A DNA stretch of 64,000 nt from Chlorokybus atmophyticus (Eukaryota > Plantae > Mesostigma and Chlorokybus algae), in the NCBI GenBank assembly GCA_009103225.1, contig RHPI01000385.1:81962-145961 (forward strand). Direction: 5' to 3'. Below the pieces are notes generated by a model that did no database searches, had not been told where the DNA came from, and worked only from the letters and a program-made list of their open reading frames with translations. Of this stretch, positions 1 through 64,000 are shown piece by piece; positions within the stretch are counted from its first letter, which is position 1; each line of letters opens with the position of its first letter. The position numbers and the translations under genes were made by a program.

Positions 1-2700
1 TTGTGGATGCACTCCGTAACTTAAGAAAAAGGGAGTTTCCTGCACACTCTTGCCATGCATTGTTAATCGCGAACGCAGCCATTGGAAGATAAATATTCCA
101 ATCGAACTACTTCAGACTCACATAATGCCGGGTGGTTTCCTTAATCACTTGATTGGCGCGTTCAGTCTGACCATCAGTTTGCGCATGATAAGCAGTACTC
201 AAGTGCTGCTGTATCTGCAGGAAGTTGCATAGCGACTTTTAAATCTGAGCCACAAATCTCGGGTCACGGTCAGAGACAATGTTGCGAGGCAACCCATGCA
301 ACTTGAACACTGACCCGATAAAAAACCATCGCTAGATCACAGGAGCCCATCTCCGTACGGCAAGGAACAATGTGAACCATTTTGGTCAACGAACCACAAA
401 TACTGCAACCGCGGTATAACCCAACGCTGTCTCAGGGAGCTCAGTGATAAGGTCCATACTCACACTTTCCCCGTTATTGTCAGGAACTGGTAACGGCCGC
501 AGTAGCCCAGCGGGCTTTTGACGTAACGGTTTGTCGTGTTGACATTTATCACACGTGTCCACATACCGCTTTACATCAGCAGGCAACAATGGCCACTAAT
601 ACAACTGTTGCGCTGCCTTCGTGGTCTTGTGACTACCAAAGTGCCTAGCGTACGGTGGATCGTGTATATCTGCTATGCATTTTACACGCAGTTCAGCTTG
701 GTCAGGTATCACCAAACTATTGCTCAAATAATACAGATTGTCACGTTTGTAAAACTTACGAAAGTTGTCTGCAATAGAAAACCACGAGTCCAAAATGTAC
801 CCTTGTACAATAGCTTGCACCAACTCATCATCAGAAGACAATATGCCGCGTGTCGCGAGTAATTGCGCGCGCATCACCGCCAGTAATAACGGGCAGCAAC
901 TTAAAGGGTCAGCCAAATTGGTTTTGCCCGGCCGATACACCCAATCAAAGGTGAACCTTGACAAAAACTCATTCCAGCGCGCTTTCCGTCTCGATAAGTT
1001 TTGCTGTGTTGAGAAATACCCTAGCGGGTTGTGATCAGTCACAACAGTGAACTGAATAACCTCTAAGTAACATCACCATGTCTGAAGAGCATGAACTATA
1101 CCCGATAGTTCTTGCTCTGTCGTAGTGTAGTTCACCTCTGCAGGAATGAACTTCCTACTCTCATAAGCACAAGGTCTGCCATCTTGCAACAGTACCGCAC
1201 TACACCTAAGTGTTGATGCGTCACTGACCACAGTGCAGTGTTTGTCCCAATTTCACAGTGCTAACACCGGCGCTGATATTAAAGCCAACTTCACCTTTTG
1301 CATAACAGCTTCTTGTTCTGTCGTCCAAGTGAACGGGGCATCTTTACGCAACAGTTTGGTCAAAGGCATGACAGCTATCTATTTTTTTCCCAACGATGAA
1401 CTTGCGAAAGTAGTTTGCCAACCCTAAAAACGACCTTAGTTGATGGAAATTCTGAGGTTGGGGCCACTCTTTTACAACATGCACTTTGCGAGGGTCAGGC
1501 TTGATACCCGCACCACTCACAATGTGACAAAGGAAGGGCAACTCCGTTCTACAACAAACGATGCTTGCCTCATCTTGCAAACACCGCTTCCAAGTGTTGC
1601 CTATGTGCTTCCTTTGTTTTACTGAAGACAATGATGTCATCCAGGTATATCATAACATGTTTACCAAGCATATCATTAAATGTTTTCTTCATTTCCTTCT
1701 GAAACACAGTGGGTGCATTAGTCAATCAAAAAGGTAACACTATGTATTGATAATGGCCCGTAGGTGTTTTGAACGCTGTCTTATAGACATCCGAAGGATG
1801 AATCCGGATTTGATGATAGCCACTTGTCAAGTGCAGCGTACTAAAGTACGCATTCCTTGACAACTCGTCAAATACATCATCAATCCTTGGCAATGGGTAT
1901 CTGTTCTTTACCGTGATTTTATTTAGAGCACGGTAATCCACACACATGCGCAACTTCCCATTCTTCTTCATAACAAAATGGGTGCGCCGAAGGGTGAAGA
2001 ACTCGGTTCAATCAATCCCTTTTTCAATAACTCTTCTATCTGTGTTTCCATTTCCCCCCTGTCACAAGGGCTCAACCCATATATAGGCCGAAATGGAGGC
2101 TCACTGTCAGGAATCAAAGGTATTGTGTGTCCGACACCTCGATTAGGGGGCAAGCCTGGCAATTCATCATCTGAGAACGCATCCGGAAACTTCTTAATGA
2201 TGTCCGCCACACCTTCTGTATTGCCAGGCACTACATCATCACTTGACGTTAAGTGCACTAGAAAAGCATGTGTGTTATTTCGTAACGCACGCTTCACTTA
2301 AAGCGCCGTAAGTAAACGCAGGGACTGTTTGCTTGTATTCCAAGCTATGCGACCCCTGCACGGATAAAGTGATGCGCTTACGCCCCTTCTTTACTGTGCA
2401 CAACCGTGCAGCAGTATTTAATGTCATAAACACTTGATCTTGCCATTCTTGACCAATTACCACATTAACACCATCTATATCAATGGGTACTACTATGAAA
2501 ATTGGCTTGATAACTACCAACCTTAACTGTCAATCTCACCTTTTACTGATAACGCACCCCCAGCACCAGCAGCTGAGAAGACTGAGGGTTTGCACGCTAT
2601 CTTATTACGCATAACCCATTTGTTTTCAACGAAGGTATGCGTTGCCCTAATGTCAACCAAGAACGAGCTAGTGATACCCTATGCCGTGCCTGTGAAGGTC
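1..2700 (-). mobile_element. Degenerate Ty3/Gypsy LTR retrotransposon pol (protease-RT-RNaseH-integrase), truncated by the window edge
   Basis: Minus-strand motifs in Gypsy order: protease remnant FLVDIRAT...DGVNVVIGQEW (~2450-2660); RT KKNGKLRMCVDYRALNK..YPLPRIDD and IYLDDIIVFS (~1620-1970); RNase[17 protein letters not shown] (596-1042); integrase CDKCQ Zn finger plus VSMDL / SDRDP / GQTER DDE (1-590). Many frameshifts and stops. Confidence 0.95.
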
Positions 2701-3127
2701 CACAATAAAGATACTACTCGACGTTGAAAGGTAGCCGATATTCCGTGATTGATGCGTGGGTTAATCAATACTGCTGACAACCGCACTGTCCCCGTCTCAC
2801 GCTTTGAATTGTTTTAACACAGTCCCCCCCGAGTATGCTTTAGCCACGGTCCATGATACTTGGGCACCATGACAACCACACTCAGTGTCGTGTGTTAAAT
2901 TTGTAACTTACACAATGTGCGCAAAGCTTTTATTAGCATGTTAAACTCTACATGCATAAGCACACAAGCATTATCATCCACTTTTTCACTATCAAAAAGT
3001 GGCAGCTTGTCATGTGCTTGCTATGCATGTGTCAGTACATGCACACGGGACAACTCATCAAACCAGTTTGCTGCCAGTACGTGTAGTACATGTAGTTGTA
3101 GCAACTGACCACCAGCTGCCACATCAG

Positions 3128-3436
3128 TCACGACGTAATCCTATTCAACCTTCTTCGCCTTGCCCTTCCCCTTGGTTGGGCATTTCTTGCAATGTGACCC
3201 GGCTGATGACACACATAACATGCGCGTGCCGCCGAAGGCGCACCGCCAGCAGCTGCTGCAGGTGTGAATGTTTTGGCTTCCTCGGGCGCATGCGCACTTG
3301 GTGGGGGGAATTGCTGTGATTGAACAAAACGGCAAGTCAAATGAAGTCTCCCTCCCCAATTTCCCTTTATAGTGGTAAAATCCACCTTCACCTTTATCAT
3401 TTTGATACAAGTGGTATATATATATAACTACCCCGG

Positions 3437-3474
<38 letters not shown>

Positions 3475-3830
3475 CCGGTAGTGCCGTTGTATGCAGCTGT
3501 TGGTGCATGCGTCATGCATGCATTGCGGCACGTGAGACCATTTGAGGCAGTTTTAGGTTATATTCTTTACAAACGCAGGGCAGGGCGCCTCGTGTCGTCG
3601 TAGTCTAGCTGGTCCATGGTTAGGTCACATGATGTTGCTTGCCAACCCATTTGGTTCTGTCGCGCAGGTTCGGAGCTCGGCGATGGAGAGACGAAACGAG
3701 TGTGCTTTGGCTCTTTTGGTTTTTCGCCGCGAACTGCGGCCATAACATTTCTGGTTAGATCACGCATTAAGATTAATCTCCTTATTACATGATCCAACCA
3801 AAGATAAATTTAAGATGTGGCTATTATTAA
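3128..3830 (-). pseudogene. Gypsy gag remnant with CCHC zinc knuckle
   Basis: CYVCHQPGHIA+KCP knuckle is restored by a 1-nt frameshift near 3188. It lies directly upstream of the protease on the same strand. Confidence 0.75.
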
Positions 3831-5281
3831 GTTCAAGAAAAGACGGATACCGAACTTAATGCACACCAGGTGATTGACCTTAATGGCAGCTCGATACGAA
3901 ACAAAGTTGTGGCTGCAGCCGCAAAGAGTGCAAAAATGGACTCCAACATATCGGATACATTGCTTGCATATGGATCCCTTAAGTTATAGCTGCATTTCCA
4001 ATTGATTTGTGGGCAAGGCCGAACTGTTGGGGGGCCATTTCTACCAATGCGCCGCCACCGCCGCCGCCGCCAAAGTAATGCAGCAGCAAGAGCACTTGCT
4101 GGCTTCTCAGCCTTGGGCGTTGCAGCCCAATCGAGTATTGTTTAGGCCTGGTCTAAGGTGACAGAGTAGAGGTGACAGGAAGCACCTACACTTGTCAGAT
4201 GGTAACTGGCTTCAGATCAGGCTAACAAGATGTTTGCTGTTTTGCAACAAAGATGGTCATGGTAAGGAAGTCGTATGTGAGGCTATTGCCTTATTCACAT
4301 GCATACAGGTGTCCACACGGGGTGGGGGGTGGGGGGGGGGCAAGTCAGTGTCACACATACAGACACGGCTGCATGCCGTTACAACTGCATTGCATTCGTC
4401 GTACATACAGCTGCACCCCAGCACCAGCATTGCTTGTACAATTCGAGATGCTTGACCCAACTTGTAAGAAAGACGCCGTGGTGAGACTCTGGCAACCCTA
4501 TGTCGTTGGCTTTGCAATTTGAAGGAAGAGGAGGGGAGAGGAAGGAGGGAGGTAGCGAGAGCAGGAGAGGGAGAGGGAGGGTGTGCTGCATTGCGTTGTG
4601 TTATTAATGTTGCCCAATGCCGTGCTGCAACCGACGCTGATAATATAAGTGTTACTATGTTTGTTTGCATGCATGCATGGCTGACGGGGTGGCGGCGGTA
4701 GTTGTAGACTCAGCGATAGCGTGGCATGAGAGGTTCTGTAGCAGCTCGCGATCGGCTGATATGTAGTGAGAATGCTGTATAATATGTGATGTGCACATGT
4801 ATCATGTTCGGCATGTTTCACAAATGTTGCTGCCGCAAGTCCCCTTTACGTTTTTGTGTACGTGAGCGCAGTGTTACGTGGGTGGTAGATGATGCATACG
4901 ATTGAGCAATGCAGTGTAGCTGAATGCATTGTGGTACATTTAATAATGGTTCGTGCTGATATTGATGCATATTGAACTATGTCGTATTGTGAGGGAGCAT
5001 ATTTGCAATTGATAACTGTGCTTTCCGCACAATAGCAATCCGCGCATGCTCCACTATGTTTGAGGCAAGACGCAGTAAATAAAGTATACATCAAGCGCTT
5101 TGAAGTGGAGCCAGCGATCCACAATCATGAAAATTGATGCAGACGCAACCACATGCGCATGCCCCTTGCTTTAATATTAAAAATTGAAGAAAGATGTGCT
5201 GTCATTGCACAGTTCAAGCCATTGTAAAGCTACCTTAGAAGCTGCAACCGGCTGACGATAGTATTCAAGCTTCTGTCATAA

Positions 5282-5645
5282 TGTACGGAGGGGTGCTACG
5301 GTAGCACCCCTCCGTACATCACTGCTACCGCCCCCTCTAATCCCCTACCCCAACACCGCCATCAGCCGCGTCGCCGACACCGCCGCCGCTAGGGGCCACT
5401 GCCGGAGCAGAAGATCCCCTGGCTATGGCGGCCGCTGCATTAGCAGTGTCGCCATACAGCTGATATTAATACGAGACTCATGTCTCGTATCGATATCAGC
5501 GTTACAGACAAGTAACACTACATTAGGGCCTTCACACTAGGTTAACGGCCCTAATACGGCTTGATTGGCTGTATATACCCGTTGAGACCCTTATGTAATT
5601 CTAAATAAGGGCGGGGAACCTCTATAGAGGTAGCACTCTGTTACA
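5282..5645. mobile_element. Solo LTR A (364 bp)
   Basis: TGTA...TACA termini; flanks CATAA (5277-5281) and CATGA (5646-5650) form a 5-bp TSD with one mismatch; several internal hairpins. Confidence 0.6.
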
Positions 5646-5652
5646 CATGAGC

Positions 5653-6321
5653 TGTGACGGTGCTCGTGCCGTGTCACCCGTGAGTTGGTCCAATCAACAA
5701 CCCTCTTACCAAGACACGGCATTCACACGAGAATCTTGCCCCCTCTGCCAAGCACACACGCGCGCCCCGCCACTCGCGTACGCACGCGCACGTGCTCGAA
5801 GCTACACACCGACTTGTGTAGCGCCTTGAATCGTCACACAAGAAAGCACACACCAGTGGACACACGCTAGCAACCCCTGCTAACCACCACCAAGCTTGCA
5901 CACCAGAAACTAGGGAGCTAAAGGTTGTATTGCAAACCGTAGAATGTCACTTTTATACCTACTAGTCTGCACATGCTACTGTTAGACGATTCTAGCGCTA
6001 GACGGAACTAGAAGCTAAGATATTCTTGCAGAATCTTGTAGTACACTTCTAGACCTTTCCGACGCACCAAAGATCTCATCATTTGCTGCTCATATGGTCA
6101 AGTTATACTACTTGGCGCCAGGCCCTTTCAGAAATCTGGTCGAGCCCTTCTCGACTGGCCCTCCGTTTTCTGGCGTCTTCCAGACTGGCCCTGGGCCGGT
6201 CGATATCTGCGGCAGACTCGCAACTCGCCGATATCCGCCACAAGTCATGAAAAACATGGTATCTCACAAATAAGGCCTAAAATGGCCATGCAAATCACGA
6301 AATTTGGCCTTGACTATTACA
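5653..6321. mobile_element. Solo LTR B (669 bp)
   Basis: TG...CA termini with a perfect 5-bp TSD TGAGC (5648-5652 and 6322-6326); no coding capacity. Confidence 0.65.
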
Positions 6322-8229
6322 TGAGCACTCGTTGCCATGAGCACTCAACACATGCAGCGTTGTCCTCAGCAGACTGCTGAGGACTACAAGCATTCAGGCA
6401 TACACGCATCCACGGGGGCTACTCTGTACAAACAAGCGGATGCTCTGTGTATACATGTATACCCAATCGTATGTACACCTGTGCAAGACGAGGGAGGCTG
6501 TGCCATTGCCACATCGTGGCGCCCCTGTGACTAGGGAGCGGATCATTATGCCAACAGATGGCAGGACGTAGGGTGGCAAAGCAACCTTTCGGGCATTACT
6601 TTTGTCCACCATGGGCAGAGCTTCCACGTAAAGATTTTGTGTCTGACGCGACAGGTGTACGAACAGGCCAAAGGGAATGAACAACCAGGGAAGGGTATTT
6701 TGGGAGTAGGACACCATCGCCGCTCCGCACCCTTCAACCAAAGCAGAAGAGGATCTATAAGTCAACGGGAATTAGGCTAATTGGAGTCCTCGCTACATAC
6801 TGATTTATCATTAGGCGCTGACACCTCATATCGCATCTCCACATTTTTACCACTTTAGGTACATGTGTTGTTGAACGCGGTGGCCACGCCTATGGAGAGG
6901 GGTTCAGTACACGGAGAAGGACATGGCGGGCCGATCATGCCCCAATCATAGTCTATGAGATTGCTCACCAACGGGGCTACCGCAGTGACTGGACCACTCA
7001 CACACAAGGGGTTAAGCTCCCCTTATGCTCAATGTGGCCTGCACTTACTACAGGCACTTCCTCGCGCTTAGGCCATACATATTATTGAGGCGCTGCGGCC
7101 ATGCTAGCTGCTAGAGCCTCCCTCGTCGCACCTACACCAGGTCAGACATAATGCTGACGCCTGGGCCGGCGCCTTAGCTCCTCCTGGAGGGGCCCTCGCG
7201 AGCTCATACGCGTTGGACCTGCTCACCCCCGACATCATGCACGACCATATGTAAGCGGCCAAGGCAAACCCTGCCTTAAAAGACCGCCACCTCAGCTATT
7301 GTGATGCAGTGTTGGAATTAGATACACATCCCAATCGACTGCAATCATTATCAACGACTTAGAAGCCTCAATAGCTTCACGAGCGAATCAACGGAGCGGA
7401 TGTCAGAAGACAGACAGCTACGGCAATTACAATTGTTAGGATTGCACAGTGGTAGAGGTACTCAGCTAGCATTCTCAACTAGTCAATTCATCTTGCAAGT
7501 TTCTCTCTTTCTCGTTCACTATCGATACATTGTTGACTCTTAGCGTTTTGCCCGTACCTTGTGGTTAGCTTAAGAGTTGATACTATTTGCTTCAACTTTG
7601 TTGCAACAGCAAGTTCCTGACCTGGAAGAGTGTGAGCATTGTGAGAGTATGTTGATGTGGTGAGCATAGTGCATGCCTTCGAGAAGCCTGCCGTCATCTC
7701 ACATACATTGCGGTCAACCCAATGCTGCTACGTTATCCACAGCCGACCGTGATCTTTCTACACTTGTAACCGATACGGCACTGTGCACTGCTAGCCGTAC
7801 TACAGTCAAGATGCATGCAGGGAGCAATGAGAGTGACTTAGCACCAACTCCGAGTGATTCGTTCTGTGCACCTTCACGGGATCACCGTATTGTGAATGCA
7901 TGACATGCAATGAGTGTTTCCAGCTTGTAAGTTTTACAACTACAAGTGGAACAACCGTTGTGCCAAACTTCATCATTGCCTTTTCACACACTTCCCCACT
8001 ATCACAGATGGTAGGGGAGCGAGCTGTCCTGGTCAACATTCGTTTTTCACATTTCATAATCACATTTGAGGCACGGCCGGGTCTTTGACACACACCGAGC
8101 AACATCTCTACTGCACATGGAGCACAAGGTCTACACATGCACATTTACACATGTAAAGTTATTCACCAGAGTCCGGGCCTACGTCCTCTTCAGAATCAGG
8201 AGGCTTGGTGTGCCATCGCATTATGGAGC

Positions 8230-8766
8230 TGTAACGGGAAGGTACATTAAGATTACCACAACTCGACCATTAAAGCACCAAGTCTTTTGTGGTCGAGTGG
8301 GCTGTGACATTGGTCATCGGAGCTTGAGGACCGGGCTCGATTCCTGCCTTGCACACGAATTCCGCGGTCGTTGTTTTCTCCATCCAATAACAGCGTAAAT
8401 GGTCACTTTATGAGTGCCATCATCGATGGGTCGCGACTTGTCTACTGGCAGTCGCGCCGAACTGACCAGTTCAGTCGGCGCGGCAGGGCGCGACCTGCCT
8501 ATCGCGGCGACGCGACCTGTGGGGCCGGCAGCGGCGCGCTATGCGCGCGCTGACCGGTATGGGCCTAAATTGGCCGGTCCTTGGATGGTGGGGCCGGTGA
8601 CCGACCCTAAATCAGACCCCTGGGAAGATTCCCCAGCTGATGGGCGCCAGCTGCCGAGGACGTCAGCATTCTTAAGTGAGGGGGAATGTAACGGGAAGGT
8701 ACATTAAAATTACCACAAATCGATCATAAAAGCACCAAGTCTTTTGTGGTCGAGTGGGCTGTGACA
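8230..8766 (+). mobile_element. TRIM (terminal-repeat retrotransposon in miniature), 537 bp
   Basis: Two 80-bp TG...CA LTRs (8230-8309, 8687-8766; 4 mismatches); PBS-like TGGTCATCGGAGC at 8311; PPT GAGGGGGAA at 8678-8686; perfect TSD GGAGC (8225-8229 and 8767-8771); non-coding interior. Confidence 0.92.
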
Positions 8767-9902
8767 GGAGCGGGGCAGTGCAGGGCAACCTCGTACACAA
8801 CGTTGTTGCTCACACCAAGCGCACGCGTGTACTCAGCCAGGCTCACTAGATTGGCACAACCCTCTGCATATCCAGGAAGGAGGACACTACGGACAAATCA
8901 CTCAAATTGGGTGGCAACAGCGTTACGTAGCCCCTCCCACCCAGAAGTAAGGTGTGGTAGAGTAACTGTCAGACCTATCCTCCACTGTCGGTTCATACAT
9001 GCGCATGGGTATGGGTGTGCAAGAACAATGGAGGGGGGACCAGCATGTTGGCGTGTATAATATAGTATGCAAGGATTACCAGCAAGGCCACCTGCCAGTC
9101 AACTATCGCACGAGCGGGGGCGATTGGATTACCACGACTGTACCGCCCCAGCACGGCTCTGTTACCTCCACTTCTTCCTGCACATTTGCTGTGAGGAGGC
9201 CGGCGCTCGTGGGTCTTTTTTTTTTTTTTCTTAAGCCCCACCCCTGCGATATTACACATATTACTGCATCGTTGCCATCGTGGACAAGGTGCCCCACATG
9301 CACGAGCCCAAGATGCACAGTTTAAGGCATGAGAAATGTGTTTATCTTCATGCCCAAGAAGTAGGACTCAGATTTCACATTTACAAGTGGATATCGAGCA
9401 CCAGCAGACACGACGGCTATCAGCACGACACTTCCGTTGCAGTCGCCCAGCCAACCTTGACATGAACTTATCTGCACAATGATGGCACATCTTTCCTCAT
9501 TCTCCAATCTTCAATCAAGGACCATGCGCAGGTGGCTGCATCCGCAATGCATTGGGAGTTGCAAAGCAGGCTCCTGCACAAGTACCACAGAAAAGTCAAT
9601 GACATATATGACAATCAACATGCGCACACATAGCTGAGGTACCGAGATATACACACTTGCAATGCACAACCCGATTACATGCACCACGCCCGCATGCGCA
9701 CAGCGTCACGCATCAAGGTGTGCATGGTGTGCACTCTATGCGTTTCTGGAGAAGTTAGAGTACCTACCCCGCAACACGCAACCAGCAGCAGAGTGCGAAT
9801 CATGCAGAACTCAGCTCAGTCCAACCAACAACTTACCAAGGCAATGTGCTTGATAAATGCAATCCAGCACAAAAACTAACCACACACTGAACCTACAGCT
9901 AG

Positions 9903-12900
9903 TCATCTGTCTGCTTGCTGTTGTTCTCGCCTCTCCCTCCCCTTACGTCTCCTCGCCCTGACCAAATCATCAAACCCGCTCTCCGCCATGGCAAGGCTGG
10001 CAGCTCGCTTAGCATGATACACCTTGGTGATACCCTTCAGCACCTCTTTCTCGTCGGGTTCCCATGCGGCGAGGTGCGCCCCGACAAGTTCTTCAATGGG
10101 GGCGACGAGAGCGACGTCGTACTGCGTGACGAGTGTGGCCGCGCGACCGCCGCGACCAGCCCGAGCCGTACGACCAACGCGGTGGACATAGTCTGACGCG
10201 CGAGCGGGGACATCGTAGTTGAGCACGAGGTCCACAGTAGGGATGTCCAGACCGCGCGAGGCCACGTCCGTCGCAAGCAACACGCGTGCCGCACCCGACC
10301 TAAACCTGAGATCACACAAGCGGGCAATGGCCAATATCAGCACCACGAGTCACCTATTGACCAGTGCATTTGCGATTAAGCAGAAACCTGTCTTCCGAGC
10401 GCAACACATACACAAGGACACAAACAACACGTGGTTGTGTTGCACTCACAGGCACCAGGGCAAGCATGTGTATACTTTGTGTTGCCAGCATCTATGCATG
10501 CTCTAACTAGTGGAACCTTGCGCAGGCAACTGCATGCCTTTTGACAACCGGTCAAAAGGCCTTGTTGACCCGCAATGCATCTGGCGCGTGTGACACAGGT
10601 GTGGCTCATCCTCACCTGTTGAGTGAGGCCATGCGTTCTCGCTGTGTCTTGAGGCTATGCAGTGCGACAACATCCTGGATGCCAAGCTCGCGGAGTGTGA
10701 GGGCGAGGAGGTGGCAGGCGCGGCAGGTGGACAGGAAGACGATGGCGGAGCGGACGGGGGGCGAAAGAGATTCCAAACTGCTCATGATGTGGAAGAGGTA
10801 CACCTCCTTCACCTTCGCCGGGATGAAGAGGTACTCCTGGCGCAGCGTGGCCACTGTCTTCAAGCCCTCGTAAGCCTGAAGGACATAGAAATGGATCGTC
10901 ACTCAACCAGGCAGCTTAGTGTGTATGTACTCTGTTGGTGATGCAGTGCAGTGATGTGTCTTGCGCAGTGTCGTGCTGTTGCAAAGTGAGCTGCAGCTGC
11001 AGTGCAGGCAAATGTTGTGTAGTGCAGAACAACGTTGTACAGACTAGTGTGGTGGGATGTAGTGAACTCTAGTGTAGTATAGTGTGCAACAAGTGCACGA
11101 GTACACAGGTTCAGCGTACCCGGAAGTGGTACGCATCAGAAAGGGTGACTTCCTGCAGCTTAGCGACACTGCTGGTGACCGTTGCAGAGAACAGCAGCGT
11201 CTGTCGCCGGACTCCTCCACGCTTCGCGTCACCGTTGCTGCCACCACCGCCGAGGGCCTCAAGCACGACGCGCATCTCGTCCTCGAAGCCGGGATCCAGC
11301 AGCCGGTCAGCCTCGTCAAGAACGAGGTAGCGCACGCGCGAGAGGGACGCGGCCACAGCTCCCGCCGACGACTGCACATGGTCCATCAGCCGACCGGGGG
11401 TGGCTATCACCACGTGCGGCCGTTTCGCCAGTGCCGTTGACTGGAAAGCGAACAACAAGGGGCCAAAGCAATGAGTGGCTGCGCAAGCAAAGAGGCAACA
11501 AGCAATCGACAGACAAATAGTTGTGTGGCAGTAATGCATGCGCATAGGTCAGCGCATGCATTACTGGAGCAACTTACACAGTACTTACGCGTGCGCATAC
11601 GTAAATGTGCGAACACGTGTGCATGCGCATGCGTGCTTGGACGTGAGTCTTGTTGTGACCACATGCAACCTCATATTCTCTGCATATACAACCATAACCC
11701 CGTACACGTTTGTGTTGTGCCTTCATATTCACATACCTGTGTGGTCATGTCTAAGCCGCCAACAATGACTGCTGTTTTCAGGTTCAACGAGGCGCCAAGG
11801 GCCCGGAACTGGTCATCAATCTGAAAGGCCAGCTCGCGGGTTGGGGTCAGGACCACTGCATATATGCCATACGGATCCTGCATGAAGTGACAGGTTCGGT
11901 GAATAATACACCGAGAAACCCGTGTTTTGTGATGTATGGGGTGAAGGTGCACCTGTGCGAGCGTGTTGATGATCGGCAATGCGAAGGCAGCAGTCTTGCC
12001 GGAACCGGTCTGTGCTGTTCCAATCACGTCTTCGCCTGCAAGGATGTGTGGGATGCAACCGACCTGTGCCATGCCAGTAATGCAATCAACACACTCCGCC
12101 ATTTGTGAAGGGCTCTTTTGAATAACAAAATCAGTAACTACCACCACTTATGTATCTACTCTTCATAACTCGCAATCTTCTTTGTGTTTAGTATTGTTCG
12201 TCATCATTTGCATTTGCAAAATCATATGAAGCGTAAGAACACTCAACAGAGCCTGTCACTGCATATGTATACGCCGCGGAAGGTTGACATAAGGACACTG
12301 CTCTGCGTCTTTGCCAAATCGTTATCACGTAAACTGGGATCGTTACAAAGTGTGAGTGCAGCATGCATCGCACTGAATTCACTGAATACCTTAATTGACA
12401 CAATAAGTGACATGCATGCACGTATGCGTGCAACCTTCTCATGCCCCACCTGCACAGGAGTGGGCTTCCTCATGCCCATGGCTCGGCAGGTGTCGCAAAG
12501 CCACTCCGCGACACCCAAGTCTCTGAAGCTGCTCGCAACGCCATTGCTGTTGGACACATCCTCTACCGCCACAGCCTGGTCCGCGCCCTGATCCAGTTCA
12601 GCGCCGTCCGCCGGCTCCCGCAGGCGATCTTCATCTACGGGCGGAGCAGGCCTGTGCTTGAATGAGTCTTCCTTCTTCCTCTTTTTGCTGGGCGACGAAA
12701 ACAGCTGAAAGGCATCCTCCTTCGGCTCGTCCTCAACCTCGTTGACCTCGTGGTCCCCGTTCTCCTGAGCGTCGTCACTCACGCCTCCGGCATGAGGCGG
12801 CGGCGAGGGCGGCGGCCCTGCCTGCTCATCCTCTTCATACGCATGCTCCTGTACAGCAGCTCGCCCATTCTCTTCATCAGCGACATGCTTCTTCCTCCTC

Positions 12901-12968
12901 TTCTCCTTCTTAACCTCCCCCTTACGCCGACCCCGCCCCTGCGCTGCGGCCGCCGCCGCCGCCGCCAT
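9903..12968 (-). CDS. DDX49: DEAD-box RNA helicase DDX49/DBP8-like (multi-exon)
   Basis: Q motif [73 protein letters not shown] and [11 protein letters not shown], in order across GT-AG exons. ATG 12968, TGA 9903. Confidence 0.9.
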
Positions 12969-13967
12969 GCCCGACCAGATCAGACCATACCGGACCAGTT
13001 CAGACCAGAAATTGTAATCTCCACACATCTAGTGCGTCGCTGCTTGAGAAGCGCTGTACTGTAGAGCTACTCACCATGACATCACGTATACCGCGGCGCA
13101 CGTGACTTGCTGCTGGGAACCTCTGCCTCCTTGTTGTTGTTGTAGTTGTTGGCGGTGGCGGCGGTGGCTGTGGAGGCAAAGATGGGTGAGGGTGGGATGG
13201 CGGGAGGGGCAGTGGGAGGGGCTCTGGCGGTGCCGTATACCGCCATGGTGATTGAGGGGGGCTGCGTGCTGCACGTCCTGCACACCTCGCAGGGCAAGGT
13301 AAGGAGGCATCCGGTCTAGCCTTGATTTTCCTCCAGTTGTTTCCAAAACTAATGATGATGGTTTCAACAAGAGCACAGCACAGCACAGCACAGAATGTGC
13401 ACAATCTACTTTTCATGGCATACACTTAACATAACATGATAAACAATGCCCTGTACCAAGACAATGTGCGTGCGCGCGTGTGTGCGCGTCGGTACGCATT
13501 CAGAGTTGACACCGACACATGAGCAAATGAGAACTGACAACGCAAACAGTATTTAACAACCAGCGTTCGTCAAAGGTGCTGTAAGCAGCAGTCAGCAAAG
13601 TGTTGGAGAACGCGTATTCTTATTGTTTGTAATACCTTACGTTGGTGGCGCCTTCATGTGCGGCAGCATACAGCTTTCAGATGAAGCTTTATTCCGCGAA
13701 TTTTTATAACTGCCACGGTTTGTGGCCATCAGCAGCTTGGCAGGCACGGGTACTTGGATGTGCATGCAGTAGTGGTTTACTACTTTGACAGCATGCTGTG
13801 ACAGCATGTAAGCATCACGGGTCGTTCTTGAAAGAGCTGATAGATACAACCAGCAAACAACGTGGTGCAACACATCAATAGCAACTTCTTCAAGCCATGT
13901 TAAACAGACTTGTGTAAGCAACCACGGGCGCGTTGCCTGCGTGACAGTGATGTGCATCTGCGCGCAG

Positions 13968-15885
13968 ATGTTCATTATGAGCGAAGTAGCCATCAACCTC
14001 TTTCGCGAGAGCCCCGGCGCCTTTGTCAAGGTCCCAAACACCAAAACCACTTACCCACTCAACATGTATCCCAATCTCAGGTCTCAGACTCAGCTTCCAA
14101 TGCTCTCACCTCAGGACCTCCGCGCCGCTCGTTACCCCAAGCTTGTATCGTCCTCGGCGGGTGTGGCGCGCGTGGCGACGTCACTGGGACTGCCACCCAA
14201 GGGAGGCGCCACCGGGGGCAAGGTGGCTGCTGCGGGAGGGGCAGAGACGCCGATGATGGGGAATGGTGGGACAGCCAGCACCATCTCAACTACGCTCATT
14301 GGGGCGGACACTGTCGAGGGGCTGCTCATTGACAGGAGGATAGTAAGTCAACAGCTGGGTTCTGAAAGCGTTTGAGTTGGGTGATTGTGATGTGTAGTGT
14401 GCTTGTGTTGCCAGCCAGAGTTGGTGCAACCGTTCAAGCTGGCGCTGTTGAAGCTGGTGTCTCAGGAAGCAGCACACCTGATGTCAACAGGTGAGAAATG
14501 TGCTGCCATCTAGGTTTGGAGCGAGCGGATAGCAATGTATTATGCCATGGTCAACAAGTGCCAACACAACATGATGCTTACATTTTGCATTGTTACTCAC
14601 CACAGCGTGACGCTCATGTTATATTGGCACTCGCCAGGGGACTATGCTTCTGCCCTGCCCGTGGCCTTGGATGCAGTGCAGCAAGGTCAGGCGCTGTTTA
14701 AGCCGGCAACCTCCCTGCAGATGTTCCCACTGTACCTCCTCGCCGCACAGGTGTGTGAGCACAACCGCTCTGCCTTCTCTAGAGAAAGATGACAATGCTT
14801 GTGATTTCATTGAAACATGTTGCACGCAAGGCTTCATTGGGAGCGAAGCAGGCCGGGCGCAGTGCGGACTTTCTGGGGCTGGCGGCGCACCTGGCTTTGC
14901 GTGAGCCCGCGGCGATGAGTCACGCCATGCGTGGAGGGCTAGCGCGAGGCTGGGGCGGGGTGTACGCCAGCCAGGGAAAGCAACAGCAGGTCTGTGTAAC
15001 AAAGGGCCACGCACGAGCAGGGGTGAAGGAGCATGTCTCTATGTGCCTTTGCTCAGTGTCGAGCTGCGCGCTTGAGTGTGCGTGATTGTGTGCGCACACG
15101 TCAGCGTGCGTGCATGTGTGTGTGTGAGCGTGCGTGCCTGTTTGCGCCTCATTGAAAAAGTGACATATGCATATGTGGCAGGCAATCAATGCATTTGCTG
15201 AGGAGGTGTACTGGATCTCAATGGAGAAAGGTACGCCTGATCACCCGCAGACGGCGGGGGCCTACTGGTCACTTGCAAACCTGTTTCGCACACAAGTAAG
15301 CGTGATTTGTAACCTTACATGGACAGTACAAGTTGTATATGTCATGTTACGACCTCGTCTACAGGGTAATCATGAAGCGTGGGCGGCGTGTACAGAGGTG
15401 CTGGTCACCCTCTGGGAGAACTACCTGGTGAAGGCTGCGGTGGGCAAAGCAATCTCACAGGATGCGCTGAACCAGAACCAGGTACAACACACCCACAACA
15501 TGCTCGCAATGTTGGGTTGGCTGGCACTGCAAGAGTCGCTGACCAGAATGGGGTGAGCAGCTCTGGGAGGTGGTGGACATGCTTTCCGAGGTAGCCACGT
15601 CAAGAGCAGAGGCGCTGGGCAATGCCAAGGCTACCAATGCTTACTTTGCCCTCGCATTGGCTGAGGCTATGGCCGGGGAGAACGACAAGGCGCGGGAACA
15701 CATGGAGGTAAGCCACCGAGGTGTTTTACATTGCGTGTCACACGTTGGGAAGTCCACAACTTTGTAACAACGAATGCTGGCAGATTGCAATGGACAGCGA
15801 TAAGGAGAGCGGCCAAGAACGATGGGGCCAGGTTTGGGAGGTTCTGGACAAGCTGGGGTTGAACATCACAAGAACCACGCAGTAA
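13968..15885 (+). CDS. ZMYND12/p38 (inner-arm dynein associated)-like protein, multi-exon; the true start may lie in an upstream exon
   Basis: Spliced peptide GDYASALPVALDAVQQGQ..LQMFPLYLLAAQ|ASLG..DFLGLAAHLALREP..GVYASQGK..AFAEEVYWISMEKG..AGAYWSLANLF resembles the ZMYND12 helical region. TAA at 15883. Confidence 0.65.
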
Positions 15886-15994
15886 TTGTGTACATACATG
15901 CATATATATGTATTACCAAGTCCACACATAATGTTGAGCACACGATGGGAGGCAAAGATGGGACAGTGCACACAGTGTACAGCGAAAATTTGAT

Positions 15995-18320
15995 TCAATC
16001 ACTGACATTACCAGTGTCAAGCTTTCTAGCACCATTTTCGCTGGCTGCTGATGCACCCCCAGAGTCCCTGTAGTTCTTTTCGCTGAGGCTTTTCAACCAG
16101 AGCTCTGCCGTGTGCTCCGACCTTTCCGTGCTCACAATGTGCGGGTACACTTTCGCAACCTTGAACTCCTCAACTGCGTCGGCCCATGCGCGCAGCGTGA
16201 GCTCGCCATGCAAGTGCGCAAACTTTCTGTTATAGTTCCCATATATGCACTCCACCAGGAACAGCCCGAGCTCCGGTGCCATTGGCACGTTGACGTACTG
16301 CTTCCTGGACAACGCCGCCTCGACAGTCTCTTCCGTAGCATGACCCCTCACCACCGCCACAACCATACCCACCTGCAAGAGCAGATGCACACGTTGAGGG
16401 AACACACACACCTGATAGTACACACCAACCAGAGTGTGTTAGGTAGAGGTGATAACCATGTTGGTGTGCATGCGTTACTATGGCTGTTTGGTATGCATGT
16501 TGGACTGCTGCACCAAGTACGAATACAGTCTTTGCGCAAAATGTGGTTTGAGTGCTTGCTAGTCAATGCCAATCAATGGGGGCAAAGCAGTGTCTCGCAG
16601 CGCTTTACCATCTTGCGGATCTGGTGGAGGAGGAACGACTGCCCGACCACTGTGAGGCGAACCAGCTCCATGCCATCCACAACAAAAAGCTCGCTGATGG
16701 TGAAGGACTTGATGTAGCGCTGACAGCTTGGATCCGAAGCAGGCTTCTTGGCAGTGAAGTTGTGAAATATATGCGTACCGACAAACCGAGACAGAATTTT
16801 GCTCACAAACTCCCTCATGGACTTGTTAAACTTGAAAGGCACATCACCATCTAAGACTACAAGTTAGCCACTGAGAACAAATAACTCTGCCACGCGTCTT
16901 CATGGAACTCATACAACTGCAGCATTGATGGCATACCTGTCTGTGGCTTTGCTGAGCCGTTGACAGCACCATCTGTTGCATGGTCAGCTGAAGGTTCGGC
17001 CATGCTTGCTTCCTGTACTCTGTCATCAAGTGCTGCAGCAGCCGCCGGTGGAGCTTCGGGTGCAGGTGTTGCAACCAAGGCATCAGTTTTGCGAGCGCTG
17101 GCAAAGGCAAACGTGGGCAGCACGTACTCGTAACGCCGGCAATCGCACATGAGTCGGGCGTCAAAGGAGTTTGTGACACGCTTGTAACCATGCACACGGA
17201 TCTGTTCTGGTAGATGCTCGTTGATGCGCTCGACTACTCCTTCCGGCTCTACTATCATCTTCAAAGAGACAACCTATGGGACAAATACATGACAATTCAG
17301 TTGAGGCCAAGTAGGGTGCATACTCGCCAACATGAAACAATCATGGGTCCACGTGTGCAAGACACATATGAGTACAGCATTATAGCGCTTGCCTGTCCAA
17401 GTGCAGACACGCCGCGGTCGGTTCGGGCTGCTCGCATCCAACCGATCTTCTTCGGATCGCCGTAATGCCACTGAGCTATGGCTCCGGCATCACGAAAAGC
17501 TCGCTCCAGTTCGCCCTCAATCGTCTTGCACCCCGGGTTTCGCTGCATGCCGGAGTACCCCGCGCCCAAGTACGAGATGAAGACAGCAACCTTTCTCTTC
17601 CTTCCAACCCTACATGCATGACAACCTAAGCTTAGCAACATAGGGTGCTTTTTCCAACATGCTCCTCCAAGACCACCTGCAAACTGTTTGTGTGTAACAG
17701 TACCAATGGCATGCAAGAAGTTTCCGGCAAGCCGACTGCTCTAAAGTGCGTTTACCCTTTGCATGGTAATTGTGTGTCATTGCAAGTACATATACATCAC
17801 CATGCGGTGGCATGTCGGCTGTATGCGTAAGTGGCATGTCATGCCACTTACGCATGCAGCCGACATGCCACCACGTGTGCACAGTGTCCGCATGGCATTA
17901 TGTGCGTGCTGATGTCATCTGCATGTTGGCATAGCACATATTTGAGCTGCATGCTTACTTTATATAGCCAGGCTTTCCTTCTTCACCCTCTTTACCGTCT
18001 CCAACGTCCCCGCCGCCTCCCGGAGCCTCGTCCACTGCTTCCGCAGGCTCGTCCGCTGCTCCGGAGGGGGCGGCAGATGTTCCAGGCGCCTCTGCTGCGA
18101 CGTCCTCCGCCTCAACTCTAGGCCTCTTAGCATTGGCCTCATTGTCCCCGGCATCATCCTCCGCTCGCAGCCTCTTCTCAGCGACAGCTGCAGCATCATC
18201 AGCAACCTCCAATGCCGTCTGAGGACCTTGCTCCTCGCCGACGGCCGCACCCGTATTCTCCACCATCACCTCCACCGGCGCCTCTTGCGCGTCAGCCGGC
18301 GCCGCCGGCGCCGCCTCCAT
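15995..18320 (-). CDS. PUS1: tRNA pseudouridine synthase, TruA/PUS1 family (multi-exon)
   Basis: KRKVAVFISYLGAGYSGMQRNP, catalytic RAARTDRGVSA, RRYEYVLP, FVGTHIFHNFT, GQSFLLHQIRKMV, VPMAPELGL. Confidence 0.92.
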
Positions 18321-18392
18321 GTCTACTAGCAGGACAACGTGCTTACTGGTAGGGCACAAACTGCATTGAGCAACGGGCAGCAGGCGGCGGCG

Positions 18393-20194
18393 ATGAGGGG
18401 AGCGGCGGGGCCGTCGCCGTCGTCGTGGGGGAGGTCGCTATCGTCATCGTCGGCTTGGTGGACGCCTAGGGGCATTAGCTTGCCGGCTAGGCGGCCAGGC
18501 TACCACGGGAGAGTTTCCGTCCGCTGCCGGGTGGCTTCAGGCGCCGCTGCTGGGGTTGGGGACAATGCTCCTGAGGCGAAGGTGAGCTGTCAGCAGCAAC
18601 ACAGGGAGAAAATACTTGCACACATATTCAGCTTTGAGACTGCCACAGCGTTGCGACTTCCTTGTTGTTTAGTACTTGAGGGTAGGGGTGAGAGTGGGGG
18701 GTGGGGTTAGTTTCAAGTGGCCATAGCTGCTGTCGGCGTTGTCTTGCTTACAACATAGCACGCTTAGCATCCGTTGTGTGACTTTGGCAGCTGTTGCTCT
18801 CACACATTGTGTCGCAAAGCTTGTAGTGAAATGACAGCCCAGGTTGTTGTCTTTGTCGTTTTGGGCTGTTTTGCAGCTACTCGCTTTGCTCCGCGCCAAT
18901 GTGCGGCAGTAAGGGTGCTCTAAACGAACACCTTTGCCGCAGCTTTACTGCGGCATCCCCCCAACCACTAATCGCACGCTTTTGATTAAATCCGTTCACA
19001 ATGCTTCATTGTATCATTGTCACTTGAAGCATTTCCGTAATTAGCGCTTCATCACATACAAGGTGTCCTTACCATAGCTGGGCGTGTTAGATGCCATCTT
19101 TCTGTGCTCTTCTGTTGAATGTGGGTATTGCACGTTCCATAACCACATGCACAGAACAGGGATCCAGCACTTATGCGCCGCTGTCTTGGGACTTTACATG
19201 GTACTCAAGAATTTGTCACAACATTGACTGCTCTCAATGACATGCTCATGCCATAGGCCAAATCAGCCTCGCGGGTTCCTTTCAAGGTTGCTGCCACGGC
19301 CGGGGTGCTCGCTTTGACCGGAGATGCGATCGGGCAAGGAATGACCGCATATAAGAAGTACCAGAACCTGAGTCCATGCTGCAGGAAGAACTTCAACGCC
19401 TTTGCCGAGATGGACCTTTATCGCTCCTTCCGTATGCTGAGCTACGGGTTCCTCCTTTACGGCCCGCTCTCCCACTTTTGGTACCGCTGGCTTGACAAAT
19501 TGCTCCCCGCACCCACTTTCACCAACTTCGTGTCCAAGGTGAGCATGTATAGAGTAGTAGCAGTATACTGGCAGCATGCGTGTGCACGCATGCGCGCAGT
19601 CTCATTCATGTACTGCACGTAGGTGCGCACATGATGCCTATGCCTGATCCTGGATGGGCTTCCTGTGTTTGCATTTTGATTGGTCAATTTTGCTTGATTA
19701 GAGGAGTACAATGGTTCATTGCACATACCTTGCCAGGTGGCGCTAAACCAACTGCTCCTCGGCCCAGTAGTCCTAGTCATTGTCTTCTCGTGGAACCTTG
19801 CTTTGGTAGGCCGCGCGAAAGACATTCCCGACAAGCTTCAACATGCATGGTGGCCAACATTGCAGAAAGGTAAGTTGCAAGAGAGCTGCGGTTCGCGCTT
19901 GCAGCACAAGGTGTCAGTGGCGTTTGATTTCAACTTGTATATTACGTGACAGGATGGAAGTTCTGGATTCCAGCCAGTGCCATCAATTTTGCGTAAGTGT
20001 TATTTGTGCGTGCTTTGTAATGCCACATTGCTGGAGGCTTGCTGACCTTTGAGGGCCAGTCACAGTGACTACAGGGTGTGCGCTGAACGCAAGTTGTGCC
20101 CTACAGGGTGGTTCCGTTGGAGTCCAGAGTGCTGTACATGTCCTCATGCGCAGTGGTGTGGAACACAATCCTCTCGCTCGTGTCCAATGCGTAA
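18393..20194 (+). CDS. Mpv17/PMP22 family membrane protein with plastid-like transit peptide
   Basis: GDAIGQ, DLYRSFRM..YGFLLYGPLSHFWYRWLDK, KVALNQLLLGP, WPTLQK|GWKFWIPASAINF. S/R/A-rich N-terminus; TAA at 20192. Confidence 0.88.
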
Positions 20195-20686
20195 CAACCC
20201 AATGCGGTCCTCCCCTGTGCTCAGGTTGTTGCATTAATACTTTTCTGCAAGTTAATAAGAGTATGTTATGGATGTGTAGTTTCTACGGTGTGTAGTCCAA
20301 ATTATCATTGCGGTCATGGGTACGCGTGCCATTTGCTTCTTACAAGATCGGCTATGCCCCACCCTTCAAATATAACGCCTCATGTTCCGATGCTGATGCC
20401 TAATTGTTTGCAAGCTTGACATCTAAGCATAACCTCTCGGTCGTGAAGCCTCGGTAAGTATTAAGGGTTTGAGCATCTCTCATCAGGTTTTGAAATAAAA
20501 ATTGCTTGGCTCCGTCATACCATAACTGACATAAGAGTTGCCATACAGCAAACTCGAGCATATGGGTACACATGAGCATATCCCTCGCGCATTGTGTGTA
20601 CACAAAGGCAAGCATGAATTATTTTGGGGCTAAAGCAAAGCTGAGCATAGCACGTAGCCAAACTAGTAGGACTCATCAAACACCCC

Positions 20687-21092
20687 CAGATAGCAATCAA
20701 CAGCGTGTGATGTCGACATGGTTGCGCCATACGGCTCCAAAGTCCATGTAATACGCGTATATACGCGTATTACATAAACCGTAATGCCTTTTGCTGTTCC
20801 GCCGCCAGAAAAACGCCCTTGCCCCGAGTTTCACACTTATGTACCGCGCGTCACCAAGTTGTGAGTTACTGGTGGCGCGCGGTGTGCAATGGCGCAAAAC
20901 TCGGGGCAGGGGCATTTGTCTGGCGGTGGGGCAATGCAACAAGGGTGGATTACCACTGGTTTAACATTATGTGCACGTATTATTGCCGTATGCAAGGACA
21001 GCCTATGATGCATGCCCGTATACATGGACTTGCAATGCATACCCGTATGCCGTGGCGCAACTGTGGATGTCAAAAATACTGTTTGCTGCCTG
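20687..21092. repeat. Imperfect long inverted repeat (foldback/MITE-like)
   Basis: Arms align around a centre at ~20860. For example, ccgccgccagaaaaacgcccttgccccgagttt pairs with aaactcggggcaggggcatttgtctggcggtgg, and gttgcgcca..aagtccatgta pairs with tacatggactt..tggcgcaac. Confidence 0.75.
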
Positions 21093-22488
21093 ATAAAATT
21101 AGGCAGTAGACAGCAATCTCAGCCAAAAGCCGATTATGATCAGCACGTCATCATTTCCTTTCTCTTTGTCAGATATGCTAGCAAGGAACTATGCTCATTA
21201 TGATGTATATCACTCGTTATTGTATTATATGGTAGTCAATGAGATAAGGGGGCTTGTATGCCCCCCTCACTCCTCCCGCATAATTTAAATGCTTTCTCGT
21301 CATGATGGTATATATTCGAACGTAAGCACGTGTATGTTTGTCGAACATCGTGCAATATCAGCAGATATTTTACCTAACGACGGGAAAGTGAAATGCCGGA
21401 GTACAATGTTAATAACATGCAATGTGTTGCAATAATGTATTATGTTATGGTTATACGACACTTAAGAGTTGAGATTGTGACCATTTTGCATGCATTGGCA
21501 AGCACACCGGCCCATAATGCAAGCAATAACGAATGCCGTGAATGTGTTCATGGCATGCATGCATGACTAACAGAGGAGCAGTATAACTAGCGGTATGGCA
21601 GGGTAGAGTTAGCCCGGTGGTAATGTATGCATCATGCATAAGGTAAGTCAATTTGCACAGCATGCGCACAAGTAGCAAACTGCAAGCAATAGTAGGCAGC
21701 AAGCAGCAAGTAACTAGAGAAGAGCCGACCAACCAAAATTATTACCAATCTTCAAAGCCCTATGCTACAATGAGTGCTCTATGTATGAGTGCTCTATGCA
21801 TGTGCGTTATATTACTTGCATGTAGTGACGCGCATACTTGCTGTTGCTATCAGTCCGTCGCATATGTTGTACACCCAAGAATCTCCACATAAGAAACCAT
21901 TTCGCCACTTGTCCTCCTTGATCATCATTTACTGTCCTTTGGGCCCCCATTGGCTTAAGGGTGGAGTGACTGATTCACATAGAAGCGTCAGCACAAGTGT
22001 GGATGCATGACAACCCATAATGCCACAATCAATAGAAGCGACGTAATAATCATAGAGAGCGAAGCTGACGCGGCGACTGGCCAAAAGCGCGCGATCCATT
22101 CATTGGGTGTTGCGAGCCACGAGTTCAGAAGCGGCGCGTCACGCTTCGTGCACATCCTAGGCGTGACGCCGTCCGCCGCAGCCACACACAGCGCCCAGAT
22201 CAGAGGCGGCCTGCCCACCGTTGAAGACAGGCCCTGCCAGGCTGACAGATCAGTTACGCCAGGAGCGTCACTGGGACCCTCGTCCTGGCACCAGTACCGC
22301 AGATCAGCAGCGCGTTACGCTGTTGAGTAAAGTACAGCAGTCGTAACGCGAGTACGGCGGCAAAACTGGCAGCACCGTTTCTGGCGTCACGCAACTTGCG
22401 TGGCATAGTCCAACGTGGCAAGCTTATCGGTGCAAGGATAGGCAGAAAGCAGGCGGCGGCGTTTGTAGTGGCGGCAAAGGTGGTCGCC

Positions 22489-24938
22489 ATGGCAGCCGTT
22501 GCGCCATGCTCGTTGCAGTCGGCGATCAGGCCGGTGTCCTCCCCAGCTCTACCGCGACCAAGATTTCGGCAGCTTGGGGGAGGACCTCCGCCCCAACAGC
22601 AACAGCAGCAGGCTGGCCGGCGCGGCTGCAGATGGCGCCCCGTGCAGGCGGCAGAGGATGCCACTGCGGCAGCCATGGCTGCTGCTCTGAAGGCCATGGA
22701 TCAGGTGCGTCTCTGTGCAGTTCCAATCACACCTGCGCTATTCCACATGCCTCTTGTCTTGGTGGCAATGCAAGTGGGAAGATCAGCAAGCAATTGTAGG
22801 CGTACGCGCTGTTTTTTGCACAGTGTGCTTGCCTTGCATGCAGGTCATCTGCTTGGCAAGTAGTTTTGTGCAAGAATGTCGGTTGTGTGTCGCAGTGCAG
22901 CTGGGACTTATGCTTGGAGAGCTGTCAGGGTGGTAGCGTCTGTGCGAGTAGGTAGTCACAATCATAGTCACCGCAGCTTGCCCTCCTTTTCCTCTGTGCC
23001 CATATCCGGTGACCCGCAGGCTGAGAAGGGCGCTTCCGGTGAGGGAAAAATAACCGTGGAGGAGCTGGCAGCAGCAGCAGACCAGCTCCTACTTGAAGTG
23101 GGTAACTTGGTCAGCACACAGGTCACCAGCAAGCATCAGGAAGACCCTGCTGCTACAATCGAGGCTGCTGCGCGTGCCATTGGCGATGACATTACCATTG
23201 AGGAGGTTAGCAAGAGGCACGTCGTGTTCACCGTTGGCCAGCAAACCTGCCGCGGATGTTGTGCATGCCCATGGTTGCTCAGTGTCAATTGAAGGATTGC
23301 AATTTGCTGCCATTGTGTTGATTGTGCCCAGTTTGTTGCACAGGCCCGGGTTGTGTCTTCAAGGCCATCTGCGCGTGATGCTAGTGCGATACTGCACTGT
23401 GACGAGAGCGGTTGCACTGTTGTTGGGCGTGGTGGGGTTGCAGTCACCACTGCAGACGAGTTGAAGGAGACGACAGACGGTGTTTACCAATGTGACATTG
23501 TGCACGGTGCGCCATAAGTGAATAGTTTCCGTGTATCTCTGCCGCTTCAGGCACTCACTGGTGACTTATGTGTGTTGATCACACATGCACAGGTTGCCAC
23601 CTGTCAACACAACCACAGCCCGAGAACTCCTTTCAGATGCTTGAGGGATCGCACTGGAGGATCGGGTACGAGACAGGTGGGTGTCAATCGGTTAACCAGG
23701 TTGCAAGCGATTCACATCTTACATAATGAACATCTGGCAATGCATGTGCTTCATTGGTGACGGCAGGAACAGCATGACATGTTCATGCATTGCAATAGAC
23801 ACAAATACAGTGGTTCTTTGCAAGGCTAACTTTTGCTGTGCCTGCAGCGCCTGCCAAGGAGAAAGCGTATGTTGCCATGGTTGGTGGTGCAAATTGGAAC
23901 ATCGCGCTGAGCCCACAGGAGTTCACGCAATTTGTTCAGCTCATGCAGGTAGGGTATACATATCTGCCAACCGCGACACACCGAGCATAGCGTGCTTGTC
24001 TGATTGCATGCCACTGCTGCGATTGAACTCTGCATTCACAGCAATTGAGGAAAAATATTAAGCAACTGGACGAGGGTGGTCTTGCAAGCCAGGAAGACAT
24101 TGTGCTTGAGGTATGGTTGGAAGCCGCTGTACTTGGGTACTTTTGTGACTTGAACAAGAACATGTGTGGTTTGCAGGCTGCATCAAAGCAAGGGGATGTA
24201 CGGATGAAGTGCAGTGTCCCAAGGGACCGACTCGCCGCTCTTCGCAAGCTTTGGAGCAAGGTATGCCAGTAAACAGCAACGTATACAATCAATTACGTTG
24301 ATAATTACACTTTCACTTCTTCCTATTGATGGGAAGCAGTAGCCCGCTGTCTCGTCCATAGTTGTAGATGCACTGAGATAATCAGTAAATTAGCTCTCAT
24401 TTGCATGGTTTGTGTATACACTCTGAGAGATAGTGTGGTCAGGGAAACTGTTCTGGCGTGTATGACCACTTGAGTCTGTGCGCATGTCAACACCATGCTG
24501 ATAACTGTGGATCCAGCATGCTACAAACTGTTGTTTGTTGGCAGGCACCGCTCCTTAGGGGGAAGCCCGATGTGCACGCCTTTGAGGTTCAGTTTGCGCT
24601 ATTGACGCCAGGACAACGCCAGGTATGCAGTATGTGTGCGGCTTTTCACAAAGCAATTGTGCATAGCCGGAGCCAACTTTGCACGCCAGTAGACAGCAGC
24701 CTGTCCATTGACTTGTGGATTGCAGCACCGTAATGCAACCAACCAGTGCCTCTAAGTGCAACACTATCATGAACAGGTGGAGGGATTCTGGCCTGCAGAT
24801 GCAGTGATGGAGTTTCTGCAAAGGGTTGACAACTTTGATGTTGTCATGGAGGCTGAAGAGAAGGCCAAGGCAACAGCAGTGCCTTTCTCCCAGGCTAAAG
24901 AAAGCATTCAAGACGTCATTGCAAGTTCGGTGATTTGA
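22489..24938 (+). CDS. Hypothetical protein with plastid-like transit peptide (multi-exon)
   Basis: MAAVAPCSLQSAIRPVSSPALPRPRF transit-like start; exons with canonical splice sites (AEKGASGEGK..., IEENIKQLDEGG..., VEGFWPADAVMEFL...); TGA at 24936. Confidence 0.65.
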
Positions 24939-25199
24939 ATATCTGGTCGGCATAGTCGCCCACACTGTACAAATAGAGCACTTGCCTACAGTAGTTGTAG
25001 CGGTGATATACACACTTACACCCCACATCATTGTGTATACGGCAATAATGTGTCTAGTTGCACTCCTACGTGTGGCATTGCCTAGTGACATCAGCGTGCA
25101 CTGCTTGCTGCTGACACTGCAATCTCTTGTCGACATGATGCTATCTGCGCAACAGCACAAGTCAGCTGAATGTGTTGCTAAGTTGGAAAGCTGCTTCAC

Positions 25200-28100
25200 T
25201 CCTGATACCGGCGCAATTCAGGTAAGCGTCCCATAAAGGTGGACATGGCATAGGGATATGTTGTGCGGGCATGCATTGCGGGGAATGGCATGTGCACCAT
25301 GAAGTATGCAAACTTCAATTACCAGTGCGGCAAGTTGCAGCGCTTCAAGTCGAGGCTGGGGTGCAGATATCTGCAGAGCCCTGATCTTTGCATCTATCAC
25401 CTGCAACACATGACGCATTACTACATGAGGAAACAAACATGCACACTTGCGCAAGCATCCTTTTCAACCAAGTCTATCTCCGTGTACCTCCTGTTGGCGC
25501 TCGGTTTCCCGCTCTTCACGCACACTCCTAAGATAATCCTGCGTTGGTGTGGTGTCTACTCCCTCTCCATTGCTCGCATCCACTTCAACTCCCTGCCCCT
25601 TTTCTCCCTCCACAACCTCACCCGTCCCTGCCTCCGCCCCGCTCCCGAAGCCCAGCGACCCCAGCCGCGCGTGGATGTCTCGCAGGCGAGCCTCCTCCTC
25701 CGGCTGAAAGTGAAACCCCACCTGTCGTGCCAACAACAGCTGTCAGCAGGTGCACATGTTGTTGTTCTAAACTTGTGTATCTTCAGCCGTGCACAGGGGA
25801 AGAATGGAAGACCCCACTTCCATACCTCCATAGCAGCGTCCTCACGCTTCAGCAGGTCCTCCACGAGCGTCTCCTCCTCGGGCGTGAGCGTGAAAAAGCG
25901 CGCCAGTGGGCCCGTGACATGCCTGTAGTGAGGCATCACACAGCAGGTGTGTTACTACACTGCACGTGGAACATACACCGCCTGCCTAGACTTGTCTGGC
26001 TAATTCTGCCCTCCTGCTTTGTTGGGGTGTCACCCGTGACACAGAATATCCAACAGTGCACTGAGCTAGTCTCGAGCCATTCACAGGTGTGAATGGCTCG
26101 AGACTAGCTCGAGACTCGAGAACCCGTGCCTGCTGAATTGACGCTTGTTGTCGCGTTGGTTGCATGTTGCGTCCATTTGCGCAAATGCAACAGGGTACTG
26201 AAAGCCAACACAGTTCTCACAATGCGGTGGTGCCGGCGCCCTCTCCTGCAGCCATAGCGCGCGCGAGGGCCCTGCGACGCCGCAGCCGGCTGGCGCGCTG
26301 GTGTCGCTGCGTGTGCCTTCTCGTCTCGCGCACCCGTCGCAGCCGCGTCTGGCGCTCGGCGTGACGCTCAGGGAACACCTGCACGAGGATTGTGATATTG
26401 GTGTCGATTGTGGGTCGCTGTAATCCACAACCAACTGACTGACCTCGCGGGAGATGAGCTCTGCGCGCTTGGTTTTGCGCTTGAGCACCCGGTCCAGTCT
26501 CCTGACCGCTTTAAACCTATATAAAACATGCATGGTGTGTGCGCACGCGTGCATTCGTGCGTGTGTGCGTGTGAGCATGTGTACATATTTGGCTGAGTGG
26601 GCGTGTGCGCATGTTTGTGTGTATTGAATGTGAGCGCATGCGCGTGAGCGAGTGTGCGCTCACATACAATACACGCGTACACACATGCGCGCGCGTGCGT
26701 GCGTGCAAGAAGTCTAAGGTTTGTTGCCTGCACATACGCTTCCTCAAGCTTGTAGTCGCGATTGCCGTCTTTGTCAAAGCACTCTTTCACCGGCTCGTCC
26801 TCACCGTCCTCTTCCTCATCAGCACCACCCTGCATAGAGCTTGGTATACACATACACACACGCGCACACACACATAAACATGCGCGCACACGCGCGACAT
26901 GCATAGTCACGCACCTGCTTTGAAAGACTTTCTTGCGTCAAGTCCACGCTCTTGTTTTCCACCAGCTGGCGCACATAACCCTTCAACTCGTCTCTGCGTT
27001 GGCTTTGCGCGGACTCCACTCGCTTCATCTTCTGAAAAATTGTGCCTTCTCCTCCCTCAGCTAATGGCTTGTTATCTCTCGTTAGGCTTGATATCAACCC
27101 ATCGAACGCGTCAAACGCCCAGTCCGGCCTGCGGACATCACCCTCACCCGCACGGATATCCTCCTCAGGCAGCTGCATGCTGCACGCAGCTGTGGCCGAT
27201 ATAACCGTATCCGGCCTGCTAATTAGAGTGATATTAGTGATATTGCTGTTGGTATCACTCTCCGAGCCCGAGATGCTGATGATATCTGATGCGTCGTCAT
27301 TGCCATCGGACTCGCTGTCGCTGCCCAGCAGGTGGATATCGCCCTTGCGCGTGCTGTCTGCGGGTGTGGTGCACACGCTAGAAGTAGCCGGCGTGGAGCA
27401 TGTATCGAAGGCGAGTGTGCCGCAATCGGTCCCGCTCGTGGTGCTGGACTCTCTGCTTGGTGGTGTTGACTGCAAGCCAGTCAAAAAGCTGTTCTGCAGA
27501 CTCTGTGCTGCAAAGTTAGAGATGAGTGTAAGACGTGTCACATTAAAACGTACACGTGTACAAACGCACACGTTTACTCATGTTTACATGTTTTCATGTG
27601 TGCATGTGCTTTCATCCGCACCACGGTTGCGCTTGGCGAGCTCCATGAGTGAGAGGCCTGCTTCGTCCCCGCCTGCACTCTTGGATGGCCTCAACGCGTT
27701 GCCCTGATAGGCAGGCAGCCACAGATATATAGCCATCAATGAGTCTCAAGTTTCACTTTTGCAGTTGAGAGGAGGTGTGTTGCGAACCCACCTTTGGTGT
27801 TGCATCCATTGGCTTCTGCTGCTTGCCGTTGTCCGCGGATACAGGGCGCAGCGCTGACATTGCCATACTGCAGAACGTGGAGTGACAGTTGTGTGTCTCT
27901 GTGCGTGCGTGAGTGCGTACGTGTGTGTGCGCGCGTGTGTGATTGGTGTCCAGTGCATCATAACCAACAATCAACACGAACTGTAGCTGCTCAAAAAGCA
28001 GTTTACCTTGGGTCTGGGGGCAGGAGTTCCATTGATGACACTAACTCGAGGGAGCTCTCATCGCCTGCAGTAAGTTGATCAACACCGCAGTATCAATAAG

Positions 28101-28470
28101 TCCTTCTCAATGTGCCGCACCACACAACCCACTCTGGCTTGTCAACTGTGCTCATGCGCCAGTTAGCAGTTGACTATCACACGTATGGCCAACTGCACTG
28201 ACGTGTAACAGGAATATGGGTGGTGTGTTGCATAATGATTTAACATTGCATGAAGTAATGTGACAGCAGCGGGGAGTGGGGTTGAGCGGGGTAAGTAGAC
28301 AATTATGATTGATGACAACCTCATTCTTTGCAAACACTCCTTGCATCCGCATTACGTGCTTGAGCAACCCTGTTATCTGTTGGGCAGGCGTGCCAAAGAA
28401 GGGTACTGCTAGTTATGCTCTCACCGCTTGACCGCCGCAACGACCGACGCACAGGCGGTTTGGGCCTCAT
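25200..28470 (-). CDS. Coiled-coil protein, FSIP1-like (multi-exon; 3' end approximate)
   Basis: Phase-consistent exons from MRPKPPVRRS (ATG 28470). Motifs AVRRLDRVLKRK, RFFTLTPEEETLVEDLL, GFHFQPEEEARLRDIHARL and DYLRSVREERE..IDAKIRAL recall FSIP1-family proteins. Confidence 0.5.
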
Positions 28471-28812
28471 GATGACGCTCATTCAACAAGCTCAGGAGCC
28501 TCTTCACGCCGCCACCGCTGCCGCCGCTGCGAAATTGTCCACGTGGCAGCACAGCACAGCTGCTAACGACTGTGTCACGTGACAAGCGGATCACTAAACC
28601 CGTAAGTTCGCTGAACGCAAAGACACATATGATCTGTTTCGATCACTACACTCCTTGATCCTCCTTTAGGTTCAGTGATATTAGGGTTAGATTTTCCGGG
28701 CGGCAGCGGCAGCGGTGGCGGCGAGGAGTATGGGACGTAGGTGGACGCCTAGGAGCCGGCGAAGGAGAATGCTTTGCTGTTGTTGAAGTAGATTAGCCTG
28801 CGTGCTATAATA

Positions 28813-31800
28813 ATGGCAATCCCTGCAAGCGCAGAGGTGACGTCTCCCGGATGGGTTCTGACCTACTGCATGCACGGTTGTGCTCCAAGTCAAACACAGC
28901 CGGCTGCTCATGTTACATTTATGTTATTTGAATCTATTGTATTACTCCTGATCGTCATTTTTCCGCAAGCTGTGTTTGAGGTTTAGAAATTACCTCATGC
29001 ACAGCCGGTGTCTATTCGTTCATCAGCTAACTGGTCTGCCAGTCACTCGGTGGAAGCTGCATGCAAAATGGCTTTCACACTCTACATGCTGACACTGGTT
29101 CATGCTCATTGCTTTACATCCTTATGCAGTCCGTAGTGGTACAAGTCCGCTAGTTGCATCCCGTCTTGCTGATGCCTGCGTTGATGCTGCTGCTTTGCTC
29201 AACTCCGTGTCACTCCCTTTTTCAGGTGGTCAGTAGTAAGATCGTGCGCGTGTCGTTTGGCTTCTACGCGGACGAAGAGGCTCGGGCTATTTCCGTCAAG
29301 CGAATAACAAACACAGCTCAGTTTGACTCACTGAAGAACCCTGCGCCGGACGGCGTTTATGACCCAGCGCTCGGACCTCTAGACCAGAACTCCAGGTTTG
29401 TGCTTATGCATGCCAGCCATGCGGCATATTAGTCAGCATGCGTGTCTACGGTACTATGGTTGCATGTTGTGCCCGGTACAGCATGTTACTAGCATAGCTG
29501 CGGGTTGCAGCAAGGTTCAGTTGGGATGTGGTGAACTGTTGAGTGCCGCTGCAGCTTAGTTGACAACTGCCAGAGTGTTCGTCAGCGCTGCCGTTGTACA
29601 TCATTGTCAGTTTGCAACTGGTTAAAAAGCGCATTGTCTGTTTGTCACACAATTCAATCGTATTATGAGTGCATAGTAGTGTCAATGAGCTAACCTGTGA
29701 GTATATATAAGTGTGCGTGTTTCACAGGTGTACAACATGTCGCCTGAGGTATGCGCACTGCCCTGGGCACTTCGGTCACATTGAGCTGGCTGCACCAGTG
29801 TACCATCCACTGGTATTCATGACCATGCTCAAGCTGCTGAGGTCAACTTGCCTGTACTGCCACCGCTTCAAGATGGCGACCAAGAAGGTGCAGCACCTGA
29901 TGCGCTGTCCTTTGCTGTTGTTTGGTTTGTTCGGTACCTCTGTTGTCAAGCAACCTGACATGCTTGCAGGTTGCTTTGTATAGAAGGGCCATACAGCTGC
30001 TGGCCAATGGAAAGTTGATAGAGGCGTCTGCGGTGCACCTCTTCAATGAAAAACAGGACAAAGAGGCTGCCTTAGAAGCCGCCTTAGAAGGTGGTATCCC
30101 GATGGAAGATGAGACCTTTCAGGAGGTCATTACGCACGTCGACGTGGAGGAGCCTCCCTCGGGTGACGAGTACCAGCAATGGACGACGCACACCGTGGAA
30201 GCCGCCCGCACCATTATTGGCAGCTTTTTGAGAAAGATGCCGTCTACCAAGTGCGAGAACTGCCAGGCCCATGTCCCATCCGTCAAGCGCGAAGACTTCA
30301 AACTGTTTCTGGCACCGCTGCCCGTCAAGAATGAGGCAGCAAACCTGATGAAGGGCTTGACTCTCGCAAGCGTCTTGCAGGTAGCGCGCACCCGACATGA
30401 GCATGTTGGTTTATTTGCTCGCTTCATAAAAAAGCTTGAGGCAAATGAAACATAGAAAACACAAGACATATGCTCAAAGCATTTCAGTGTGTACACAGGG
30501 TTCGCAGCTTCGTCATGCAGACTCACTTTTGTGTGCTGCAGGGCTCTGCGGGCCAAGATGCTGTGGAAGCGTTGGAAACTAAAATGGCGGAGCGGCTGGA
30601 GCAGCAGGGCATCAGAGCTGTCAGTGTTGCGGTGCCTCCTGCAGAGGTTGAAGATGAGTATGCGAGCGAACTGGATGAGGAGGGACCTCCAACAGTGGCG
30701 GCACAGCCCGTGCAAAAGTTGCCGGACTTGAAGCCGGGCAGGAAGCCGCGCGCTAAGGGCAAGGGCGGCATTGACAGTGTTGAGCTCTCAGCAGCTCCTG
30801 AGAAAGCGGCAAGAAAACCTGTGTACTTGACGCCATTGGAGGTGAGATTAGCAACTTTGTCGCATAATGGCATGATCTGCCAAGGCTGGTGGTTGATTCG
30901 AGTGTATGATTGTGTTATGCACTGACAGGTTAGAGAGCATCTGCGGCTGTTGTGGAAGAGTGAGGCGGAGACCGTGTCGCTGATATGGGGCGCAGTGCAA
31001 GCGTCAACGTCGCCGCTGGGGACTGGCTCAGTGCGTCTGAAGCGGCAGAGCGACCCCTCTGTGTTTTTCCTGCAGACCGTTCTGGTGTCCCCTAACAAGT
31101 TTCGCCCTCCGTCCTATATGAACGACAGCATCTTTGAGCACCCGCAGAACACAAACCTGGCTAAGGTTCTCAACACCAACCTGCAGCTGTCCGAAGCATC
31201 GCGCAGCGGTGATCTCGACCGTGCAACCCGCTCGTGGCTGCTGCTGCAGGTGCTGTCATGCAGCAGGCTGACCAATCTGAGTCACAACAAAACACTGTCG
31301 CAGTCGTAGGTGTTGTTGGTTCATGTTTTGTTGTGTTACAGGACGCAGTGCAGCTCCTGCTGTCCGGGCCTCGGGGGGCTGCGAGCACCCAGATGCCACC
31401 TGGCATCAAGCAGCAGCTGGAGAAAAAGGAAGGGTTGTTTCGCAAAAACATGATGGGAAAGCGTGTGAACTACGCCTGCCGTTCAGTCATCTCGCCTGAC
31501 CCCTACATTGCAACAAACGAGATAGGCATCCCTCCTTATTTTGCTACCCGCTTGTCCTACAGGTTTGCTTCAACTTTCTTGGTGTGTCATGTCACGCTGC
31601 AAGTTGGGTCACCTTGCATCATTGGAGCATTGCAATTCATTCATTTGTGTGCGTCTTTGCAGGGAGCTCGTCACTGCTTACAATGTGGAGGAGTTGCGCC
31701 AGGCCGTCGTTAATGGGCATGCGGTGCATCCGGGCGCCAATGCTGTGGAGGACAACCAAGGAAGGCTGATCACTTTGTCTCTGCTGAGCCCTCAGAAGCG

Positions 31801-34800
31801 CGAAGCCCTTGCTAGAACACTTCTCAAGTCCGGCCGCGCTGTGTATCGGCATCTTAGAGACGGCGATGCTGTCCTTGTCAACCGCCAGGTACTGCTAGTG
31901 TCCTCACTACTGCTCACTTGTTATTCGGTTCAGCATGGCCGATGTAACCAACACTTGGCATTGCATGCGTGCAGCCAACACTGCACAAGCCCGGCATCAT
32001 GGCGCACACAGCGCGTGTTCTGCGCAGTCAGAAGACGCTGCGGTTGCACTACGCGAACTGCAGCACGTACAACGCCGACTTTGATGGAGACGAGATGAAT
32101 GTGCATTTACCGCAAGATGAGTTTGGACGCGCTGAGGCATATGCCATCGTGAACGCCAACGAACAGTACATTGTCCCAACAAGTGGCGCACCCATACGCG
32201 GTCTTATCCAAGATCACATCGTCAGTGGGACACTTCTCACCAAAAAAGACACCTTCCTGACCAAGGAGGAGTATCACTTCCTCGTGTACATAGCGTGTTC
32301 AACGGTAGGGGCCACTCGCGATCTCAATGAGCCAGTGTTCGAACCGCTCCCTCCCGCTATCTTGAAACCGCAACCGCTGTGGACCGGCAAACAGGTATGA
32401 GACGATGCAATGTTCGCTGGCCAACTGGCTTCCTGCCTGTGATGTACAGGGTTAGGGTTAGGTAGTTTTTTACAAGCTGAGTTGTGGCATGCTTCAGGTT
32501 CTTAGCTCGCTCATACTCCATTTGACTAGAGGCCGAGCGCCTCTGTCCTTCAAGTCTGCATGCAAGGTGGCGTCCTCTTACTGGGGTGCTGGGAATGGAG
32601 AGGGCGAGGTGCTTGTGCGCAATGGAGAACTGCTCGCTGGCATCCTTGACAAGGCGCAGTTTGGAAAATTTGGGCTGGTGCATTCCGTACATGAGCTGTA
32701 TGGCGGCAAAGCAGCTGGCGACTTGCTGTCAGCGCTTTCCAGACTGCTCACCAATTATTTACAGGTGCATTGTTGCTACCACACTGGTTGAGGTGAAGAA
32801 CATGCATTTGTGCAAACTGAGTAGGAGAAGCAACTCCTGATCTGCGGTCTGTGCAGTTACATGGTTTTACTTGTGGCATCGACGATCTGTTGCTGGTGCC
32901 TTCATCCGAGGAAGTCCGAAGCACAATGCTGCAAGCGACGGCGCAACATGGAGCTGACGTGTATGCCGCTTTCTCCGGGTTGGGATCAAGGCCACCGGGA
33001 TTGTCGGACGAAGAGTGGGGAAAGCGCGTGCGCGATGCCGTTTCTGCACGAGTGCGTTCCCGCGATGATGCCGCAGCCGCGCTGGACATGAAAATGACGT
33101 CTGCACTATCGCCCCTGACGAGTAACATCATCAAGCAGTGCATCCCGTCCGGCCAGCTCAAGCCCTTCCCGAGGAACTGCATGTCTCTCATGACGGTGAC
33201 CGGCGCCAAGGGTAGCATTGTTAATTTCTCTCAAATCTCCGCCATGCTTGGCCAGCAGGAGCTCGAAGGTCGACGCGTACCCTCAATGGCGAGCAACAAG
33301 AGTCTTCCATGCTTCAGGTGTGCACTTGACTTAGAGGCCATGCGAAATATGTGTCACAAGTGTGGGTGTGGTGCTGACATCTGCTTTGCCCCGTCAGACC
33401 TAACGACCCGGCACCTCGTGCTGGCGGCTATATTGTTGACCGTTTCCTCACTGGTTTGCGTCCTCAAGAGTACTACTTCCATTGTATGGCTGGGCGTGAT
33501 GGTCTTGTTGATACAACTGTCAAGGTGGGTTTTTCATCAGGTTGTTTGCGGTCGGCCTATGGGTTGTAGTCTCGAGGGTGCAGATTGGGTGACCACTGGA
33601 ATGTCATGCAGACTTCCCGCAGTGGCTATCTGCAGCGTTGCCTCATAAAGAACCTGGAGAGCCTCAAGGTGGAGTACGACTACACTGTCCGAGACAATGA
33701 CAGCGGCATCGTGCAGTTTTACTATGGCGAGGATGGGTTGGACCCGACGCGCACGTCGTTCCTTAACAACTTTGCATTCATGCATGAAAACCTGCCACTC
33801 GTAACACAACAAGTGCGGCCAGAGGTGCTGCTCGGATCAGGCGTTGAGCAGGCCGGGCACAGGAACTCGAGCGATACTACAACGTTGCTAGATGAGTTCA
33901 CACTGGGGAGCTGCTTAGGTGCCGTGTCCGAGTCCTTTGCTGGCAAGCTGGGAGCTTTTGTGGACGAGACGCGTAAGAAGCTGAAGAAGAAGGCACAGCG
34001 CAAGGAGTTCCGAGACGTCATGAACATGCGCTACATGAGGGCTTTGGCGCAACCCGGCGAGGCTGTTGGCGTGGTGGCGGCACAATCTGTAGGCGAACCG
34101 TCTACGCAAATGACCCTCAACACCTTCCATTTCGCCGGCCGCGGTGAAGCCAATGTCACGCTGGGTATCCCTCGCCTGCGCGAGATACTGATGACAGCCT
34201 CACAGGTAGGCACTTGTCCAGCTGGTGTTCTGCCATCCTGGTCTTTTGAGCTGCTTATCATCTCTGCTATGTTATTTTTTGAATCAACTACTCCGTTACA
34301 GAAAATCAAGACGCCTGTAATGACACTTCCCTTGCGCATGGGATGCACCACAGAAGATGCGCAGACGCTGGCGGGTACTTTGCAGCGTCTGCAGCTCCCG
34401 CAGGTGCTGGCGGAAGCCTCTGTCGTGGAGATACCGGTCGCACAGGCTGCCGACAAGGTTACCAACGAAAGACAGTACCGTGTGCGCCTCCGCTTCCATC
34501 CCGAACACAGGTCGGAAGTGATGAACCCGTGGGCCCAGTACTCAGCTGACTTGTTGGTCATGGTGCACTATCTCGTAGAGGTTGTGATGTGGGTTGAGAT
34601 CTGGTGCTAAGCCCAGTTGTGACCGCATGAGCAGGTACCCGGAACATCTGCAGCTCACGTTTGAAGAGTGTGCGGACGTGTTTAAACGAAAGTTTGTGCC
34701 GATTGTGATTGCGGCCGTAAACAAAGCCGGCAAGCTTGCGAGAGCCGGCAACACAGACATAGGCGTGTCGACGATATCCTCTGCACCGCGCCTAACCGCT

Positions 34801-36368
34801 GGGGGGAATGGAGCTTCCCAGAAGAAGAGTGAGGACGCGGATATGGAGGACGGAGAAGATCTCTTGGACTCTGAAACCCTCCGGGAGCAGCGCAATCGCA
34901 GCAACGATGCTTCTTATGAAGCGCCAGATGAGGAAGAACGGGACCTCGCAAAGGCCGCTCAGAAGGTTTCTCAGCGTAATGATGTGGTGCAGGTATGTTC
35001 AGTTGCTGCCCAAATTCAATTCAGTATTTGATATGCCAGCCAAACTGGTCATGTTTCAGCTTATGGGAAGCAGCAGCTGGACCAGCTTAGTCGGCTGGAT
35101 ATTGGTCATAAACAGTGTTTTGATTGTTGTTAATGCACTTTGAAGCGCAACGTCGTCTTCGTGCAGGTTGATGCGGGTGCTGAAAGCGATGAGGAGACGC
35201 AACCAGATACCACTCTTTTGCCTCTTGAAGGTGTGGATGCGGACGCCAACGGAAGCATGGCAGTCAATCCTAATGATAGACATATTGTGGACAGCGACTC
35301 ATACACCTGTACAACCGTGTTGTCCGTGCCCCTTGATTGCCCAAAACTGCTCGTGCTTGAGGTAAGATACGCGCGCAGCACCTACCGGGTATAGCACAAA
35401 GTGTCGACCAGGAATAATTATTGCAGTGTGCTAGTGTCTGGAGCACCATGGAGTGCATGTTCTGCAAGTTGGTGATGCAGGTCTTGTTGGACGTGTCTTC
35501 TTGACATCTGTTTAATAGTCTCCGTCAACAGATGGTGGAGCGAACAGCAGCGTCGGTGTCTGTACGCAGCACTCCCGGCATCGGCCAATGCTACGTCGTG
35601 CAAACTGCGGACACCCAGCAGCCTGCGGTGCAAACGGACGGCGTCAACATGGAAGGCGTCTGGCTTCACGATGATGTTGTCGACACGGAGCGCATCACGA
35701 CAAACGACATTGGTGGCGTGCTGCACACGTGAGTTTGGTTGTAACAAAGGCTGTCAACCTAACAGTAACACATGCTCATGCAAACAGGTTCAAGTGTATT
35801 GAGAGTGTTCTTTTGAGCAGGTATGGCGTAGAGGCAGCAAGGGCCACAATACTGTCGGAGGTGTCGTCTGTTTTCAATGCGTATGGCATTGCTGTTGACA
35901 GGAGGCATCTCAGTCTGATTGCGGACTTCATGACCTTCCAGGGCGGCTACAGGCAAGCATGCTGCATGTTCATCGCACTGCAGCACACTTGTCATCTCTA
36001 AGACATGAGTTTCTGATTTGTGTTGTCGATTGTATGTCTGCCAGGCCGTGCAACAGGCTTGGTATAGACTCCAGCCCCTCGCCTTTGCTAAAAATGAGCT
36101 TTGAGACAGCCGGGCAGTTCCTGACAGATGCCACTCTACGAGGCCTGTCTGATACGCTTGAGAGCCCCTCGGTGAGTACTGCGTTCATTGTGGAGTAGAT
36201 TAATGCACGAGTATCAACAAGTGCATCCATTTTCGTCAAGTGTTGTAGTGGACCTTCATTAAAGATTTGCTCAACATGCAGGCTCGCATTGTGATGGGCC
36301 TGCCTGTGACGCTTGGCACTGGAAGAGTGGAATTGCTTCAGCACTTGGAGGTCCTGGAGCTGTGTTGA
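28813..36368 (+). CDS. RPA1: DNA-directed RNA polymerase I largest subunit (multi-exon)
   Basis: [30 protein letters not shown], catalytic [67 protein letters not shown] and MSFET are Pol I-type variants. Probable first exon MAIPASAE at 28813. Confidence 0.95.
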
Positions 36369-37390
36369 TGAGTGCTGACTTTTTGTCATCTGAGGTTGGC
36401 GACCGGCCCGCCAAGCTTCATGTGCTCAAGGAGCACTTGGCCAGCCAGTGTCTGACATCAACGCCTTGTTGCTGTCGCTAGTGGCTGTGCTCTGTGCGCG
36501 CAGAAGTTCCAAGGAGTACAAAAGTATCTGTGTGGACGTCGTGAGTGTTGCAGCTTAGCGCATTATGTGAAGTCTGTATATAGGAGCTTGGCAATGGCTG
36601 GAACCTTGGAAGGTGTGCATTGTTGCTTGAACTTGAACTTAGAGATGCAGGTGCAACTGCGTGTGGGTAATGTACTGCGTAGCACAAGCACTGCACAGTT
36701 TTCCTGTGTATGGTGCTTCAGACGTCACGTCTCTGATTGGGCAAGGCCTTTTTCGCAAGCACAGGGTTTACCATTAATAATGACATGATGAACGTTGATA
36801 GTCAAAGCCATAGCACTACACTTGCCAAACATGGTCAATGTCACATGGTTAACGATGGTAGCTGGTACACTTACTCATGCAATTGCACTGAGTATGCGTC
36901 CTGCAATTGCATTCGTAGGTAGCAAATCATGGCAATGCGATTTAACGTGCGAGGATACACGGTAAGATGTGCCAGTTGCACTTGTAGTGGTTATCGAGTG
37001 TCCAGGCCGCAATGGCTATGTAATATATTGCAGCCTGTCAGAATGTACATAACACGCCAAGAAAAGAAACCGCAAGAGCATGCACTAACTTACACTTGCA
37101 TACTGAACATGTACATGCAAGTACATTCACAACTGCCACCTAAAGTGGCAACTTAGGTGGCCACAGAAAAGAAACTACATCAAGCCCAACAATCCCAAGC
37201 CCTCATTTTTACACAAATCTACACAGCTTGATACATACAGCTCAACTGACGACTTGTCCAGAAGCTCACATCACCCCCCCACCAACTCACAAACCAGTCA
37301 GTCGGGCATGCCGACGACGAAACCTACAGGATCAATCGTAAAGCACAGTCCCCCAAGGTCTAGTCCACGCAAACCTCGCCGCTGGACAAA

Positions 37391-39650
37391 CTACTGTACA
37401 CGAAGTGGTTTACACAGATGCGAGCATGGGGGGCTGCAAAGGGCAGACACCAACTTTGATGCAAAGGTCCGGTGTCAGCTCCGTCCGAGCTTCTTCAAAG
37501 ACAAGTGGTGCGTAAGTGTCCACCAGACTTTGGCACTGTCAAGGCAACGCATTGTCAGATAAGCGCATGTCGTCTCCCAGCAATGACACTGTAACACAGC
37601 ATCACGCAACGAGACTCACTTGCTCAATAACGCTAGGGAAGTTCATGCAAATGTTCTTCAACATGGTGACGATTGCCTCCTGCAGATCGAACATGGTCAT
37701 TGACATGGGCAAATCCAGTTCGACCGTTACAACTGCAACCTCACTAGAGTTGAAAGTTACATGGATAACTGACCTGCGTCTTCACGTCGCTGAGCTCTAG
37801 TGCAGCCTCTTGCACAAGGTATGTGCACATGTCACAGTTGCGGTCAGAAACTTCAAAACCTTCCAGATGCGCCACCAAAGATGCTGATGGAGGTTCAGGT
37901 ACGCAGATGCCAAGCGCGCGGCACACCTCACCGGGCCCAAGGATCTCCAAAAGCTGGATCATCTCAGGTCCGTACTGGTCCACAACGTTGGTGCACTGCA
38001 TTGGTCATTGAACAGACTGTAAGCTTCTCTCAACATCCTGTAAGGTACGTGCAGCTCAATTTTCTGTGAGGTAAACGTGTAACTCGACACAATGTTTGTC
38101 TCGCCATATTGAGCGTGCAGGCGGCTTGGCATGAGACATACGACAGGATGCAGGCAGTCAGGCTCTTCCAGCACCCAGTTCGTCAGTCAGCGACAATCCA
38201 TGTTCAATGTATAAGTTGGATGCAAACTTTAGCTTTGGTTAAGTGCATGTATGTTGGCACACTAGGGTGCATGTGTACTGCCTCTGATTGCTAGCTAACT
38301 ACTTGTTTTTTCTTTTGGGGAGGTTGGTGTGGTTGAGGAGGAGGATGTGCGGGCGTGCATGCGAGACTTTATCGCGCGGGACGTGTGTACACGCGGTGTG
38401 GAGAGACTCGTACGAAAGATAGCGTGGCTACCGTACACGCCTCGCGTGAGACAAGTACGTGTTGTGTGGGTGTGGGTGTGGGTGTGAGTGTGGGTTATTT
38501 TACCTTCTGCGTACAACGTGTACAAAATGATACCGTGTATGTTGTAGAGTGTGAAGAAGGACAAAGTTGANTTGTTGGCCAACTTGCGCAGAATCTTGGT
38601 GGCAATAAATTGGCAAAGGACACACGTATTATGGTCATCCAGAGTGGGCCGGCACATCTTGGTAAGACCGCACAGCTTTTTGGGAGGCAGGTTCGTCTCC
38701 AGCACATCAATAACAGCTGGCACCAGGGCTGGAGCCAGTGTCAAGCACTGTCAACAAAATATTGACATGAAGGGTTTATTTCAAAACAGGCCACATGCCA
38801 AAACAAGCACGAGGTAGCAGTTCTTACGACAGGGTCTGTGAGTTGCATGCATAGCGACCAGCACAATTGCAATACCTGCTGCTGGATGTCACCACTGAGG
38901 CGACCGCACAGTTGCTTGACCAGCTCATCGGTGATTTGGTCAATGGTTTCAGGGTCGCGCAAGGCACGCTCAACCTCAGCTGTGACAATCTCACAAGTCT
39001 CACAGGCAGCCTTGCCGTTGACTGCTGGGTACGCTGAAGCTTTGAAAAGTGGCACCGCGGCAATCTTGGAGTCACCTTCAGCGTGTCAAAACACCGTCAA
39101 CAGCTTGCTCAGAATAGTTCAAGTGACAACGATTGACATATGCTGCTGCCAATTCAACATCAACAGCAACCTTCAGGTCTCAGCAATGCGCACACTCGTT
39201 GCCGGCACTACTCGCAATGATATTCTTCTTGCACAAAGCCAACTGCTCCTGACCATAAGCTCTAGGAGTTGCTAGCGACTGCTATCATTTAGGGCAAACA
39301 AGACGTTCTGCCATATGCACACTGCTCTAGTGTAGCGATGCGTGCGAACACAACAATGTTGTGAGAACTAAACGTCTGTTCCAGCAATGCCTCAACCATA
39401 ACTCCAGTACTCGTCCAGCTCAATTGGCCGCACCACAACAGCCTTGCAGTATTTCCATATGGGCATGTGTCTTGACACCGCTCGGCGGCAACCACTACGT
39501 AAACGCAAGCAATAAGCGCAACAATCAGTAGTCACCTGCGATATCCCGGACAGACAGCACCGGGGCGGGCACGGCCGCCAGCAGCAGCAGCAGGGCGCAG
39601 CAGAAGGCCATCATCCCGCTGCGCCAGGCAAGCACGGAGCCGAGCGCCAT
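37391..39650 (-). CDS. Prosaposin-like secreted protein with several saposin-B domains
   Basis: Signal peptide MALGSVLAW..CCALLLLLAAVPA; repeated saposin Cys patterns CETCEI..LC..CLTLAP..KLCGLTKMC, CVLCQF, CTNVVDQYGP..VCRALGIC, CDMCTY, CQSLVDTYAP..LCIKVGVC. Confidence 0.8.
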
Positions 39651-40717
39651 ACCGGCAAAGCGAGGGAAGGCAAGGTCACGGCCAGGGAAGGACACGCAAG
39701 CCTCCAACGACAGCGGCAACTACCGCCACCGCCACCGCCCGCGCCAAACCCTCGCCTACGTGGCACTCACACAAAGCTCCGTCGCAGTGTGTTGCCTTTT
39801 GTTGCCCTTTTGGCCCCGCGAGCATAGCACAGGCTCGCGCACTGCGAACTCCCAACCGGAACCCACACCGGGGCATTCTTTTGTACAGAGCACAAGGTTC
39901 AAGCTGACATGCATGCTGACTGCTGCTGCGCTGAGTTGCTGCTGCGCTGAGTTGCTGCTGGTGGTAGGCGTCATTCACCTTGGCACAGCAAGGGCACGTC
40001 ACAGTGCACGTGTGAGGCTAGTTCCCGGGTGGTGCAGCTGTGGGCTGCGTGGTGCATGCTGCGCTGGATGAGAAAACAGGTCTTTCGTGACCAGCCACAG
40101 GTTTGGCTGTCAATACTTGCTGTCGAATGCTGCTTCAATGCCACTTCCCTGTCAAATATCGGCGCATGTAATGGCCTGCATACTCTCTGGCGGATCTCTG
40201 GAAGCGTTCGTGGCAGTGCAGGCTTCCCACGTTCCGAATGTGTACATGTACATTCCTGCTGTCAGCTTCTAATGCCAAGTTTACCGTGACAGCGTGTTTG
40301 AGTCGCTGTGAAGTCTCCTTTCAGCTGCAATGCACTTGTAATCGTCGTTGGAGCCTGCCCAGAAGAGAGTTCTGGCTTGCAACAAGCGTCGGATAACACA
40401 TGACTTGCTGCCAACAGTTGAACTAGTCAGGCCTTCACCTAGTGGCCCGGGGCGAGAGGCTCCTCGCGTGCAGTGTTGTCAAAGTGCTTGGCGCATCCTG
40501 AAAGGTAGCCTCAAGCGCATTAATCGAGTAGCCTCAATGCCAGATGAGTAACTTGTTTGCTACGTACTGAGAGTAACACAGCAACCTCTGTCCCAAGGCA
40601 GTAGCAGGCCAAACAGTTTGCTCAGCAGGTTGCATACCCCTGCTGGCATTGATGTGCCCGCATGCATGTACATATATATGCAGCTTAGTTCAAACACTGC
40701 CAATCACAGGAGTGGCC

Positions 40718-43700
40718 ATGCTGCACTGGATGGGAGGCTTCCGCAAAAAGGCCAAGGAGGTGCGGAGACAGTGTGTGGCATGTTCGTGCTTGTGTGGGTC
40801 TGCGCACATATGTGATGGATGCTGCGCGAGGGGAGGGGGGGGGAAGAGGAGGGGGCGGGGGGCTGCGTGCAAGGTTGTTTTGTCGTGATCCGAGAGCGCA
40901 CTGCTTGCATGGCATGCAAGCACACATGCAACGCGCACCAACACATGCACATCCCGGGGCAGGCGGTGTTGTGTGTGTTGCGTGCGTACATGCGTGCGTG
41001 CGTGTATGTGTGAGGACGCTGAGTATGAGGCAGTTTGTAAGTGACTGACGCGGTACCTGCCCATGTATATATTTGAACAGCCGTGGTGACTTGTGTGCGT
41101 GTGTGGTGTGCTGTCATACAGTATAGTGTAGCAGCGCACGTGCAAACACAGGGCACAGCAACGGTTGGCTTGTCTGTCCACGCCTCCTGGATCCTCGCTG
41201 CTAGCATCATGATGGTAACAATGACAAAATTGCAGAAGCAGACAGTGCAAGAGAAGCAGCGCAAGTTCTTTTCACAGAAACGCCAATCTGGAGGAATCAG
41301 TGGCAACCAAGTGACAGTTGGCAGAGCGTCTCTACCCAAGCTTGGAAAGTTGGCGACTTCGCTAGATGTTGCTGCAATTCAAGCCTCTCTGCGCAAGTTG
41401 CCAGGCAGGTACCCAGCAACTCCGGTTGTAAATCGCAAGCAGAAGCGTGTGGAACGACCTACTACACCAGGTAACTGTCTTGGCATTGGCTGTTTACTTG
41501 GCTTGATTGGCATGACACAATCGTCCCTTCGTCTGCAGCATCTCCTCCTCGCAATGAGTCAATGGAAAAAATTAAGCCGTGGGAGCAGCAGTATGATGCG
41601 CATCAGAGCCTGGAGGCAAATGACACAGACAATGCCTGCAGACCTGCCTCAAACAGGGTTGAGCCAAGGTAACTTTGATGTATTCCTTCACAACCATCAT
41701 TAACCTTCCAGAAGACTGCACACCAGTTGCCTGCAAAACAGCAGCTACCAGACAATTGTCCGATGCACACAGACGCACCAGGATGCCATTGGGGATTGTG
41801 TCAATCCCCAAGTTTGAGTTGCCGCATCAGGATGACAGTGTTGGTGAACCAGTGCTTCAAGCAGCAACGAAACCAACAATTGCTCAGCGTGGGAGGTCAA
41901 CAGCCCAGAACAACCTGCGCACACACTTTCCTGCAGAGCGTACGCCAGTGCCAAAGCCAGCAAAACGAGGCTTCCCATTAGAACAACACCAAGGCTACAG
42001 AGGTCAGCAAAGTACTGTCTTTGTCATGAACATGTGCAGCCAGCCGGTTGTGGCATCACAGACTGTGGTTGAATCACCATAGGTACAGAAACATTGCCTG
42101 CCGTCTCTAACTGCAATGGATCTGTTTCAGAGACAGCAAGAGACGTCTTCTCCATACTTGAAGCCAGTGCTGCAGCAGAACGCTCACAGCGCCAGACTGC
42201 TCAAAGTCTGGAGCGCCCAATTGGCCTACATACCGCGTACGACGGTTACCCAAAAGAGCGGACCAGCAACCAGCCTGAGCGAGTGTTGCAAACAGCTGCT
42301 GACCATGCATCCAGGTACACGGCATCGGACACAAGCTGAACCGCACTGCAGGTGCTGCTGTTGGTAATGCACATTATTCACACCGCTCACAACTGTACAT
42401 GCAGCCAACCAGTGTCACGGCTAGCATCGCACTACCAGCCATCCCTACAAGAGTCGAGATACGCAGGTCATGTCCAGGTAGCCACATGGAACACTGTTGA
42501 GCATGCATGGCATATGCCATCTGTATGCATACTCCAGTCGTCACCCCTGCTGCGTAGAGGGTGGCGACTGGAATGGTAACCGTTTGTGAGCATGCATCCA
42601 GCAACTCAAATCGTGTACGCAGAATGCGCCTCCGCAAAGTGCTTTGCGGCAAGACTACGTCTCAGCAGGCAGTGACTTCCAGCCTGTCAAAAGCTATAGG
42701 TTTCACAACGATACTGAGGCATCACACATGCCAGGAACGCCGCTGACCTGGCAGCTGAAGCCCTCTAGCAGAAGCCCAAATCTCAGCGACCACCGACGGC
42801 ACGCGTTCATGTACCAGGAGCACACACATGATGATAGCAACCTGCACATTGAGCAGCTGACACAACGGGACCACGAAGACAACACTGCATCACCAGCGCA
42901 GTCAGAATTGATATCGTGCGCGTTCGGTGATAGAGATCGTTGGCAATTATTGTACACAACTGCTCCACTTCTGTCTTCTATGCATTGGTCTCCAGCTGGC
43001 CACTCGCCAAGTGCGAGACAATTTGGCGAAGCGGAGAGACATGTGGAGTCTGTGTACATGCCTGAAGCGCTGCTGTCCCCTGTACGGTGGTCTCCATCGT
43101 CTGCGCATCCGCTGCACACGAGAGTTGATGATGATCTGGTAGCACCACTTGACAGACGGTTAGCACATACTGAGGTCAACAACTTGGAGCACGATGCGCT
43201 GCACCAGCTCAACTGCAGGTACCCTACCCATGAGGACAAAGCAGGTCATGGACGGTCAGCACTTGCACACCGCTCGCAGCACACATATGGCGGGAATTCC
43301 TTTCCACGGGGAACCATTGATGCTCGGATCAGGATTGGCCAAGAATCACCCAACATGACACAACTTGATGACTACATGGAGACCCGTGTGCAGTCGCCGT
43401 ACTTGCCTAAAATGTTGCAGAATGCTAGTCAGCGCGCTTCATTGGTGCCCATCTCACCTCGCATGGTACATCACGCTGACTTCCTGTCACCCTTCAGTAC
43501 ACTTGACAAGCTGGACGACGAGCAAGATTTCGGAGTACCAGGTGACGGGTGCACTGCATGTCCTGAAGGCGATGCCTTTCTGCCATCAGCTATGCGAGTG
43601 GACCTCTTAGCAGGTCGGACCCACGACGAACCATGGCAAAACAGTGCTGGCGTGATGAACCCCGCCATCAGACCTAATCTTGACTCCTTGACCCCCCGAG

Positions 43701-45577
43701 AACGCAAGGCCAGAAGTTACTCTACTGAGGCTGTTCTCGATGCGTTCAACAGCAAGGCAGTGGACTCAGAGACATTCTCTGGTACTGGCACGTCTGGTGC
43801 AGGCAACACGCTCCCGATGACATCAGTTGTTCTGCATCATGCAGCTGCTGGCATGCAGGAGCCCGCCATCAGCCTTGGTCTCGACTCTCTAAGTCCCCAT
43901 GGGGGCCACGCCACAAGATACTCTACCGAGGCTGCATTGGATGTCTTCAACAGCAGAGTAGTGAACTTTGAGACCGGTGCTGGTACCACTTGTGTAGCCT
44001 CCAAGCTCGCAACAACGCCAATTCGTTTGCGTGGTACAGTACGCTCAAAGTCTTCAAGTCCGTCATGGACTCAGCTGTATGCACGCGACAACGCAAAGTT
44101 GGCAGTGAAATCAAGTGGACCCTCGCCATACTCGCCTTCACTTACTCACACAGAGCAAGCTGCTTCTTGTCCTGTGGCTGAGCCCGGCGTTTCTACTTTT
44201 TGGTATGAAGACCTGAGGGCAGATGACGATGACCAACCAGTCGAGAATCAAGCAGATGTTGAAACAACGGCACCAACCTGGCAGCCTGGCAGCCTATCAA
44301 CATTACTGAGACACCAACACCATGCGGCTCAAGCAGCACATCCAGATCTTGTGCGCGAGCTCATGCGCTCACCGGCTAAAAGCCAAGACCAGCACGTTCT
44401 CAAGCACTTCCACGCTGATCTCCAACCCGCGACGCTTCACTCTGGTTCATATCCCGCAAGTCCCTCATGGAGTCGGCTGTATGCTCACGACAGCTCAGGT
44501 CCGCCGGTGGCACAGAAGCGACCAGTGTCATATGCACCGTCATTTGCCAACACAGTACAACCAGCTGCGCACATACACGCTACCAGTGCACTTGATGGGG
44601 CTAAGTCGCGTAGAGTGCTGCTGGAAGACCTGTTGCAGGCTGACGACCAAGCACAGAATGACACTGGAGGCTATACAAGAGAGGTGTTTCAACCTGAACA
44701 ACTTGAGAGCTTTTCATACTTGCTACAATGCAACCCTGCTGCACCACACTTTGACACTGTCCAGGAGTCGCTACGCTCACCTCCCGCGTACATGCAAGTT
44801 GACTGCCAAGCTACCGTATCGCGTATTTGCAACGCCTTCACTGATGCCCAGACGTCACTCAAGTCGAGTGATGACACAGAGACACAAAAGAGCTTTCGCA
44901 TCCGACGGGGTCCATGGCTGCACACTGATAGGGGAGGTTTTGCAGAGAGCGCTCAATCCAAGCCTTCCATCACAGCACGCACTAGCCCAACAGCCAACCC
45001 AATGTTGCCCAACAACCTTCACCCTACAGCGCTGAAGGACAACAACATCAATGAGTACGGGACACACTTCCCATTGCAGAAGATGGCTGCAGTGGTCGCC
45101 AAACAGCATGCGAAAGTACTTCCTCCAACAGCACATCCTGCCAGCGAGCTGCCTGAAAAGCAGCAAAAAGTCGCCAAGGGAGCTGAGAAAGCTGTTTCTG
45201 AGCAACCTTCGACGCAACGGGACACACAGTCAACAACCACATCAAAACCACCAGGTGGCAAATTGGATGTGGTATTGACCGCAGAGCCTGCAGCTGCTGA
45301 GATTCTACTTGACGGCAGGCAAACGGACACGCCACAAGTAAATGCGCATGACGGACAGGTGCCACAACTGCAAGTTGACACGGCAAGCAGTGCTTGTATG
45401 CGCAATGCACAAGACGCAGCGCCCGTCAACAAGCCAGACAACACACGCTCGGACTGCGATCACCATGAGTTGCCACCGCACCTGACTCAAACCAGGGGCC
45501 AACGTGCTGTAGCATTAGCAAAAGCCGCATGTACAGAGTCAGCTGGTAGCAAGCAGACTGTTAATTCTGTATGTTGA
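40718..45577 (+). CDS. HEIP1/REDIC1 (C12orf40)-like meiotic crossover factor with a long low-complexity final exon
   Basis: Spliced N-terminus MLHWMGGFRKKAKE|KQTVQEKQRKFFSQKRQ...SLDVAAI matches the family signature MLQWMGGSRRK..KQKQYFEQ..SLD. The final ORF 42644-45577 is S/P/A/T-rich. Confidence 0.6.
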
Positions 45578-45831
45578 CCTTGCGAGGCAGCGGCCAACCA
45601 CTTGCCTCGTGGAAAGCATACCCCAGTGAGCAAGCACATGTTGTTAACTCAATCAATATCTGCATCTAGAGTCCCAGACTACAGCGCAGAGTACAGAAAA
45701 CTCTGCTATTCAGGTGGAGCGGAGTTATGTACAATTGAGCAATTGGTCTCAATTGGCTTGCGCAAACTGTGAACCTCTGAACAGAGGACCTGACTAGTGT
45801 ACATACAAAAGAGGGACGCATCGAATGCTCA

Positions 45832-47665
45832 TCACCCGGACCAGAACAACGCCTGATTCTCCACCAGCATGCTGAGCAGTGTCTTGCGTGGCCATGACTG
45901 CCACACCACAGGCAACTGTCTCAGTGGTTGCAGCATGTGAGCTCGCATTTTGGCTTTGTTGAGGACAGTACAAACCTCCTTATAAGGGATTCCCTTTTGC
46001 CGCAATGCCTGCTTAATCGCTGATGCCGTGACCCTCCCGGTGTCAATCCCCACTACGTCGTGCAGAATCTGAATAACATGCAATGGCTGATCAAGTTTGC
46101 ATAATGTAATTGTCAGGTGACAGCATGCAATGGTAGCAATACCGCTTTTTGCAAAATGGTATGGCCATTTATTACCATCTTCAACAGCATTGCATCATGC
46201 AACAGCTTGTGTAAGACAGTTGCGACCCGTACCTCTCTTGCGATACTCTCCTCGTCCTCTGGCGGTGTGTGCACAACCCCAAAGTCCTACATGTCACCAG
46301 CATAGCATGTAACTCGTTGTCTTACATGACAACCACCAATGCCAAGTCCTCACTCTCTTACCTCAGATACCTCAGAAGTGAAGTCAAACGGGTCCTCCTC
46401 CTCCTCCTCCTCGTTGTCGTCGCCCAGGAGTTTGCGCCCTGCGCCAACCTCATCCTGACTGATGCCGACGGCAGTGACACCTTCTTCATCAACATCGTCG
46501 AGGAACGGGTCGTTGTCGTCCGCACCAGCATAAAATGCTTTGTCCTCGACCAGATGATAGCCCGTATCGGAAGCACTCACATCATCCTCATCTTGGCGCG
46601 CACCCGGGTTGCCAAGCGATGGCCTTTCGGGCTCAACATCCTCGTCAAAGTAGATCTGTACAACAACCAGTAAATGTATCAGACTCCACAACACTACGCA
46701 CAACACCATACCAAACAGTATAACAAATACGCACCATGCCTCCATGCATGCACACTGCATGTACATGAAAAGGGTGTGCCATATTTTGATACTCTGGATC
46801 AACCTTAAGGCGCCCTGTTTGGTCATGTGCGACTGGCCTGATAGTGTTCGCTGCCGTCACCGTACTCGTCCAAGGCTTTCGAGTACAGGCTTTCAAGCTC
46901 CTCATCCTGCCACGCTCCACGCGGCTGAGGTGCCAGCCGGTCCCTCAGTGTCATGGGTGGTACAGGCAATCGATCCTCCTGCTTGGCATTGTTCTTTCTC
47001 TTCTGCTTGCGTGTTACCTGCAACATGTTCAGAATGCAAAAGTCATTTAATGCTTCATGCGCGTGGCGGTCAAGAGCCTCTTTCCCAAAATCATCTTCAG
47101 GTGCGCTGAATCAACCACACTAGGACAACTGTGCTGAGTTTGCAGTTCAGGAACACTCAAGACAATCAGTTATGCATGCATGCAGGCGTGTATATACATG
47201 CATACTGCAGTATATACACACCGCACACTCGTATCAGCAAACACTTGTGCACAGCTCTCTATAGTACAAGAGGTAACAATCAATCCAAATACGCAAATTA
47301 CCACAAGAACCACATTCAGCAGCCACATGCGCTCACCCCATTGCTCTCCTCCAAATCGTCCATTGCGTCGGGCACCCCGCTAGCACGCACCGAGAACACT
47401 ACTACCTTAGGGGGCACCATCCATCTCCTGTTGTTCTTCCTCATACTCCTCGCCGACATCGGTGACGACGTCACCGGTGTCGGCGCCCTCTTGCTGCTGG
47501 ACAGCATGAACACCTCCACCCTCTACACAGCACAACAGTCTCACTACAGTCACACACCATCAGAAAATAAGCAAGGTCTTGCCAAGACAGTGCAAATACC
47601 GTCGACAATAGTACAAGAGACACATGGTGTACCTGGCCGACTCCCATCGCCGCCGCCGCCGCCAT
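45832..47665 (-). CDS. Hypothetical acidic protein, probably plastid-targeted (multi-exon)
   Basis: MAAAAAMGVGQ|VEVFMLSSSKRAPTP..VVFSVRAS transit-like start; D/E-rich exon at 46375-46590; C-terminal IKQALRQKGIP..LLSMLVEN; canonical splice sites. Confidence 0.6.
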
Positions 47666-47808
47666 GTTGGCATGCACAGCGCTCTGCATGTGAGTGACAG
47701 CAGCAATGGTATGCTGACGCAAGGTCGGTTGTGCCGGTTCCGGATTTGAACAAATCAAAGTCGAAACAGGTCCACGGAACTAGGCTTTGCGAGATCGGGT
47801 TCGTATTT

Positions 47809-47821
47809 GGGTTAGGGTTAG
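47809..47821. promoter_or_regulatory. Telo-box-like (TTAGGG)2 in the DBP5 divergent promoter
   Basis: gggttagggttag 120 bp upstream of the DBP5 ATG; a similar ttagggttag lies at 28681-28690 upstream of RPA1. Confidence 0.35.
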
Positions 47822-47940
47822 CACTTGGTGGAACGTCGTGCATTTACTGTGGTGAGGCCGGACGAAGCGGCGGCGCTGGGGTGCCGTCGTGGTTGTGGTT
47901 GTAAGGGTGGTTGTTGGTTTAATTGTGCAGTTGAGTGGGG

Positions 47941-50836
47941 ATGGCTTCCTGGGCAGACAAGGCGGAGGAGTCTGAAGGGGACGAGCCGCTGCCGCCGCCT
48001 CCGCCTCCTGGGTTTGAGGACGTCCTGGCTGGGACGCATAAGCCTGATGAAGAAGCGCTGGCTCGTGAGGTATGGCGTTAACGATGAGGGTCGACGTCTG
48101 CCACGTTTAGTACTTGATGACGTGACGCACTTTGTTCATCTAGTCAATTGCAAGCTATGAATCGATTGTAGGAGCATCCACCTCTGCATGCATGTGTGCA
48201 ATCTTAGTATATACATGTCACACCGTATTTCAGTTGGTGTAATTGGTTATTGCTTTTGTATTCAGGTGGAGAGTTTGGGCGTCTCAGAAGATAAAGGAGC
48301 TGTAGATGAGCCCACCATGAACCTCCCTAGCGACAAGTTGAATCCCGACACAGAAACACCTGAGACGGAGATAAAGAAGGTGTCTATGCTATTGTATTTA
48401 TTGCCCCGGTAGCCCTCTATAGGGCGCCCAAGCAGTCTATGACTTCTGCCCTGCGTACTGGTTGTCATGCATGCCTGCTTGTGCTTCCCACAGTGCAAAC
48501 ATACACGTAGTTTCTGCTGCTTACTGTAGTGTCTCTGTCACGCATGGACTCTTGTGCAAATGCCTTGGCAGGGTTTGAGAGTTTTCTCTGCGTCTATACG
48601 TAGGTTTACGCCAATGACACACCATATACGTCCGCCAAGAGTTTTGAGGACCTGTCCTTGAGTGAGGAGTTGCTGAGGGGACTCTACTCGGAGATGAACT
48701 TTGAACGGCCGTCGCGGATCCAAGCGGATACCCTTCCTATGATTCTCAACCCTCCGTATGCAAACCTCATTGCACAGGTACAGTTATTTGGGGGTTTAGT
48801 CAAATGGCGGGTTGCATGCATGCTCCTGCAGCTTTGAATAACGCTACTTGAACACATGCAGGCGCACAATGGCAGCGGGAAGACCACATGCTTTGTGTTG
48901 GGCATGCTAAGTAGAGTGGACCCCAAGTTGAGGCAACCACAAGCACTGTGCATATGCCCGACACGTGAACTAGTCCTGCAGGTGCGATGCGCGTGCACAC
49001 GTTCCTGGCCCGTTGTTGTTTTGTAAACGTTGTGTGAGGCATTGCTGCACATGGTATGTTGGCAGTAGTAGCGAGCATTGTCAACCACTCATGTGCCTTG
49101 TCGCAGAACAGCGCCGTGTTGAGTAAGATGGGCAAATATACGGGCATCACCTGTCACATCACCGCAGATGATGACAGTTCCAGGCCATCCTACTCAAGGT
49201 CGGAAAAGATTGCGGATCAGATTGTGATTGGCACGCCGGGCAAGTTGAAAAACTGGATAACGAAAACCCGCACCCTCCCCACCAAATACATCAAAGTGTT
49301 GGTCTTTGACGAGGCTGATCAGATGATGGATCGTGTATGTATGAAGTAGATTGTGTACTCTTTGCTTGTTGCGTCTGCCGTGCACGCTTGCAACTCACAT
49401 CAAATGTATAAACAGGAGGGCTTTGCCGATGACTCGATACGAATGATGCGTGAGATCCAAAAGAACAGCAGCCAGTGCCAGGTAAATGCATATGCTGCTA
49501 TCTGCCTTTCTGGATGCCTAGCTTGTATGTCGCTGAACACCAATCTTTCCCGTCATTAGGTCTGCTGATGGACTCTTCTGCATCAGGTGTTGCTGTTCTC
49601 TGCTACATTCAATGATAAAGTCAAGAGCTTTGCGCTGCGGCATGTCCCAAATGCTAACAATGTGAGTCATATGCTCGCGTGTGCAGTTGCCTTTGTTTGC
49701 TCCTTGTTCACGGTGTCTGTGCAGGTGTTTGTACCCAAAGAAGACCTATCGCTGGATGTTATCAAGCAGTATAGAGTGGTAAGCCTTGCACCGTGTCCTT
49801 AGCGCATGTGCCATAACTTGCATATTACGGCTGCATGAGATTTGCCCTCAATTGAACTGGCTTGCCTGCTATTGCAGGTCTGCCCAACTCCACAAGCCAA
49901 GGGCGATGTTCTAAAGAACACCATCCTTCCCTTATGTGAAAATCTGGGCCAAACCATCATCTTTGTGCGAACACGAGAAAATGCACGACTGCTGCACAGA
50001 GAGTAAGCGAGCATAGTAGCCATGACCGTTCTCAGTCGGCAGAGTCTTAACAAACTGCATCATCAGGATGACAGCGGAAGGCCATAAAGTTACTTCAATA
50101 GAGGGAGGGATGCAATTTGAGGACAGGGATCGTGTGGTTAATGAGTTCAGGGCAGGCACCACCAAGGTATTGCATGCTAAGCACAGTAAGTTCTGAGCCT
50201 GCTTTGGGTAAGTACTGTCGGGCGAGCCTGCAGCTTACTTCTATCTGTACTTGTCACTTGGTCAGATTCTCATCTCAACAGATGTGTTGGCTCGCGGCTT
50301 TGACCAAGCCCAGGTACGTGCATTCTGCCAGCATTAGCACTCGCACTGTTACTCGTGCGAATTGTCATAACATGATTGGGGACACTGCTCAGGTCACCCT
50401 TGTCATCAACTATGATGTCCCAGTGGATCGGAACTTCCAACATCCAGCGTACGAGACGTATCTTCATAGGATAGGTCGCAGTGGGCGCTTCGGGCGCAAA
50501 GGTATGTTAACGAACCCAGCATGCATGCGAGATACCTGTGCAGTTCAAAGTCAAAGTCAGCTTGACGGACTAAGGGGTGCTGTGCAGGTGCGGCGTTTAA
50601 TTTGGTGACAGGCAACAAAGAAGTTGCCATCCTCAACCAAATCGAACAATACTTTCAACACGCCATTCCCGAGGTAAGCGGTTGACAGCATGGGTACTTG
50701 CTTCGTTGTGAGCAAGAGTCCGCTGCCGAAGTGAGCTAGCACGCATGGTTCCAACCATGCCCCGTACTTTATGCAGGTTCCATTTGGGGACGATGATGCA
50801 TTTGAGCGTGTTTTGAAAGAAGCTGGACTGGCATAG
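47941..50836 (+). CDS. DBP5: DEAD-box RNA helicase DDX19/DBP5 (RH38/LOS4-like), mRNA export
   Basis: [32 protein letters not shown]|[52 protein letters not shown] at 50834. Confidence 0.94.
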
Positions 50837-51559
50837 TTCTTGCTATGGTTGAGTTGTTGTTCCCTGAGGTGCATGCGCCTGCTTCATTCTGTGTTGCAGT
50901 GGCTGCACGGTAACGCACGTTGGTTGAGCTGCTTGACCTTCAAGTCCAACCAATGTCATCACAGTCAATATGTCAGTCGTGCATGGCTTGTGGTGGTTGC
51001 TGCTGTAATCAATCACTTGCTACCACCGTCCCCTCTGCCTTTCTGATGCCTTGCATGCTCTCAACATGAGTTTTTGCATACAAAGCATGCGATGTGGTGC
51101 ATGTGAACATGCAGTCATGCACTGCAACAGTCAGCAAGCAGGCAGTCACAGCCATTGTATTGCACCATCGGGCTATACAATTCAACTCTACTTATCTTCA
51201 CTACTGCCCCACCTCGTTCATGCATCATGTTATATGCATGATGTTGGCGGTTATATTTACTTACCCATAACTTGGTTGCGGTAGTTCAGCATGCAGCGGT
51301 GTCAACAATAAGCGAGACTTCCTCTCCCTCCGCTCCATCCCTCTCCATGTCCCTCTCCGCCCTCTTTTCCCCACTTGTCGTCACTCGCTGCTCCGCCATT
51401 GAAATGCTTGTCCAGCTGCTGAAGGCCCGGGGCAGGCCCGAGAGGGGCCCCTCTGCCCAACAAACTGTATCATCAGTGACATAAGCGTTCGCTATCAGCG
51501 CTGCAACCATAGCTTAACTATGCCCAACGGCACACCACAAACACACTACCCATCATGCT

Positions 51560-52050
51560 AAGCGAGCGATGTGTCTGCCTCAGTATTTGGAAGGCCTTGA
51601 GCCACAGGACCCCATCCCGGTACCGCTGCCACCGCCGCAACCCCACGCTCCTATATCGTTAGCGCATGTGCCCGTTGTAAGGCGCATGCCACACGCTGAA
51701 GGCTGATGCGGAAGAAGCCCCTCAGACGTTGTGGCTCCGCCCCTCGCACTGTGGCGCACACAAACACAGCACATGCTTGAAGTCCGCTCCCCGCGTCCTC
51801 TGCGTCTCCATCGCGAGCGGGTAGAAGGTGTCTCCTGGCGGATAATCACCATACTTGCGATGCTTCGCCGCTTCCGGCATATGCACAGCCGCACGAGCTC
51901 GATCCCCACACACCGTGACTATGACGTCCAGCAGCAGCTTCCTGTCGCGGCCTGGCACGGATGCCACCAGGTCCAACCGTGCGGCCCTGCCCCTCTGCCC
52001 CGCCCTTCTGCCCCGCTCCTCCGCCTCGCCCCTTTCCTCGCGCCTCAACT
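51560..52050 (-). mobile_element. 5'-truncated, degenerate non-LTR retrotransposon fragment (CRE-like restriction-like endonuclease C-terminus)
   Basis: RLDLVASVPGRDRKLLLDVIVT..EAAKHRKYGD..FYPLAMET then QRVACALQRAHA matches the PD..D..K..KY..F.P.A.ET..QR.S.ALQR.NA pattern of RLE-clade LINEs. Confidence 0.75.
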
Positions 52051-52189
52051 GTCATGTGCGACAGCTGCGTGACTGGCTGCACTGCATCAGTGCCGTTGCT
52101 GGCAGTTGGATGGTGGGGTTGGTGTCTGTATGTCCTTTGCACGGGCACGTGTAATGAATGGCCTGCTCCCCATGCAGTGCCAATGCGTG

Positions 52190-54400
52190 ATGCGTCATGC
52201 GCGTCACCGTTGGGGATGTTGCAAGTACTTCACCGTCCATCATGTCCAGTAGTACTGCTGCGCAACACCCTTTGCCTTAGAGTCGATAGGAGCTTCTTCA
52301 TTGGATGGCCATCACACTGCATGCATCGATCAAGTCCGCCATGGCCATCGCAAGATGTAATCCATAAGTACTGATATGTAAGTACACACGCGTATGAAGC
52401 GTGCTATGTACTATGTAAGTACTACTATGTAGTACACATGCGTATGAAGCGTGCATAGTGCGAATCAATCACGCCCAACTTCATTGTTGTTGGAGTGGAC
52501 TCGAGACTGGTAATGACGCACAATTTCTGGCTAGGCCAGTATAGAAGGGTAGGTCCCTTTTGCTGTACAGTCGCGTGCAAAACCCCTCCCTCGTGTAAAC
52601 CACTGCCAAGACCAAAAAGGGAAGCAAGGTGCTCTGCGCTGTTTGCGCGACAGTCATGTGGCGAATGCAACCGTCCTCCTGGCACATGTGGGGCTGTATA
52701 TAGCAAGCAGGCATGTCCGCCACAAAGACATCATTGATGCAACGCAAGACTCCGCGTGCCAATTTTGACAGCAGCTGTGTGTTGCCTTGCCAGCTAGTAA
52801 CCTCAAATAGTAGCCTCAATTGCTGCATGAACTCCAATTCACACGATAGCAATTAGCCATTGGCTAAATGCACAGCTACATTATTTTACCTAAAATGCAT
52901 ATGCGCTGCCTATACAGCTCGTCGGCTCGGCAGCAGTGCGCAAGTACAAGTTGTTCAACAGAAACTTTAGCATGTCATACAGGCACTGCGCAGTGAATGG
53001 GCGCCAGTCATCATCATTGTTTGAGATTGCTGCTATTGTCCAGTGGTGCTGCACATATCTATTTAACTGTACATTCACATGCGGACACGTTGCTCGCACC
53101 TTCGCCGCTTGCATGTGAAAAATAGCGTTCACTAGGCGCGTCATGCGCTGCAGTAACTCAGCGGGCTGTATCTTTGTATACAGGGTGGTGAAACCCCATA
53201 TTTGCAGCTGCACGTGTTGTCGCTTGTCACTGATTGTGCTTGTGGTGTTGAACACTTTTTGCAATCGGCAAAATGCCATTGTGTCCGTCATGATCCCATT
53301 GTTGCGTATCGCCGGCAGTCCTACTGTCTTTGACCAAAGATCGTGCCACACTTGCTGCATGCATTAGTACGCCCCCCNNNNNNNNNNNNNNNNNNNNNNN
53401 NNNNNNNNNNNNNNNNNNNNNNNNNNNNNNNNNNNNNNNNNNNNNNNNNNNNNNNNNNNNNNNNNNNNNNNNNNNNNNNNNNNNNNNNNNNNNNNNNNNN
53501 NNNNNNNNNNNNNNNNNNNNNNNNNNNNNNNNNNNNNNNNNNNNNNNNNNNNNNNNNNNNNNNNNNNNNNNNNNNNNNNNNNNNNNNNNNNNNNNNNNNN
53601 NNNNNNNNNNNNNNNNNNNNNNNNNNNNNNNNNNNNNNNNNNNNNNNNNNNNNNNNNNNNNNNNNNNNNNNNNNNNNNNNNNNNNNCCCTTTGTCAGCCG
53701 GATGCTGGCATCTAACAATGATGTGCGCGACGCTGCTGTTATGAAACGCGGCTTGGGCAAGTCGTTATGCCGTTTGTACATCATGTATATATGCGGCAAT
53801 CTTGCTAATTATCGTGACATGGTTGTTTGACAGGCATGTGCTTCGTTCCATGGAGCATAGTGCTACAGCTGATGTGTCAAGGTGAAAACCTTAATAAGGG
53901 AAAAGCCCTTGACATTGTTGGCATTTCTCCCCCGTTACATTTGGTATCGGAGCAAGGTCCTCCTTGTGGGTGGGCCTTATTGTGTTGTGGTTATTTATTG
54001 TGGTAGAGCAACGCCGCCAGCAAGCCACTAGGCCGCTAGCGGCGCCGCCGTTCACATCCTCCAGGTCAGAAGCCTGGCAAGCCATCTACTGCGCAGCCTC
54101 CTGCGCAACAGCCTGCGACGCAGCAGGTACCATCGTATCGGCCGCCGGACTGACTGCCGCGCGTCAGTTCCTGCCCCCTTGCGGTCGACCGCCGCCAGGC
54201 CAGCGGCAACCAAAGCCTGGCAAGTCGCCACGACTAGCCAGACTTTCAACATAAACAAGCAACAAATTAGCTTGAATAGGTTGTTTTGTGCTAATCTGGC
54301 CCCTCTTCCTTGTGGAGAGGTGGATGTGCGTGAGTGTTTGCTGGCTCGCGTGCATTGTGTGCGTATTTGTGCACAATTAATAGCAAAAAGTGCCTCTCGA
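52190..54400 (-). mobile_element. Degenerate Penelope-like element RT (Naiad/Chlamys-type motifs), interrupted by an assembly gap; outer limits approximate
   Basis: LPHIYMMYKRHNDLPKPRFITAAS, GFTTLYTKI (DFSTLYT-like), MLKFLLNNLYL, LYRQRI..AVHLANG..LSCELEFM, RCINDVF (RYIDD-like), TRLYSKRD, GVIDSHYARFIRMC. Frameshifted. Confidence 0.85.
53378..53686. other. Assembly gap (309 N)
   Basis: Run of N flanked by short poly-C on both sides. Confidence 1.
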
Positions 54401-54712
54401 GATAATCCCCTCAATAATTGAGGGAGCCTCTCGGATGTTCCTCTGCGCTGCAATAGAGCACTTGGTCATTGTGTTGCTTTGCTTTGCATCGCAATCGGTG
54501 ACAGCACTCACTCACACGTTAACACCATTCTTTGAGTGGCATTACACTCAATTTTACAACACGAGCAGCCCCAGGCATCGTTGCAATATGTTTTCCCTGC
54601 CAGCCGACGAAATATCGGCAGCGGCCGTGCACCTGAGGATATTAATTTAGACTGTCGTGGCTCAGTGCGCCTGTAATCTCGATACAGGGACGTAATAGTA
54701 ACTTCCGTTACT

Positions 54713-55110
54713 ATCAGGCCCTTTTTGTTACAATTCGGTCTTTAACAGTTGACTATGCCTAGTTAACAGGCGCTTGTTAGTTACCTATCAGGCCTTAACA
54801 GGTGACTTTATATAATTAACAGGCACCTGTTAGTCACACATCAGGCCTTAACATGTGACTTTATATAATTAACAGGCACCTGTTAGTTACACATCCGGCC
54901 TTACGAGGTGACTACAACTAATCAACGGGCACCTGTAAGTTACACATCAGGCCTTAACGGGTAATTACACCTAATTAGCAGGCACTTGCAAATTACATAT
55001 CAGTCCTACTTAGGTGACTCAGCCTATGTGACAGGCACTTGCAGGTTACACACCAGTCCAGCGCAGGCGACTAAGCCTAATTCACAAGCACCAACTAGGT
55101 AATTATTAAC
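54713..55110. repeat. Tandem array of ~7.5 copies of a 53-bp unit
   Basis: Unit aacaggcacctgttagttacacatcaggccttaacaggtgactttatataatt recurs at 54765, 54818, 54871, 54924, 54977, 55030 and 55083 (exact 53-bp period), with a diverged copy from ~54713. Confidence 0.95.
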
Positions 55111-55452
55111 AAAATAAGGCATTCTTTAACAACTGAAGGTGATCAATGCCTAACTGTCGTCATATGTGTTTGCATAGCTTAACCACACGCGACTGTTACT
55201 GACTGCCAGCATTGTTATGTGCCTGTGTTGTGTACATGTACCTGAAATGTGTACAGTGCCTCTCAGTCACTTGCCAAGGCTTGTAGTTCAATTATGTGAC
55301 TTGAATGCAGTTCTGTTGTATATCATAGGGATGCAAGTATTGACATGCATGAGCATAATAACGATTGACTAAGCTGGTTTAAGATGCACAACACTCAGTC
55401 ACAAGAGCCTTGTAGCTATGTACACTACCAGCTAAACGGACTACAAACTGCG

Positions 55453-57286
55453 CTACAGCTCCTTTCTATCATCGCTTTGCTCGTCATCATGGAACAAAGC
55501 ACCATGCGCTGGGGCCTGTGGAGGAGACACTGGAGCTTGCTCTTCCTCCTCAAACGGTTGTGCCAGCCAATCAAATGCCGCTTCTGCCTCAGCGAGCGTG
55601 TCACGAGCTGCTGCCTCTTGCGGCCGGCGCTGATTGGGATCTTTCATGTATTCGACACAAGATGCAGTGCGGCGTTTCACAAGGGTGAATGGCTGGAGGG
55701 CTGCGTACCGTTGCCTCATCTCCCGCTTCATTAACATGAGCATGGTGTTGATTTCGCTAAGATACTCTTCATGTGTGTCGATGCTGGCAGCTAGAAGAGG
55801 GTCTCCATCTTTGCCCTTTATGATGCGCTCCACCTGCGTAGTTTACAAGCATGTCTTAATGGCGTCGAAAGCCACTATTCACTGCAACGCGTCTGCAAGC
55901 CTGTAGTTTAGGGCTACAACATTCCTGAATTGCTAATGATGGATTTCAGAGTGCTCAGCGTAAACAACAGGTATGCGAGGTGGTTGACTGTCAGTTGCCG
56001 GCGACCAGGTGTAGTGACGGCGTAAGACCAGCATTGCACGATCATTTGCCAGATTATGGGATTACCCCATTCATGGAAGTATTTCCTCCGCTCCGGGTCT
56101 GCATTGTCGGTCACCTCAAATCTCCGCCATGACTTGTCTGCGACGGTCATGTAAACAAGGCATCAGTCACAATATGGATAGTTCAAGTTGAGCCTGCACC
56201 TGGCTAGAATAGTGCCTTTGTCTTACTTTGGAGCGCGCTGCGCATCTGGGCTTTTGGGGTCTCGGGGTCCATTAAGGCGTCGATGTGCCTGATTGAATCT
56301 GATTGCGTTACAATAGGCGAGATGCGTATGTGTGTATGGAGGCTGAGTAAGAAGGCAGTGTTGCATAGCAGACATGGTGGTGAGGGATCCAACTCACTTG
56401 CACTTGTTGCTGTTAAACAGTGTCCACTTGTACTCCTTCTCAAGGACATGCTTGATCTTGGTGACGTTCTCAGACCCGACCTGCGTAGCTTTCTTCAAGG
56501 CGACACTCCAGTGGAAGGGGCACTCCTTGGGCGTCCAGTACACCTCATAGAACTTGGCCGCATCGGCCTCGTCGCCATGGTCGAAGCCAACTACCTGTCA
56601 TCGGCAGGTTGGTCAGTGTCACGGTGCAGTGCGGTAATGAAGCATTCACAGCACCTGACACATGACGTTACGAATAGTGTCCTCCTTGGGATAAATGTGG
56701 CTCTCTACCCAATGGCCGTTTATGATTTCGACGACGGCATCTCGCAAATGCTGACCACAGAAGAACAATCCATTACACACATACACACAGTGTCACAGTG
56801 TCACACAGTGCTTACCTCGCTGCCACTCTTCCACTTGCTTGGGGAAGGGTTGCTGACGGCCGAGGTTGCCACGTCACGGCCAAATGCGTTTGGGTTGGGG
56901 GTTCCAATCGACCCTCTACAAGCACAACCACATGAGTCATGCTGCCAGCCATGAAAGATGCAACCCTCACAGTTGAGAAAGAAGAACAACGTGCACAGTG
57001 TATCCAGAACGCACGCAGTGAGTCACTGTGCCAGTCTTGAAAGAAGCAAGCATCCAAGTTGGAAGTTGAGCAAGAAGCAACGTGCACAGTGCATCAAAAA
57101 CGCATGCAATCTAGCTTGCCCTTGCGACTGCGGTGTCAGGTGGAGTTGTTGTGATGTGCTGGGCATCAGCGCGGGGTCTTGCTGCGATTGGTTGGCGACG
57201 GTTGCCTGGTTGAACACTGGGGGCAATGTGGACAGTTGGCGCCGACCTCCACGACGAAGTGCACCTACGGATGGACCACGAGGCAT
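55453..57286 (-). CDS. Orphan multi-exon gene (gene A) of the accessory module
   Basis: Phase-consistent exons MPRGPSVG..SQG|GSIGTPNP..SE|HLRDAVVEIINGHW..|VVGFDHGDEA..NKC|KHIDALMDP..Q|NKSWRRFEV..YFHEWGNPIIWQMIVQCW..|VERIIKGKDG..DRKEL*. The last junction is not resolved. Confidence 0.65.
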
Positions 57287-57871
57287 CTCTCTAACTGATA
57301 GTCGGTTGCCGCCTGTTTAGCTGATAGTGGCGCCTCCAACGCTGCCGCCGCCGGTTGGCCCGCCCGAATGTACGAGGCGCGAAAACGAAAATGAGGCGGT
57401 TTTGAACGTCTAGTGTCCCGCACTAGAGTCGCACTTGTAGTGCGTCCTTGCTCCTATGGTTGATGGTACGTCTTATGCATTCGTGCCATCCATGCTTCGT
57501 ACAACCATTAATACCAATGGTTGTGTCGTAACATTTATGGTACGACAGAGGCATCTCTCGTCCAACCCCAACCATTGCCGTACAATGGCTCAATGAATGG
57601 TACGACAGAGCCATTGTACAGAGGCATTGCTCAGCCCAAATGGGAGTTAGCGTGCACTCACCCAAACACGCTTCATTGATGGCCGGATGATGGCACGCAG
57701 GGGCACTAGGTCGATGATGGGTCGAATGTTAGGCATAATGGGCCTGGGTTTGAGTAGGAGGCGGAGGACCAGGAGTCGGAGGCGGCGGCGGTGGCGGCGT
57801 GGCACATCTTGCGAGAAGTTGTAGTCGTAAGAGTTCAAGCAGCGAAGCCAGCTACTACCGGGCGCCACGTC

Positions 57872-60800
57872 ATGGATCATGGCAGGCGTCAGCAATGGGG
57901 CTGTCCAACATGCATCACCAATATTGGACAAACCAGCAGGCAAGCCATTAAGGACCATCTTTACACAGAGAGCTGCTTGGTGGCTCGCTTTCTGCAACAA
58001 GGAGTGGATTACGAGCTGCACTCCTTGGAGCCTCTTATCAGAACCATGCGAGACCAATTGCGGCTATGGGAACAAGCACAAAGGAATGCAGAGGTACGCT
58101 CAACAGTCACATGCATTTCCTTGCAAGAGCAATTTATTTTTTAGCGCAGTCCATGTGATACATGTAGCGTGGCTGCAGGCCTCCACTATTCACCCATACC
58201 CACCCTACAGTCAAGCCAACATTGCGAAAGCCAGAGCAGATAGACAGAGCTGGGCGGTATGTTGTTGCCAATCTCGCTGTGCATGTTGACTGCATGCACC
58301 TCCAATGCATGCCTACCTTTGCATACTAGGATGTGCGTGAGCGTGCGAAGTCGCGCGCGCGTGCCGAACGAAGTAGGCTGGGTTTGAGCACATGAGCGTG
58401 TGGCCATTTGTCCGGCATTCAACCAATAGTGCATCAACTAGCAATGACGCAATCCATGCAATCATTTGTGCATCAACCAGCAATGCCGCAGGTGACTGTT
58501 CGAAGCAACCAACTGATGACGGTGTGACGCAGTTGACTATTGCAATTGCAGTGTCGCAAGCATGCAGCTAACCCACATGTAATTGGTTGACAGCACCACA
58601 GTACACTAGGTCCTGTTGGAGCTCCTATGCAAGCCTGGCTTCAATCCCATCAACTAGTCCTTCAATCCCACTTGCTGATGTGCGCGGCGTCAATGCGGCA
58701 TCAGTTTAATGTGCATGTTGGCCTGTTGAATCCCGACATGTCCATTGGGGCAGTGGCGCATAATGTGCCCATGGCTCACGAGCTCCGTGACGAGTCTGCG
58801 ATCGAGGGTGGCGGGGAGAGTGCACCCAATACCACATTGTCAGCCCCCATGGCTTCCCCTGCTCCATGCAGCCCACGGGCCACTGAGGTAAGTCGCTGCC
58901 TTTTTTGCTCGTGCCTTGGTAACAAGTGCGTTAGGCACTGCACAAGCTTATATTCGTCCTTTGCAACATTGTGAGCCATCTCATCCTGGGTCCTGTATAC
59001 AACCCCCCTTGCTGCATGCACAAGTGGTCTCACCTGCCGCTCTCTTGCTCCCCTCGCAGCCAGAGCGCAACCACCTTCCGCGGCACCAGTCCTTCATGCA
59101 CTGCCATCTCCTCCACAAGAAGCACCGGTGATTGCGGGGCAACAATCCTTCTTGCCGCCACCGGCGAGACCACAGCACAATGCAACAATCGATGTGGCTT
59201 CTGCACCTACCTTACCCCACCCGCTGCAAGTTGAAGCCGGCAGTCTGCCCCAAGCTTTGGTACTTTATCAGTCACTGTGACTCTTGCCGTCCACATTTGG
59301 ACACACCATTTGAGTGCTGTATGCGCATGCAGCAGGGGTCACCACCTGCCAGCGAGTCATCAGAGGAGCTAGACGCAACCCGCATACGGCCATCAATCAT
59401 GTTAGGTGGCCAGCTCGCCTCATGGGACCACTTCAATGCGCCAACGGATGGTAATTGCTTGTATCATTGTGCATTTCGCGCCAGGCCATCCATAGCGCAA
59501 AGGGTCCTGGATGATCATAAATGCCCCAGCTCGAGCAGATTTTGGGCCATGCTGGACACCATGGACGACGACGGCACGGGGGACACTCTCCGCAAAATCA
59601 CCGCCAAGGTTGTCAATGCAGGCGTGGCGAGCAGAATCCTAGACTTCTGCAGAGCCACTGGTGCCGCGGGAGAGATGGCGCAGTATTATGACGAACTGCC
59701 TGCGACCATGTTGGCTGATGTCAATTGCAACATTGACATAGCCATGACCAAAGTGCAACAGATCGTGCGGAGAAAAGATGTGTGCGTCAAGCACCTGCAG
59801 ATGACCATGTTTGCCAACAAGCTGGGCTTGTTGATTGGTTGCGTGACCGTTTAGCGCGAGCATGGGGAGTGGATGCCATGGCCCAGCAGCGCAGTTTGGG
59901 TTGGAAATAAAGAAGCCCCCAACTCAGTCCTGGTGGTGGGCAACACTGCTCCTGATGAGCCAGAAGCACACTTTTGGCTCCTCAAGCCTGCAAGCACCGA
60001 ACACTGGTCGTGGCCTATGCATGAAGTGCCACCGGAGGTAACAGACCAGATCGGAGAGTGGCGGAATGGCGTTGCACAACAATTCAGCACCCTCCCTTCA
60101 TGCCGCGGAGACTCACTTGCCACCGCACTCTAACCATCTGGAGGCATCTCCATCAAGAAGCAGCTGTAGCTCGCCCTCTCCCTCTAAGCTTGCCACATTG
60201 ATCCCAGCCTGTCTTGTTGGTAAAGAGATTGATCGAGGTGTCCTGAAAGCTGCGCTGAAAGACAAAGGCTTCATGCGCGACCTCATGAAGCAACATGAGG
60301 TCGTAGAGGAACGGGAGGCAACCAACAAGCGCAAGGCTGTGGAGCAAGAAGAGAACGCCTTACCTCCTCTCAGTGACAGTGCCACGGAGAGCGCCTGCCA
60401 GGATGTGCAGGTTGACAAAAAAAGAAGAAGAAGGTTGTTGGAACAAAGGACGCTGACAGGATTAAATAAGGAAAGGTGAGGCATTGTTACAACGTTAGAA
60501 GAAGCACAGCGCCTTGAAGCCTCAATGGGGCTGACTGTGTGTCCTGAGTAGGCACAGGCGGGTTTACAGCGTCAAGTGGCTGCTCAGCATCCTCCAGAGA
60601 GACAGCCGGTGAGGCACGAGCTGCCTAAGCTCAAAGCACCGACGCGCAGACGCTTTGAGGGGCTGACTCGTAGTGCAAAGGAGTTGATCGCCCTGCAATA
60701 CGCCCAAGACGCGCTGCATCACCGCATGCGGCATGCCTCGAGGTGGGTGACGAAAGTATGCAATAAGTGGGAGCAAACGCGGAGAGTGCGGTCTGAACAG

Positions 60801-61576
60801 ACCTCTGAGGGTTGGCCATGGTTGGAACCCATACACGATATGGACCTCCGTAGTACGTTGTTGCCCCTCGCCGTCCTCGATATGATGGTGTTGTTGCTGC
60901 CGCAGATGTGCAAGAGCTATCCGCGGAGCAAAATTTCGACCTGCTGCAGCAGATGTACCTGTCGATGTCGACTAATGCGGGTTGAGATGTGTGCCACTAC
61001 CTAAGCAAACATACTGGGTGGCAAGTAAAACCATTCGAGCTGTACTTGGCATGCTTTGACTGGCAGTGGCTGTATGTCATACGGCACGTCGAGCTGATTC
61101 TGTGGAAGCGCGAAGAAAATGACGATGCGGGGGAGTACACGAGTGACGACAGCCATGTCGAGGGCCTGGATGAACGCATGCTTGACGAGACCATCAAGAC
61201 CAGCAGGTGGTGTATGGCGGCAGATGGGCAACAGGTGATCAAGCAGGCAGTGGAGCGTTATGCTGCGCCATTCAGATGGGAGTCGCTACGCCTGCGACGC
61301 GATAACAGAGTTTGGTGGCAGAGGCAGCTTGCACACCCGCGTGCACCATGTGTGCTGATTTGTCGCATTGAAGAGCCACCCCCCCCAGCGGATGGGGAGA
61401 CGCCCTGTTGCAAGAAAGCGATGTGCCATGTCTGCATCATAGCACATCAGAAGACTGTGGCAAACAAATCAAAGAATCTACAAGCGTGTCCATTCTGCAA
61501 GCAACCTCACCCGTTTTGGTCGCCACGCCTGATGCAAGACGCCAACGTGTCGGCGGTGATTTGGCCCCCGTCTTAA
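57872..61576 (+). pseudogene. C2HC zinc finger - OTU-like cysteine protease - coiled coil - RING-like gene (gene B), with in-frame stops
   Basis: CPTC..HL...C finger (57902-57976); OTU motif TDGNCLYHCA (59444-59470) with distal His EAHFWLL (59969); RING-like CVLIC..TPCCKKAMCHVC..CPFC (61349-61498). In-frame stops at 59852, 60477, 60549 and 60983, plus a frameshift near 60880. Confidence 0.75.
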
Positions 61577-62039
61577 TGCCAATTGTGCATGTATTGTAGT
61601 TTTGTGTTGGCTTCCTGTGAACCATGTAGGTACATGTATAGTTGCAGCATGGTGCATGGTGCACCAGAGATCTGCTGTTGTTAGAAGCATTGGCTGTACA
61701 TGTGTATGATGACTGCCCGGCGCATGAGTCAGTGCATGGCTTGCATACCTCGCTGGTTTAGAGCGTGGTTGACAGCAACAAACTCGGACAGCGCTCTGGG
61801 TTCCATGGCATGACAGCACAGTATTACTCTACGATCGTGGTAGTATGCGAGTATCCTTGTACTGTAGTACCATTAACAGATGGAGTACCATGCATGATAC
61901 TGCAATAGCGTATCAGGTACAGTCGTGCTTCACTTGAAGTTTGACCCATTTATGGTTCGTAAGCTGGCAACCCTAAATTGATGCCCATACCCTAAAGTCT
62001 CGCTCAGTTTGTGGGCAGCCGTGCCAATTCCTATTTTAC

Positions 62040-63767
62040 ATGATGTCGGCGGCAGCAGTTGAATCCCCCTCACCTAGGAGACCATGCTTGGTGTGCCCAC
62101 AATGCAATGCGTACGTATGTGCCAATGGCCGTAGGCAGCAAATGCGAGCACACTTGACCGAATGCCAGCGAGTGCAGACAGTGTGCCACGGTTTTAGTGC
62201 TGCTTGCTGGCATCACACCACACACAATGTCGACGTGTTTGGCTGCCGCCTCGGCCAAGTGCTGTGCAAGGAACCCGAGTTTTTCCATTGCGTGCAGTGC
62301 GTGTGCGAATCGTGCTCGCGCTCATGCTTCGAGTGGCGAGGGGAACCCATGCGCTTCTTCACATGGACAACACCGGGACATGTGGTTAGTGGACAGGTGG
62401 TGGATGCTGTGGAGGTAATCCACAAGAGTGGACCGCGACGTATCACTGCATGTTATGTTGGGCGTATGCTTATTTCATGCATGTTGAAGCTGTTGTCGCA
62501 TTCAGAGCAGTCTTGCACGGTGTGGGCGTGGGCAGTTCCATCCCCTGGCCGCTGTAGAGGAGGCAGACCATCGATTGTTGGACAGCGCACTGCATCGGCT
62601 GCGAAAGGTAGTTAAGTTGGGATGCGAGCAACTGATCGGCGTGAGTGTCATGATGCATTAGCCGCTGAATGGGGAATGGTATGCGGGCGTTGTGGAATCA
62701 TTCAAGCAAGCGTCAGGTCAGCATCGCTTCGTGGCGCGCGAGATTGAGGACGCATCATATATGCATGGTGCAATGGAAAATGTCTTTGCAGGGCAGCACC
62801 ATACAGTATTCGATGACGGTGATCGACCACAAACCATCAACTTCAAAGGGCACAACGTATTCGCGTACACATCAGTTGACGGGGCACGCCATGTTCAGCG
62901 CGCCGAAGGGGAGAACGTCAGTCGCAAAGTAAGCCCGGACGGCATCATTGCGAGTCCCTGGCCAGCACCACGGCCAGCCTTGACCACATACACGCCATTT
63001 GACAACAAGCTTGGACGCACACGCAGACCAAGGGCACTCGACCTATTCTGCGGCGGTGGCGGTGCCAGTGTCGGTCTATACCATGCAGGCTTTGACGTGA
63101 CCGGGATGGACATAAGTCCTCCTCTGAGTACCCGCTGCCCTTCATACACCGCGATGTATGCACCCTGAGTGCAGAAGAACTGAGCAAGTACGAGCTCATT
63201 TGGGCCAGTCCACCATGCCAGGCCTATTTAGGTGCTATCTCGGCACCTCAACGGGCGGCACATGGCACATCCAGGAGACACCAGGATATGATACCGCTCG
63301 TCCAACGTCTGCTGCTTGCAAGCCAGGTCAAGTTTGTGATTGAGAATGTGCCAGGAGCAGCTTCCTCATTCAAACCCAATCTGTCCCTTTGTGGCACAAT
63401 GTTTGGCCTATCAACTTTCCGACACCGTCTGTTTGAGACACAACCAATGGTAGCTACCCCACCAGCACGCTGCTCGCACACGGGCAAGGCAGTTGGACTG
63501 CTATCGCCGCACCTGTCCGCTAGCGCGAAGAAGACAATTGTGACATCAAATGCGCCGCAGCAAATGTACCCGGTCTATGGCCTTCCAAGCACCAGGGGCG
63601 GCATTGCTGCGTGGCAAACAGCGCTAGGAGTGCCATGGATGACCTCGGCCGTTACCATAGCGAATGCAGTTTCTCCCGCAATGGTGGAGTGCATAGGGCG
63701 TCTCATGCTTGAAACAATGGGTATGCGCTGTGACTACCCTCATGTGTCATGGAACTATGAGGCTTGA
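62040..63767 (+). pseudogene. C2HC zinc finger - Tudor - phage/bacterial-type C5 DNA cytosine methyltransferase fusion (gene C), lightly disrupted
   Basis: MTase motifs I RALDLFCGGGGAS..AGFDVTGMDI, IV IWASPPCQAY (63207-63221), VI FVIENVPGA (63342), LCGTMFGL..RHRLFE, and X LGVPWMT..ANAVSPAMVECIG. Tudor LIGVSVMMH*PLNGEWYAGVVESF..G|QHHTVFDDGD. TAG at 62659 and a 1-nt frameshift near 63124. Confidence 0.88.
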
Positions 63768-64000
63768 GTGTGGTGCACTGTATTGATGCTTAATGCCACA
63801 CGGCGGATTGATTGTTGAATGTTGCATGACACATTCGATTGTGGTGATAGTTGTGCAGTGACAGCTGCCCGGTACTGTACACGTCCACATGAGTCTTAAC
63901 ATACGATTAGCAGTGCCTAACTGACTGATATGCTCCAAACTCAGAGTAGTGAGACAAATACATGTGTCACGTGGAAGTGCAACGAACGTTCCCCCAATAC

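Follow-up and report, generated by a model that had tools for sequence, protein, structure and literature searches.

Probable fusion of a host Tudor module with a giant-virus-branch cytosine methyltransferase, now broken, in Chlorokybus atmophyticus

Eukaryotic 5mC systems are thought to have been built by the capture of prokaryote-type methyltransferases and their subsequent wiring to chromatin readers. A locus near the end of a 64,000-nucleotide stretch of DNA from the alga Chlorokybus atmophyticus (contig RHPI01000385.1; the whole stretch is hereafter the window) appears to hold both ingredients: a short C5-methyltransferase (MTase) and, upstream of it, a Tudor-like reader. The locus raises three questions: whether reader and enzyme belong to one gene, where the enzyme came from, and whether the gene is still in working order.

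Anatomy of the locus and its lesions

The gene model comprises three exons (Table 1). Its third exon contains the second half of the Tudor domain, a linker and methyltransferase motif I as a single uninterrupted reading frame, and no ATG is found in that frame between the Tudor domain and motif I. Reader and enzyme are therefore contiguous, in one exon and one frame, as an earlier note on this DNA had claimed.

Table 1. Features of the methyltransferase locus, in coordinates of the window
Feature	Position	Strand	Description
N gap	53378-53686		309 nt, between the RPA1 part of the scaffold and the MTase locus
Gene model	62040-63767	+	Three exons, ATG to TGA
Exon 1	62040-62414	+	ATG start; Cys/His-rich N-terminal 125 aa, 14 Cys
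Candidate intron A	62415-62505	+	91 nt, phase 0, GAG/GTAATC...ATTCAG/A
Exon 2	62506-62716	+	Linker, then first half of Tudor; homology to 7DE9 from ~62617 (phmmer)
In-frame TAG	62659-62661	+	Within Tudor; aligned to the second Trp of PDS5C 'VWWP'
Candidate intron B	62717-62791	+	75 nt, phase 1, CAG/GTCAGC...TTTGCAG/G
Exon 3 start	62792-63009	+	Second half of Tudor (QHHTVFDDGD..., to ~62880), ~45-aa linker
MTase N part	63010-63117	+	Frame 1; lead-in GRTRRPRAL, motif I
Motif I	63040-63063	+	DLFCGGGG, frame 1; aligns with motif I of all homologues
Frame break	63118-63125	+	One base fewer than all homologues, within CCTCCTCT
MTase C part	63126-63767	+	Frame 0; motifs IV, VI, VIII, X
Motif IV	63207-63221	+	SPPCQ, frame 0
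Motif VI	63342-63350	+	ENV, frame 0
Motif VIII	63420-63437	+	RHRLFE, frame 0; then short variable region, QMYPVYG, WMT
Motif X	63660-63671	+	ANAV, frame 0; then tail CDYPHVSWNY
Stop codon	63765-63767	+	TGA

Candidate introns A and B are similar in size and splice sites to the five introns in the window of RPA1, the RNA polymerase I gene (75-100 nt, CAG/GT...CAG/), and both would be spliced out of the transcript. Intron B is stop-free when translated in frame. GC3 of the methyltransferase (0.53-0.55) is slightly below that of exons 1-2 and of the RPA1 exons (0.58-0.65).

Two lesions interrupt the coding sequence. The in-frame TAG disrupts the Tudor domain and arose by base substitution rather than by an indel; splicing it out from a GTGAGT at 62641 was rejected as an option, since the sole acceptors are an AG 21 nt off (too short) and that at 62791, use of which breaks the frame. 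The other lesion lies in the methyltransferase. In tblastn searches with ten homologues the N part aligned over 63013-63117 in frame 1 (HSPs with 63-73% identity over 33-35 aa) and the C part from 63123 or 63126 in frame 0: because the HSPs change frame there, the break is placed between 63117 and 63126. The 1-nt deletion near 63124, which the earlier note had mended to obtain a set of C5-MTase motifs, falls within this interval. By comparison, alignment of ~2.9 kb of RPA1 exons from the window to homologues reveals neither stop nor frame break. As assembled, this copy is dead or dying, having both a TAG in the Tudor domain and a one-base loss in the methyltransferase.

A short methyltransferase on a giant-virus-like branch

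The columns of motifs IV, VI and VIII are invariant or nearly so in family alignments, and their order is kept in the window enzyme, which retains 46 of the 55 family-conserved columns. Several near-invariant positions are altered: the R preceding motif VI is Q in the window enzyme, and close to motif X there is SP for PP and M for Y. A library search returned 2208 matches at E<1e-3 (best 1e-36), and PHROG family 363 ('DNA methyltransferase') was matched by the N piece at E 1e-7 and by the C piece at E 4.6e-12, a similarity beyond chance. A single-sequence PDB search with the C piece gave no match. Compared with solved structures, the family profile matched M.HaeIII and 3g7u at 2e-9, M.HhaI and DNMT2 at 1e-7, and DNMT1 at motif I only; through this profile, motif I of the window enzyme aligns with that of M.HaeIII, M.HhaI and DNMT2. 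The AF2 model of the C part (pLDDT 71.8) had only C5-MTases as Foldseek matches in the PDB, those to DNMT3 being weak (E 6e-3, 12% identity), and Pfam revealed none of the companion domains of DNMT1/CMT (BAH/RFD), DNMT3/DRM (PWWP/ADD) or DNMT5 (SNF2). This profile and domain evidence assigns the methyltransferase to the short phage/bacterial type, outside DNMT1/3/5/CMT, in agreement with the earlier note: it belongs with PHROG family 363, and the family profile matches bacterial enzymes best. A PF00145 search, also proposed there, gave a match below threshold with the broken pieces as query (15.2 bits for the C piece, cut-off 22; no match for the N piece); intact members of the giant-virus-like clade described below score 29.8-37.5 bits, above the cut-off.

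Phage genomes matching the C piece number 306, mostly of Mycobacterium, Streptomyces and Gordonia phages, at 32-36% identity over ~90%. Actinobacteriophage enzymes of PHROG family 363 (for example Gordonia phage Yakult gp45 and Mycobacterium phages Sheen gp59 and Pukovnik gp82) have the same motif set in the same order, and have in common with the window enzyme LCGTMFGL, RHRLFE, DWMT and a catalytic domain of ~220-250 aa. The spacing between motifs VIII and IX is likewise comparable (~45-60 aa in the phage enzymes and 58 aa in the window, as in members of 200-240 aa). The phage enzymes are, however, stand-alone, reader-free and phage-encoded, whereas the window enzyme sits in an intron-containing nuclear gene and in another clade (99/99). 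The kinship with phage enzymes that had been proposed thus extends to membership of the same short family, but the nearest relatives are not phage.

These nearest relatives are found on giant-virus-like metagenomic contigs. In the maximum likelihood tree the window enzyme falls inside an 18-member clade from such contigs (support 99/99), as sister to a 7-member group bearing an MBD insert (96/85); phage-size IMG/VR loci and short representatives fall outside. Identity to the clade is 40-49%, and to the closest relative (P0042) 47-49%. Scanned with the C piece as a single protein, metagenome and IMG/VR contigs yielded no close relatives, and alignment-based contig scans brought up only relatives with 40% identity at most. 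The giant-virus label reflects the gene content of metagenomic contigs, not classified genomes: the 25.7-kb contig of P0042 encodes an mRNA triphosphatase, a 1089-aa eukaryote-type Topo IIA, kinases and YqaJ; Rpb10 occurs on L006 together with a kinase and a RING protein; the Tara contigs have a compact layout and many ORFans; and ten neighbours showed no phage hallmark gene. A further locus, L001, was set aside as evidence in favour of L249 and L006, because its 660-aa GyrB-like gene could equally be of phage or bacterial origin.

Members of the clade share with the window enzyme the lead-in 'G..RRRP..DLFCGGGG', QM(F/Y)PVYG and a C-terminal 'DYP...Y' tail (P0001, P0004, P0010, P0011, P0042; P0028), the tail reading 'G.t.DYP...Y' in the window enzyme and the MBD-insert group. 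Clade members contain MBD or zf-CW domains, so that in these the enzyme is already coupled to eukaryotic chromatin readers; hhalign shows kinship between the inserts of the two subgroups (94%, E 9e-8). The arrangement nevertheless differs. The giant-virus-like enzymes have an MBD as an insert separating motif VIII from motif IX, or else a zf-CW at the N-terminus, and their genes are intron-less and lie on compact contigs, whereas the window gene contains introns and has an N-terminal Tudor. No MBD-type insert is present in the window enzyme, whose 58 aa between motifs VIII and IX compare with 120-208 aa in clade members, and tblastn of insert-bearing homologues against the window found no trace of one. 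Since the closest viral enzymes bear an MBD-type insert at the target-recognition position, which the window enzyme lacks, the lineage has probably exchanged a 5mC-reading module for a histone-reading one.

The Cys/His-rich exon and the Tudor domain

The Cys content of exon 1 was equalled in none of 5000 shuffles, but the ORF has no Pfam match (even at E<1), no homologue was found, and the AF2 model (pLDDT 43) shows no confident fold and is too poor for structure search. Of the C2HC-finger exon that the earlier note had joined through a phase-0 intron from ~62416, what stands is a Cys-enriched ORF and a candidate phase-0 intron beginning at 62415; for the finger itself neither domain, homologue nor fold was found.

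The Tudor domain is better defined. Once spliced, and with X in place of the stop, the sequence matches PDB entry 7DE9 (7de9_A) over 46 aligned residues (phmmer). Removal of the 75-nt GT-AG intron at 62717-62791 raises this match from 18.8 bits (E 0.016) to 30.7 bits (E 2.2e-6), bearing out the PDS5/MSH6-type Tudor that had been predicted on splicing. 7DE9, the sole significant match among solved structures (53BP1 Tudors follow at E 0.025 and above), is the Tudor domain of A. thaliana PDS5C in complex with H3K4me1. The two share the pattern G..V.V.WP....(W/Y)Y.G.V.S......H.V.(Y/F)DDGD; of the aromatic positions, WY and F (for Y) are kept, while the VWWP pair is represented by His and the stop. 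With Pfam the outcome is mixed: a Tudor match (PF21743) appears with the spliced form only, but at 16.5 bits it remains under the cut-off of 27.2. The plant Tudors of PDS5C/RDM15 and MSH6 are similar in sequence, and the PDS5C type reads H3K4me1; here the domain is a Tudor by sequence prediction. In plants it is joined to cohesin-regulator or mismatch-repair proteins, whereas in the window it is joined to a methyltransferase.

The related set that we assembled comprises 280 proteins and ~250 loci. Searches with the spliced Tudor (tblastn and phmmer) against the 280 proteins and 167 of the loci found no second Tudor with a methyltransferase of the short family, and the N-terminal extension of P0014, considered as a hidden Tudor, showed similarity over 21 aa only (E 0.02). 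In the material searched, the predicted combination of a Tudor with a short giant-virus-type MTase has no other example. Tudor or MBD modules are, however, reported on DNMT5b in microalgae (PMC9998398): the undescribed DNMT architecture that the earlier note thought possible would concern a Tudor on a short MTase, Tudor-DNMT fusion as such being already on record.

Origin, alternative readings and significance

What, then, is the locus? We consider it probable that it is a three-exon nuclear gene, of a non-opisthokont eukaryote, in which a host-type Cys/His-rich and Tudor module was fused to a horizontally acquired C5-MTase of the giant-virus branch, and which is now broken. According to this hypothesis the host module (the Cys/His-rich region and a PDS5C/MSH6-type Tudor, with host-type introns) would have been joined, in one exon and frame, to an enzyme obtained by horizontal transfer from the giant-virus branch of a family that is elsewhere frequent in actinobacteriophages. 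Were the protein intact, its Tudor would bind histone H3 in methylated form (H3K4me1, going by the PDS5C type), thereby keeping the enzyme on such chromatin; through its catalytic Cys (in SPPCQ) and its Glu (in ENV) the enzyme would there methylate cytosines at C5 within a short target sequence.

The host gene in the window, RPA1, has a best identity of 37-56% to homologues in the protein and contig collections searched, in which close relatives of this genome appear to be lacking. An RPA1 exon groups with land plants, a placement that follows from a named set made up of plants, fungi and animals. Because of the N gap, the last 10 kb, which contain the locus, are joined to the RPA1 part by scaffolding alone, and the window ends 233 bp past the stop codon, the 3' flank of the gene lying outside it. 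Within the window, GC of the locus equals that of the rest, tblastn finds one MTase copy, a scan for bacterial promoters and terminators is at chance level, and there are no Rfam matches or tRNAs. Upstream, the + strand ORFs at 59132-61573 have no homologues and no Pfam domains (E<1); an OTU-like ORF among them (59132-59851) likewise has no homologues found. The gene, with its host-type introns, has eukaryotic nuclear surroundings. It is highly improbable that Tudor exons and methyltransferase represent two genes, or that the latter stands on a contaminant or mis-scaffolded contig: the scaffolded join would permit it, but one uninterrupted exon and frame runs from the later half of the Tudor through the linker to motif I, the introns match the RPA1 pattern, GC is the same, and gene density is not of bacterial type. 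A location within a mobile element or within endogenous giant-virus DNA also seems unlikely to us; the MTase would then serve the element and not the host. The nearest MTase relatives are on virus-like contigs, the upstream ORFs resemble viral ORFans, and orphan DNMTs are documented within endogenous giant viruses and retrotransposons (PMC12344493; PMC11244446). Set against this are the GC, the host-type introns and the single copy in the window, together with the lack within the window of flanking direct or inverted repeats of at least 60 nt and, in its last 10 kb, of transposase, RT, integrase, capsid or other hallmark genes. The carriage by a mobile element suggested in the earlier note accordingly finds no backing within the window.

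The remaining alternatives concern function. A chimera that never worked, formed when viral MTase DNA landed in or downstream of a host Tudor gene and was in frame by chance, is decidedly unlikely. Such an accident would accord with the broken gene, with the slightly lower GC3 of the methyltransferase, and with the failure to find a second Tudor plus short MTase in the 280 proteins and 167 Tudor-scanned loci of ~250. Yet, the two lesions apart, the frame is open from the Tudor half across the 45-aa linker to the end of the MTase, no separate ATG for the MTase stands between Tudor and motif I, and the motifs are fully kept although every relative is 50-60% divergent, which speaks for long purifying selection after divergence. 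The opposite reading, that the gene is intact and functional and that the lesions are draft-assembly errors or alleles of the sequenced individual, seems to us rather unlikely. Several near-invariant MTase positions are altered, the TAG is a substitution and not an indel, and the RPA1 exons of the same window read cleanly; on the other hand the catalytic motifs and most conserved columns are intact, the damage to 1.56 kb of coding sequence is confined to two sites, the frame break lies within the low-complexity CCTCCTCT run, and the draft contains a single N in addition to the 309-nt gap. Unless the lesions are assembly errors, the locus is most likely a virus-derived orphan DNMT that was fused to a host reader and is now a pseudogene.

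Described systems offer partial parallels to the fusion we favour. DNMT5b is reported to couple a DNMT to a reader by the same logic, but belongs to an ancestral eukaryotic family with an SNF2 ATPase and another catalytic family (PMC9998398). N4CMT of bdelloid rotifers, a horizontally acquired prokaryote-type DNA methyltransferase with a chromodomain, likewise combines capture with a reader, but has an amino-methyltransferase fold and makes N4-methylcytosine (PMC8885841). A third parallel is offered by orphan DNMTs of viral origin, described as 'generally sparse, lacking companion domains' (PMC12344493) and including endogenous giant-virus DNMTs in Amoebidium (PMC11244446): these too are C5-MTases outside DNMT1/2/3/5/6, in eukaryotic genomes and with giant-virus kin, and often they are not expressed or not functional. 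The window gene differs from them in its fused Tudor and Cys-rich region and in its acquired host-type introns.

Recent methyltransferase captures that can still be traced are few, and the locus would represent one in progress or just after failure: the origin of its catalytic core can be followed from a phage-type family to a giant-virus clade, the ligand class of its reader is known, and host introns are present. Its relatives suggest that large eukaryotic viruses couple this core to readers of 5mC and histones, which bears on the mutual manipulation of methylation by virus and host. If an intact copy exists it would constitute a compact, testable reader-writer pair. We raise, tentatively and as doubtful, the further idea that the lineage has, or recently had, a working enzyme of an undescribed class: a short giant-virus-derived C5-MTase that lost its 5mC-reading MBD insert and came to be recruited by a PDS5C-type Tudor to H3K4-methylated chromatin. 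Were this so, it would form, together with the viral zf-CW and MBD versions, a reader-guided family of viral and host 5mC writers independent of DNMT1/3/5.

Gene model and the Tudor-methyltransferase fusion

Frame 1 of the + strand is open from 62503 to 63168, with a single interruption (TAG 62659-61), and encodes – in this order – a Tudor-like segment, a linker and the motif DLFCGGGG. From 63096, frame 0 carries EYPLPF..., WASPPCQAY, IENVPGA, LCGTMFGL, FRHRLFE, QMYPVYG, WMT and ANAV, and ends at a TGA (63765-67). An upstream ATG ORF (start 62040) adds 125 Cys-rich residues before running to a GT at 62415. The predicted three-exon model has a product of ~520 aa. Both candidate introns, first put forward in the earlier note, follow the pattern found in the window's gene for the largest subunit of RNA polymerase I (Pfam Rpb1 domains 4 and 5; matches named RPA1), where alignment to homologues gives five introns of ~75-100 nt with the form CAG↓GT...(T/G)(G/T)CAG↓. 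The best named relatives of this RPA1 are only 37-56% identical, with no self-match; in a comparison that includes fungi and animals, its exon falls with the land plants. The source is a non-opisthokont eukaryote from a sparsely sampled group.

Features of the window (positions are those of the window)
Feature	Position	Strand	Remarks
RPA1	31321-34526, probably from ~29900	+	introns 75-100 nt
Single N	38571
Longest ORF	42644-45574	+	977 aa; low-complexity, Ser/Pro/Ala-rich, without Pfam domain
Helicase exon	50117-50605	+	DEAD-box helicase C-terminal motif (Helicase_C, E 4e-5); presumably a host gene
ORFs flanking gap	52890-53799	-	no Pfam match
Scaffold gap	53378-53686		309-nt N run
53-nt tandem repeat	54720-55090		~six copies; adjoins the gap
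Exon 1	62040-62414	+	predicted gene model
Candidate intron A	62415-62505	+	91 nt, phase 0; fits RPA1 intron pattern
Exon 2	62506-62716	+	predicted gene model
Candidate intron B	62717-62791	+	75 nt, phase 1, CAG↓GTCAGC...TTTGCAG↓G; fits RPA1 intron pattern
Exon 3	62792-63767	+	predicted gene model

With intron B left in, 7de9_A is matched at 18.8 bits (E 0.016); once it is removed, the match reaches 30.7 bits (E 2.2e-6), which bears out the PDS5/MSH6-type Tudor expected of the spliced form; a Pfam Tudor match, itself sub-threshold, is likewise seen only with that form. PDB 7DE9 is the Arabidopsis PDS5C Tudor in complex with H3K4me1. A single exon and a single frame hold the Tudor's second half, a linker of 45 aa (without ATG) and the methyltransferase: as read from the DNA, the fusion is physical and not an artefact of gene prediction, with splicing and transcription both putative.

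Family and relatives of the methyltransferase

On the pieces before and after the frame break PF00145 scores below the Pfam threshold; both pieces match PHROG family 363, 'DNA methyltransferase'. A full HMMER pass against 1.84 billion representatives gave 2208 matches, four of them below 1e-30, with identity at or below 43% throughout. The family is present in 306 phage genomes (tblastn, 32-36% identity), chiefly phages of Mycobacterium, Streptomyces and Gordonia, and the IMG/VR matches, too, fall on phage-size contigs. The family profile finds 3g7u and M.HaeIII (2e-9) as well as M.HhaI and DNMT2 (1e-7); its match to DNMT1 is confined to motif I. Searched against the PDB, an AF2 model of the C piece (pLDDT 71.8) yields C5-MTases alone, with weak scores. 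These results place the enzyme among the C5-MTases of the short phage type and outside DNMT1, DNMT3 and DNMT5, as had been claimed from its motifs.

The likeness to phage and bacterial enzymes holds for the family, but not for the closest relatives. An ML tree of 66 sequences pairs the window enzyme with the MBD group as sisters (96/85), and together with a 'long-insert' group these form an 18-member clade (99/99), outside which fall the phage-size loci and short representatives. Longer proteins make up the top matches. An MBD is inserted between motifs VIII and IX, the target-recognition position, in P0001, P0004, P0010 and P0011 (the Pfam MBD match is above threshold for P0004 and P0010); with P0129 they belong to a clade of giant-virus-like C5-MTases from metagenomes (loci L001, L002 and L249 for this group). 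In its sister group (P0005-P0009, P0012, P0014, P0019 and P0097) that site is occupied by a longer, related insert. A single member, P0028 (L003/L004), has an added N-terminal zf-CW. Such joining of a reader with a viral methyltransferase may in its own right be undescribed. A C-terminal 'DYP...Y' tail is common to the window enzyme and the MBD group. By hhalign (94%, E 9e-8) the two subgroups have related inserts, so that the insert is probably ancestral to the clade; the window enzyme has only 58 aa at this site, and its lineage would have lost the insert.

The contigs bearing the relatives look, from their gene content, like those of viruses of eukaryotes. L249, which carries P0042 (47-49% identical), encodes an mRNA triphosphatase, a 1089-aa Topo IIA, kinases, thioredoxin and YqaJ; L006 has Rpb10, a kinase and a RING protein; and the Tara contigs are compact with many ORFans. 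Ten genes neighbouring the relatives gave no match to a phage hallmark family. On L249, an NCLDV-like contig, the MTase-MBD gene (L249:9239-10534) is split by a single in-frame TGA into two same-frame ORFs (9239-10021 and 10100-10534), and could be a pseudogene or a case of read-through or recoding. Short methyltransferases also occur as tandem doubles (P0002, P0003, L169:9986-11259), either as one protein with two full catalytic domains or as two adjacent frame-shifted copies.

Lesions and setting of the locus

In the PDS5C Tudor, the residue opposite the TAG is the second Trp of VWWP; no plausible intron removes the TAG. By tblastn, ten homologues align with 33-35 N-terminal residues to 63013-63117 in frame 1 (63-73% identity) and with the remainder from 63123/63126 in frame 0. 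Thus one base is missing between 63117 and 63126, in agreement with the 1-nt deletion put near 63124; the break lies inside CCTCCTCT, between motifs I and IV. Both lesions might be errors of a draft assembly, which contains an N gap, and the lost base sits within a simple run; however, across ~2.9 kb of the window's RPA1 exons there is neither stop nor frame break. Base accuracy therefore looks good: the TAG and the one-base loss are probably real, and assembly error is unlikely. Of the 55 columns with a conservation of 80% or more in the family, the window enzyme keeps 46; among the others, an R preceding motif VI is changed, and at motif X PP has become SP and Y has become M.

Carriage by a mobile element, which the earlier note inferred, or within a viral insertion is unsupported and looks unlikely: the window holds no long repeats and no second copy of the gene, and its last 10 kb are free of transposase, RT, integrase and NCLDV core genes. 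The window ends 233 bp past the stop codon. GC at the locus is that of the rest of the window. Upstream on the same strand lie two ORFs (59132-59851 and 60989-61573), one with an OTU-protease-like 'DGNCLYHC' motif and the other with a RING-like Cys cluster at its end (zf-C3HC4, E 0.46 only); neither a Pfam domain nor a homologue was detected for this pair (59132-61573).

A reader domain on a probably virus-derived methyltransferase

Endogenous giant viruses carry DNMTs (PMC11244446), and the virus-derived 'orphan' DNMTs of eukaryotes are described as 'generally sparse, lacking companion domains' (PMC12344493), whereas the window enzyme is fused to a Tudor. Readers joined to DNA methyltransferases have been published – DNMT5b has Tudor and MBD modules (PMC9998398), and the bacterial N4CMT of bdelloids is fused to a chromodomain (PMC8885841) – and the logic is thus known. 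No Tudor occurs among the top 150 matches, nor, in a search with the spliced Tudor, in 280 related proteins or in 167 of about 250 related loci, from collections in which the source lineage itself seems not to be represented. As far as searched, the particular pairing of a PDS5C-type Tudor with this catalytic family is not known.

What had been observed is confirmed, and its interpretation is supported in part. The most fitting reading of the locus is a virus-derived orphan C5-MTase joined to a histone-reader module of the host, with host-type introns, now inactivated or mis-assembled.
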